DNA of 64,000 nucleotides, from the NCBI GenBank assembly GCA_002269645.1, contig NIVC01000195.1, forward strand, positions 248,001 through 312,000, read 5' to 3'. The notes under the pieces are model-generated. The model had not been told where the DNA came from. It did no database searches and saw only the letters and a list, made by a program, of their open reading frames with translations. Below, piece after piece: positions 1 to 64,000 of the stretch (the stretch's first letter is position 1; the number at the start of each line of letters is the position of its first letter). The translations under genes and the position numbers were made by a program. Source of the DNA: Macrostomum lignano (Eukaryota).

Positions 1-94
1 AGGCATATCTGTAACTGCCATAGGCATCTATTTTACCATATTTGCTATAGGATCACATAGCCATAGCTATGGCTATAGTGGAACAAACTATAAA

Positions 95-500
95 TGACCA
101 AATGTTATATACTGTGTATATTAGAATCTCTGATCTAGTTAGCAAATAGCATCTTAAAATTATATAATCAACTTTTTTTTCATTAATTATTTGAATTTTT
201 TCAATTACAAAATATGTATATGAGCTCTTTGTAAGGCTTTGTTCAATTTTCTTTGCCTTTAAATTTTTCATAGTTAATATGCAAGTTCAAATAAAGTATA
301 ATATAGTTTAACTAGAAAGTTTAACAATATGTACAATAAGATATTTGAAATGTAAATTATTAAACTACTTAAAGCTAAACCTAATTATCATTAAAAAAGT
401 GTTAAGAGTCGTAAATCTGCTTTGTTACCAAAGTGGCTATTACTGAAGTGTTTTTTTTTTACTAAAGTGGCTGTTACCAAAGTGGCTATTATTGAAGTAG
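95..500. repeat. Dispersed AT-rich repeat, with related copies at ~40590-40940 (direct) and ~37820-37870 (inverted part)
   Basis: Shared strings such as TATATTAGAATCTCTGATCTAG, TTCAACTAGAAAG and TTGTTACCAAAGTGGCTATTACTGAA. Confidence 0.6.
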
Positions 501-631
501 ATTATATTCTTTAGAACTGGGCTCCAATAAGGCTACAAGTAGAACAAATTTACTAGGCCTAGGCTTACATTTCTAGATAAATTGTTGACACATTTGATGC
601 CATTTGCTTATAGGCTAAGTGTGCATGTGTA

Positions 632-1079
632 CTATAGTCAGGAAGGTGGCACAGTGTGCGCCAGAACTATTTTGATGGCTTTTGAGCACTGTGCGCCGTG
701 CGCCGTGAAGAAAATATTTTGTGCGCCGCAGCGCGCCATGATAAGGTAAGGTAAGGTAATCAATAATTCACTGGTAAACAAATTTGAATTTATGGTAGAC
801 AAATTTGAATTTCATTTATGTATTTTATATTGTGATTTACGTAATTTTAGTACTCTGATAGTATAACATTTTATTTTATGAATTATGGAATTAGGCCTGA
901 TACTATATATTTTGCAAAGTATAACGAAGTGTAACTATATATATTTTCAGCGCCATGTGCCATGTGCACCGCCAGAGCATTTCCAATTTTTCCTTGTATC
1001 CTATGTGCACCGTGTGTGCCAAAAAAGGGCCAATTTGCGCCGGAAAATTCACCAAAAACTGCTACTTTCCTAGCTATGG
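632..1079. mobile_element. Non-autonomous DNA transposon (MITE), 448 bp, CCATAGTCAGGAAGGTGGC-family TIR
   Basis: Left end CTATAGTCAGGAAGGTGGC (632-650); right end GCTACTTTCCTAGCTATGG (1061-1079) is an imperfect inverted copy. Flanks CATGTGTA (624-631) / CATATGTA (1080-1087) give a 7/8 match to an 8-bp TSD. The same TIR bounds the element at 49184-50158. Confidence 0.7.
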
Positions 1080-1707
1080 CATATGTATATGCATATACAT
1101 GCATATGTACCTATTTCCTATAGGTTTTGAAGATGCGGCTGACTTGTCTCTTTCTTGGCTCTGCTTGTGCCCGCATTGCGGGGGGCCAAGTGGGATGGAA
1201 GCAATGGCCCTTGAGCGAGGCTCTGGCTAATGTGCACCAGCACATGTGCACATCTGCCTATAGCTATTCTTGCTAAATTTTCTTAGGTGCATTTATGCCC
1301 AATGCAAAATGAAGACTTTTCTGATAGGGCAGGCCCTATATCATTCTTATCTAACAAATAAATAAACATAAAAAAACTAACAACAAAAAATTAGCCTATT
1401 GCAATATTATAACTTTGATTAGAATATTTATATATTGCTTTTTTATGGTTTTAAAGTGATTTGATAAGTAAACTGATAGTAAATGAATACAAAAATATTT
1501 CTTGCATTTTTAAATAAATAATTTTGCACTTTCATTCAAAATATTGTGGCGCTAAAATGGAGCTAGTTGCGCTAGTGTTTAGTTCGTTGACACTGACTAG
1601 GCTGCTGGGGTCTGGGATATGGGGGAATCTACTTATTAAACAAAAAAGTTTTTTATATTAGAATTACATATACGGCTCTGGTTTGTGATATCATAGATGT
1701 CATATCA

Positions 1708-3448
1708 GGGTCTACGACGTTTGCCTGCGGGACGTTTGCCAGCCGACATTTGCCTGCGGGACATTTGCCAGCCGACATTTGCCAGCCGACGTTTGCTAGC
1801 CGACGTTTGCCAGCGGGACGTTTGCCAGCGGGACGTTTGCCAGCCGAAGTTTGCCTGCCGGACGTTTGCCTGCGGGACGTTTGCCAGCCAACGTTTGCCA
1901 GCCGACGGTTGCCAGCCGACATTTGCCAGCCGACGTTTGCCAGCGGGACGTTTGCCAGCCGAAGTTTGCCTGCCGGACGTTTGCCTGCGGGACGTTTGCC
2001 AGCCGACGTTTGCCAGCCGACGGTTGCCAGCCGACATTTGCCAGCCGACGTTTGCCAGCGGGACATTTGCCAGTCGGACGTTTGCCTGCCGAAAGTTTGC
2101 CAGCCGACGTTTGCCAGCCGACGTTTGCCTGCCGGAAGTTTGCCAGCCAAAATTTGCTAGCCAATATAAAGCCAGTCAGTGAAAAATTTGATACTGAAAC
2201 ATTCGCAGTTTAGCGGTTTGACAAAAACCGTTTTTACTCCAACTTTTTGACGGTTATTCGCATGTATACAAGTTTGAAAGCAAAATATATAAATTATGCA
2301 ATTTATATAGATTTACATCTAATATCCAGTTTAACAACAATTTTCTTTGAATGTGAAAATATTGTTTACTTTTGACAATTGTGTATCGTTTTTCCCAGTT
2401 TGAGATGTTTGATTTTTGATGTGCGAAAGAAGACGCGCAGATTACAATGGGAATCTCCAGCGATTAAGTTATGAGGCAAACAAAAAGAGCTGCTGAGCGA
2501 TAATTCTGGCTCATATATTTCTCAGTTCATTGGGAGATCCAAAAGTAAGCAAATTGATTCCAATTCTGTTGTATTACTACTCAAGTAAGCCAGGAAACCG
2601 CGATCTCAACGTACATGTGTAGACGAGTCGAATGCGGTAAGTTTGTATAGTAAGCTATATAGCTGAATAGCCAGACAAGCCGCCAGTAGCAAGCTAGTAG
2701 GATAGCAAGCGCTAGACACTACGTATGCAAAGCTTAGTCACGCCAAGGACTACTAAAGTAGAAGTACGCAGCACTCAAAATATATGAAAAATGTTTTGAA
2801 GGCCATAGGGAGATAGGAAGTTTTCATCTTTTCAGCACAACAATTGTTATTGCTTTCATACGAGGCAAACCCAGTGTTTATCTTTTGATATGTTGTGCCA
2901 AAATCGTTGTTAAACTAGATTTATATATAGTTAGATTTAGATTTTCTTAGATTTAGATTTTCTAGATTTATACTATATTTATATATTTTGCTTTCAAACT
3001 TGTATACATGCGAATAACCATCAAAAAGTTGGAGCAAAAACGGTTTTTGTCAAACCGCTAAACTGCGAATATTTCAGTATCAAATTTTTCACTGACTGGC
3101 TTTATATTGGCTAGCAAATTTTGGCTGGCAAACTTCCGGCAGGCAAACGTCGGCTGGCAAACGTCGGCTGGCAAACGTCCGGCAGGCAAACGTCCGGCAG
3201 GCAAACTTCGGCTGGCAAACGTCCCGCTGGCAAACGTCGGCTGGCAAACGACGGCTGGCAAATGTCGGCTGGCAAACGTCCCGCAGGCAAACGTCCGGCT
3301 GGCAAACGTCCGGCAGGCAAACGTCGGCTGGCAAACGTCCCACTGGCAAACGTCGGCTGGCAAACGTCGGCTGGCAAATGTCGGCTGGCAAACGTCCGGC
3401 AGGCAAACGTCGGCTGGCAAACGTCCCGCAGGCAAACGTCGCTATCCC
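1708..3448. mobile_element. Foldback-type non-autonomous DNA transposon with long modular TIRs
   Basis: Perfect 9-bp TSD GTCATATCA at 1699-1707 and 3449-3457; element starts GGG and ends CCC. TIRs at ~1708-2294 and ~2977-3448 each consist of an outer array of 14-15-bp GACGTTTGCCAGCC units plus ~140 bp of unique inverted sequence. The ~680-bp spacer has no transposase ORF. Confidence 0.85.
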
Positions 3449-4550
3449 GTCATATCATGGTCATGGATGAAATGGAGCTCATGGATGATGGCTGGCTGAC
3501 GTTCATAGAAAAGACGACAACATCAGCGAAAGCTATTTCGGCGAAAGGAGAGCAGTAAAACTGTATGTTACCTTCCGCGAAACGCGCAAAATCATATAGC
3601 AAATGATATCTTAACCTAATTTTTTAAGGGTAATTAATTTTAATTAGTGTATGAACGTTTCTAATAGCTAGTAGAAATGAAGAATAGTTATAATGATTTA
3701 AAAATTAAGAAGCCGGAAGTTGTTTTGTGGAACTTCGTGTCTGTGCATGGAACTTGAAGTCTTACGTCTTACATTCTTTTTAACCATTTAGTTGTTATAG
3801 TAGCGTAGACAGCATAGTTTGCCACTTGTATATAATTTAAAGTTAAACGTTACGTTTAAACACCAAAAATCCCGCAAACGAAATTTAAATGTTTGGGTAA
3901 TTGCAGCATTCACTCGCTAACATTATACTTGCACATTCGAATATTACACTTACACAGTAGACATGCAATTATAAAGATTAATCTGTTACAACTTAACATC
4001 ACTGAAATCATTCTTGCCCATCTCAGCTTAGCCCAGCTAATCAAATAAAATGTGTAGGTGTAATTCAAAAGCTTTTATTATGCTACAAAATCGATCAATG
4101 TATGTATATTATACAGTTTGGCGGAAGGAATAGAGACAAGGACCACTATCCGGAAGTTACCGCTATCCTTGAGTCAAACAACAGCTCACAGTAGCCAGAG
4201 TCAAACCAACGCAGCTCAAGAGTCCCCACGCTGCCAGAGCGCACCCAGCGCCAGGCCATGAGGGTGCGGCAGTTGAAGGTTCCAGGCTCCATTTAACGAA
4301 GCCAAGCGCGGGATCAAACAGTGCACACAAATATCCCCGTTTGAATTCTGGAAAAAAGCAGCCTGTTTCGCACCCTGTTATACGCACCTTGCCTTTATAC
4401 TACGCACCTTGCCTTCATATGGACCCTGCCTTTATACGGACCCTGCCTTTATACGCACTCTGGTTGCTAAATGCCAAATAAAAGTCAGCAGCAAGGGCGC
4501 CCTGGCTGCAAGTGTGAAGCAGCCCCACCTGCCCGCCTCCCGCCGCCGCC

Positions 4551-5147
4551 ATGAGCTTCAGAAATTTTTTCATCTTTTGCCTGATCCTGGCTGACCTCTG
4601 CCTCAGCGTGGTCGAGATCATCATGGGGTCCATGTACCTGTACGACTGTCCGGCCCAGCCGAAGGTGCCCGTCTACCTGGTGGTGGCCGGCTGCACTGGC
4701 ATCGTCCTGACCGTGAGCAACCTGCCAGCCTGCTAACGAACCGGAGCCGGCGGGAAGAACGAAGTCACCTGCTGCGGATGCCTGCTGCTGCTGCTGGACC
4801 TGTTCGTCGTCATCTGGTTCATCTGCGGCTGCGTCTGGGTCTTCGGCACCGACCCGGTGTTCACCCTGCCGGAGTCGCCCTCGGTGCCGCCCGTTGGCAA
4901 CGCAACCGCCATCCCCGCCAGCGCAGGCAGCTACTGCTACAAGCCCATGTTCTTGTTCGCCAGGTTCACCCTGCTCATGCGCATCGCCCTGCTGGTGCTC
5001 AACTTCTCCATCGCCTTCTGCACCTGCTGTGCCGGCTGCAGCGTCCTCATCACCGCCTGCTGCTGCTACCTCTGCAAGAAGCAGAAACAACGAAAAGAAG
5101 AAGAGAAGCCGAAGGCGGAGGCCGAGCTGGCCTCCTTGGAATGCTGA
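4551..5147 (+). pseudogene. TMEM272-like multi-pass membrane protein with one in-frame TAA at 4734-4736
   Basis: ATG 4551; TM1, YLYDCPAQPKVPVYLVVAG, then TAA. The same frame continues with LLDLFVVIWFICGCVWVFG, YCYKPMFLFA and a Cys-rich tail to TGA 5147. GC3-rich codons on both sides of the stop. The C-P-x-Q-P-x-x-P-x-Y-L-x-V-x-G and W-F-I-x-G-x-x-W-V-F motifs recall TMEM272. Confidence 0.65.
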
Positions 5148-5736
5148 CCATGAACAGCTGAAGTAAAAGGACGCTCTGTACTACCAGTACTAACTACAAG
5201 TAATAGAGGTTGAAGCTATTTATAAATAACTCTTATTCGTTCATAAATGCAGCTAGATAGATTTAGTAATCATAACCCAGCTCTAAACACAACTGCATGT
5301 ACATTACATGTAGTAGAGAGTTTTCAAAATTTTGTAAAAAAACTGCCCTCGCTGTTTCTTATCTTTTTAGCGGCCAGAAATAAACATGCAGTGTGCCGCA
5401 GCTTCTCAAGTCGCTTCAAGCTAAACGTTTGTTCAGCTTTTGTTTTAATCAACATATACATGTACGAGTACTTGATCGGTTTCTTTTTTAATTAACTTAT
5501 TTCTGATGCTTAAAATCATCCGCATGTGGCCACACGCAGCAAGATTTTGGTTTGCCTGCGCTTTCTCTATACAGAGAAAATACCTGCAGCAGAGTACAGC
5601 CCCCAACCCTATCTCTGGCAGGGGGGCTCACCGCTTCTCTATTTTTAGCTTCGGGACGGGTTGAGTTCAATCAGGGAGGAAGGCAGAGAAACTGAGTCGG
5701 CGTGTCGCCACACGCGGCGCCCGCGCAGCAAAAGTC

Positions 5737-5743
5737 TATATAA
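5737..5743 (+). promoter_or_regulatory. TATA box upstream of the vWA gene
   Basis: TATATAA follows a GC-rich stretch, ~120 bp upstream of the vWA coding region; AATAAA at 7374-7379 lies after the stop. Confidence 0.45.
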
Positions 5744-5831
5744 GCGAGTCTCTGGACTCCGGCCAGCTGCTCAGACACAGAGCAAAACCTTGCCAAGCTT
5801 CTGACTCTGAACCGAACGCTTTCTAAATAAA

Positions 5832-7253
5832 GACACGGCACTCCCTGGAGCTCAGCCGCTGGACTTGGCCTTCTCTTTCGACACGACCGGCTCAATGGGC
5901 TCCGTCATCAACGAGGTGCGCAGCAACATCGCCGAGATGCTGCAGCGGCTCGCCACCGACATCCCGGACCTGAGCGTGGCCCTCATCGCTCACGGAGACT
6001 ACGGGGACAGGTACGAGACGGAGATCCGCGACTTCGGCACCTCCTCAGCGGACCTGGTGCGGTTCGCCAAGACTGTGCAGGGCACGTACGGCGGGGACGA
6101 GCCCGAGTGCTACGAGCTGGTGCTGCAGCAGGCCCGCACCCGCCTCAGCTGGCGCCCGCACAGCAGCCGCGCTCTGGTGCTGGTCGGCGACGCCTTCCCG
6201 CACGAGGTGGGCAGCGCCAGGAACAAGTACAAGATCGACTGGAAGGCGGAGACCGAGTTGCTGCACCAGCTGGGAGTCACCGTGTACTGCGTGCAGTGCG
6301 GCAGCAGCAAGAACTCGAAGAGCTTCATGGACCACGTCGCCGAGGTGACCGGCGGCCTGCGGCTCCCCCTGGCCGAGTTCCGGGGCGTTCGCGACTTCCT
6401 CATGGCCATCGCCTACCGGGAGGGCGGCAACGACGTCCTTCGCGACGGCTACGAGCGCGAGGTGCGCGCCAGGGACGGCGCCGCGCTAGCCGGCGACGTG
6501 AGCGCCATGCTGGGCCTCGTGCGCCGATCGTCGGTGGCCACCCTGGCGGCCAGCAGCGTCGCCGCCGACCCGTCCGGGGCAGCCACTGGGACAAAGACTG
6601 CGGCGAGGCGAACAAAGACTGCCAAAGCGGTGACCGCCGGAATTTCAGGAAAGGCGAAGAAGCCCGTCACAAAGCCCGTCACGAAGCCCGTCACGAAGCC
6701 CGTCATGGCAGCTGCGAGAATTTCGCGGGCGCGGGCTGCCAGGGCGGTCCGAACTCGCCGGGAGACCTGCTCCGACAGGCACCTGCCCGCTGGGCTGGCC
6801 GCTCTCACCTGGTCTCCCTGGCGCTTGGTCGGTCAGCCCGGAAGCGTGTCCCGGTTGTCATGGCAACGCTTTGGAAGCGGCTCGGTGCGCAAGACGCTGT
6901 TCAGCCGCGGCGGCGGTGGCGGCCAGCAAGTCGTGGAGCTCGCCGTGCAGCCGCGGCCCGGCGCCCGGCGCTTCCCGCTGTTCGGCCGCGTCCTCTCGGC
7001 CGACAGCAGCCGACGCCGCGGCCTGCCGGTGGTCAGCGTGAAGAGCCTCCTGGCTGGCCGGCCGGCTGTCCGGGCCCAACTGGAGCGGGTGCTGCGCCAG
7101 GGCATGCGGGTGTTCGCCAGGGTGGCTGGCGCTGCTCCCGCGAGCCCGCGGCCCCGGCTGGCCAAGGCGGCGAGCTACGCGTGGAACAGCGGCCGCTCGG
7201 CGAGGTGCGGCGGCGTCTTCGTGTCCGTGTCGGAGAGGAGCCTGCGGGGCTGA
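5832..7253 (+). CDS. Intronless vWA-domain protein with Lys/Ala/Arg-rich linker and C-terminal ET/GIY-YIG-like domain; start codon unresolved
   Basis: Frame open from 5811 to TGA 7253. vWA motifs DLAFSFDTTGSM, HGDY, GGDEPECYE and LVLVGDAFPH; KPVT x4 linker; C-terminal WSPWRLVG / VVELAV / LERVLRQGMRVFARVA / SYAWN. The first in-frame ATG (5895) lies inside the DTTGSM motif. Confidence 0.75.
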   Translation, partial: DTALPGAQPLDLAFSFDTTGSMGSVINEVRSNIAEMLQRLATDIPDLSVALIAHGDYGDRYETEIRDFGTSSADLVRFAKTVQGTYGGDEPECYELVLQQARTRLSWRPHSSRALVLVGDAFPHEVGSARNKYKIDWKAETELLHQLGVTVYCVQCGSSKNSKSFMDHVAEVTGGLRLPLAEFRGVRDFLMAIAYREGGNDVLRDGYEREVRARDGAALAGDVSAMLGLVRRSSVATLAASSVAADPSGAATGTKTAARRTKTAKAVTAGISGKAKKPVTKPVTKPVTKPVMAAARISRARAARAVRTRRETCSDRHLPAGLAALTWSPWRLVGQPGSVSRLSWQRFGSGSVRKTLFSRGGGGGQQVVELAVQPRPGARRFPLFGRVLSADSSRRRGLPVVSVKSLLAGRPAVRAQLERVLRQGMRVFARVAGAAPASPRPRLAKAASYAWNSGRSARCGGVFVSVSERSLRG

Positions 7254-8194
7254 GCGCGCGAGCGACTCCTGCCGCTTCGTGATAGTCGTGGACTTTTTTT
7301 ATGGCTTTGAGTTGATATTTCGACATATTTGTATATCGATCGCATGCAATCGTAAGCATTCCTGATAAAAATGAATAAATATTTCAGATTTTGTAATATA
7401 GATTAAAAGGAATGACAGTTGCAAAACTTATTTTGCTTGAAGGCCAATATTCGTTGCTTCCGTCGCTATGGCGTCTCCCTGCCGTCACCGTCCCCCATTG
7501 CTTTGAGTCGGAGTACGTCATGGCATGTGGCACCAAAATTCGATGCTCATTAGCCCAAGCATAGAACCTTTAGGCCCGACTCAACAGCCATGGATGGAAA
7601 GATGCGGGCTCCAGCTGCGTGCTGGCTCTGTGCCCCGCCTCCAAGACTCAGCCAGCGGGGGGGGGCAGATAGCTATTTATTCAAAGGAACGGACTTTATC
7701 AAAGCATATGAAAGCCGCCGAATTAACCTTGAACGGCGTGCGACTTTGTTGTTCGATTGGACTCGCAAACCGCTGTGAAGTTTTAAAACAACTCCGCTTT
7801 GAAAGTCGCTTTGACCAATTTAAATTTTCTCTGTTCGATATTATCAGCCACACACAGTGCATGCTACTCAGTAGCAAACATGGGAGAAGTCAAATAAAGA
7901 AGCTTAGCACATCAAAACGGTTAAAAACTGTTGAGCCTTTGTAACAACAAAAGCCAAGCGTGATGAGCCAACCGCGGCGCATGCAGAGTTGCGGGTGCTG
8001 CTCCGCCATTTGCCAAGTGGCCCTGCAGCGAATCAAGTGCAGATCGGCCAGTGCAGTGGCTGGCTGGCGATGATCTACTGGAGACTGAACCGACTGCTAT
8101 TGCAAATAACTGCTTTTGCTTGGCTTCCAGATAAGCAGTAAATTCTGCGCTTTTGCAACCGTTTTAACAAGGTAAGGTCCCTTGTGAAACGTCT

Positions 8195-9480
8195 GCTTCA
8201 GGACACAGTCCCGACAGTGTTAGATGAGTCCACACCGCTCAGCTTCAGGACACAGTCCCGACAGTGTTAGATGAGTCCGCACCGCTCAGCTTCAGGACAC
8301 AGTCCCGACAGTGTTAGATGAGTCCGCACTGCTCAGCTTCAGGACACAGTCCCGACAGTGTTAGATGAGTCCGCACCGCTCAGCTTCAGGACACAGTCCC
8401 GACAGTGTTAGATGAGTCCGCACCGCTCAGCTTCAGGACACAGTCCCGACAGTGTTAGATGAGTCCGCACCGCTCAGCTTCAGGACACAGTCCCGACAGT
8501 GTTAGATGAGTCCGCACCGCTCAGCTTCAGGACACAGTCCCGACAGTGTTAGATGAGTCCGCACCGCTCAGCTTCAGGACACAGTCCCGACAGTGTTAGA
8601 TGAGTCCGCACCGCTCAGCTTCAGGACACAGTCCCGACAGTGTTAGATGAGTCCGCACCGCTCAGCTTCAGGACACAGTCCCGACAGTGTTAGATGAGTC
8701 CGCACCGCTCAGCTTCAGGACACAGTCCCGACAGTGTTAGATGAGTCCGCACCGCTCAGCTTCAGGACACAGTCCCGACAGTGTTAGATGAGTCCGCACT
8801 GCTCAGCTTCAGGACACAGTCCCGACAGTGTTAGATGAGTCCGCACCGCTCAGCTTCAGGACACAGTCCCGACAGTGTTAGATGAGTCCGCACCGCTCAG
8901 CTTCAGGACACAGTCCCGACAGTGTTAGATGAGTCCGCACCGCTCAGCTTCAGGACACAGTCCCGACAGTGTTAGATGAGTCCGCACCGCTCAGCTTCAG
9001 GACACAGTCCCGACAGTGTTAGATGAGTCCGCACCGCTCAGCTTCAGGACACAGTCCCGACAGTGTTAGATGAGTCCGCACCGCTCAGCTTCAGGACACA
9101 GTCCCGACAGTGTTAGATGAGTCCGCACCGCTCAGCTTCAGGACACAGTCCCGACAGTGTTAGATGAGTCCGCACCGCTCAGCTTCAGGACACAGTCCCG
9201 ACAGTGTTAGATGAGTCCGCACCGCTCAGCTTCAGGACACAGTCCCGACAGTGTTAGATGAGTCCGCACCGCTCAGCTTCAGGACACAGTCCCGACAGTG
9301 TTAGATGAGTCCGCACCGCTCAGCTTCAGGACACAGTCCCGACAGTGTTAGATGAGTCCGCACCGCTCAGCTTCAGGACACAGTCCCGACAGTGTTAGAT
9401 GAGTCCGCACCGCTCAGCTTCAGGACACAGTCCCGACAGTGTTAGATGAGTCTGCACCGCTCAGCTTCAGGACACAGTCC
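8195..9480. repeat. 47-bp minisatellite, ~27 nearly identical copies
   Basis: Unit CTTCAGGACACAGTCCCGACAGTGTTAGATGAGTCCGCACCGCTCAG with period 47 (8196, 8243 ... 9465); no spacers; starts ~25 bp after a GTAAGG donor-like site at ~8172. Confidence 0.95.
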
Positions 9481-9885
9481 AGACGGGTGCATACATTTTT
9501 AGCCCATTTATTGCTAGCAGACAATGTCACTGCAGTACTGCGAATAAAGTCAATGGCGTTTGCAGAGGCTCAGAAGATCTGCATTTACTCATAAAATTGA
9601 CAACTCATCTCGCCACAGACCGGCAGTGCCAAAAAGCATTAAGTGTCAGCTCGGGTGCAGCGCTCAGGTCAGCCTGCTGGTCTCGATTCGATATGGATTC
9701 GGGCCAGACCGCCCCGACAGGCAGCCCACCAGATAATTGGGGGCCTTTTAGTGCTCTTGCTCGCCGAATCGCTGGATCCCATGTTGGGAATTCTGCGAGC
9801 TGCTCAAACAGCGGTGAAGGATAGATAAACGAGGCACTGCTTCCAAAGCAAACTGACTCGTGTTAGCCTCAATGAGTATAATCGC

Positions 9886-10167
9886 AAACCTCAGTGACCC
9901 ACCACAGCCTGCAGTAATCCCAAACCTCAGTGACCCACCACAGCCTGCAGTAATCCCAAACCTCAGTGACCCACCACAGCCTGCAGTAATCCCAAACCTC
10001 AGTGACCCACCACAGCCTGCAGTAATCCCAAACCTTAGTGACCCACCACAGCCTGCAGTAATCCCAAACCTCAGTGACCCACCACAGCCTGCAGTAATCC
10101 CAAACCTCAGTGACCCACCACAGCCTGCAGTAATCCCAAACCTTAGTGACCCACCACAGCCTGCAGG
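9886..10167. repeat. 36-bp minisatellite, ~8 copies
   Basis: Unit CAAACCTCAGTGACCCACCACAGCCTGCAGTAATCC. Confidence 0.9.
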
Positions 10168-10855
10168 AACCCCAGGCCTCATGCAGTGACGTACCCATCA
10201 GTCGCTGTCCCCAGGTCAGGTATAAATACGTGCTTCAAATGAATCGAAGCAAATTTTATGCAGATGTTTCTTACTGCCCACTTTACCAATGGAAAATGAC
10301 TGGCAATATCCACAAGCCAGATGGAGCTCATCAGCTCATTAAGCAGAAAGCTGAGCCCACCTGCAGCAACAGCAGGGCATCACAGCCTGACAGTCGGGCT
10401 GGACTCTGGACTGCGCGCAGGAAAACGGGCAATGACTCAGCCAAGGCTGAGAGATCAGCAGCAGCAGCAGCAGCATCAGCAGCGGCAGCAGTTGGCAGTT
10501 GGGGTGGCAGCTGCCCCCCCTTTTATCTCTGCAGGACTGGCTGGCCCGCAGCGGTCCAGGAGCCCCCCCCCCAGCTGCACGTCTGAGTTACCTGGCCCGC
10601 TCTGAGCAGCCTGCTGGCCATCAATAATTGATTGCGCTGAGCTGCTGCTGCTGCAGCGGTAGATGCAGCGGCAGGCCGGGGGGGTCAGGCAATTGAGATC
10701 CTCAGCTGTTGAGCCGCTTCCAGCCCTCAGATTGAAATCCCCAGCTGCTCACAGCTCGCAGATTGAAATCCCCAGCTGCCCACAGCTCGCAGATTGAAAT
10801 CCCCAGCTGCTCACAGCCCACAGATTGAAATAATCAACTACCCGGCCGATCCCAG

Positions 10856-19492
<8,637 letters not shown>

Positions 19493-22194
19493 CTTCCTCG
19501 TCGGGGCTCATGTGCCGCTACCAATCAGCCCGCTGCTGCCACCCGGAGCCGGCCGCCAGCTGGACTTGAAGCCCAAGCAAAACACGCAGCGCCAACGCCA
19601 GGGTGCTAAATTTGTAGCAGTAAAGTGCGATGCGCCCGTCGCCCCCAGCTGAGCTTGTTATTCTTTTCTATTGATATGTACACAATTGGCACACATGTAC
19701 ACTATAGATGTACATTCAGTGTGCGCAGAGCTACGTGCACTTCACTTTAGATTGTCTTTGCGCTCAAAGATGAATGCTAATTAATGTTTGAGCACATTAT
19801 TTTTGAAAGTATTCGAGTCCCCTCTTATTTGCCGTGCCCACCCCAAATGCCATTTAATCGAATTTCCTCTGCAAGCCTCGCGTCTGTACCGAAGTCGGCC
19901 ACAGGTCCTGTCGCTGTCGTGCATATTTTTATACAATGCTATTATTTGAGTTCCTTACCACCTTCCTTATTATTTGAGTTCCTTACCACCTGCTTAGCTG
20001 CTATTAACGCTATAAACGCAATGTGATGCGCTGCGGCCCGCACTGCACCTGATGCTATATGAATAAACTAATTTTTAAAACTAATTCAATTCATACATTG
20101 CCACGTACAAAACTATTTCATGTTCTCGAACACAAGACATCACAGGCACTCTGAAAGCCACACTCAGCTCTGCAGCCTCCAGTCATCATCAATTAATAGA
20201 CTGCATGGCTGGCTGCACCTGGCGGCGCTCAAGAGCCGAGCAGCAGCAACAGCAGCCGGAGGGCCCAGCCTCGAACCCCACGGAAGCCTGGGCAGGCGGG
20301 GCGGGCGGAAAGAGGCTGCTGAATTATTGAGGCAGGCAGCAGTCAGCCAAGCTCTTGGAAACAGATGCTCACCCCCCCCATCCGCCAGGCGTCTCTCGAG
20401 AGCGGCTCAGGGGGGGGGGCGCCGCCCCGCTGCGCCAATTCTTACTTTGTGAGGCGCAGGCCGGAGACCGCAGGCTGATAAGTGACTGCAGCCGGGACCG
20501 GGGGCGGCACGGGGCGGGGGGGCTGCCAGGCAGCTCGAATTCTTCGAATAAACTGCGCGCGTCCCCCCGCCGGCTCTCCCGCGGGATTTTTCTCCCATGC
20601 AACTCGAGCCGCTTCTTGCCGCTGCCCGGGCCTCCCCCCAGCTGGGCAATGAAATTGAAGCCGCCGCTGCTGCATTTTGCATGACAACCGACGGCTGACT
20701 CGAAAATCAACCGTCCTCGAACAACTCGCGTAGAGACGCGCAGGGGGGGGGCGCCTCAAGTGCAGACTTGAGCACTGCGGCTCTGCAACAGGCGGACAGG
20801 CCGGCTGGTTGGCCCAGCCATGCAAAACTCGCAGCTGGCCGGGAAAGTGGGAAGCAGAAGCGCATGGAGAGGATGATGAAGGAGCTGCCGGAGGAGGCTG
20901 GATCGGATGGGGATCGATTTTTTGGCACTGGCGCCGGACTCGCGGGGCTGGCGGGGAATATTGACACGCCGGCCGGAGTGAAGAGCCCCCTTCCCAGCAG
21001 AATAGCTGGGCTGGGGAGAATGCTCCCAGTGCTCCCAGCTGCCTACCGCGGCTTCATTAAAGCCGGCAGGCCCGCACCAGCCAAGCCGCTGGCCGATCGC
21101 ACGGGGCCGCATAGGTGAGACCGGGAGGCAGGCATGGCTGAACCAGACAGGGGAGCCGAGGGGCTGGAATCGGGAGGCCGGGGGAGCGGCTTTCTAATGA
21201 ACTGCCTAAGCCCGCCCGCGCCAGAGCGCCCGGTCCGTCCCAAATTGGGGAGCTGCAAGGCGCTGCGGGGACACAGGGGGGGGCAGTTGAAGAGATCTCC
21301 CATGCATTCTGAGCCCGGCCGAGCGAGGGGCAAATTAGGCGGCCGGGCCTGCGTGCGGAAGATGGACTGCGGGGCAGCGGGTGGATGCGGAGGATTAGCG
21401 AGCCAGCCAGGGGAAAATAGTAGGGATTGAGCAGCAGGGATTATGAGATAAGCGCGGATAAAATGGGTGCCAAACAGACCGGGGGAAGCCGGGAGGTCAG
21501 CAGCAGCCCCGCAGACTCCCAGCCGGGGGGGAAAGAAGGATCTCCCGGGCATCCGCAGCGCTGCAAAAGTGCACGCCCGGGCTGGGAGATGCAGATGCGT
21601 ATTTGAGAAGGCCGGGTGGGCCGGGCCGTGCAGCTGTCAGTCAGTGGAGCAGAGAAGAAGGGAAGGGCGCTGAGCGCCGGTCAAGGAGAATGAGTGCTCA
21701 AACCAGAGCAGTCCAGCGCCTGTTCCGCAACCAGCGATTTATCAACGGCTCTCATATGAGTTGATCAATAGTATGAGAGCGGGCCTGGGAACCCCCAATA
21801 CTCATTTTACCGCAGCCCGGAGCGCTAAAGGTCTCAGTGTGCTTCAAATTCCCTCTGCAAAAAAACAAAGTCAGAGAACGAGCTGTGTGAGCAGTGAATT
21901 AATTGACAATTAAAATGTATTGGCTGCAAAATAAATCCATAATGTACGAGCTCGTAAAATCTGCCTGAGAAAATCTAAAAACATTTAAAATATTTCTTCC
22001 ATATCTGACGTGACAAAAATTGCACAAGAAGCCTAACTGGAGAATCAGGACTAAATGATATAATTATTGATGGCATTGAAATATTGGGACGGCAGTGCCC
22101 CCCACCCCCTACAAAATTATTTGGCAGGCAATTGCCCACACTGTCCCCCACGGCTCCGCTGCGCCTGTGTAGCAGCGAGATCCTCCCCATAAAC

Positions 22195-23020
22195 TGCCGC
22201 CACCGGAATCTCCCCCTCCCTAGACTGGCAGCACCGGAATCTCCCCCTCCCTAGACTGGCGGCACCGGAATCTCCCCCATAGACTGGCACCGGCACCGGA
22301 ATCCCCCCAATAGACTGGCACCGGAATCTCCCCCCCCCCATAGACTGGCACCGGAATCCTCCCAATAGACTGGCACCGGAATCTCCCCCTCCCATAGACT
22401 GGCACCGGAATCCTCCCAATAGACTGGCACCGGAATCTCCCCCTCCCTAGACTGGCGGCACCGGAATCTCCCCTCCCTAGGACTAGCGGCACCGGAATCT
22501 CTCCCTAGACTGGCAGCACCGGAATCTCCCCCTCCCTAGACTGGCGGCACCGGAATCTCCCCCTCCCTAGACTGGCGGCACCGGAATCTCCCCCTCCCTA
22601 GACTGGCAGCACCGGAATCTCCCCCTCCCTAGACTGGCGGCACCGGAATCTCCCCCTCCCTAGACTGGCGGCACCGGAATCTCCACCTCCCTAGACTGGC
22701 GGCACCGGAATCCCCGCCTCCCTAGACTGGCGGCACCGGAATCTCCCCCATAGCCTGGCACCGGAATCTCCCTCCCATAGACTGGCACCGAAATCTGCCC
22801 CCATCTCATAGATTGGCGGCACCGGAATCTCCCCCATAGAGTGACTGCACCGGAATCTCCCCCATAGACTGGCACCGGCACCGGAATCCCCCCAATAGAC
22901 TGGCACCGGAATCTCCCCCCCCCATAGACTGGCACCGGAATCCTCCCAATAGACTGGCACCGGAATCTCCCACCCCATAGACTGGCACCGGAATCTCCCC
23001 CCCCGCCCATAGACTGGCAT
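22195..23020. repeat. ~25-30-bp minisatellite (GGCACCGGAATCTCCCCCTCCCTAGACT variants)
   Basis: About 30 variable units immediately downstream of the helicase stop codon. Confidence 0.9.
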
Positions 23021-23106
23021 CTGAATACACCTAGATTGAGATCTCCACAGGAAGCTCACTAGTCAATGGGGTGGCAAGTCTGGGTGCAGCGGCTGGCGGC
23101 CTCAGT

Positions 23107-26100
23107 TCAGCTGCCGCCTCCCTGCCTGGCGGCCAGCAGCCGAACAGCCTGCAGCAGGTTGGCCTCCCCGGCCAGCAGGTCCTGCAGCCGCTGTCTCTCC
23201 TCGGCGGAGCGGCAATACACAAGGCAGCGGCCGGCGTCCACCCGGACCCGGCCCCGAGACTGCACCAGCGCGGCTACCCGCGAAGGCGGATCGGCCAGCA
23301 CCAGCAGGTCGCAGCGGGGCAGGTCGAGGCCCTCGCAGGCGATGGGCGTGGCGACCAGCGCGTTGGCCTCGCCTCTGGCCACCGAGAACAGCAGGCGGCG
23401 CTGCTGCGCCACCGACATGCCGACGTCTCCAGCGGCGCCGTGCCCGATCAGGCAGGCCGGGCGGAGGTCGGCGAAGTCAGCAAAGGCCGAGTGAGAGGTC
23501 AGCAGATCGGTGAGGCGGCGCGCAGTGGCGCGTTCGCGCACGATCACCAGCGCCAGTCTGGCACCCCCGGTGCCGCGCAGGTCGTCGGCCAGGGCGCGCA
23601 GCACCGAGCCAGCGCCGGCAGTGGCGGCCTGGCCTTCGCGCAGGAGCTGCAGCGCATCGACAAGCGCCTCCGCGCTCTGGCGCATCTCGGCCAGCAGCTC
23701 CCGCGACAACAGCGACGACAGAGCGGCATCGTCCAGCTCGGCGACACGGGAGTCTTCGCAGACGGCCAGGCCCAAGGCGCTGCGCAGCTGCGAGGGTAGC
23801 GGCATTCACCCACTTATTCACTGAACCAATTCACCCACTTATCACCACCCGATTCACCCAATTATTCACTGCCCAATTTACACACTTATTCACTGCCCCA
23901 ATTCACCCACTTATTCACCGCCCCGATTCACCCACTTATTCACTGCCCGATTCACCCACTTATCTGCCCTAATTCACCCACTTATTCTGCCCTAATTCAC
24001 CCACTTATTCTGCCCTAATTCACCCATTTATTCACTGCCCCAATTTACCCACTTATTCACTGAACCAATTCACCCACTTATTTACTGCCCAATTCACCCA
24101 CTTATTCACTGCCCAATTCACCCACTTATTCACTGCCCCAATTCACCCACTTATTCACTGCCCAATTCACCCACTTATTCGCTCACCTCGCTCAGTCTCC
24201 GCAGCTGCTCAACCAGGAGGCGCACCGGTTGGCTGTCGGCAGTCCGTTCGGCCACCTCGTCCAGCACGCTGGCCAGATTCGGACAGTCGAGCCCTCCATT
24301 GCTCAGCAGCTGGTTCACCAGTAGGGCGGCGTCGGACGCCCCGGATGCTTCGGCAGCCTTCCGCAGGGCGGTGAGCACCACGGCGGAGTGGTTGATCAGG
24401 GCGGCCACCGCGGCCGTCTCCTCCGTCAGCGGCGGCACCAGTCGGCCAGAGATGCCCGCTCGGACAGAAAACTCGGCTAGCTGAGCCTGGGCGTCCGGCG
24501 AGCTCGGCCAGGCCAGTCTAGCGCCGCCCAGTCTGTCCAGGAGGCCGACCAGCATCTTCTGAGTGGCCGGCAGTGAGGCCTGCGAGGGCGGGCGAATTTT
24601 GATAATAAAAAATTTGGATGCCTGCAGGAAAATAGTGAGAACTTGCGGAATGCTACTATTAGTAATATAATCTTAGCTTTTGGGTTCGGGTATTTCTCAC
24701 AACTGCTTGGCTCAATAGGAGACAGGGTTTCGAGTAAAATTAGACATTGATTAACAGTCAATTGTCACTGACAGTCAATTGTCACTGACAGTCAATTGTC
24801 ACAGACAGTCAATTGTCACTGACAGTCAATTGTCACAGACAGTCAATTGTCACTGACAGTCAATTGTCACTGACAGTCAATTGTCACTGACAGTCAATTG
24901 TCACTGACAGTCAATTGTCAAAGACAGTCAATTGTCACTGACAGTCAATTGTCACTGACAGTCAATTGTCACAGACTGAACCAAGAACAATTCAAACCTG
25001 GCCGGCTGGCGAGGCGGTGAATCCCAGCAAGCGAGGCGACTCCAGCTCCGGCATGCTGAGCACTTGGCCGGCCAGCAGCGAGTACGGGTGCAGGGCGTCG
25101 CAGTGGTGCGCCTCGTCCATGGCCAGCAGGCAGGCCTGGTCCAGGCGCAGCGCCCCGGTGCGCAGGCAGTTGGCGTAGAAAGCGGCGGTGGTCACCACCA
25201 GGTCAGCTGCGGCCAGCGGCTGATCGTCAGGCAGGCTGTGCAGGTCGCCGCAGACCGCCGCCACGGCCAGCGACCGCGTCACCGTTGGGGTTGGCAGGGC
25301 TGGCGACGATGGCGGAGGCAGCGGCCGGACGAAACGGCGCATGCGAACCTGCGGGAGCAGTGGGACCCTCAGTCACTAGGCCCAGCCCTGTCACTCTGTC
25401 ACTAGGAAATAGCCCAGCCCTGTCACTCTGTCACTAGGAAATAGCCCAGCCCTGTCACTCTGTCACTAGGAAACCGCCCAGCCCTGTCACTCAGTCACTG
25501 GGAAACCGCCCAGCCCTGTCACTCAGTCACTGGGAAACCGCCCAGCCCTGTGACTCAGTCAGCAGACAACCGCCCAGCCCTGTCACTCAGTCAGCAGACA
25601 ACCGCCCAGCCCTGTCACTCAGTCAGCAGGAAACCGCCCAGCCCTGTGACTCAGTCAGCAGACAACTGCCCAGCCCTGTCACTCAGTCAGCAGGAAACCG
25701 CCCAGCCCTGTCACTCAGTCAGCAGACAACTGCCCAGCCCTGTCACTCAGTCAGCAGGAAACCGCCCAGCCCTGTCACTCAGTCAGCAGGAAACCGCCCA
25801 GTTCTCCCAGACCTGAGCCAGCTGAGCCCGCAGGAAGGCGGCCTGCTGCAGCACCAGCAGCACCTTGTCCACCAGGAACACGGCGCTACGGAGCGGATTC
25901 GCCTCCAGTGCTGCCAAAATGGCCAGGGCGGCCACCAGGGTCTTTCCCGTGCCGGTGGGCAGCACGCACAGCGCGTTGCCATGGCGACAGCAGAGACGGT
26001 ACGCCTCCAGCTGGTAAATGCGCGGCCTCAGCTGGGTCGGCCAGTCGGTCCGCGGATTGGCGACGAACTCGCACGGTGGCGCCTGTCGGTCCGGCGCCGG

Positions 26101-28981
26101 ACAGCGGACCGCCAGACGGCGCCGATGATCGCGGCCGGCCACGTGAGCCGCCACATTGTTTCCATGGAGACGGATGCCGCAAAGGTTGCACAACGAGTAG
26201 CCGTCAGGCAGCTGAACAACGGGCTGATAGCTGGCTGCGCGGTGGTACAGGGGTGTGGGCGCAACTGGTGAACAGGGTGGCCCGAGCCCTACTCAGTCCC
26301 TCCCGAGTCCCTCAGTCCCATCCGAGTCTCTACTCAGTCCCACCCGAGTCCCTCCTACACCGTGTACTCAGTCCCACCCGAGTCCCTCCTACACTGTGTA
26401 CTCAGTCCCATCCGAGTCCCTCAGTCCCATCCGAGTCTCTACTCAGTCCCACCCGAGTCCCTCCTACACTGTGTACTCAGTCCCACCCGAGTCCCTCCTA
26501 CACCGTGTACTCAGTCCCACCCGAGTCCCTCCTACACTGTGTACTCAGTCCCACCCGAGTCCCTCAGTACTCAGTAACTCTCTTGAATCCCACCTCAAGT
26601 CCATCTTAAGTTCCACTTAAGTCCCACCTGTCCCATCCGAGTCCCTCCTGAGCCTCACCTGAGAACCGTTTGAGTCCCTCTTGAGGATAATCATATTTTG
26701 CGCGTCACACGGGCTCACCAGCCTGCAAGTCCGGTTCCGGCCCAGCCCGATCGGTCGCTGCGGCTGGCTGAGCGATGCCCGAGACGCGCAGCCGCTTCAG
26801 ATGATTTTTGCCTTGCTTGTGGTTCAGCATCTGGTCTGGCGTGTTGCACTGCACATTGCACACAGTGCAGCGCAGCATGCCGTTAGCCTGGGACTCAACT
26901 AGCGGCTGGGCCTGGCCCGCCGCTTGATGGGGAACTGCGGAACCGGATAAGGCTGCGGAGGCTGCGGCGGGCAAGCCGGCGGAGGCTGTGGGGTTGAAGC
27001 CCGCGGAGGGCGAGGCTGCGGCGTTGAAGCCCGCGGAGGGCGAGGCTGCGGCGTTGAAGCCCGCGGAGGGAGAGGCTGCAGTGTTGAAGCCCGCAGTGTT
27101 GAAGCCTGCGGAGGGAGAGGCTGCAGCATTGAAGCCTGCAGTGTTGAAGCCAGCGGAGGGAGAGGCTGCAGCGTTGAAGCCTGCAGTGTTGAAGCCTGCA
27201 GTGTTGAAGCCCGCGGAGGGCGAGGTTGCAGCGTTGAAGCCTGCAGTGTTGAAGCCCGCGGAGGGCGAGGTTGCAGCGTTGAAGCCTGCAGCGTCGAAGC
27301 CTGCAGTGTTGAAGCCCGCGGAGGGGGAGGTTGCAGCGTTGAAGCCCGCGGAGGGAGAGGCTGCAGTGTTGAAGCCTGCAGTGTTGAAGCCCGCGGAGGG
27401 CAAGGTTGCAGCGTTGAAGCCTGCAGCGTCGAAGCCTGCAGTGTTGAAGCCCGCGGAGGGGGAGGTTGCAGCGTTGAAGCCCGCGGAGGGAGAGGCTGCA
27501 GTGTTGAAGCCTGCAGTGTTGAAGCCTGCGGAGGGCGAGACTGCGGAGGGAGAGGCTGCAGCGTTGAAGCCTGCAGCGTTGAAGCCTGCGGAAAGAGAGG
27601 CTGCGGCGTGAGAACGAGCGACAGTTGATGAAACGCCGACAGAGCTGGTGGCTGATGAAGATAAGCGGCTGACATCGATGCCCCAGGTAGCCAGGTTGAT
27701 TGGCGAGGCGCATTTGCCGTTCAAGTCGAAATTCAGTCCCAGCGTTGATGCACTCGTAATTGCGCTTTGTCTCTGTGAGCCTCCGCCTGCGGCAGCCGGC
27801 GCAACCGAGTCTGCAGGCCGCTGCTGGGGTGGAACTGATTGCGGCGACACTGCAGATAAAGATGAAGAAGCTGCAGATGAAGACGGGGAGGCTGCAGATG
27901 AAGACATATGTGAGGCTGTAGCTGCCGCTCTCCTGGCCTTATTCTTATGTAGCCGGCCATTCCAGTGGTCGGCCAGGTTGCTCATGCTGGTGGCGAAGGT
28001 GCCGCAGAGATTGCAGCGGTAGCGGCCCTCCGATTCAAAGTGAAACCAGGGACTGGCAAGGATCTCGCTGTGCAGCTGCGGCTGTTGGACAGGTGGCACA
28101 GGCTGGCTGGCGGGTTGCACAGTCTGGCTAGCAGATTGCACGGGCTGGCTGGCAGATTGCACGGGCTGGCTGGCAGGTTGCACGGGCTGGCTGGCAGGTT
28201 GCACGGTCTGGTTGGCAGGTTGCACGGTCTGGCTGGCAGGTTGCACGGTCTGGCTGGCGGGTTGCACAGTCTGGTTGGCAGGTTGCACGGTCTGGCTGGC
28301 ATACTGTAGTGAGGGCAGCGGCGACTGGCTGACTTGAGCGCCGGAGTGAACCGACATCAGAGAGAATTCGTCAGTTAGCGAGGCCACAGCGATCCGCGCC
28401 GAGTGGTTGGGAATCGAATTGGGAGCAGCGGCGGCGGCAGCTTCGAGGTTGGGAACCAGCGGCTGGGTGGAAGACGCGGCTTGCTGCTGCTGGTTGCCAG
28501 GCAGCACAATCGACGAACTGGTTTCGGAGGCGTCAAAAGCCAGTGAGGGAGCGCCGACGCCAGCCCTGACGACGGCATTCTTGTGCCCCCGGCCCTGGAA
28601 ATGCGAGGCCAAGTCGCTTTTGGACGTGGCGTGGATGTTGCAGAGGTCGCACCAGTACCAGACAACGCCGCCGCCGCGGTCCTCCTGCCGGACATGCTCG
28701 GCGGAATTTCTCACGTATTCGAGAGCCTCCGGCATCTTCAGCCGCCGCTGGTGCGCCTGGCCGCGGCAATGGGCCGCCAGGCTGGCCTCAGAGTTGCAGG
28801 CCACGTCGCAGATGAGGCAGCAGAAGGCCTCGCCAGCGGGCTCGGCATGCAGCGCCCGGCTGACGGCCCGCTGGTGCGGCCGGCCGCTCAGGTGGTCGGA
28901 GCGGTGAACTGCGGACGTGAAGGTCACGCCGCACAGGTCGCAGCGGTTACTGTTGACCTGATTCTGCAATCGGTACAGCAT
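23107..28981 (-). CDS. Six U1/matrin(JAZ)-type C2H2 zinc fingers fused to a Dicer/RIG-I-like DExD/H helicase, 1369 aa
   Basis: Exons (minus) 28981-26719, 26234-25813, 25348-24998, 24579-24187, 23787-23107; phases 1,0,0,0; 4110 nt. Fingers of the form C-x2-C-x11/12-H-x2-G-x2-H (x6). Helicase motifs YQLE, LPTGTGKT, MDEAHH, LLGFTASP, LIGHG, LVATPIACEGLDLPRC and LVQSRGRVR; TGA after a short helix. Confidence 0.8.
23805..24180. repeat. ~23-bp intronic minisatellite (AATTCACCCACTTATTCACTGCCC)
   Basis: Fills almost all of helicase intron 4. Confidence 0.9.
24757..24975. repeat. 17-bp intronic minisatellite (GACAGTCAATTGTCACT), ~13 copies
   Basis: In helicase intron 3; the unit contains CAATTG and TGAC-A-GTCA palindromes. 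Confidence 0.9.
25372..25800. repeat. 32-bp intronic minisatellite (CCCAGCCCTGTCACTCAGTCAGCAGGAAACCG)
   Basis: Fills helicase intron 2, with gradual variant drift along the array. Confidence 0.9.
26285..26570. repeat. Variable intronic minisatellite (CTCAGTCCCACCCGAGTCCCTCCTACAC...)
   Basis: In helicase intron 1. Confidence 0.8.
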
Positions 28982-29215
28982 GCGGGCTTTATAAAACTAG
29001 CTTGCCTGGTAGCACCTCAAGGACCATTTGGAGTAGAAGACCGAGTGCGATTAGGAGTAGCAAGGGCTGAACTTCATTTCCAAGAAAATTATTGGGGACA
29101 GGCTTTTCTGAGCCCCAAAAATATGTTTTCTAAAAGCTAGAATATACAATTTTCAAAGCCAGTTTCCAAACGTTTAAAAAACAAATCATATGGCTCTGCA
29201 TTTACTCGTAAGAGC

Positions 29216-29580
29216 CATTGATCTTCTATTCCTAGTGGTCCTTGATCTTCTATTCCTAGTGGTCCTTGATATTCTATTCCTAGTGGTCCTTGATATTTTA
29301 TTCCTAGTGGTCCTTGATATTTTATTCCTAGTGGTCCTTGATCTTCTATTCCTAGTGGTCCTTGATCTTCTATTCCTAGTGGTCCTTGATCTTCTATTCC
29401 TAGTGGTCCTTGATCTTCTATTCCTAGTGGTCCTTGATCTTCTATTCCTAGTGGTCCTTGATATTCTATTCCTAGTGGTCCTTGATATTCTATTCCTAGT
29501 GGTCCTTGATCTTCTATTCCTAGTGGTCCTTGATCTTCTATTCCTAGTGGTCCTTGATCTTCTACTCCTAGTGGTCCTTG
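29216..29580. repeat. 24-bp minisatellite (TTGATCTTCTATTCCTAGTGGTCC), ~15 copies
   Basis: Explains the spurious LDLLFLVV ORF 29190-29615. Confidence 0.9.
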
Positions 29581-30192
29581 AGACGGGGCCAGACAGTGGC
29601 AGGCTGATTAGATAGTAAATATTTTCCAGTCCATTAACTTGCTAGATCGCCCTCCACGGATTACAGTCCTTGCTGAATCAGCCCTGCCAATGTACGCTGC
29701 CGGGGCGCATGGGGTGGCTGTGCGGACCGGCCAGCTCCCCAGATGCAAAGTACAGTGTGTGCGTACAGAGTGGCTAATCTGGCCTGCCCAATTGGAATAA
29801 ATCAAGTAGCAGCAGAAAGGCAAATATTTTCTGACTGAATTGGCCGGCAAAAATAGGAGAAGCGAATCGCGCGGCCTGATTACGGACACAATGTACTTTA
29901 TAAAGTTACGGCAGAACAGAGTACAAAAATAGTTCAGCTGTAAGCGAAATGATAGAATATTTTAGACTACCCATTATTATCACAAAGCAAACAAATTACA
30001 TTATATGGAACTATTAATTTTGGCAACACACTAAGAATGTCAATCATTAATAAATTAAACTAAATGTCAATAAGAGACAAGCATATAAAATTAGGAATAC
30101 TTAACAGAGCAAACTAGAGCACCATGCGACAATGGGTTGCTTTTTAAAAGAGCAAAGTTACACAATGTGCTGACTGTTCAACTCCGGCCAGC

Positions 30193-30797
30193 CTAACTGG
30201 CAGCCACATAGAAGTAGTTGTAGTTCAGCCTGTAGATGAGGTTCATCAGGTTGAGACGCTGATTCGAGCAGTGCTCAGCGATGGCCTCAATCAGCTGTTT
30301 GAGCAGGCCGCTGAAGTTAGCCGAGAAAGTCTCCACGGTGGCGGCGAGGTCGGCGGACTCAGCGGAGCCACCGTGCCTGGCGATGCAGTTGCAGAAGGTG
30401 ACGCAGACGGCCAGCAGTTTGTACAGCAGCTTGAGCAGGTCCGGCTGCTGCAGCATGCAGTCCGACAGGCAGGAGGTCAGCATGTGCGAGTGCCGCTCGA
30501 TCAGCTCGTCCAGGTTTCCCACCCTGCAAGCGTTGATAAATTTAAATGCTTCAATCAGAGCCTGACCGTCTGCTTTCCTAGAAATCTTGGCTGTTTGGGC
30601 ACCAGTTTGAATTTCTGGGCACAGGACAAGACAAAGATGGGAATGAAGGCCAATCCAAGCAAGACACATGAGCCAGGGGAACTGAAAGCGCATGCCTAAG
30701 ATGGATGCTCATCCGCTGAATAATCAATAATCAAGAGTCACGAGTCTGCTGGAACCTAAAGATCGCTAGCTGTGTAGGTCTGGCAATACAGAAAAAA

Positions 30798-30832
<35 letters not shown>

Positions 30833-30845
30833 GGCAGACAGACAT

Positions 30846-30896
<51 letters not shown>

Positions 30897-31207
30897 TACA
30901 GACAGACAGACAGACAGGCAGACAGACAGGCAGGCAGACATACAGACAGACAGACAGGCAGACAGACAGACAGGCAGGCAGACATACAGACAGACAGACA
31001 GGCAGACATACAGACAGGCAGACAGACAGACAGGCAGACAGACAGGCAGACAGACAGACAGACAGGCAGACAGGCAGACAGGCAGACAGGCAGACAGACA
31101 GGCAGACAGACAGATAGGCAGACAGGCAGACAGGCAGACAGACAGGCAGACAGGCAGACAGACAGGCAGACAGACAGGCAGACAGACATACAGACAGACA
31201 GACATCC

Positions 31208-31244
<37 letters not shown>

Positions 31245-34200
31245 GGCAGACAGGCAGACAGACAGGCAGACAGGCAGACAGACAGACAGACAGACAGACA
31301 GACTTCCAGACAGACAGGCAGACAGACAGACAGACAGACATACAGACAGACAGACATCCAGACAGACAGGCAGACAGACAGAAAGGCAGACAGAATAGGG
31401 AAATTGGCCTGGTAGGAACTCATCGGACTGTGAAGGCCAACCCACTAAGCCCAGCCTGTACATGCCTAGCCAGGGCCTCTGCACACCCCGTATGCGGTAT
31501 GCGTGTGCCTGCTGTGGCAGGGAAAATGGCCTAAACGCTAACGGCAGCCCCGCAAAGCAGAGAAGCAGACTCACTTATCCAGCTGCGTCCACAGCCGGTG
31601 CCAGGCGGGCTCAATGACCTCAAATGTCATGTAGTACTCCAGGTGCTGCACAAAGGTGAGCATCTGCTGGCGAAGCGCGTAGGCGGAGGTGACGCTGGCC
31701 CGGTTGCGGTGCTGCTGCAGCCACACGGAGCCCAGCAGGCGCTCCACGTGCCGGCAGTAGAAGAGGTGGCGGAACAGCATCTGGTAGCGCGTGATGGCCC
31801 GCCTGTTAATGAGGAGGCTGAGCGGGAAGTCGACCTCAATGTCCAAGCTGAAGGCTTCAAGGGCGGTGAGCCGAGCAGCGGCGGTGGCATCGGGGGCGGC
31901 CTCTCGCAGGCTGACCAGCGCCAGCATCTGGCCGATGAGGTCGTGGGGCAGCAGCGCCACCCGCAGGCGGTCCCGGTTGGGATCGGGACCGGCAGCGCTG
32001 GTCCGCACCGCTGTCTCCAGCAGCGACTCCAGCCGGTTGAGGGAGACCCGGCCGGCCTCGCGGCGCATCTCGGAGTCAGCGAGGTCCATGAAGTGCACAA
32101 GGAAGTCGCTCTGGTCCAGCAGGAAGAACCGCTTCAACGAGCACAGAAGGTCGCGCAGGCCCTTCTCACGCAGCAGCCGCATGAGCAGGGCGGCGGCCTT
32201 GGCGTGGGCGCTCTCCAGCTGCTCAACGTAGCGCCCGCCCTCGTAGGCGTAGACCAGCTCCTCGGCCGGATAGTCCAGCAGCGCCTCGCCGCACTGCGCC
32301 ACCACGTTGAGGTATTTTCCCGTGCTCAGCACCTTCTCCGCCATCGGCCACAGGAAGCTGGGCACCCGCTGGCTGCACAGCTGGTAGCGATTCTCCCAGT
32401 AGTCGCTGTGGAATGTGTTCGGGGGGTGTCTGCTTGCCAGCCTGGGTTCAGGACGCGAACTACTGGTAGCGAAATACTACTCGGTTTTAGCGTAAATGAT
32501 TGGCCCTCGCTACTTGTGTAGGCAGTATGTTATGCATTCTACTGTCATTTCTACTGCTTGGACGCTGTCTCTGCCTTAGTGTCTGCCTGTCTGTCTTAGT
32601 GCTTACAGGTCTGTCTGTCTGTCTGTCTGTCCGAGATGGACAGTCACAATAAGATAGACAGTGCTTAGTCTGCATGCCTGCCTGTCTCAAGGCTCGTTCA
32701 CACAGCCATAGAACAGCGCGATTCGCTTGATCACACAGGTTTCGTACTGTACAAATCTGTACATCAAATACTGGCTTCGTGCATAAGCTGTGTGATTCGA
32801 TGACCGCGTGAGCGAGTCTTCAGCAGCCACCAGCTACCAGCAGCCCGGCTGAAGATGCTGACACATGATACCTAATGCTTCAGCAAGTCAAAACAATCCA
32901 GTCGAGCACGCACTTGATGTACTCTCTGGTGAGCACCTCCTTAGACGTGGCGGTGTTCTCGGTGACCATGAACTCGGAGTAGGGGTCGAGCACGCGGCCC
33001 CGGTAGACCCAGGTCTGCAGCATGTCGAAGAAGGGCCGACTGGCCGCCTTTGTCAGGTGCAGCAGCAGGCGGTGCCGCTTCGGGTCGCCAGCCGAGGCGC
33101 AGGCTTTGTCGTGCAGCAGCGAGAGCACGGAACCGCCCAGGCACTCTCCCTGGTTGACGTCGTGTGCGATCTCGGCCAGAGTCTCCAGTACGCGGGCCGG
33201 CTCCTGCAGGCAGCAGTGCAGCCGGTGCAGCCGCAGCTGCCCGATCCGCTGCTGGTGCTCCAGCTGGCAGACAAGGACGCCGAGATCCCTGCAGGGAGGT
33301 GGCATGGACAGGTTAGTGGAGCCCTTTGTTTAGCAATCTGAGGCTGTGAATGCTCTCAAGATTGGAGCCCTAAGAATCTCCTCTTTTTACATTGCAATTC
33401 CCAAATCTCCCCTGAGATGGAGCCCCCAAATCTCCGCTGAGATGGAATCCCCAAATCTCCCTATGAGATATAATCCCCAAATCTCCCCCGAGATAGAATC
33501 CCCAAATCTGGCCTGAAATAGAACCCCAAAATTTCCCCTGAGATAGAATTTCCTAATCTCCCCGAGATAGAATCCAAATCTCCCCAGAGATGAAATCCAA
33601 AATCTCCCCTCGTCCCCTGAGATAGAATCCCTAAATCTCACCAAAGATGGAATACCAAAATCTCCCATGAGATTGAATTCCCAAACCTGCCCTCTTCCCT
33701 TGAGATAGAATCTCCAAATCTCCCCGAAGATAGAATCCCAAAATCCTCCCTAAGAAAGAATCCCTAGTCTTCCATGAGATTTAATTCCCAAATCTCCTCT
33801 CGTCCCCTGAGATAGAATCCCTAAATCTCCCAGGAGATGGAATCTCCAAATCTCCCCTGAGATAGAATCTCCAAATCTCCCCTGAGATGGAATCCACAAA
33901 TCTCCTATTAGATGGAAATCCCAAAATGTGCCACTCGATAGACATCACAAATTTTCCATTTCCAGCCCAAATTGGCACACGGACCCGCACCAGCCTCACC
34001 TGAGCAGGGCAGTGATGGAGCCGCTGAGGGCCTGGTTCACCATGCCGTACTCATAGGCAGCTTTGTCCTCGGCGAAGCGGGTCACATCGGAGCGGTGGCT
34101 GCAGACGGGCAGCAGCTGGCCGAGCATCTCCAGCCGGGTGGCGTCCAGGCTGTTGTCGACATCGAAGCCGCGCCTGTCGGCCCGAGAGGCGAGCGGACGA

Positions 34201-36168
34201 GGCACAACGAAGGAGCCCTGGATGAGGAGGGGTGGCGGCGTTCAGCTTGCAGCTCGCGAAACACAGGACTTTCACGCCTTCGTTAATTGAACTCTGATTG
34301 CTTGGACAGCAGTTCTACTCCAGACCGGCCAGACCCTAGGCCTAGAACTTCATGGCTGCTTGGACAGCAGTCCCCCTCCAGACCCTAGGCCTAGAACTCC
34401 ATGGCTGCTTGGACAGCAGTCCCCCTCCAGATCCTAGGCCTAGAACTCCATGGCTGCTTGGACAGCAGTCCCCCTCCAGACCCTAGGCCTAGAACTCCAT
34501 GGCTGCTTGGACAGCAGTCCCCCTCCAGATCCTAGGCTTGGAACTCCATGGCTCAGACCAGACCAGCCCAGCTACCTCAACTCCGCTAAGCAGGGAGAGC
34601 ACGTCCTGAATGATCAGCTGCTCCTGCGCCTCGACCGGGTAGACCCCGATGCTGGGAGTCAGGCGGCGCGGCGGATCGTCCAGGACAAAGTCGCTGGACA
34701 AGAACGGCCGCTCGTAGAGCCAGTCCGGCTGCCACGGCACTTCGGCGGGCTCTGAGGCCGGCGTCTTCTGGCGCAACGGGCCGGCCACTGACGAAGGCAG
34801 CGAAGAGTCCGTCGGCCGCTGACGCGCTTCGGCGTTCATGTGGGAGGACAGCGCCGCCACGTTCAGCCGGGATGTGGAGCCGGCTGGCGCGCCGACGGCT
34901 GTCTGGGGGCGCCTTGGCTGCGCGGCAGCGCTGCCAGCGGAAGTCGGCAGCTGAACGGGACCGGCGATGGCCTCCAAAGTGCGCTGAGTGGCCGGGTCGC
35001 GCTTGATGCGGGACAGCAAATCTACGAACGGGTCCAGCTCCTTCACGCTGGGGAGGCGGGGAGCGGGAGGCGCAGCTTGCAGAAACAAGAGAGTCGGCAA
35101 GGTGCAACTGACCGTACGGGCAATTGCGCTTCAACCCGACTCTTGGACTGCCGTGGCTAGTTTCACAATCTTGGGACTCTGATAGCAGGAGACCCCGACT
35201 GAGGGTCTGGGAGTAACTGGTATGGGGGAGGCTTTGGGCACTCGTAGAAGCAAACAGTCCTTGCCCATTTCACTGATTCCTAAACACGCACAAGGATGCG
35301 TACGCACATATGCACTCGAACAGGGTGTACAGATTAACGTCAGCAACTGAGGATCTGGGACTCTGGCAGGGATGGCGGTGGCCCCAGCAACTGAGGATCT
35401 GGGACTCTGGGAGGGATGGCGGTGGCCCCAGCAACTGAGGATCTGGGACTCTGGCAGGGATGGCGGTGGCCCCAGCAACTGAGGATCTGGGACTCTGGCA
35501 GGGATGGCGGTGGCCCCAGCAACTGAGGATCTGGGACTCTGGCAGGAATGGCGGTGGCCCCAGCAACTGAGGATCTGGGACTCTGGCAGGAATGGCGGTG
35601 GCCCCAGCAACTGAGGATCTGGGACTCTGGCAGGGATGGCGGTGGCCCCAGCAGCTGAGGATCTGGGACTCTGGGAGGGATGGCGGTGGCCCCAGCAGCT
35701 GAGGATCTGGGAGGTTGGTGGTGGTCCAGTCTAACGATCTGGGCGAGCAGGCACCAGCAGAGCAGCACCAGCTTACTTTTTAATCTTAAGCTCCTCATAT
35801 TTGCGGTTGAACTCCTCGGCATGCGGGTTGTTGTCGCTGATGATCCGCTTGGCCCGGTGAGCGTCGGCCTGGAAGATTTCCTGGTTGTCAGGATTCGAAC
35901 TCGAGACCTCATCAAATTCAGAACTCTCTAAGACTCACCAACAGCGATTGCGTGTTGGGGCGGACGGAGCGCTCCAGCAGGTCAATGTAGGTGTCCAGTT
36001 CCACACTGGGCTTGTCCGCGCCCAGTCTGCAATGCAAGCACGGGGGTTGCATCAGGTACTACTTGATCTAAAATAGAGCAGCCAGCACTGATAGCGAACT
36101 TACATTTGTGAGAAGAGGCTGCTCACGTGATGAGTTAGCTGCACTCTGGCATGGTTGATGTCCGCCAT
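30193..36168 (-). CDS. TUBGCP2: Gamma-tubulin complex component 2 (GCP2/Spc97), 827 aa
   Basis: Eight exons (minus): 36168-36104, 36026-35939, 35880-35777, 35047-34576, 34217-34000, 33288-32914, 32405-31575, 30523-30193; 2484 nt; all junctions in frame. Recognised segments: YIDLL, KYEELK, LDPFVDLLS, WLYERPFLS, EYGMVNQAL, SRPFFDMLQTWVYRGRVLDPYSEFMV, DYWENRY, PSFL..AEKVLSTGKYLNVV, FFLLDQSDFLVHFMD, YQMLFRHLFYCRHVERLL, LIYRLNYNYFY. Confidence 0.92.
30798..31392. repeat. (CAGA)n/(CAGG)n compound microsatellite
   Basis: In the last GCP2 intron. Confidence 0.9.
33400..33910. repeat. Degenerate ~25-bp minisatellite (CCCTGAGATAGAATCCCCAAATCTC)
   Basis: In GCP2 intron 5. Confidence 0.75.
34329..34555. 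repeat. 49-bp minisatellite, ~4.5 copies
   Basis: Unit CCAGACCCTAGGCCTAGAACTCCATGGCTGCTTGGACAGCAGTCCCCCT, in GCP2 intron 4. Confidence 0.85.
35341..35712. repeat. 44-bp minisatellite, ~8 copies
   Basis: Unit CTGAGGATCTGGGACTCTGGCAGGGATGGCGGTGGCCCCAGCAA, in GCP2 intron 3. Confidence 0.9.
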
Positions 36169-38189
36169 TTGTTGGCTGAAATACAGACCAAAGTCCTTAG
36201 ACTTGACCATTGTGAGCTCATTGCAAGCAAAAATTATATACTGGCTTTAACTTGTGATATGAAGTATGAAAATATGAAATATTTAACTTAGCTAGTCTGT
36301 TGTCATTTATTTGGAATTTTAAAGAGACAGTGCATGCAAAAATCTGACTTGAGGAAATTCAATGGCTATACAGTTGATTTTACATATTTAATTACAGACT
36401 ACATATTCAGAAATGTAACTTTGCTAAAATTTTTATTATAATTTATTAATTATTATAATTTTCATTATAAATGGCCCTAAATTTTGAAATTATAACAGCA
36501 ATTGTCTGTACAGAATGTCATATTTCCAATAATTTATCCATGTTTACTAATTTTCTTCTTTCAGTTTCAGTTTTTTTGACAGCTTTGTGGTAAACAAGTA
36601 CAAAAGTCAGTGTCCAACATTCTTTATTGTCTTATGGACAATACTATGACACAAAAATTCAGTCTGCGTGGAGCATCAAAGCACAGCTTTGAGTCTACAG
36701 GACTGTTACCATTCATCAAAAGTAAGCAATACTGATTGTAGGCAATTTTTTGGCAATTGGTTGTAGGCTTGTCTTTTTCTATTGTTTTCATAGCCTTTCA
36801 AGATTAATCTATTTTGCAGATTTTCTCTGAATTTTCACAGATGTTGGGTGGAGCTGCCACAAAGATGCTAAAAATGAAGCCATCGAGTTGGCCATTTCTG
36901 CTCACCTCCACCAGGTGGTGACTTGAAAATGCTGCCAGAAGAAAATGATCTTGGTGGCCCAGCATTGTGCCTTTTGTGGAGAAGTTGACAGCGACGATAA
37001 CAAAGAGGTAGATGAGGAAGATGAGCCTAACAAAGAATAGATCGACAACAAGGAAAAAGAGGCCAATGATGAGGAGAGAGGGCTGCTTTGCTTGATAGGA
37101 ACAGTTCTTTCTAGATGATCTGGCAGCTGATGAAGATATGGCCATCATTACTGATGGTACTATTTCTCTATATTCTCTTTGATTTAAAGTTTCTACAAGC
37201 CAATCTTCTAAAACAGTACTGCTTTTATTCATAATGAACTTTTCTTTTACATTTATTTCACAAATACATCTTTGCATTAAAGCATCCTATTTGTCATTTG
37301 TATATCTTCTATATATGTTTTTTGCATAGTCAAATATAATTATTATTGGAATATTCACATTGATGTGGTTTTTATAAAAATTTTACTTTTTTATTACCAG
37401 GTTGCACCAAATGGCTATAGCAGTGAACATTACTAAATAAGTAGAGTATATATACCCCATGCTACAAAGGTTGCACAAATGTTGCTATCTAGTTGATTTT
37501 GCAATGTTGCATATTAACATTCCTGCAATATTCCTAAGCATAACAAATGAAACATTTCATCAACATCTACTTGTTGTCATCAACATTCCTGCAACAGTGC
37601 TGCAACAAACTTGGCACTAGGGGATATAGGCCTACCTCATTATAATATATACATCCCTATTGCAATGCATAGGCATTTTGGCAAATAGTGTCTAGCACAA
37701 GATGGCAAAGCAGCAAGAGGTGGTAAAAGGTACAGCATGACATGGCAAAGTGGCAAGAGGTGCAATGTGGCGAGACAAAGTGGCAGGAGGTAGCAAAAGG
37801 TGCAACATGGTGTGGCGGTAACAGTCCACTTCGGTAATAGCCATTTCAGTAATAGCCACTTTGGTAACAAGTGAGAATAATATATAATATATATTAACAA
37901 GCTGTTGAAACCCATGGATTTTGAAACTGGGGAATTCCAATTCCCGGAAATATTTGTGCATATGCTCTGAGATCTAAGGCCATACTCAAACAAAAACTTG
38001 TTAATAGTTAATAGGATAGAGTAAACATAAAATGGAGTACATTTGTGTAAAATTAGGATTTGAGGCAAACATTTGATATTGTTGGCTGGGGTACGTGCTA
38101 CGCAGAATGTCGGACAATGTCTATCTGACTCTAAAACATGTATTGGCAAACTCTGGCCTCTGCCTCTGGCTCTGACTCTCCCTACGTAC

Positions 38190-38491
38190 CTTGGATCGAT
38201 TGCAACTTGTATCTCCTCTTCTGTTTCCTCTCTTCTCTCTCATCCCTCATTTCTCCTTTCTTCTCTTTCTCCTCTCTCCCCCTTATCTCTCGTCTCTTCC
38301 TTCTCTTCTCTACTCTTTCCTCTCTCTCTCTTTCCTCTCATCTCTTTTCTTGTTTTATCTCTCCTCTCTCCCCTCGACTCTCGTCTCTTCCCTCACCTCT
38401 CTTCTCTCTCATCTGCTTTCTCATCTCCCTTTTCTCCCTTTTCTCTTCTTTTATCTTTTATCTTTTATCTCTTCTTGTTTCTCTCTGCTCT

Positions 38492-38544
<53 letters not shown>

Positions 38545-39345
38545 TCTCTCCTCTCCCATCTCTCTTCTCCTCTCTAGTCTCTCCCTCTTCATTCTCCTTT
38601 TTCTTCTTCTCTCTTCTCACTCACTTCTCTCTCCCTGTCTCTCCTCTCTCCTCTAGTCTCTGTAATCTCTTCTCTCTTATCTCTCCTCTGTTCTCTCTAC
38701 TTTCCTATCTCTCGTCTGTTCACCCTCATCTCTGCTCTCTCCTTGCTTTCCTTTCTCGTTTCTCCTCTCCTCTTCTCTTCTCTTTCCTCTTCTATACTCT
38801 CTCTCCTCTCTCCTCTATTATCTTCTCTCGTCTCTCTGCACCCTCCTCTCACCTTTTTAATCTCTCATTTTTACTCTCTTATCTCTCCTTTCATCTGTCT
38901 TATCTCTACAATCTTATCTCTTTCCTCTCTCCTCCTCTTCCCTTTACTCTCTCATCTCTCCTTTCTCCCCTCTTCTTTCACCACTCTCTTATCTCTATCT
39001 CTTCTCTTCTCACTCCTCTCTCCCCCTCTTATCTCCTCTCTTCTTTATCCTTTCTACTCTCTCCTCTCCTCTTGACCCTCTGTCATCTTCTTTCTGCTCT
39101 CTCGTCTCTACTCTCTTTTCAATCTTCTCTACTCTCCTCTCTCATCAATCCTCTGTCTCATCTCTCCCCTCTTCTCACATTTACTCTTTCCTCTCCCTCC
39201 TTTCTCCCCTCCTCTTGCTTCTTCCTCCCTTCTTCTCTGCTCTCTCCTCACCACTTGTCTCTCCTCTTATCTTCTGTTTTCTCTTACCCCTTTCTCGCCT
39301 CTCCTCTCTTCTAATAGTCTATTCCTTTTCCTTTCTACTCTCATC
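38190..39345. repeat. ~1.15-kb CT-rich polypyrimidine/polypurine low-complexity tract
   Basis: Almost entirely C/T on the + strand, including a (CT)n core near 38490-38540. Confidence 0.9.
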
Positions 39346-42242
39346 TGGCCCACACATAAGCTGGATTCTTTATCTGGCTTTTGAAGTAAAAGTCTGCCGA
39401 TCCTTGCTTCAAAAGCCAGTTTGTAGGACGTACTACTCTCATTGTTGTTCTCATGCTTTGATCATGTCATCTTTCTTGCCAATTTGCAGTCCTGAAAGGA
39501 ATTTGTGTATCTTCAGCTCCATTTCAGTCTGCAACAGTCTAACAACCAAGGAAATATTCATTTAGGAGGCCATTTAAATTTAAAAGTACCTTTAAAAGAA
39601 ACTTAAAATTTTCATGGTGTGACTAATTTAGTAGGGTTGTATTGCATTGCATTGCATTGCATCACCTTTTCATAAATCTTTTGCTTTTACAAACCTTGCT
39701 AGATAGTGGATTCCCTTGATTTGCCAATTGCCAATTGCCATCCACTGTTAAACTGCTGCAGAGTTTGCCAATACAGAGGGGAGGGCGGGTAGTAGTTAGA
39801 ATTTTTCGCTAAACTGTCATGGCTAAACGCAGCCTCTCCACTCGTGGGGGTGCAAAGAAGGCTATTAAAAAGTTATTCCAAAACATTGTACATTTGCTAT
39901 GTACATTGAGCCCTATCGCCTGACCCTTCGTATGGGCTAGCGCTAGGGAAGTGAGCAGCCCAAACAACAGAAAAAGCAGACAAACTTCACATGCTTACAG
40001 TTTCTGTCCTGATTGAGATACAGAGTTGAGACTTTACATTTAGACAGAGAATGAGTCAATGAAGAATTGTGTCAAGTTTGAAGTTAATTGCTTTACATGG
40101 AGCAAACTTATGGCAGCCAAAAGTTAGTAGTTGAAAAACCTATTTATACCCTTTGCCCAGATTGGGAAAGAGAGGCAAGTGGATAGAGGTTGGGGTGGCT
40201 GCCTCACTGAAAAAAACAACCTAACTTTAAAAGTGCACAGCGCCATTTAGGATTAACTTTGAGACTTAAAACTTTACACAATTGTGTCAAAATAGTTGAA
40301 GATTGCCTGTGTCAAATTTGAAGAGGATTGGTAGAAGTGAAGTGGCACTATGGAGGATTTAGTGAAAAAATTGCGCATTTTGAGCAGTTTTTTGCACTTT
40401 TAGGTAGGAGACTCAAATTTAGGAAATTTTAAGGTTGCCGTAAGACATTCTCCATAGAGAGTTTAGGGCGGGTGCAAAATTTGGTAGAATTTGGTTGGGC
40501 AACTTGGGAGTCTATAGTGAACAAAATTGTCCACAGACAATTTAATTTCTGGATGAGTCATATACCATGCACCCAAGACATCCTGTAATTGACCAAATAT
40601 TGTATACCGTATATATTAGAATCTCTGATCTAGCTAGCGAATAGTGACTTAGAATTATAGAATCTACTTTTTTCTTTAATAATTATTTAAAGTTTCAATT
40701 TCAATGTGTATATGCAAGCTCAATTGATCAATTTTCTTTGCCTTCAAAATTTCCACAAAGTTAGGCGTACTGCGCAAGTTTTAAACAAATTATAATATAG
40801 TTCAACTAGAAAGTTTAATAGAAAGATACTTGTTCAACTAGAAAGATATTTGAGATGTTAATTATTAGAGTAACTATTGCTAAACTTAATTATCACAAAA
40901 ATAAAGTTGATAGTCGTAAATCTACTTTGTTACAAAAGTGGATTGTATTTGGTGTGGCAAAGTGGCAGGAGGCGTGGTGTGGTATGGCAAAGATTCACAA
41001 TATTTTATACTTTCTGCATTGAATTCAACCAAGAACTTGACTGTTCTTGAATTCCAAGCACATTTTTTAAATTTTGAGAATTTCTCTAAATGACCTAAAA
41101 GGGCCAAGTCTTAAAAAATTAAATTTTTGAAAACAAGATCAAGATCTTAGTTGGACTCTAAAGTCAATTTATAAATATACAAAAAATGAACAATGTTTTA
41201 ACAATAATTGCTTTTAATATATTTCATACCTTCATTAAGGAATTCTTTTATTTTAAAGATATAATTCCCCATTTTTGCATATTTAAGATTTTTATAAAAC
41301 AAATTCAATGCATAGCATTAGCAATAACAATCTAATTTTAAAGCTCTATAAAATTTTCTATTTCTTCAACCCATCTTTATAATTACTATCACTATCAGTT
41401 TATTTATGCATCTTTTTACATACTATATGATATAGCGGAGCATACTACAATTTGCTACAATACATTCTACATGCGCATAGTGTGGCTGTTTTAAAATTAT
41501 GGTAATACGACCATTTAAAACGGATACTAGCTTTCCTTGAAACTTAAGCAATTAAAGCAAACACTCCTTCAGGAGGAAACTCCACTGACAGAATTCCCAT
41601 TCTAAGGAAGAAGCGTTAACTAAGTAGGCTAAATAGGTTTAAGATTTAGGTCGTTTTTTATTTTGAAGAATCGTAGGATTTTGAATAAGGCAGCTTCGCT
41701 GACGGTCCATGTGTCTCGTCCAGTTTTAAAATGCCCCCCCCCCTATCTGGGCCACAACGGCTATTCGACTACTTTAATTATTAGTCCGAAAGCACAGTAT
41801 AATCCTTAATTGAGTTTTCTACAAAGTTTCTAACCTTTTGCATGAGCAACTACAATTGTATTTCAGTTGTCAAATGGCAAAATTTATGTCATAGTCAATT
41901 TAATGTCAGAGAAACAGTCACTTAAGCTTAAAAGATCGGTTGGCGCACTCTTACTACATTGTACAGCAGCCACAACTGATGAGCTGATGTTTCTGAGTAG
42001 CCAAGTTGTTTCCTTCAATTGCGTGCTCGAATTGGATTGAACTTTCAAACTGATGAGATGGGTCGGAATTAATCTGGAGGATTGAAACTATAGAGGAAAA
42101 AGGCATGCAAGTATTAGGAAAAATGAGGAAGAGTACGATGTATCATGTGTAAAGAGTAGAGTAGTTAGGTTAACCCTCTCGATCTCGACTGAAAAATCTA
42201 CCTGCAGATGTACTAGTATTTCGATCAGCTGAAAAACAATGT

Positions 42243-44670
42243 TCAACAACAACAAAATACGCGACCCCGCATGCACAGTCACAGTTAGGGCAGGACGCGT
42301 CAGATGGCGCGCCGCAGATCCTGGGAGCGAACAAAGTCCGCTCCGTTGGCAGTGTCGGGCGCCCCAGCGTCGCACAGCAGGCAGTCCACGTATCGACGGG
42401 TTCGGGCCTGACCCCGCCTGAACGGACCCTGCAACGTGAGCAGCAGGGTGTCATGAACAGATGGGCGCAGTAGCCTTCGGCCCGGATCACGTGGCCCTTC
42501 AGTTGAAGTCGCCGCCGGCGCAGGATGATGGACGGGCGCTGCAGCTTGGCCCGATCGTACAGGGCCTCGGTCCCGACGCTCTTGTCAGCTCGAAAGGCCG
42601 CACGGAGCAGCCCTGAGTGCGCCGAGTCCAGCTGCCGCTCTAGCGTATCCGTCAGCGTCCACGTCTCGGCGTTGTATAGCACTATAGCAGGACGGTTTCG
42701 ACCACCGCCTGCTACAGTCGAGCCCTCTGGCGGTCGGGCAGCGCTTCGGACTGGAAGACGGCTCGGATCGAACGAAAGGCCGGTAAGGCAAGTCCTCTGC
42801 GCCGCCAGAAATCCTCTTCCACGTGGGGCACCAGACCGCCGAGGTAGGTGAATCGCTGGCAGCGTGCGAGCCTGGTCGTCTGCCGTCTGCGCCACGGCAC
42901 GTCAGGTCCGCTGGGATGTCAGCCGGCACAGTCAGCACCTCGGTCTTCAGCGTGTTGACGATCAGACCGACGCTCGATGCCACCTCGACCAACCTGTCGA
43001 TCTGGCGCTTGGCGCCTTTAACGGACGAGGGCAGGAGGGCGAGGTCGTCGGCGTAGCCAAGTACGCTCAGGCGCTTTTTGCCATTGCGGCGACAGATGCG
43101 TCTGCGCAGCAGGAAGCCGTTATTACCCGAGGGGAGTTCGGTCCGAAGCACCCAGTCCAGCAGCAGCACGAAGAGGAACGGCGCCAGAGTGTCGCCCTGC
43201 AGAACTCTTGATGAAGTATCGAACAGGTCAGACAGGCTGTCCGCCGTCACCACAGCAGCTCGCAATACTCGCACCATATAGCTCGCACCACATCGCAATA
43301 CAGCGCCATGACAGCGTCGATTAGCTGCTGGGGTATCCGGTAGGCTCGAAGGACAAAGAGAAGCGCGGCTCTCAACACCGAGTCAAAGCGTAGACTGGCG
43401 AATGCGGGCCTCCTCGATGACACGGTGGAGTGCGAGGATTTGTGTCACTGTACCGCGTTGCGGCCGGAATCCGTTCTGCTCGTACCGCAGGTACGGATCT
43501 AGCACCGACTGCAGACGATCGAGCAGCAGCCGGTTGAAGAGCTTCGCGGTGCAGGACATCAGCGAGATCCCGCGGGGTCTTCTTTCTGCGTTGTCCCTGC
43601 CTTCTTCGGGATCGGCATGATGTGCGCGACGGTCCACTCGATAGGCGCTGCGCCGGCGAGCACGCGGTTCATGACGCCTGTGACCTGGGAGGCCACACAG
43701 CGGAGCCGCAGCGCTTCGACCGCCCCTTCGTCGGGGCCGAGCGCCTTGCCGCCTGATGTTTTTCGAGCGTACTGCACAGCATCCTCCGTGGTGACTGGTC
43801 TGGTGCAGAAGTCCTCTTCAGCTGGGAGCAGCGTGTCCAGTCGGAGCGCAGGTTCAGCGCCACGCGCTTTTTGCGCCCCGTCAGAGTCCAGACGGCCGTC
43901 CACACTGCGCGGCTCTTCACGTCGGGGCCGGCTGCAGTGATGGACCTAATGGCGTCGTCGAAAGCGGCCTGCTGCCGCTCGTCAAGAAGGCGCTCAAATG
44001 AGTCTTCAGCGTCGCCTGTGGGCCTAGATGTTGAGCCGCGCCTGCCTGATGATGGGATCGCTCTGCCAGACAGGCAGCGATTTCTGCGCTGGCCGCATCA
44101 GCGGGACCGTCTGCTCTGCAGCGGCTCTAACGGCGGTGCTGATGTCGGAATACTTCGCCTCGCGCTGGTCTCCAAGCGCGCCGACGAAGGCACCCGCGAA
44201 TTGACACTTCACGCGGGTGTCCAACAGTGCGCGATAGTAGCGCCGTGGCCGCTGCTTTGGCGGTCGGTAGAGCTGGTCGCGGAGCCGCAAGATCAGGAGT
44301 CGGTGGTCTGACCGGAGAGCCAGCGGAGCCATGGTGTCGCAGTTGGTGACGCGGCGGCAGCGCTCGCGAGTGCGAACCAGCGCATGATCGAGTTGCGCCA
44401 GTCTCCTCGTGGCATTCCGCCCGCGTGCGTTCCGCCGCCTTCTCTTGCAGCCCGCAAAGGTGAACAGGCGGGCAGGGGGTTTGCGAAACTGGGTGTTTGC
44501 GGACACCAGATCCAGCCGGTCAAGCAGGTCCTCCAGTGCATCGGTGTTGGCGTTTTCGCGTCCCGCGACAAAGGGCGAGCGCTCGGACCTCCGCGGGACT
44601 GCGTTCAGGTCTCCGAGCACTGCCAGCGTGTCGCGGTTTGGCACCTCTTCCAGCTGCCCAGCCAGCTGGT
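42243..44670 (-). mobile_element. 5'-truncated, frameshifted RTE-like non-LTR retrotransposon
   Basis: Partial APE (LGDLNA, LDHALV, SDHRLL); RT segments RGISLMSCTAKLFNRLL, EQNGFR, LQGDTLAPFLF, GYADDLALL, FTYLGG; C-terminal RRLQLKGHVIR; 3' (TTG)n tail at ~42243-42253. Pieces fall in several frames and the DFxKAFD motif is missing; no TSD was found. Confidence 0.85.
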
Positions 44671-44779
44671 AGTTAAAAGAAGCTGCAACGTTTGTACAAT
44701 TTTTTTTCAGGCAAAAAATGCCTCCCCTCCTCTTCAGGGGACCCCTCACTAAAATAGCTTTGCGAAAAAATCAGCATTG

Positions 44780-45258
44780 CAATTGTAGGTCTTGGAGGAG
44801 GCCGTCGTGCATCTCCGCACGGACTGCCATCGGCGGCAGCCCAGCCTCGCGCTCCAGCACCTCCGACCTGGTTTTCCGCGGCGCTGGGTCCGGTCCAGGT
44901 GGTCGATAGCCGTCTTGCAGGCCGTCGGCATTCAAGCGCCGGCAGGCGAGGTTCCGCCGATGGCAGTCCGTGCGGAGATGCACGCCGGCCTCCTCCACGA
45001 GCGCGCCCTCAGGCTGCCGCCCAACAACCCGCTGCGCCTGCGCGGCCAGCGTCGGCCCGCGCCGCCGCCTCTAAAGCATCCGCGGCTGGCGCGAGACGGT
45101 GGCCAGCGTCTGAAGGGCTGCAGGCCTAGGCGGCAGCGTACTCCAGCACCGGCCGCACGTAGGCCGTGTAGAGCTGGCGCACGTCACTCTGCTTGGCGCC
45201 CCAGTTGCTGCCAGACAGCGCCGCCAGATCGCCGCAGCGAGCGCGGGCGGCACACAAG
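44780..45258 (-). mobile_element. Fragment of a second non-LTR retrotransposon (post-RT region, I/Ingi/R1-like)
   Basis: LAALSGSNWGAKQSDVRQLYTAYVRPVLEYAA and EVLEREAGLPPMAVR motifs; the CCGATGGCAGTCCGTGCGGAGATGCACG segment occurs twice (once inverted, ~44805-44830, and ~44955-44985). Confidence 0.55.
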
Positions 45259-45771
45259 TGCTCAAGTTCATAAGGTCGAATGTTTACATATATTATTGAA
45301 ATTAGATACTTCTGAGCTGGCAAATGTGACTTTTCGATTATGTGAAGATCGACTTTGCTATTACATTTCGAGCCCGTTGAAAGTGACACATTTAGTTTTT
45401 TAATTTTAAATTTTAGACTCACATAGGACTTGCATGTACAGAGCGACACAAATTACTCAAAACTTTAATTGCATATAATGCAGAATTCTATTGTACATCA
45501 TGCAGCCATGGGCGAAAAAAACATTGCGGTTATTCTCTGTATTTAAATAAAATACGCGTGCTACCTCTGTGGGATCAGCTGCTTTCGGAATGTGCTACGT
45601 TTGTGCAGTTGCAGTTCGCCATCGTGGCATTGTTCTACTCTCTGGACCTGGGCTGCTAGTAGCTTATGGCGCCACCCGCCCACAGTGATGCTTAATAATC
45701 ATAATATTTTTAATTTCTCGAACAATTGCACCGGCATCTCCCACACTCCCAGATCATCCTGATTTCGAGGA

Positions 45772-46557
45772 TCAGATGTCGGGCAGCATCCCCACGGCAC
45801 GCTGCCACGGGTTCCAGCCGCTGAAATTCGCCATGGAGAGGCCGCCAACGCTGCTGTCGCTTCCAAAGCCGCAGCACATCTCGGAGCCGCCGCCACCGCC
45901 ACCGCTGTCGCTCTGAAAGCCGCAGCACATCTCGGAGCCACCGCCACCGCTGTCTCCGTTACTGTCGCTCTGAAAGCCGCAGCACATCTCGGAGCCGCCA
46001 CCACCGCCACCGCTGTCTCCGTTACTGTCGCTCTGAAAGCCGCAGCACATCTCGGAGCCGCCGCCCTCGCATTCGCCGTTCGAGCAGATGGGCTGCAAGC
46101 CGAACTGCATGTCGCTTGATGCCATCGATATCTGCAACGGCCAGCCGCCGGCCTGCATGCCATCCGTTTCGCCAGACTGCGCCATTCCGCAGCAGCCCAG
46201 TGCGCTGCACATTCCGCCGCCACCACCAAAAATCTCGTTATCGTCCGGCTGTTCCGGCTGTTCCGGCTGCGGCTGGAACAACTGCATCATAAGAAAGTCG
46301 TTTGGTGCCAACAAATTCACCAGTGGCTGCTCCTGTTGCTGCTGCTGCTGCTGAAACTGCTCCATCAGATCCTGCTGCTGACAGTCAGAGCTGTAAAGCT
46401 GCTGTGGGAACATGAGCTCGGGATTTACAGAGTATGGCTGCATTGCCGCCGATCCGCAGCCGTCGTCATAGTTATCTCCGTCACAGCCACTTGCGTTGCA
46501 AGCTTCGTTGCCGCATTGAAAGCTCATTCCCAGATTGTAGCTCCAGGGCTGTTGCAT
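45772..46557 (-). CDS. Orphan single-exon Gln/Gly/Cys/Met-rich protein, 261 aa, with 4x GGGSEMCCGF(Q/G)SDS repeats
   Basis: ATG-to-stop ORF, GC-rich against AT-rich flanks; ATTAAA ~60 nt downstream; no recognisable domain. Confidence 0.45.
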   Translation of the reverse strand: MQQPWSYNLGMSFQCGNEACNASGCDGDNYDDGCGSAAMQPYSVNPELMFPQQLYSSDCQQQDLMEQFQQQQQQQEQPLVNLLAPNDFLMMQLFQPQPEQPEQPDDNEIFGGGGGMCSALGCCGMAQSGETDGMQAGGWPLQISMASSDMQFGLQPICSNGECEGGGSEMCCGFQSDSNGDSGGGGGGSEMCCGFQSDSNGDSGGGGSEMCCGFQSDSGGGGGGSEMCCGFGSDSSVGGLSMANFSGWNPWQRAVGMLPDI

Positions 46558-47680
46558 TTCGTCGGCTGTTTAATTATGTTGCACTATCAACCAGCAGCGT
46601 TTATTTGTTAGTTTTTAAGCAGACTTTAAGCAGAGCAATAATATTATTGTTGATCAATAGAGACGATCGCGTAGAACAGGAAATGATCGGACTTGACCAT
46701 AGACTATCCGTAGATTAAGGCTATGCTTGCCCATGTTTCTTAGAAAATGAGGCCGGTTTTTGCCGAAAAATACACTGACGGAAATAGAAACTCTTTCACT
46801 TCTTTCACATTAAAACTGTTAATTATTTCTTTCGATAGGAGGCAGACCCAATGTTCATCTTTTGATATGTTTTGCCTTTCTTAGCTTGTATAGCTCTATT
46901 GATATTCATAATTCATAAAGCTTTTTGTTAAAAAAACGATTCTATGTTAAATTCTTGTTTTACGTACAATCGCATATTTCTTGGGCCTATAAAAACCATT
47001 AAAATGGCACGGCTCGGCTCCTTTAATTGGTCCAATGAATCTATTTTATATAACTCAATTTAGTTCAATTTTTGCGGCTGGAACTAAATTTATAAGCATG
47101 GAAGCGCGGAATGCAACGGTTCTGAGCTTCGAATTCAGCTTTTTGCATTCGAGACTTTGAGACCTAAGCATTCTCTCTCTTTTAAGATGTAAAGTTCTCT
47201 CAAAACACCATTGTTTCGAATTATACAAAAATGCACAACTCATGCAACGTAGCAAAAATCTGCGATGCACACGGCAATTGCCAAATCACCTCGCCAAAGC
47301 CTGCAGGCCTCAGACAAGCTCCAGTGATCAGCTATTTTATTACGTTTGGGGTGTTCTGGATCTTCTGGACTGTCCTCACTACTATGGCTCTGTGAATAAC
47401 AATTCATTTCTCAATGTATATGTAAACCAAATAACTAAAGCGGCGGATTCAACGAAATTTTCGGGAGGATGCAAACACGAGATACATTGAGCTTCGAATT
47501 TGTCTTAACTTACAGACCGTTGTATTCTCAGTGATATTAACTTACAAAATATAAAATAAGAGCGTTTGAATCGGTCAGAACTTTTTCACTCGGAGTGAAT
47601 GTGGCAGGTGGCTGCCCCTGCATGATTACTTCGGTTTATTACTAACTGGCGAAAATTTAATTATTTTTAATATCTCAAAT

Positions 47681-48343
47681 TGTTTACGTGCGGGGTTAAC
47701 TATTTTCCAATCCCGGAACTATTTTTCCCTCCCCGGGACGTGTTTCGTCAGTTTCCCCCGTCCCGTTTCGTTTTTGTCGCTCTCCCCTCGCTGGATTTTT
47801 CGTTTTCCCTGCGTTGCCTAGTCTGTTTTTCCCCTTCTCCCCTTTGCTTTTTGGGCGTCCATCTGCTGTTATTCCTTTTCGGGCACTTTTTTTTCGTTTG
47901 TTCCAAGCGATGTTATCCCGGTTGTGCCCTACTTAAAATTTAATTTTTGCGTGAATTTTTAAATTTTCTTTTCTCCCGGCCCTTACCACCCTTTTTCGCG
48001 CTGCTCATCTACTTTGCTTTAATTTAGGGGTCTTCGTTTTATTTTGTTCTGTGCTGGTGTGTTTAAGCCTCTGACCCAGCCTATTTATCCAGTAGCTTAG
48101 CACCGCGGTTTCGCCGAATTAAGCTCGCGTAGTGATTATAATATACTTCTATTTTCCTAGCCTTGCTTAACAACTAATTATAAATAAACACGAACTAGTA
48201 ATCGCCTAGTATTTATTCGTTGACTAATCCAGCCATAGCATATCTTGAGTCATTTGCCCACGGGGCGTAAAACAAAGTTCTTAACTCAAGAAAGCTCTGA
48301 GACTTAATCGTTCCGTTAATACGTAAATTACGGTGGTGGCAGC
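47681..48343 (+). mobile_element. Probable LTR remnant with tRNA-Leu-type primer binding site
   Basis: Starts TGT, has AATAAA at 48183, and ends ...ATTACG followed by TGGTGGCAGC (48334-48343), the same PBS core as the Gypsy element at 61374. No intact gag follows. Confidence 0.35.
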
Positions 48344-49183
48344 TCTTACCCTACTGAAAGTAACTAGCTCGACAAATTGACGCATTAATCTACGGTGACA
48401 AATCTCCGGTGTCTACCATTTGAACGACCGTGCCGCTAACGACCGCTCAGCTACGATTACGACTACCCTCCCCCCGGACTTGAGGACCCGACAGTCGGAG
48501 TAAAACAGGAGAAGAAAATTCCGTTGTGATTCGTCTGTGCGATTTTTCCGGTTTTTATTCGTGCGAACGCAACGCCAACAGGTTTCGAAGAAGCAGAATT
48601 TTCAAATCACCCCACTTACCGTCGATCACCAGAATTACTACTTTTTCTCCGCCCCCACCTCATGAACTTAAAAGGGAGAAATTCAGAAAAACGCGCGGAC
48701 CAGTGGCAATCACGTCAGTCAGGTACTGCGTCTGCGATCCGTCTGAAAAAATCTCTGCCTGTTCCGCCATGTACCACTTTATAATTTCATATGTAGGTAA
48801 ATGTAATATTCTTCTATGTACTGCGGGAAACTCCACATTGAATAGGCTTAAGAACTCAAGTTGAGTTTAGTGTGGGAAATTCTGCATTGAATCCCGCATA
48901 GAATTCCGCATTGAATGGGCTTTAGAATATAAATGATTAGGCTATTATTAAAAAAACTAAAAAAGAATATAATTAAGTTTGTTTACAATGTATAATATAT
49001 TAAAAGGCTTCAATAAGTTTTGTGCAAAAAATCTGCATTGAATCCCACATTAAATTCCGCATTGAAATGTGCAACACATATAAATGTGGTAATTGATGCG
49101 GTTTTTACCATGTGAACCAAAGTTGTATATACTACGTCTATATGAGCAGTACTATAGTATCAACATACAGTATATAGGCCAGG

Positions 49184-50158
49184 CCATAGTCAGGAAGGTG
49201 GCAAGTGCATGCGGGAATCAATTTATGGAAAAATCCTTGGTGCACGCCAATGTACACCAATTTTTTAAAACCCTTAACATGACGTTTCTGTTGCACACCA
49301 AAAATCTTGAATACCAAAAATCATGTACGCCTCATGTACGTGTGATTTGAATATTAACCGTATTGGATACTATTTTTAAATAAATTTTCTACTTACGTTA
49401 AACAAAGTTTATATAAAAAAGGAAATTCACTACAAAGAACATAGTGAGTATCAAAAACTTTTTCCTTGCATTTCAAGAAACAAATAAACTAAAAGTCTAC
49501 AAAAGTCACAAAATAAGAGCGTTTAAAAGTTATTGGATATTTTAATTTTAATGTAGGCTGTAGAGTGTAGGCCTGGCTGTAGGCTAGGCTGTAGCCTCAA
49601 CTAGTTGGTTTAATCAATATTCAAATTCAATTGTTCACATTTAACTTTATATATTGTATATATATAGTGTATACATCTATATCTGACTTATTGATATACT
49701 GTCAGTTTGTAATTGTATGCCAAGGTTACACGCCAAGTAAAAAACTTGTACACTGAAAATTTAGGTGTGGCTTGAGACCCCTATTTGCACGCCAAATTTG
49801 CACGCCAAAACTTTAGCGTGGCTTGTGCACACCCTGATTGCAGCGCATGGGCATTTTCGCGGACGGCGTCCGGCGCGGATCTAATACGGCGCGGCGCGGC
49901 GTGTACGGCGCGCGGCGATTAGTACGGCGCGGCGCGGTACTAATTAGATGCCGAGGCATTTAGGCTTGATAAGACAGTCATAGTTACTCCTGCCGTTTAC
50001 CCAAAACTGCGTTAATTTTGCTTTAGGGTTTCTTTCACAGGTAAGTCATTTCACAGCGTGGCGCAGGTTGTGTAGGCGTCTGGCGTACTTAAGCCATGCG
50101 CTGCAATAGGGGTGCACACGGGAAAATTCCTGCGTGTAGGCCACCTTCCTGAGTATGG
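49184..50158. mobile_element. 975-bp MITE with 19-bp TIRs and 8-bp TSD, carrying a 28S-like fragment
   Basis: TIRs CCATAGTCAGGAAGGTGGC / GCCACCTTCCTGAGTATGG (18/19 match); perfect TSD AGGCCAGG at 49176-49183 and 50159-50166. Confidence 0.88.
49932..50002 (-). pseudogene. Diverged 28S (LSU) rRNA fragment covering helix 69-71 and the R2 target region
   Basis: Minus strand GGGTAAACGGCAGGAGTAACTATGACTGTCTTATCAAGCCTAAATGCCTCGGCATCTAATTAG versus the conserved eukaryotic GGGTAAACGGCGGGAGTAACTATGACTCTCTTAAGGTAGCCAAATGCCTCGTCATCTAATTAG; weaker similarity extends to ~50065. Confidence 0.8.
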
Positions 50159-50687
50159 AGGCCAGGTTGCCATCATAAACCCAAAAAATCAAAACTCCTA
50201 AGGCACTTACTATCAAGTATCATAAACCCAAAATAAAAAAATAGCAATGCCCATCGTAAACCCAAAATATCATAATTCCAAAAACCAAAATAGTGTTGGA
50301 CATTGCTAGAACCTTCAGATTTATAATATTTTAAGATAATTGGGCCAAATTATTTGGGTTTGTAATTTTCTGGTTTATAATGTGCATTGCAAACAATTTT
50401 GGAGTTATGATATTTTGGGTTTATAATATTTTAGGTTTATAATAGAAAGTGCTTTTTGGAGCTATGATTTTTTAGATTTGTGATGCCTTTTTCCCTATAG
50501 GCCTAGTTGTCATTAACCTATTTTAGTCTATATTTTATTTAGCTTTTCTTAAAAAATGATATATTCTTAGTAAACTCACATTGGACCTAGTTAATAAAAG
50601 CTAGGCCTATGATCATGCAATATACAAATTGCTATTAGTAATCTTTACTTACAAATACTAGAAGAATAACTAGATAAGCCATTTAGT

Positions 50688-51372
50688 TAGGTGTCACAAT
50701 CCTGGGATCCTGGGATTTAGTGCTTTTTCTGGGATCCCGGGATCCCAAGATTCACAGGGTCAGGATTCAATCCCAAAATGTTAATGCTACATTTTTATAA
50801 TGTAAGGTAGTTAGTTCAAATATGGAATATACACGCATACATGTCCATTCTCCGTTGCCCACTTTGTAAGGTCTTTAATGTTGTTTGAGTTGAGTCTTGT
50901 TTAAATCATTTAACGTTGAGATTTGATTTTAAAGTTTGAACTTATAGGACACGTGAATCTAGACTCCAGACTGACAAGTGACAACGTGAATGCCCAGGTG
51001 GTAGTAGGTTGTGACTTGTATTGTGACTGTGAGTCCTTGTGAGTCCTTGTGACTTTTTGAGTGTGTCTCATGCCATGGGCCAACAACTCTATGACCATGT
51101 CCACCAGTCATATGCATTTGTTTTGCAATGTGCATACTGCTAGTGCTACTACATAGTATGTAATACATGTATATACATTTATTACTTGCAACTTGCAGAT
51201 GTTCTCACGCTAGTCACATGATAAAAAAGTAATTCGCAGCCTTGTTATAACATTATAACAATGTTAGGACAAGGATGGTATTGGAAAAATATTAATCCTG
51301 GGATCCTGGGATTTGACATTTCCTAATCCTGGGATCCTACGATTGACAGAATCCAGGATTTTGTGACCCTTA
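50688..51372. mobile_element. hAT-like MITE, 685 bp
   Basis: Imperfect TIRs TAGGTGTCACAATCCTGG / CCAGGATTTTGTGACCCTTA; subterminal GGGATCC(C/T)GGGAT repeats at both ends; flanks CATTTAGT / TATTTAGT (7/8, 8-bp TSD). Confidence 0.7.
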
Positions 51373-53924
51373 TATTTAGTATATTTTTATGTAAGCTAAG
51401 TCAAGGCTAATTTTATTGGCTTTTAACCCTTACTTTAGCTTTCTACTCCCTAATCTTACATATACACTAGAAAATTCTAGCATGCAATGGACCCAAAATG
51501 GTAAGTGTAGAGTATTCAGTATACAAAACAATCTGCCAGAAAATTGCGCTGCAGAGCTGGCATATGTCATAGCTGTTGTTATAAGACCAAATATCATAAT
51601 GCAATAAAGTGTCTTGTATTGATGCAACACAAAAAAGGTCATTTATTGTTGTAACACAAAAAAGGTCCATTTATTGTTGCAATGCTTTTTTAATAATGTC
51701 CAGCATATAGATCACGAGTAAATTTGTTTTTTTCTGGCATAAATTTGAATTTATGGCTTAGGGGGTCATTTTTTAGTATACTGTGTAATAGATTTGAGAG
51801 TATGGCCTTAGTTTTAACCTTCCAACCACACATTTCCATACTATCTCTTTATTCACCTCAATTTTTATTGTCTTTTAGAATCTAAATTTTAGCCTAAAGT
51901 TACTATGTATATCTTAGAAAACTGGCTAATGTATATTAGGCTAATGAATTAGCAAGTTATAAATGCCTACAAGTTTGGGCTTCTAAACTTATCAGTCATT
52001 TTAGCTATCTTTATTTTATGAAATAGCTTATGTATTTTTCTATGCTACTGAACTAAAAGTAAAAAGCAGTATCTATGCCTTTATCTTTGCAATATTTATA
52101 GCTTTTATAATATATCTATATTGTACTTATAGGCTTATAATTGCTAGCTTTGCTATATGTATGAATATATCCAATGTGATTATAGATTTTAGTATAGGCC
52201 TGTGACATGTTACAGCTTATAGACTCATATTGACTATATTATTAGAATTATTAGTTAATAGAATAGTAGATGACAAATATCTAAACCACAATTTATTGAC
52301 ATAATGCAAGGCTAGAGACAATAGAGGCAACTTTTAAAAACAAAATTGTGAAATTCAATAAGTTAATTAATTAGCTTAATGAAAAGAAAAATTACCACAT
52401 TTATATATATAGAATACATAAAATATATCTAAGAAAGTTAGTAATTAAGTTTTAGTAATTTAGTAAATCATGTAATATCCTATGAGCATTAAGTGCTAAA
52501 GATTAAATATAAGCATTAAATTTTACAAATTGATAATGTACATTTTTAGAGATCATATATACAGTAATATAATTAATATATTAAGATTTATTATATTTAG
52601 ATTATGGACAAGCATGCAAGCATACAAACAAACCTTAGAGATTTAGTATATTTAGATATAGGGTATATAATTATATATAAAATATATAATAAAGATTTTT
52701 TAAGATTTTTTGTTTTAAGTTTTAAATTTTTTGTTACCAAACAAGAATATGTTGCTATCTTAAAAGCTAAGGTTCTTGTATAGGCCTAGCCAATGTAATA
52801 TAATATAACAATTTATTGAATATAACATTGTTCAACAATACAAAAGAAGGCAATTACAATTTTATTTTATTTAGTATAATAAATCTGTCCTTAAGAAAAC
52901 TTTGGCAAATGGAATCTGGGTTAAAAGCATAATGGCCCAAGGATATAAGGAGTCTCATTATGTGGCAATCATATACTTAGTTGTTATACTACCAACTTTT
53001 CTATTTGCATTGGCACTTTCAAAATTCACTTTAGTACATACATTGTCAATTGGTCAATCTAGGTATAATATTATGTATGAGACTATCTAACCTAGCATGA
53101 TGCTTATATAGGCCTAGTTTATATCTCTATATATTTATAAATCTTGTAAATTACTAATTTTATCCTTATAATTTTCAGAATATAAAAAATCAATAGTCTA
53201 CAAAATCCTAGACTTCTACTCAGTACAAGTGTACTTGCTGCCCAATAGCATGACAGAGAAAGGTAAGGCTTGTTCATATTGTTTTAACTTTTGATGTATA
53301 CAGCATGTTCCTTACTTAAAGCAGGTAGTGTTGAACTCCCATTTTGTTTTCACCTTTGTGTAGAATAAAAATCGATTTGACCAATGATTATTTTATTGCC
53401 TAGTTTTGGAATGCCATGTGTTATTCTTTCCACTACAGTTCTGCCCTTCTTGGTTTTCAAAGATTGCTACGGACCTCTTTAACTGGTAATGATTGAATTC
53501 AAAGTGGCTTTCATATTTCACCTGGCTATGCAATGCCTCCTAACCAAATTTGTATTCTAGTGGCATTGATTAGCCTCAATATAAGTTAGAGAAGTGTGTA
53601 TCTTCTACTTTTAAATAGTATTCAAAAGGTTTTGCATTACTGTAAGAATAGCAATTGCTTTTATACTGTCCTGAACTGTCTAACTTTCTATAATATTAGG
53701 TTCTAACTACAATGTTGATGAGTTTGGTGATTGTCACTATTGAGCAACATGGTGCAATATTCTTGCTGTGCTAACCCTTGCAATGCTGTGGTACATGCAT
53801 TACTTATATAATTGGCTCTCCTGTCTTTTGACTTGGTGATGCAGATGGTCTAATCAAATCAGGATTGATTTCGTGTTCCCTGGCTTAAGGCAACTTCACC
53901 AGATCGTGGCTCCCAAAATTTGAT

Positions 53925-54227
53925 TGGTTTGATGAAGGATGCTGGTTTACTCCATAATTTGATAGGTTTAATGAAAGATGCTGGATCCCTCTATAATTTT
54001 ACTGAAGAATTTGATGAAGGAGGCTGGCTCACCCTATAATTTGATTGGGTTGATGAAGGATGCTGGCTCCCTCCATAATTTGATTGATTTGGTGAAAGAG
54101 GCTGGATCCCTTCATAATTTGATTGGTTTGATGAAGTATGCTGGCTCCCTCCATAATTTGATTGATTTGGTGAAAGAGGCTGGATCCCTTCATAATTTGA
54201 TTGGTTTGATGAAGGAGGCTGGATCAT
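53925..54227. repeat. 39-bp minisatellite, ~7.5 copies
   Basis: Unit GATGAAGGATGCTGGCTCCCTCCATAATTTGATTGGTTT. Confidence 0.85.
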
Positions 54228-54320
54228 TGTAATATCGATATTGCTTCCGTTCTTCTGTAATTCTAGGCCCGGGGCCAGGATTTTGATCAATTAAGCATTA
54301 CTTGCCGGTGGCTGGTTGCT

Positions 54321-57300
54321 ATGCGTAAAAAGAGTAACTTAAGCTATCAATCAGCAGCTGCTCGTCGGATTAAGATGAAGAGAAGGCTTAGTCAAGCTGC
54401 GGGCGCACAGCTCGGGTTGCCTGATAGCGCAGACGGCTCAGTGCTGCTCCCAGCTGGTCGCAGTGAGTTTCCTGTCTCTCAGTTAAGATTCCACTGTTCT
54501 CTGTTCTGTAGCTAATTTTACCTGAATGGTTGAGCTGCCATGTTTGAATTCAGTTTGCTGCTTTTTTGTTTTTTCCTGAGGGTCAATTGGTCACATTATG
54601 AGCAGTCGATAGGTGCTGATTTATTAGCGCGCTGGCCCGCCCGCAGAGGAGGGCGGCGTTCCGACGAAGATTCGGATCAAGCTTGGCAGCAACCCAGCCG
54701 TTGTTGGAATGCCGGCATGCCAGGATTCCGACGGCAGCGGCAGCTCCGACTCGGCGGCCAACCAGCGGGTCCGCTCCACCAGCAGCCGGAAGCGCCGGAT
54801 CGAGTCCTCCTCCTCCGCCTCCGACAGCGAGCAGCCCTCGGCTGCGCCGCCCGCGAAAGCGACAACCAGCGGCGCGGCAGCGACAGCGGTTGCAGCTGCG
54901 GCTGCTCCCTCCACGAAGCCGAAAAACAGCAATAAGGCTGGCGGCGGCCGCGCCGCGCAGTTGGCGGCCGCAAAAGCCCGGGCAGTGCGGCTGGCCCCGT
55001 TGGCCCGGGTTCGCCTCCGGCGGGTCACCGCCCTGCTGGAAGTGGAGCCCGACCGCGGCCTGCAGCTGCGCGTCAAAGCCGCCGCATTCCAGCGCTACCT
55101 GGACGAGCGGCTGGCTGAGCGGCTGGCCCGCGACGACCTGCCGGATCAGGAGGACGCGGCCAGCTGCGAAGGCAGCGGCGCCGGGCCCAGCAGCGGCCGC
55201 TCCGTCCGCCGTTCTGCCCGACGTCGGGCGCGGCCGACCTACTTCAGCTACGTGGACAGCTCGGAGGAGGACAACGATGACAACAAAGACAGCGACTTCG
55301 AGCTGCACAGGTCCAGCCTTGGCGAGGGCGGCGAGGCTATCGACTCCAGTGATAAGTGAGCCCCACCTGTTGATTCCGGCTCTCTTAGAGTGGGTCGCTT
55401 TCACCAGCTCAAAACTCCGCATCGTATTCATAGGGCCTTTTCATATTACCAATTCCAGAACCAGAATCGCAAAGCCGTAACAACCTAACTAATTACAATT
55501 TGTCACTTTCTTCTTGGCGATTGTCATTCAATAATAAAAACTTTATAGCACGTATCTCCCTCTAGTTATGGAGACAAAAAGTTATACTTCACAAATTGGT
55601 TCTGGTTCTGGAACCAGAGCAAGCAATATGAAAAGGCCCATAGAAACGTCTTGTCGGTCACATTCAGCAGCTCGAAAACCAAAGCAATCGTAACTCGCAC
55701 CCAGAGAGGGCAGTTAAAAAAGCAAATAATAGAAACAGCAAACTTTCCAGTCCACACTTCCAGAAATGGTGAAGAGATTAATGGTGAGCTTGTGAAGTTG
55801 CGAGCTTGTGAAATGCTCCCCTTAGAGTTCGAATCTGGGATTGAGCCCCGCCTGCCGGTTCCTGCATGCACTTTTCCGATGGGCCTGGGCTTTGTCTTCT
55901 AGTGCAGTACACGCCCGTGAGGACCAGCCAACCCCAAGATAGAGAGACTTAATGATTGCTTGTCTATTCATTGCTCTGCGGCAGCAGCTAAGTCCTTGCT
56001 ACCTGTGCGATGACAAGCACGAAGCACCTGATTCTCCTTGACTCGCCGTTCTAGGAAGCGTAACCGCTCGTCTTCAAAGCTGCCGGCCCTTCAGCCGAAG
56101 CCGCCAGGCGGGCAGGTGTCAGTGGCCGACCTGCAAGGATCCGTGTTCCCCTGCCTGCGCTCCGCCTCCATGCTGGAGGCCTTCAACTACTGCGCCCAGC
56201 ACGGCCTGGTCATGCAGCTGCACAGCAGGCAGCCGCCCGCCATGACTGACGAAGACGTTATTGACCTGCTGCTCAGGACTTACCAGTACCAGTGAGCTCT
56301 CAGTGTAACCAGCTGACAGACCCTATTCATGGGCGTCTCACACATATCTCATTATAGCTCACCGTGGACGCAGCCCATCCTCAATGTGGCAGCCCCCCCA
56401 CCCCCCAATATCAGACCACAGCCCAGTCCCCCCAATATCAGACCACAGCCCAATTTCCACAATATCAAGCCGCAGCCCAGTCCCCCCCCATATCAGACCG
56501 CAGCCCAGTCCCCCCCAATATCAGACCACAGCCCAGTTCCCCCAATATCAGGTCGCAGCCCTGCCCCCCCCCCCCCCAATATCAGGTCGCAGCCCAGTCG
56601 TCGTCCCCCGATATCAGGCCGCAGCCCAGTCCCCCCCCCCAATATCAGGCCGCAGCCCAGTCGTCGTCCCCAATATCAGGCCGCAGCCCAGTCCCCCCCC
56701 CCCCCCAATATCAGGCCGCAGCCCAGTCGTCGTCCTCAATATCAGGCCGCAGCCCAGTCCCCCCCCCCCTAATATCAGGCCGCAGCCCCCCCCCCCAATA
56801 TCAGGCCGCAGCCCAGCCCCCCCCCCCAATATCAGGCCGCAGCCCAGTCCCCCCACCCCAATATCAGGCCGCAGCCCAGTCCCCCCACCCCAATATCAGG
56901 CCGCAGCCCAGTCCCCCCACCCCAATATCAGGCCGCAGCCCAGTCCCCCCCATATCAGGCCGCAGCCCAGTCCCCCCAATATCAGGCCGCATCCCTGTCC
57001 CCCCCCCCATTATCAGGCCGCAGCCGTCTCTAAGCGCACCTTCGCCCCCGCAGATCCTGGCTGGACTCGCTGGGCATCGCTGACGCCAGTATCGCACTAA
57101 GCGTGGAGTCCAGCCTCCTCACGGAGATGGAGAAGCTGTACCATAGCCCTAAGTACGCCCCCACTGGCCACCTGCCGAGCAATTTCTTCGCCTGCGGCCT
57201 CTGCCCGCAGCCAAACAACGTGTTCGAGTACTTCTGCGACTGGGAGCAGCACTTGTTTCGGGAGCACCGGGCAATCAGGTGAGCCGCTTGACTTCACACT

Positions 57301-60300
57301 ATTGACATGCGATACATTAGCCTAGCAACGGTCTGTTTACATTAGGTACCGTCACGCCCCGTCACTTGCCAGGCACTGCATGTGCGTCTTGTGCGACTTC
57401 ACCTGCGACCGCTTTCTGGGCATGCTGAACCACCTGTACCTGTTCCACCCCGACCAGCCCGCGAGGCTGCGGGCAGCCGGCCAGTACTGCCTCGTGCCGC
57501 AGTCTTTCTGGCGGCCTGAGCAGTGCTGCTTCCTCTGTCCCCACTGCGGCTTTGAGGCTGAGCGCGGCCTCGGAATCCGGCATCACCTGAAAGACTGCGG
57601 TCCCGTGTTCGCCATCAAACAGTGCATGCTGTGCAACTTCAGCGTTGATAACGTCAAGTCTTTCCTGGGCCACTTGCAGACGTCGCACGGGACCGCACCG
57701 AGGCGCCAGCAGCTGCAGCCGAGGCGGCACGAGACCCTCTCTGCCGTGGAGATTGCCAGGTTCGGGCTCGGGCGGGCCAGTGGGTCAGGACGGGCAATGG
57801 GTCAAGCAGAGGTTTTCTGTCGGAATGGGTCAAGCAGAGGTTTTCTGTCGGAATGGGTCAAGCAGAGGTTTTCTGTCGGAATGGGTCAAGCAGAGGTTTT
57901 CTGTCGGAATGGGTCAAGCAGAGGTTTTCTGTCGGAATGGGTCAAGCAGAGGTTTTCTGTCGGAATGGGTCAAGCAGAGGTTTTCTGTCGGAATGGGTCA
58001 AGCAGAGGTTTTCTGTCGGAATGGGTCAAGCAGAGGTTTTCTGTCTGGGCATGGGTCAAGCAGAGGTGCTCTTTCTGGGGATGGGTCAAGCAGAGTTGCT
58101 CTCTCTGGGGGTGGGTCAAGCAGAGGTGCTCTCTCTGGGGATGGGTCAAGCAGAGGTGCTCTCTCTGGGCATGGGTCAAGCAGAGGTGCTCTTTCTGGGG
58201 GTGGGTCAAGCAGAGGTGCTCTCTCTGGGCATGGGTCAAGCAGAGGTGCTCTTTCTGGGGATGGGTCAAGCAGAGTTGCTCTCTCTGGGGGTGGGTCAAG
58301 CAGAGGTGCTCTCTCTGGGCATGGGTCAAGCAGAGGTGCTCTTTCTGGGAAAGGGTCAAAGACTATTTCGGAATTCAATACGCACCTGGCCAGCAGTCCA
58401 CAGATTCTGTTAATTACAACTGAACAACCCGGATTGAACCACGCAGATCCAAGGACAGCGAGTTCATCTGTCGGGTCTGCAAGGTGCGGTCGCCCTACCT
58501 GAGCCTAATTGAGGCCCACCTGCAGACTCACCGCTTCCAGCTGCTGGTGAAGTGCGCCGCCTGCAGCCAGCTGGTTGAGCGCGACTGGCACATCATCAAC
58601 CGGCACTACCAGGCCGAGCACCCAGGCGCCGCCCCGGAGGACCACGCCTACATTGAGACCCCTAGTCACGTGATCCTGCACTCTACGGGCAACTACATTT
58701 GCCCCTACTGCGACTTCGTCAACTCCAGCGTGTGCGAGTTCAACGCCCACGCCTGCCCAAAGCTGCGCCGCCTCGTGCCCGCGCCGACCGAGGAAACCAA
58801 GTGCACCGTGTGCGGGGTCGGTTTCAGCACCACCATCACCCAGGTGAGTTCTTGTGTGTCTTGCCTGCCTGCCAGAGTCAGAGAGCCGACAGGCATTAAA
58901 GCCTTTATGAGGCTGGGAAAAAGCCGAGGAGCAGGGTGGCAATGGCAGGGGCAGCCGGGTGGCAATGGCAGGGGCAGCAGGGTGGCAATGGCAGGGGCAG
59001 CCGGGTGGCAATGGCAAGGGCAGCAGGGTGGCAATGGCAGGGGCAGCCGGGTGGCAATGGCAGGGGCAGCCGGGTGGCAATGGCAGGGGCAGCCGGGTGG
59101 CAATGGCAAGGGCAGCAGGGTGGCAATGGCAGGGGCAGCCGGGTGGCAATGGCAAGGGCAGCAGGGTGGCAATGGCAGGGGCAGCCGGGTGGCAATGGCA
59201 AGGGCAGCAGGGTGGCAATGGCAGGGGCAGCAGGGTGGCAATGGCAGGGGCAGCAGGGTGGCAATGGCAGGGGCAGCAGGGTGGCAATGGCAGGGGCAGC
59301 CGGGTGGCAATGGCAAGGGCAGCAGGGTGGCAATGGCAGGGGCAGCAGGGTGGCAATGGCAGGGGCAGCAGGGTGGCAATGGCAGAGGCAGCAGGGTGGC
59401 AATGGCAGAGGCAGCAGGGTGGGGGAATAGGTGGTTCGATTGAAAGGGCAAGCCGCAGACAACTCCTGGGAGCCCTCATCCGTAGCTGCAACTCATCACT
59501 ACTGTACTGATATTCCCACTTTCAAGCTGCCCGACCCTGCCGCCCCACAGGAGGCCATTCACTCGCACCTAGTGAACTTTCACCGCGTCTGCCCGGTGTG
59601 TGCCCGCGTGGAGAACACGGAGCCCGGCGACCCGCGCGACCCCGGCCGCAACTGCGGCTACTGCGAGCAGCTGCTCCACCTGGCCAAGAATGTCAGCGAC
59701 GCGTCCGCCTGCTACTCGGACAAGGAGGTGGCCGCCTTCATGCAGGCCAAGCACCACTCCCTGCAGCTCGTGCCCACCCAGCATCTGCACCTGCCCAATG
59801 GCGCCATGCAGAGGCAGGCCTCCACCGATCTGTTCCGCCCCTCCCGCTGCAACTGGCAGTGCCGCCTCTGCGACACCTCGTTTCCCGACATCGACTCCTT
59901 CTCCAAGCTGTTCGCCCTGTCCAACCACCTGCTGAAGAAGCACCGCCTGGTGCCCCTGTTCGCCTGCCCCAAGTGCTGTCACCGCTTCTCCTCCGAGGTG
60001 CTCACCACCACCCACATCCAGCGCAGCCACCCGGGCAAGCATGTGGTCCCGGTGTTCCTGGTTGAGGAGTCCAACTTCTTCCGGCCCGTCAGCGTCACCA
60101 CGGTGTTCGCCTCCGACGGCAGCGTGGTGGACGTGTGCCGGCCGCCCAACCTGGGCCAGACCCTGCACAACCGGTACAAGACGCAGCAGGTGAGAGTGCA
60201 GTTCCGGTTTCCTCATAAAGACTTACTGTGATTAGGAAGGCCGGTCATTCCGTTGGCTTTCCGCCCCACCCCTCTCCTTCGGCAGGACCCCGCTGCCGCC

Positions 60301-60822
60301 AGCGGCCTGTCGTCCACACCCAGCAGCAGCGGCAGCGCCGGCCGCCTGCGGGAAATCGCTGCCCGGCCCTCTGCGCCAGTCCGGACTGACAGCCAGGAGT
60401 TGCGCTACCATTGCGCCAAGTGCCGGCGCAAGACCTACTCGGTGTTCAACGTGGAGTACCACGTGAAGGACAGCCACCCAGAGGCGCTTGCCTACCGCTG
60501 CCCCATCGCTGGATGCGGCCGCCGCTTCACAGACAGTGAGTATCGCCGACACCTGGACTTCTCCTACGGTGTGCACTCCCAGAGGGAGCTCGAGGCCGCC
60601 TCCGCCGCCCACTTGGCCGATGCGAACCGGAAACGCTTCGTCTGCGGCATCTGCTGGCAGTTCACCGGCGACTCCGTGCTGGTTGTGCTGCTGCACAGCG
60701 AGGCCCTGCACCAGCAGCGATTCGCCCACGTCCGCTGTCCTGTCTGCGAGTTCCTCATCTGCGCCGGCTGCTCATCGCTGCAAGCTCACCTGCATAGCGA
60801 GCACCCCACTCTGCTACCGCTG
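54321..60822 (+). CDS. Large multi-C2H2 zinc-finger protein (1100 codons in window, 3' end outside or interrupted)
   Basis: Exons 54321-54462, 54647-55355, 56055-56291, 57054-57278, 57346-57759, 58447-58843, 59551-60189, 60286-60822; phases 1,2,2,2,2,0,0 all join in frame (3300 nt). Basic/acidic low-complexity N-terminus, then more than 12 dispersed C-x2-C...H-x3/4-H motifs without TGEKP linkers; one finger is split across the 58843/59551 junction. Ends at donor GTGAGT 60823. Confidence 0.8.
56385..57025. repeat. ~28-33-bp intronic minisatellite (CAATATCAGGCCGCAGCCCAGTCCCCCC)
   Basis: Variable poly-C length; in ZnF intron 3. Confidence 0.88.
57797..58358. repeat. Two-block intronic minisatellite: 28-bp units then 30-bp units sharing GGGTCAAGCAGAG
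   Basis: GGGTCAAGCAGAGGTTTTCTGTCGGAAT x~9, then GGGTCAAGCAGAGGTGCTCTCTCTGGGCAT x~10. Confidence 0.9.
58930..59420. repeat. 23-bp intronic minisatellite (GGGTGGCAATGGCAGGGGCAGCC), ~21 copies
   Basis: In ZnF intron 6. Confidence 0.9.
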
Positions 60823-60837
60823 GTGAGTTTGGGGTTG

Positions 60838-61162
60838 CAGTGGCTGGTGGCCTGGATCGGAGCCTTGATTAGAGGGCATTGATAGGAATTGCTAGTGGCC
60901 TGGATCGGAGGGCGTGGATAGGAATTGCTAGTGGGCTGGATCGGAGGGCGTGGATAGGAATTGCTAGTGGCCTGGATCGGAGGGCGTGGATAGGAATTGC
61001 TAGTGGCCTGAATCGGAGGGCGTGGATAGGAATTGCTAGTGGCCTGGATCGGAGGGCGTTGATAGGAATTGCTAGTGGCCTGGATCGGAGGGCGTGGATG
61101 CAGGCCAAGCACCACTAGTGCTAGTGGTGCTAGGGATTGCTAGTGGCCTGGATCGGAGCCTT
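60838..61162. repeat. 36-bp minisatellite (TGCTAGTGGCCTGGATCGGAGGGCGTGGATAGGAAT) abutting the Gypsy LTR
   Basis: About 7 copies after donor 60823. Confidence 0.85.
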
Positions 61163-64000
61163 TGTAGGGTTGCGTTTGGTTTGGGCCGTCGGGGTGGGGG
61201 CTGCTCTATTAGTATATGTACTTGCATCTCGCTTTCTTCTCTGTACATGCCCACCACCCCAGTTGGGTGAGTCACTTTAATCGATCTATCATCGCTGACT
61301 ATTTAATCGCTCGTAAATTATAGTGCATCAAAATATACTTCGTAAACTTACTCTAAATTCTCGGCTCTTACATTGGTGGCAGCGAGAACCCAGTGCAAGT
61401 GCACTCATGGCCCAGAACACCCTTCTACCGCCAAAGTTCAGTGGAACAGACGGCACTGACGTGAGAAAGTGGCTGCGCATCTTTGAGGAATTCGCCAACG
61501 ATGCGAAATGGGACGACGCGACCTCAGCGTCGAAGGTGAAGCTGCTGCTCACGGGAGAAGCCCAACTTGTCGTCTGGGACCTGGCCGAGACAAGACAAAA
61601 GAGTTTTAAAAGTATAAAGGAGGACCTCACAAAGTTTTATGGAGGCGAAGCCGACAGCTTTAAGGCCATGAGCGACTTCCACGCGAAAAAACGTGGAGAT
61701 GCCGAGACACTGCGTGAGCTCTGCTTTAACCTGAAGCTGCTACACCAGAAAGCCAGACCGGAGGACTCAATTGCTCAGCGAGACTCAGATGTGCGCTTCA
61801 AGCTTCTGCAGCTGCTCAAGGCCGACATTCGTGACAACCTGCTTAAGGCAGAGGACGCAGAGACCTGCAGCCTGGAGACTCTGCTGCAGCGGGCGGCTCG
61901 GCTGGAGGAGCTGGCTGGGCGACAGTCGGTGGCGGCAGTCGGAGCCGTCAGCGCTACATCATCGGCAGAACCAAGCGAGGACCGCCTGGACCGACTGGAG
62001 AAACGCATGGAGGAGCTCATCGCGAGGGTCAGCGTACAGTCGGGTACCGACACTCGGCGTCGCCGTCAACAGCGAGGAGGCGGCTGCTTCAACTGCGGCC
62101 AGCTCGGACACCGTGCAGCGCAATGTCAGCAGCGAGAGAAACAGCCGGGTCCGATCATCTGCCACAAGTGCTCTGGGCGGGGCACAAGGCCTCTGTCTGC
62201 CCATCGAAGGCTCCGGGAAACTTTTAAGGGTTGGTGCAACGGGTGCGGGACCCACACCAACCCAAGGAGCAATCCCGTGCTTCATGCTATTTTTATACCT
62301 GGAGAGGCAAACGGCAAGCCGTGCCGCTGGCTGCTGGACACCGGAGCGCAGACCTCGCTGATCAGCGACGTTGCTTTGAGAGAGCTGGACGGTCGCTGCG
62401 AGCTGAAGCCGGCAGATGTCAGGCCTGTGTCCGTGGACGGCTCCGTTCTCGAGCTGTTAGGAAGCGTGAGCATTACGGTGCGACTCAGTCATCAGCTGCG
62501 CAGACAAATGGACGTTCTGGTGGTCAGAGGGATTCGCCCAAACTTCATCCTGGGGATGGATTTCGTGAGCAAAGCGGCCAGATCGCAGTTCAGCATTGAC
62601 CAGGGTGCCAAGACAGTCACATTCGATGGTGAGGCGGTTCCGTTCAGTAACTGCGATTCCAAGCAAGATGGCCCGCTGTCTTGTTGCTTGGTTCCCACAG
62701 TGATCATCGCCAGAGTTCAGGGCGCCGTCGTGGTACCGCCAAGGTCAGTTAAAGTGGTGGACGTGACGACCGAGACCAAGCAGGCACATGGCATCTTCGA
62801 GCCGTCACAGGACTTCATCGACAGAATCGGAGTGCTGCCCGGCCGCGTGTTCGCGGTGTCTTCAGAGAGCGGCAAGATTCCGGTTCAGGTGTGCAACCTC
62901 AGCTGCAGCCCGGTCACGCTGTTCTCCAACCAGAGCATCGGCACCTTCGAGAGCGCGGAGGTTATCGACGAGGACGAGGACGTGCACGAGTGGCGAGGCC
63001 CCGCAGACCAGTTCAACATCAATCCGGAGCTGCCGGAGGAGGACAACACGGCGTCATCGAGCCCTCCACCAGCCCGTGGGCGAGCAACCTGAAAAATCGT
63101 CAGAAAGAAGAATAATGACATCCGAGTCTGTGTAGACTGGCGGGCGCTGAACAACCTCACAGTGAAGGACGCCCACCCGCTGCCGCATTTGCACCAAGCG
63201 CTCGACTCCTTGGCTGGCTGCTCATGGTTCTCTACGATCGACATGCGCCAAGGCTTCCTTCAGGTGGAGGTCAGAGAGGAGGATCGGCCGTTGACAGCGT
63301 TCTACACTCCGAGCGGCCTGATGCAATTCCGCAAAATGGGATTCGGCATGTGCAACGCGCCTGCGACGTACCAGCGAATGATGGAGCTCATCATGACCGG
63401 CCTGAGCTGGGAGGAGGTCATCGCGTACATTGATGACCTGATCATCTTCAACAGGGACTTTGAGAACCACGTTCAGTCACTGTCCAAGGTGCTGCATCGA
63501 CTGCGGTCTGCCAAGCTAAAGCTGAACCCAGGCAAGAGCTTCTTTGCCTACCGGAGCGTCACGTACCTGGGTCACCAAGTCTCTGAGAGCGGCATCGCAC
63601 CTGCCGCGGAGAAGGTCGAGGCGATCAGGCGGATGCCGGAGCCGCAGTCTGAGGAGGATGTTCGACGCATCATCGGCATGCTCAGCTTCTACCGCAGGTT
63701 CGTGCCCAACTTCTCTGACATTGCCAAACCGCTGCATCACCTGGCTCAGAAAGGCGCGGGCGGCGGCTTCGTGTGGACGTCAGAGCATGCTGCGGTGCTG
63801 AACAAGTTGAAGGACGCGCTGACCCAGGCCCCGGTGCTCCAGCTGCCCGACTTCAGCCGGCCTATCGTCATCAGCTGTGACAGCAGTGCTGTGGCCTTGG
63901 GTGCGGTGCTCAGCCAGGAGCGCGACGGCCAGGAGCTGCCAGTGGCCTACGCTTCCCGGACGCTGAGCAAGGCAGAGCGCAACTACAGCACCACGGACCG
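61163..64000 (+). mobile_element. Ty3/Gypsy LTR retrotransposon (5' LTR, PBS, gag, protease, RT, start of RNase H), defective, runs off the window
   Basis: LTR TGTAG...TTACA 61163-61372; PBS TGGTGGCAGCG 61374-61384; gag ATG 61407; CCHC knuckle CFNCGQLGHRAAQC; protease LLDTGA; RT IEPSTSPWAS, DAHPLP, FGMCNAPATYQR, YIDDL, YLGH; RNase H CDSS...LGAVLSQ...VAYASRTLSKAERNYS. Frameshifts near 62182 and 63092, and a deletion before the RT. Confidence 0.93.
61374..61384 (+). promoter_or_regulatory. Primer binding site complementary to the tRNA-Leu(AAG/TAG) 3' end
   Basis: TGGTGGCAGCG, 1 nt after the LTR-terminal CA; complementary to ...CGCTGCCA-CCA. Confidence 0.75.

What the first reader, a model, noticed from the sequence alone, without database searches (positions are those of the whole stretch)
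23107..28981. dsRNA-zinc-finger array fused to a bare RIG-I/Dicer-type helicase: candidate new dsRNA sensor
Seen: five exons join in frame into 1369 aa, with six C-x2-C-x11/12-H-x2-G-x2-H fingers followed by a helicase with intact motifs (LPTGTGKT, DEAH, TASP, GHG, EGLDLP.C, QSRGRVR) and a stop about 40 aa later. Known: this finger type binds dsRNA in JAZ/ZNF346, ZMAT3 and ZFR; TASP and QSRGRxR are typical of Dicer/RLR helicases, which normally carry RNase III/PAZ (Dicer) or CARDs plus a C-terminal Zn domain (RLRs). Inference: N-terminal dsRNA-binding fingers replace the RLR C-terminal RNA-binding domain in a standalone dsRNA-dependent ATPase for antiviral or RNAi use. I do not recognise this architecture.
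Basis: partly seen in the sequence, partly recalled or inferred. Interest (0 to 1): 0.78.

Follow-up and report, generated by a model that had tools for sequence, protein, structure and literature searches.

The report
Zinc-finger array fused to Dicer/RIG-I-type helicase
This is a real flatworm (Macrostomum lignano) gene that joins six double-stranded-RNA-type zinc fingers to a Dicer/RIG-I-like helicase with no nuclease or signalling domain. It belongs to an animal-wide family, from sponges and corals to molluscs and acorn worms, for which I found no study.

Summary
On the minus strand, five GT-AG exons (28981..23107) give 1369 aa. They encode six C-x2-C-x11/12-H-x5-H fingers (Pfam zf-met 8e-23, zf-C2H2_jaz 4e-11) and a complete SF2 helicase that stops 44 aa after motif VI.

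The window is Macrostomum lignano. A 97%-identical copy in GenBank (PAA57349.1, a transcript-derived model) uses the same junctions and the same stop.

The helicase has the Hel1–Hel2i–Hel2–pincer layout of Dicer/RLR helicases (AlphaFold pLDDT 84.5). The top 50 Foldseek hits are all RIG-I, MDA5, LGP2, ancestral Dicer helicase or DRH-1. It is not FANCM-like, and it has no RNase III, PAZ, CARD or RLR C-terminal domain.

The architecture is not unique. The same finger-plus-helicase layout occurs in bivalves, gastropods, cephalopods, Lingula, hemichordates, crinoids, sponges and corals. Corals add a Z-alpha domain. All are "uncharacterised" or auto-named Dicer-like or RIG-I-like, and I found no paper on them.

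The most likely function is a dsRNA-tethered ATPase/translocase that works through partners in RNAi or antiviral dsRNA handling. This is inferred, not shown.

Verdict: a new variant of a known kind, of moderate-to-high interest.

The parts
23107..28981 (-). Whole coding region of the ZF-helicase gene (5 exons, 1369 aa from the genomic ATG; TGA at 23109-23107)
   Evidence: ORFs and splice sites read from the sequence. The junctions are identical to the transcript-derived M. lignano model PAA57349.1.
26719..28981 (-). Exon 1: five JAZ/matrin-type fingers plus two low-complexity repeat regions. An in-frame TAG lies 6 codons upstream of the ATG.
   Evidence: Pfam zf-met 8.4e-23 and zf-C2H2_jaz 3.7e-11.
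28964..28969 (-). TTGCAG, a probable spliced-leader trans-splice acceptor. The mature mRNA would start at 28963 (AAT = Asn7), with the SL's terminal AUG in frame.
   Evidence: The 5'-partial CDS of PAA57349.1 starts exactly here. The M. lignano SL ends ...TTGCATG and the acceptor motif is [T/C]TNCAG (PMC8629364).
28874..28942 (-). ZF1 (aa 14-36) CDLCGVTFTSAVHRSDHLSGRPH
28751..28819 (-). ZF2 (aa 55-77) CLICDVACNSEASLAAHCRGQAH
   Evidence: Best zf-C2H2_jaz stretch is 55-78. Weak match to Xenopus dsRBP-ZFa 1zu1.
28583..28651 (-). ZF3 (aa 111-133) CDLCNIHATSKSDLASHFQGRGH
   Evidence: Best zf-met stretch is 109-133; zf-U1 2e-5.
28090..28301 (-). Coding 21-nt tandem repeat (about 10 copies) giving (QTVQPAS)n between ZF3 and ZF4
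   Evidence: Copy number differs in the paralogous copy.
27947..28015 (-). ZF4 (aa 323-345) CNLCGTFATSMSNLADHWNGRLH
26982..27613 (-). Coding 15/30/45-nt tandem repeats giving about 40 AGFN(A/T)A(A/T)SPS-type units between ZF4 and ZF5
   Evidence: Copy number differs in PAA57349.1.
26801..26869 (-). ZF5 (aa 705-727) CTVCNVQCNTPDQMLNHKQGKNH
   Evidence: zf-met 7e-6 and zf-C2H2_jaz 1.6e-5.
25813..26234 (-). Exon 2: the proximal finger ZF6 plus helicase Q-motif, motif I and motif Ia in one exon
   Evidence: The acceptor at 26234 is the one used by PAA57349.1.
26125..26190 (-). ZF6 (aa 770-791) CNLCGIRLHGNNVAAHVAGRDH, the family-conserved finger next to the helicase
   Evidence: Aligned with the proximal finger of snail, mussel, Lingula, octopus and coral homologues.
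25939..25962 (-). Motif I (Walker A) LPTGTGKT
   Evidence: Invariant in the family.
24998..25348 (-). Exon 3: rest of Hel1, including DEAH (25106-25117) and TASP (25007-25018)
   Evidence: DEAHHC and LGLTASPAG are family signatures.
24187..24579 (-). Exon 4: end of Hel1 and first part of the helical insertion (Hel2i)
   Evidence: AF2 model.
23575..24426 (-). Hel2i-like all-helical insertion (aa ~1064-1214; spans intron 4)
   Evidence: AF2 helices 308-458 of the modelled segment. Full-length alignment to AncD1D2 and MDA5. Foldseek.
23107..23787 (-). Exon 5: end of Hel2i, then Hel2 with motif IV (LALVIV), GHG, motif V (ATPIACEGLD) and motif VI QSRGRVR (23242-23262), a C-terminal pincer-like helix (23119-23205), and the stop
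   Evidence: The C-terminal end is conserved in all full-length homologues.
26235..26718 (-). Intron 1, almost wholly a 34/109-nt tandem array
   Evidence: The same unit occurs in the paralogous copy.
25349..25812 (-). Intron 2, a 32-nt tandem array (13 copies)
24580..24997 (-). Intron 3, containing a 17-nt tandem array (13 copies here, 28 in the other copy)
23788..24186 (-). Intron 4, a 25/49-nt tandem array

Best explanation
This is an intact, expressed Macrostomum lignano gene. It encodes a member of a conserved but uncharacterised metazoan family. The family has an N-terminal array of JAZ/ZFa-type (U1-like C2H2) fingers separated by long disordered linkers. One conserved finger sits just before a Dicer/RLR-type helicase (Hel1–Hel2i–Hel2–pincer helix), and nothing follows the helicase.

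Shown here: the gene model, the domain identities, the fold class, the absence of nuclease, CARD or RLR C-terminal domains, and the phyletic spread.

Inferred mechanism:
- The fingers bind A-form dsRNA without regard to sequence, and their number gives avidity for long duplexes.
- The helicase clamps the duplex and hydrolyses ATP to translocate along it or remodel it. All ATPase motifs are intact.
- Because it has no effector domain, its output must go through partners. The most likely route is handing long dsRNA to, or regulating, the Dicer/Argonaute machinery, as DRH-1 does for C. elegans Dicer. Published surveys report that flatworm Dicers lack or have reduced helicase domains.

Separate confidences: about 0.95 for identity and architecture, about 0.6 for a dsRNA-dependent ATPase, and about 0.3 for the Dicer-partner role.
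For: Gene model. It is confirmed by the transcript-derived PAA57349.1, which is 97% identical with the same junctions and stop and the same GCP-gene synteny (annotation method in PMC5730564).

Fingers: Pfam zf-met 8e-23, zf-C2H2_jaz 4e-11 and zf-U1 2e-5. The best solved relative is Xenopus dsRBP-ZFa, though weakly at E 0.003.

Helicase:
- phmmer against PDB gives AncD1D2 2.9e-25, aligned through the insertion domain, then Hef, DCL1, RIG-I and LGP2.
- The family profile against PDB gives AncD1D2 245 bits, MDA5 200, RIG-I 185-189, LGP2 184, DCL1 182, Hef 176, human Dicer 164 and FANCM 100.
- The AF2 model has pLDDT 84.5 and pTM 0.76, with a helical insertion and a terminal helix.
- The top 50 Foldseek hits are all RLR, ancestral Dicer helicase or DRH-1, with E down to 4e-24.

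Family: the same architecture occurs in Mercenaria, Aplysia, Lottia, Haliotis, Dreissena, Octopus, Lingula, Ptychodera, Glandiceps, crinoids, Oscarella, Sycon and corals. Corals add Z-alpha, a domain of ADAR1/ZBP1-type nucleic-acid sensors.

Nearest non-family relatives are RNAi-linked helicases. Of 18 scanned, four carry dsRBD, five are fused to RdRP and two are Dicers.

Context from the literature: flatworm Dcr-1 models mostly lack the helicase and Dcr-2 is reduced (PMC5594548). Lophotrochozoan DICER2 lacks the helicase, yet flatworms make endo-siRNAs (PMC11114477). DRH-1 supplies helicase activity to C. elegans Dicer in trans (PMC11095941, abstract).
Against: - No biochemical, expression or genetic data for any family member were found, so RNA binding, ATPase activity and pathway are all inferred.
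- The phyletic pattern does not fit a simple role as a replacement for a lost Dicer helicase. Molluscs have the family yet keep the helicase in DICER1 and have no DICER2. Acropora, the one coral sampled there, has DICER2, and corals also carry the family.
- JAZ-type fingers are typical of nuclear or nucleolar proteins, so a nuclear RNA-processing role is equally compatible.
- Motif II is DEAH and motif III is TASPAG, as in Hef/FANCM, not the DECH of Dicer/RLR.
- Some coral paralogues have degenerate motifs V and VI, so ATPase activity is not universal in the family.
- The AncD1D2 top score may only reflect the consensus-like nature of a reconstructed ancestor.
Confidence: 0.6

Rival explanations
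1. It is an RLR-like signalling receptor. dsRNA binding by the fingers and helicase would trigger an innate immune cascade through an unrecognised interaction surface, for example the low-complexity regions. In corals the Z-alpha domain would contribute.
For: The fold class is the same as RIG-I, MDA5 and LGP2. Coral members carry Z-alpha. NCBI auto-names some members 'RIG-I-like' or 'DHX58-like'.
Against: There is no CARD, death-fold or RLR C-terminal domain. The closest non-family helicases are RNAi-type, not RLRs. M. lignano and Lingula have separate canonical RLRs. LGP2 shows that a CARD-less member can only modulate signalling.
Confidence: 0.15
2. It is a nuclear regulator or suppressor of RNAi, or a structured-RNA remodeller. 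It would be analogous to Dictyostelium HelF or to nuclear JAZ/ZFR-type finger proteins, and not an antiviral sensor.
For: The next-best helicases include amoebozoan helicase-plus-dsRBD proteins of HelF-like architecture. helF deletion makes Dictyostelium hypersensitive to RNAi (PMC2175303). From general knowledge, JAZ/ZNF346 fingers occur in nuclear or nucleolar proteins.
Against: Orthology to HelF was not tested. No NLS or localisation data exist. Z-alpha in corals points towards immune-type nucleic-acid sensing.
Confidence: 0.2
3. It is a DNA-repair or fork-remodelling translocase of the Hef/FANCM/Mph1 kind that has acquired nucleic-acid-binding fingers.
For: Motif II is DEAH and motif III is TASP(A)G, as in Hef/FANCM. 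The Hef helicase scores 176 bits, comparable to the plant Dicers DCL1/DCL4 and above human Dicer.
Against: FANCM scores only 100 bits against 185-245 for RLR and the Dicer ancestor. There is no ERCC4 or HhH domain. Motif VI QxRGRxR and the fold hits are of Dicer/RLR type. The fingers are an RNA-duplex-binding type. The partner domains seen across relatives (Z-alpha, dsRBD, RdRP, RNase III) are all RNA-related.
Confidence: 0.04
4. The fusion is an artefact of the gene model. The finger exon and the helicase exons would be two adjacent genes, as annotated in Bulinus truncatus, possibly two cistrons of one trans-spliced operon.
For: In Bulinus the finger-array ORF and the finger-plus-helicase gene are annotated separately, 116 bp apart. 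M. lignano commonly resolves polycistronic precursors by SL trans-splicing.
Against: - Exon 2 has no Met before the helicase and is in phase with exon 1's GT donor.
- The TBONE/TransDecoder-derived M. lignano model has a single ORF across the junction.
- RefSeq models in Mercenaria, Aplysia, Argopecten, Haliotis, Dreissena and Lottia are single 1.4-2.1 kaa proteins.
- Even without exon 1, ZF6 is fused to the helicase within one exon.
Confidence: 0.03

Closest known systems
Dicer N-terminal helicase domain (animal Dicer-1/Dicer-2 ancestor AncD1D2, PDB 9mw6; plant DCL1, PDB 7eld)
   Same: The Hel1–Hel2i–Hel2–pincer layout is shared. AncD1D2 is the best sequence match, both to the single protein (2.9e-25) and to the family profile (245 bits), and it aligns through the insertion domain. 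Motif VI is Q-S/M-RGR-A/V-R. The nearest non-family relatives include Dicers.
   Different: There is no DUF283, PAZ, RNase IIIa/b or C-terminal dsRBD. Motif II is DEAH, not DECH. The helicase sits at the C-terminus behind a zinc-finger array instead of at the N-terminus of a nuclease.
RIG-I-like receptors (RIG-I, MDA5, LGP2) and nematode DRH-1/DRH-3
   Same: The fold class is the same; the top 50 Foldseek hits are these proteins or the ancestral Dicer helicase. Profile scores are 184-200 bits over the full helicase including the pincer. Like LGP2, it has no CARD.
   Different: There is no Zn-binding C-terminal regulatory domain (PF11648), no CARDs and no DRH N-terminal domain. The protein stops 44 aa after motif VI. 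Any auxiliary RNA recognition is N-terminal, through C2H2 fingers.
JAZ/ZNF346, Xenopus dsRBP-ZFa, ZFR, ZMAT3 (dsRNA-binding U1-like C2H2 finger proteins)
   Same: The finger spacing is C-x2-C-x12-H-x5-H, with a conserved H-x2-G-x2-H and long inter-finger linkers. Pfam zf-C2H2_jaz and zf-met match. ZFa is the best solved match, though weakly.
   Different: Those proteins have no enzymatic domain. Here the array is fused to an ATPase. dsRNA binding by these particular fingers is untested.
Dictyostelid HelF-like helicases (Dicer-type helicase plus dsRBD) and amoebozoan/fungal helicase-RdRP fusions
   Same: Each is a stand-alone Dicer-type helicase joined to a dsRNA-binding module, with no nuclease. 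They are the next-best hits after the family. HelF modulates RNAi.
   Different: Their RNA-binding module is a dsRBD, or an RdRP is attached, rather than JAZ fingers. They come from a different eukaryotic supergroup. Orthology was not tested.
Archaeal Hef / FANCM / Mph1
   Same: They share DEAH and TASPG motifs and a helical insertion domain between the RecA lobes. Hef scores 176 bits.
   Different: FANCM scores only 100 bits. There are no ERCC4 or HhH domains. Those enzymes act on branched DNA.

Membership tests
Dicer/RLR-type ('duplex-RNA-activated ATPase', RIG-I-like family) SF2 helicases | SF2 motifs Q, I, Ia, II (DExH), III, IV, V and VI all present | tested here: met
   RIYQ, LPTGTGKT, FLVDKVLLVLQQ, DEAH, TASP, LALVIV, ATPIACEGLD and QSRGRVR were read from the sequence. 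Pfam ResIII, DEAD and Helicase_C match.
Dicer/RLR-type ('duplex-RNA-activated ATPase', RIG-I-like family) SF2 helicases | All-helical insertion domain (Hel2i) between Hel1 and the core of Hel2 | tested here: met
   The AF2 model has helices at 308-458 of the modelled segment, with pLDDT mostly 80-90. The alignment to AncD1D2 and MDA5 runs through this region. Foldseek alignments span 570-600 columns.
Dicer/RLR-type ('duplex-RNA-activated ATPase', RIG-I-like family) SF2 helicases | Pincer/bridging helix after Hel2 | tested here: met
   A single long helix at 582-610 ends the protein. The profile aligns to MDA5 up to position 797 of 802. Only the first pincer helix is present.
Dicer/RLR-type ('duplex-RNA-activated ATPase', RIG-I-like family) SF2 helicases | ATPase stimulated by dsRNA | not testable with these tools
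   This needs recombinant protein.
RIG-I-like receptors (RIG-I/MDA5/LGP2) | C-terminal Zn-binding RNA-recognition domain (RIG-I_C-RD, PF11648) | tested here: not met
   There is no Pfam hit. The stop comes 44 aa after motif VI, and this end is conserved in all homologues.
RIG-I-like receptors (RIG-I/MDA5/LGP2) | N-terminal tandem CARDs (RIG-I, MDA5) | tested here: not met
   The N-terminus consists of zinc fingers and low-complexity sequence.
Dicer | Two RNase III domains, PAZ/platform, and DUF283 (Dicer_dimer) | tested here: not met
   None is found in the protein. None is found in the long ORFs of the roughly 8 kb downstream. The transcript-derived paralogue ends at the same stop.
Hef/FANCM/Mph1 | Helicase closest to FANCM/Mph1; ERCC4 nuclease(-like) and HhH2 C-terminal domains in Hef and FANCM | tested here: not met
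   FANCM scores 100 bits against 184-245 for RLR and the Dicer ancestor. There are no ERCC4 or HhH hits. The Hef helicase alone scores 176 bits, so a formal tree is still needed.
JAZ/ZFa-type dsRNA-binding zinc-finger proteins | U1-like C2H2 fingers (C-x2-C-x12-H-x5-H) matching PF12171/PF12874, separated by long linkers | tested here: met
   There are six fingers. zf-met scores 8.4e-23, zf-C2H2_jaz 3.7e-11, and ZF5 7e-6. Linkers range from 18 to about 360 aa.
JAZ/ZFa-type dsRNA-binding zinc-finger proteins | Binding to A-form dsRNA | not testable with these tools
   The only solved-structure match is weak: ZFa 1zu1, E 0.003.
Unnamed metazoan 'ZF + Dicer/RLR-type helicase' family (e.g. Lottia V4BFR5, Aplysia LOC101845957, Lingula LOC106154762, Mercenaria LOC123536219) | A proximal JAZ-type finger, a conserved (A/V)P..R..P linker and a C-terminal helicase with LPTGTGKT, FLVDKVLLVLQQ, DEAHHC, LGLTASPAG and QxRGRxR, ending about 45 aa after motif VI; usually further N-terminal fingers | tested here: met
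   Alignments A1, A2 and A4. Family-profile hits reach E down to 1e-264. The architectures were confirmed by Pfam.

The most novel reading that the evidence does not exclude
The finger-helicase proteins form a fourth, ancient branch of animal duplex-RNA-activated ATPases, alongside Dicer, the RLRs and the DRHs. The branch would date to before the sponge-eumetazoan split and was not seen in vertebrates or ecdysozoans among the named hits.

In this branch, JAZ-type fingers (plus Z-alpha in corals) take the RNA-recognition role of the RLR C-terminal domain. The protein would act in trans as the missing processive helicase for helicase-less Dicers. That would explain how flatworms mount efficient RNAi and make endo-siRNAs.
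Probability: 0.25. Interest if true: 0.85.

Novelty: new variant of a known kind. Interest (0 to 1): 0.6.

Why it matters
Dicer/RLR-type helicases are the core of dsRNA sensing and RNAi in animals, and their evolution is usually told with three actors: Dicer, the RLRs and the nematode DRHs.

This gene is a clean, complete example of a widespread extra lineage. Domain-based surveys miss it because it has neither RNase III nor the RLR C-terminal domain. The Aplysia immunome study does not mention the Aplysia member by its gene or protein accession, and automatic pipelines mis-name members as "Dicer-like", "RIG-I-like" or "DHX58-like".

It gives a concrete, testable candidate for an open question. 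Flatworms use RNAi very efficiently and make endo-siRNAs, yet their Dicers are reported to lack the helicase. What supplies that activity?

M. lignano allows RNAi knock-down and transgenesis, so the hypothesis can be tested directly. The coral versions with Z-alpha link the family to Z-nucleic-acid sensing.

Tried and rejected
- **run_python** failed, so all coordinates were worked out by hand and no phylogenetic tree could be built.
- **First homologue search.** The search with the window protein returned only 3 hits. Its Ala/Leu/Arg-rich composition probably saturated the word filter. Re-searching with a profile of the snail and bivalve hits, plus the exhaustive HMMER search, recovered the family.
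- **Splice acceptors.** My first choice for exon 2 was 26264. I replaced it with 26234 after comparison with PAA57349.1. An alternative exon-4 acceptor at 24621 was rejected for the same reason.
- **"Helicase-only" homologues.** For the clearest case, P0001, this looks like a truncated ORF call rather than a finger-less protein. Its first residues align to an internal segment of Mercenaria P0066, just after the proximal finger. P0005-P0007 and P0014 may be the same; this was not checked.
- **TATAAA 8 nt upstream of the ATG.** I considered this as a promoter element. The SL trans-splice acceptor explains the transcript 5' end better.
- **Literature.** Eight literature searches, six of them aimed at the family, found no description of it. 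The library is open-access only, so this is not proof of absence.
- **FANCM/Hef reading** rejected on scores and on domain content.
- **Downstream ORFs** carry no RNase III, PAZ or RLR C-terminal domain.


Full report
**1. The observation**

The feature lies on the minus strand. Reading the ORFs and the minus-strand sequence gives five exons with canonical GT-AG borders:
- E1 28981..26719 (donor G|GTGAGC, phase 1)
- E2 26234..25813
- E3 25348..24998
- E4 24579..24187
- E5 23787..23107 (TGA)

A second in-frame acceptor at 26264 would add 10 aa.

Exon 1 encodes five fingers (aa 14-36, 55-77, 111-133, 323-345, 705-727). Exon 2 begins with a sixth (aa 770-791). All have the form C-x2-C-x12(11)-H-x2-G-x2-H.

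The helicase motifs are LPTGTGKT, FLVDKVLLVLQQ, DEAH, TASP, GHG, ATPIACEGLDLPRC and QSRGRVR. All are intact, and the stop is 44 aa after motif VI.

Pfam supports both halves:
- zf-met 8.4e-23 (four stretches), zf-C2H2_jaz 3.7e-11, zf-U1 2e-5
- ResIII 6e-11, DEAD 1.4e-10, Helicase_C 6.8e-9
- No RNase III, PAZ, CARD or RIG-I_C-RD

**2. Organism and independent support for the gene model**

The exhaustive HMMER search returned P0065. This is GenBank PAA57349.1, [quoted passage not shown].

P0065 is 97% identical to the window protein from ZF5 to the stop. It uses the same four junctions, including acceptor 26234, and the same stop. It differs in the copy number of the two coding repeats.

Its contig (Mlig_3_7, NIVC01002499.1) has the same neighbour: a gamma-tubulin-complex (GCP) gene immediately upstream on the same strand. 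In the window, the last GCP exon ends at 30193. The same four intronic tandem-repeat families are present, with different copy numbers.

The window is therefore M. lignano. It is either an allelic or paralogous copy, since that genome has large blocks of at least 95% identity (PMC5730564), or the same locus in a different assembly.

The Mlig_3_7 annotation is built from RNA-seq (StringTie/TACO/TBONE, with ORFs by TransDecoder). The single ORF spanning the finger exon and the helicase exons is thus transcript-derived evidence against separate mRNAs.

Two further points hold independently of that model:
- ZF6 and helicase motifs I/Ia lie in one exon.
- Exon 2 contains no Met, so it needs an upstream coding exon.

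**3. The 5' end**

The genomic ATG at 28981 is preceded by an in-frame TAG six codons upstream.

The 5'-partial CDS of PAA57349.1 starts precisely at Asn7. This is the base after TTGCAG| (window 28969-28964).

That hexamer fits the M. lignano trans-splice acceptor motif [T/C]TNCAG. The 35-nt spliced leader ends ...TTGCATG (PMC8629364).

The SL's AUG would be in frame with AAT CAG GTC. The mature protein is therefore probably M-NQVNSNRC... (1364 aa). This is an inference, and ZF1 is retained in either case.

**4. The 3' end**

Every full-length homologue ends about 40-50 aa after motif VI, at the same alignment position. The long ORFs in the roughly 8 kb downstream have no Pfam hit. No RNase III, PAZ or RLR C-terminal exon is missing.

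**5. What kind of helicase it is**

The single sequence against PDB gave:
- reconstructed animal Dicer helicase ancestor AncD1D2, 2.9e-25, aligned through the insertion domain
- Hef 2e-21
- DCL1 1e-20
- RIG-I 7e-18
- LGP2 1.5e-17
- MDA5 about 4e-15
- DRH-1 9e-12
- FANCM 2e-11

A 17-sequence family profile against PDB gave:

| Target | Bits |
|---|---|
| AncD1D2 | 245 |
| MDA5 | 200 |
| RIG-I | 185-189 |
| LGP2 | 184 |
| DCL1 | 182 |
| Hef | 176 |
| Human Dicer | 164 |
| DRH-1 | 148 |
| Dcr-2 | 140 |
| FANCM | 100 |

The AlphaFold2 model of ZF6 plus helicase has pLDDT 84.5 and pTM 0.76. It shows Hel1, an all-helical insertion (residues 308-458 of the segment, equivalent to Hel2i), Hel2, and one long terminal helix (582-610, pincer-like).

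The top 50 Foldseek hits are all RIG-I, MDA5, LGP2, ancestral Dicer helicase or DRH-1. E-values run from 4e-24 to 6e-20 over 570-600 columns. TM is about 0.5, as expected when an apo model is compared with RNA-closed structures.

So it is a bona fide Dicer/RLR-type ("DRA") helicase. It is not FANCM-like, but it is not clearly inside either Dicer or the RLRs. Two points complicate placement:
- Motif II is DEAH(HC) and motif III is LGLTASPAG, resembling Hef/FANCM. Motif VI, Q-x-RGR-x-R, is Dicer/RLR-like.
- AncD1D2's top rank may partly reflect the consensus-like nature of a reconstructed ancestor.

I scanned 18 of the best non-family hits from the exhaustive search:
- four are helicase plus dsRBD (HelF-like architecture)
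- five are helicase-RdRP fusions
- two are Dicers
- seven show only helicase-type domains (one is a low-complexity sequence)
- none is a canonical RLR

This leans towards the RNAi side of the family. No tree could be built, because the script machine was lost.

**6. The architecture is conserved, not unique**

The profile searches, name look-ups and Pfam scans show the same layout of JAZ/zf-met fingers followed by this helicase at the C-terminus in:
- **Bivalves:** Mercenaria XP_053384999 (1669 aa, at least 7 fingers), Mactra, Dreissena, Potamilus, Argopecten, Mytilus
- **Gastropods:** Aplysia XP_005108875, Plakobranchus, Haliotis, Lottia V4BFR5, Babylonia, Nucella, Bulinus
- **Cephalopods:** Octopus, Argonauta
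- **Brachiopod:** Lingula
- **Hemichordates:** Ptychodera, Glandiceps
- **Crinoids:** Anneissia, Antedon
- **Sponges:** Oscarella, Sycon
- **Scleractinian corals:** Montipora, Oculina. These have a Z-alpha domain (PF02295, 1e-9 to 6e-12) ahead of two fingers and the helicase.

In Bulinus the annotation splits the locus into a 1425-aa finger-array gene and a finger-plus-helicase gene 116 bp apart. This is probably an annotation split.

All members are "hypothetical" or "uncharacterized", or are auto-named "dicer-like protein 1", "dicer 2-1", "DCL2-like", "RIG-I-like" or "DHX58-like". No vertebrate, arthropod or nematode appeared among the roughly 45 named family hits. This is suggestive of loss but is not proof.

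Six of the eight literature searches targeted the family and found no description of it. The Aplysia immunome survey does not mention its Aplysia member by gene or protein accession.

**7. Mechanism**

*Shown:* a multi-finger array of the dsRNA-binding finger class is linked by long disordered, repeat-rich spacers to an apparently catalytically competent DRA helicase. There is no effector domain.

*Inferred:* the fingers give sequence-independent, avidity-based tethering to long A-form duplexes, as established for JAZ and ZFa. The helicase clamps the duplex and uses ATP to translocate or remodel it. Output requires partners.

The best-supported partner hypothesis is the small-RNA machinery:
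- Flatworm Dcr-1 models mostly lack the N-terminal helicase, and Dcr-2 is strongly reduced (PMC5594548).
- Lophotrochozoan DICER2 lacks the helicase and PAZ domains, yet planarians and schistosomes make 21-nt endo-siRNAs (PMC11114477).
- In C. elegans a separate RLR-type helicase, DRH-1, supplies this activity to Dicer in trans (PMC11095941, abstract).

Against a simple complementation story, molluscs have the family yet keep the helicase in DICER1 and lack DICER2. Acropora, the one coral sampled there, has DICER2, and corals also carry the family.

The rivals are:
- an LGP2-like immune modulator or sensor, for which Z-alpha in corals speaks
- a nuclear HelF-like suppressor of RNAi (helF knockout is hypersensitive to RNAi)
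- a DNA-repair translocase (unlikely)
- a mis-joined gene model (very unlikely)

**8. Verdict**

The architecture is widespread in public data, but no paper describing it turned up in the open-access library.

I rate it a new variant of a known kind: an undescribed, ancient subfamily of Dicer/RLR-type helicases defined by N-terminal JAZ fingers. Interest is 0.6.

Noticed in passing
window 23788-24186, 24580-24997, 25349-25812, 26235-26718; also 22193-23001 and 29218-29581: Each of the four introns is almost entirely one tandem-repeat array with its own unit (25/49, 17, 32 and 34/109 nt). Further arrays sit just after the stop (31 nt) and upstream of the start (24 nt). The other M. lignano copy (L003) has the same units in the same introns but different copy numbers; the 17-mer, for example, has 13 versus 28 copies.
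   Followed up: partly
window 28090-28301 and 26982-27613: Two in-frame coding tandem repeats in exon 1 give (QTVQPAS)n and about 40 AGFN(A/T)A(A/T)SPS units. The latter are GF-rich and faintly reminiscent of FG-type low-complexity regions. Copy number differs between the two genomic copies, so these spacers evolve fast.
   Followed up: partly
window 28963-28993: A TTGCAG trans-splice-type acceptor lies 15 nt inside the ORF, and a TATAAA lies 8 nt upstream of the genomic ATG. The SL's terminal AUG would be in frame. The gene lies 1.2 kb downstream of a same-strand GCP gene, so co-transcription as an operon is conceivable.
   Followed up: partly
window 30193-~35100 (-): Gamma-tubulin complex component gene. 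GCP_C_terminal scores 4e-48 at 31574-32365, and the last exon is 30196-30693. Its introns also contain tandem arrays, for example at 30731-31574.
   Followed up: partly
window 42170-44749 (-): Degenerate non-LTR retrotransposon. It has an endonuclease/exonuclease/phosphatase fragment (44027-44749) and an RVT_1 fragment (42588-43298), spread over different frames and interrupted by stops.
   Followed up: partly
window 61323-63092 (+): LTR-retrotransposon gag-protease ORF, with a zf-CCHC knuckle and a gag-type aspartyl protease.
   Followed up: partly
window 57380-60882 (+): A series of GC-rich ORFs with C-x2-C...H-x3-5-H patterns, separated by tandem-repeat blocks. This looks like another multi-exon zinc-finger gene. 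The one exon tested gave no Pfam hit.
   Followed up: no
window 5865-7253 (+): A 462-aa ORF with a weak, sub-threshold VWA_4 match at its N-terminus (E 1e-4, 22 bits against a cutoff of 27) and an Arg/Ala-rich tail. Its identity is unclear.
   Followed up: partly
L002 4892-10804 (Bulinus truncatus JAGDYQ010000012.1): The snail orthologue is annotated as two genes: an eight-finger 1425-aa protein and Btru_006351, which is one finger plus the helicase. They lie 116 bp apart on the same strand. This is probably one gene that was split by the annotation.
   Followed up: partly
Coral homologues P0016 and P0018 (alignment A4): Some coral paralogues have degenerate motif V (TTASKESLD, TSAPEDSLG), degenerate motif VI (QMRARG, QIRARS) and no GHG motif. 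These may be pseudo-ATPase copies sitting alongside intact ones.
   Followed up: no
window 38073-39314: A strongly strand-skewed (GC skew -0.68), CT-rich low-complexity block inside an AT-rich region (36-42 kb). It translates as Ser/Leu/Phe-rich ORFs and is probably non-coding simple sequence.
   Followed up: no
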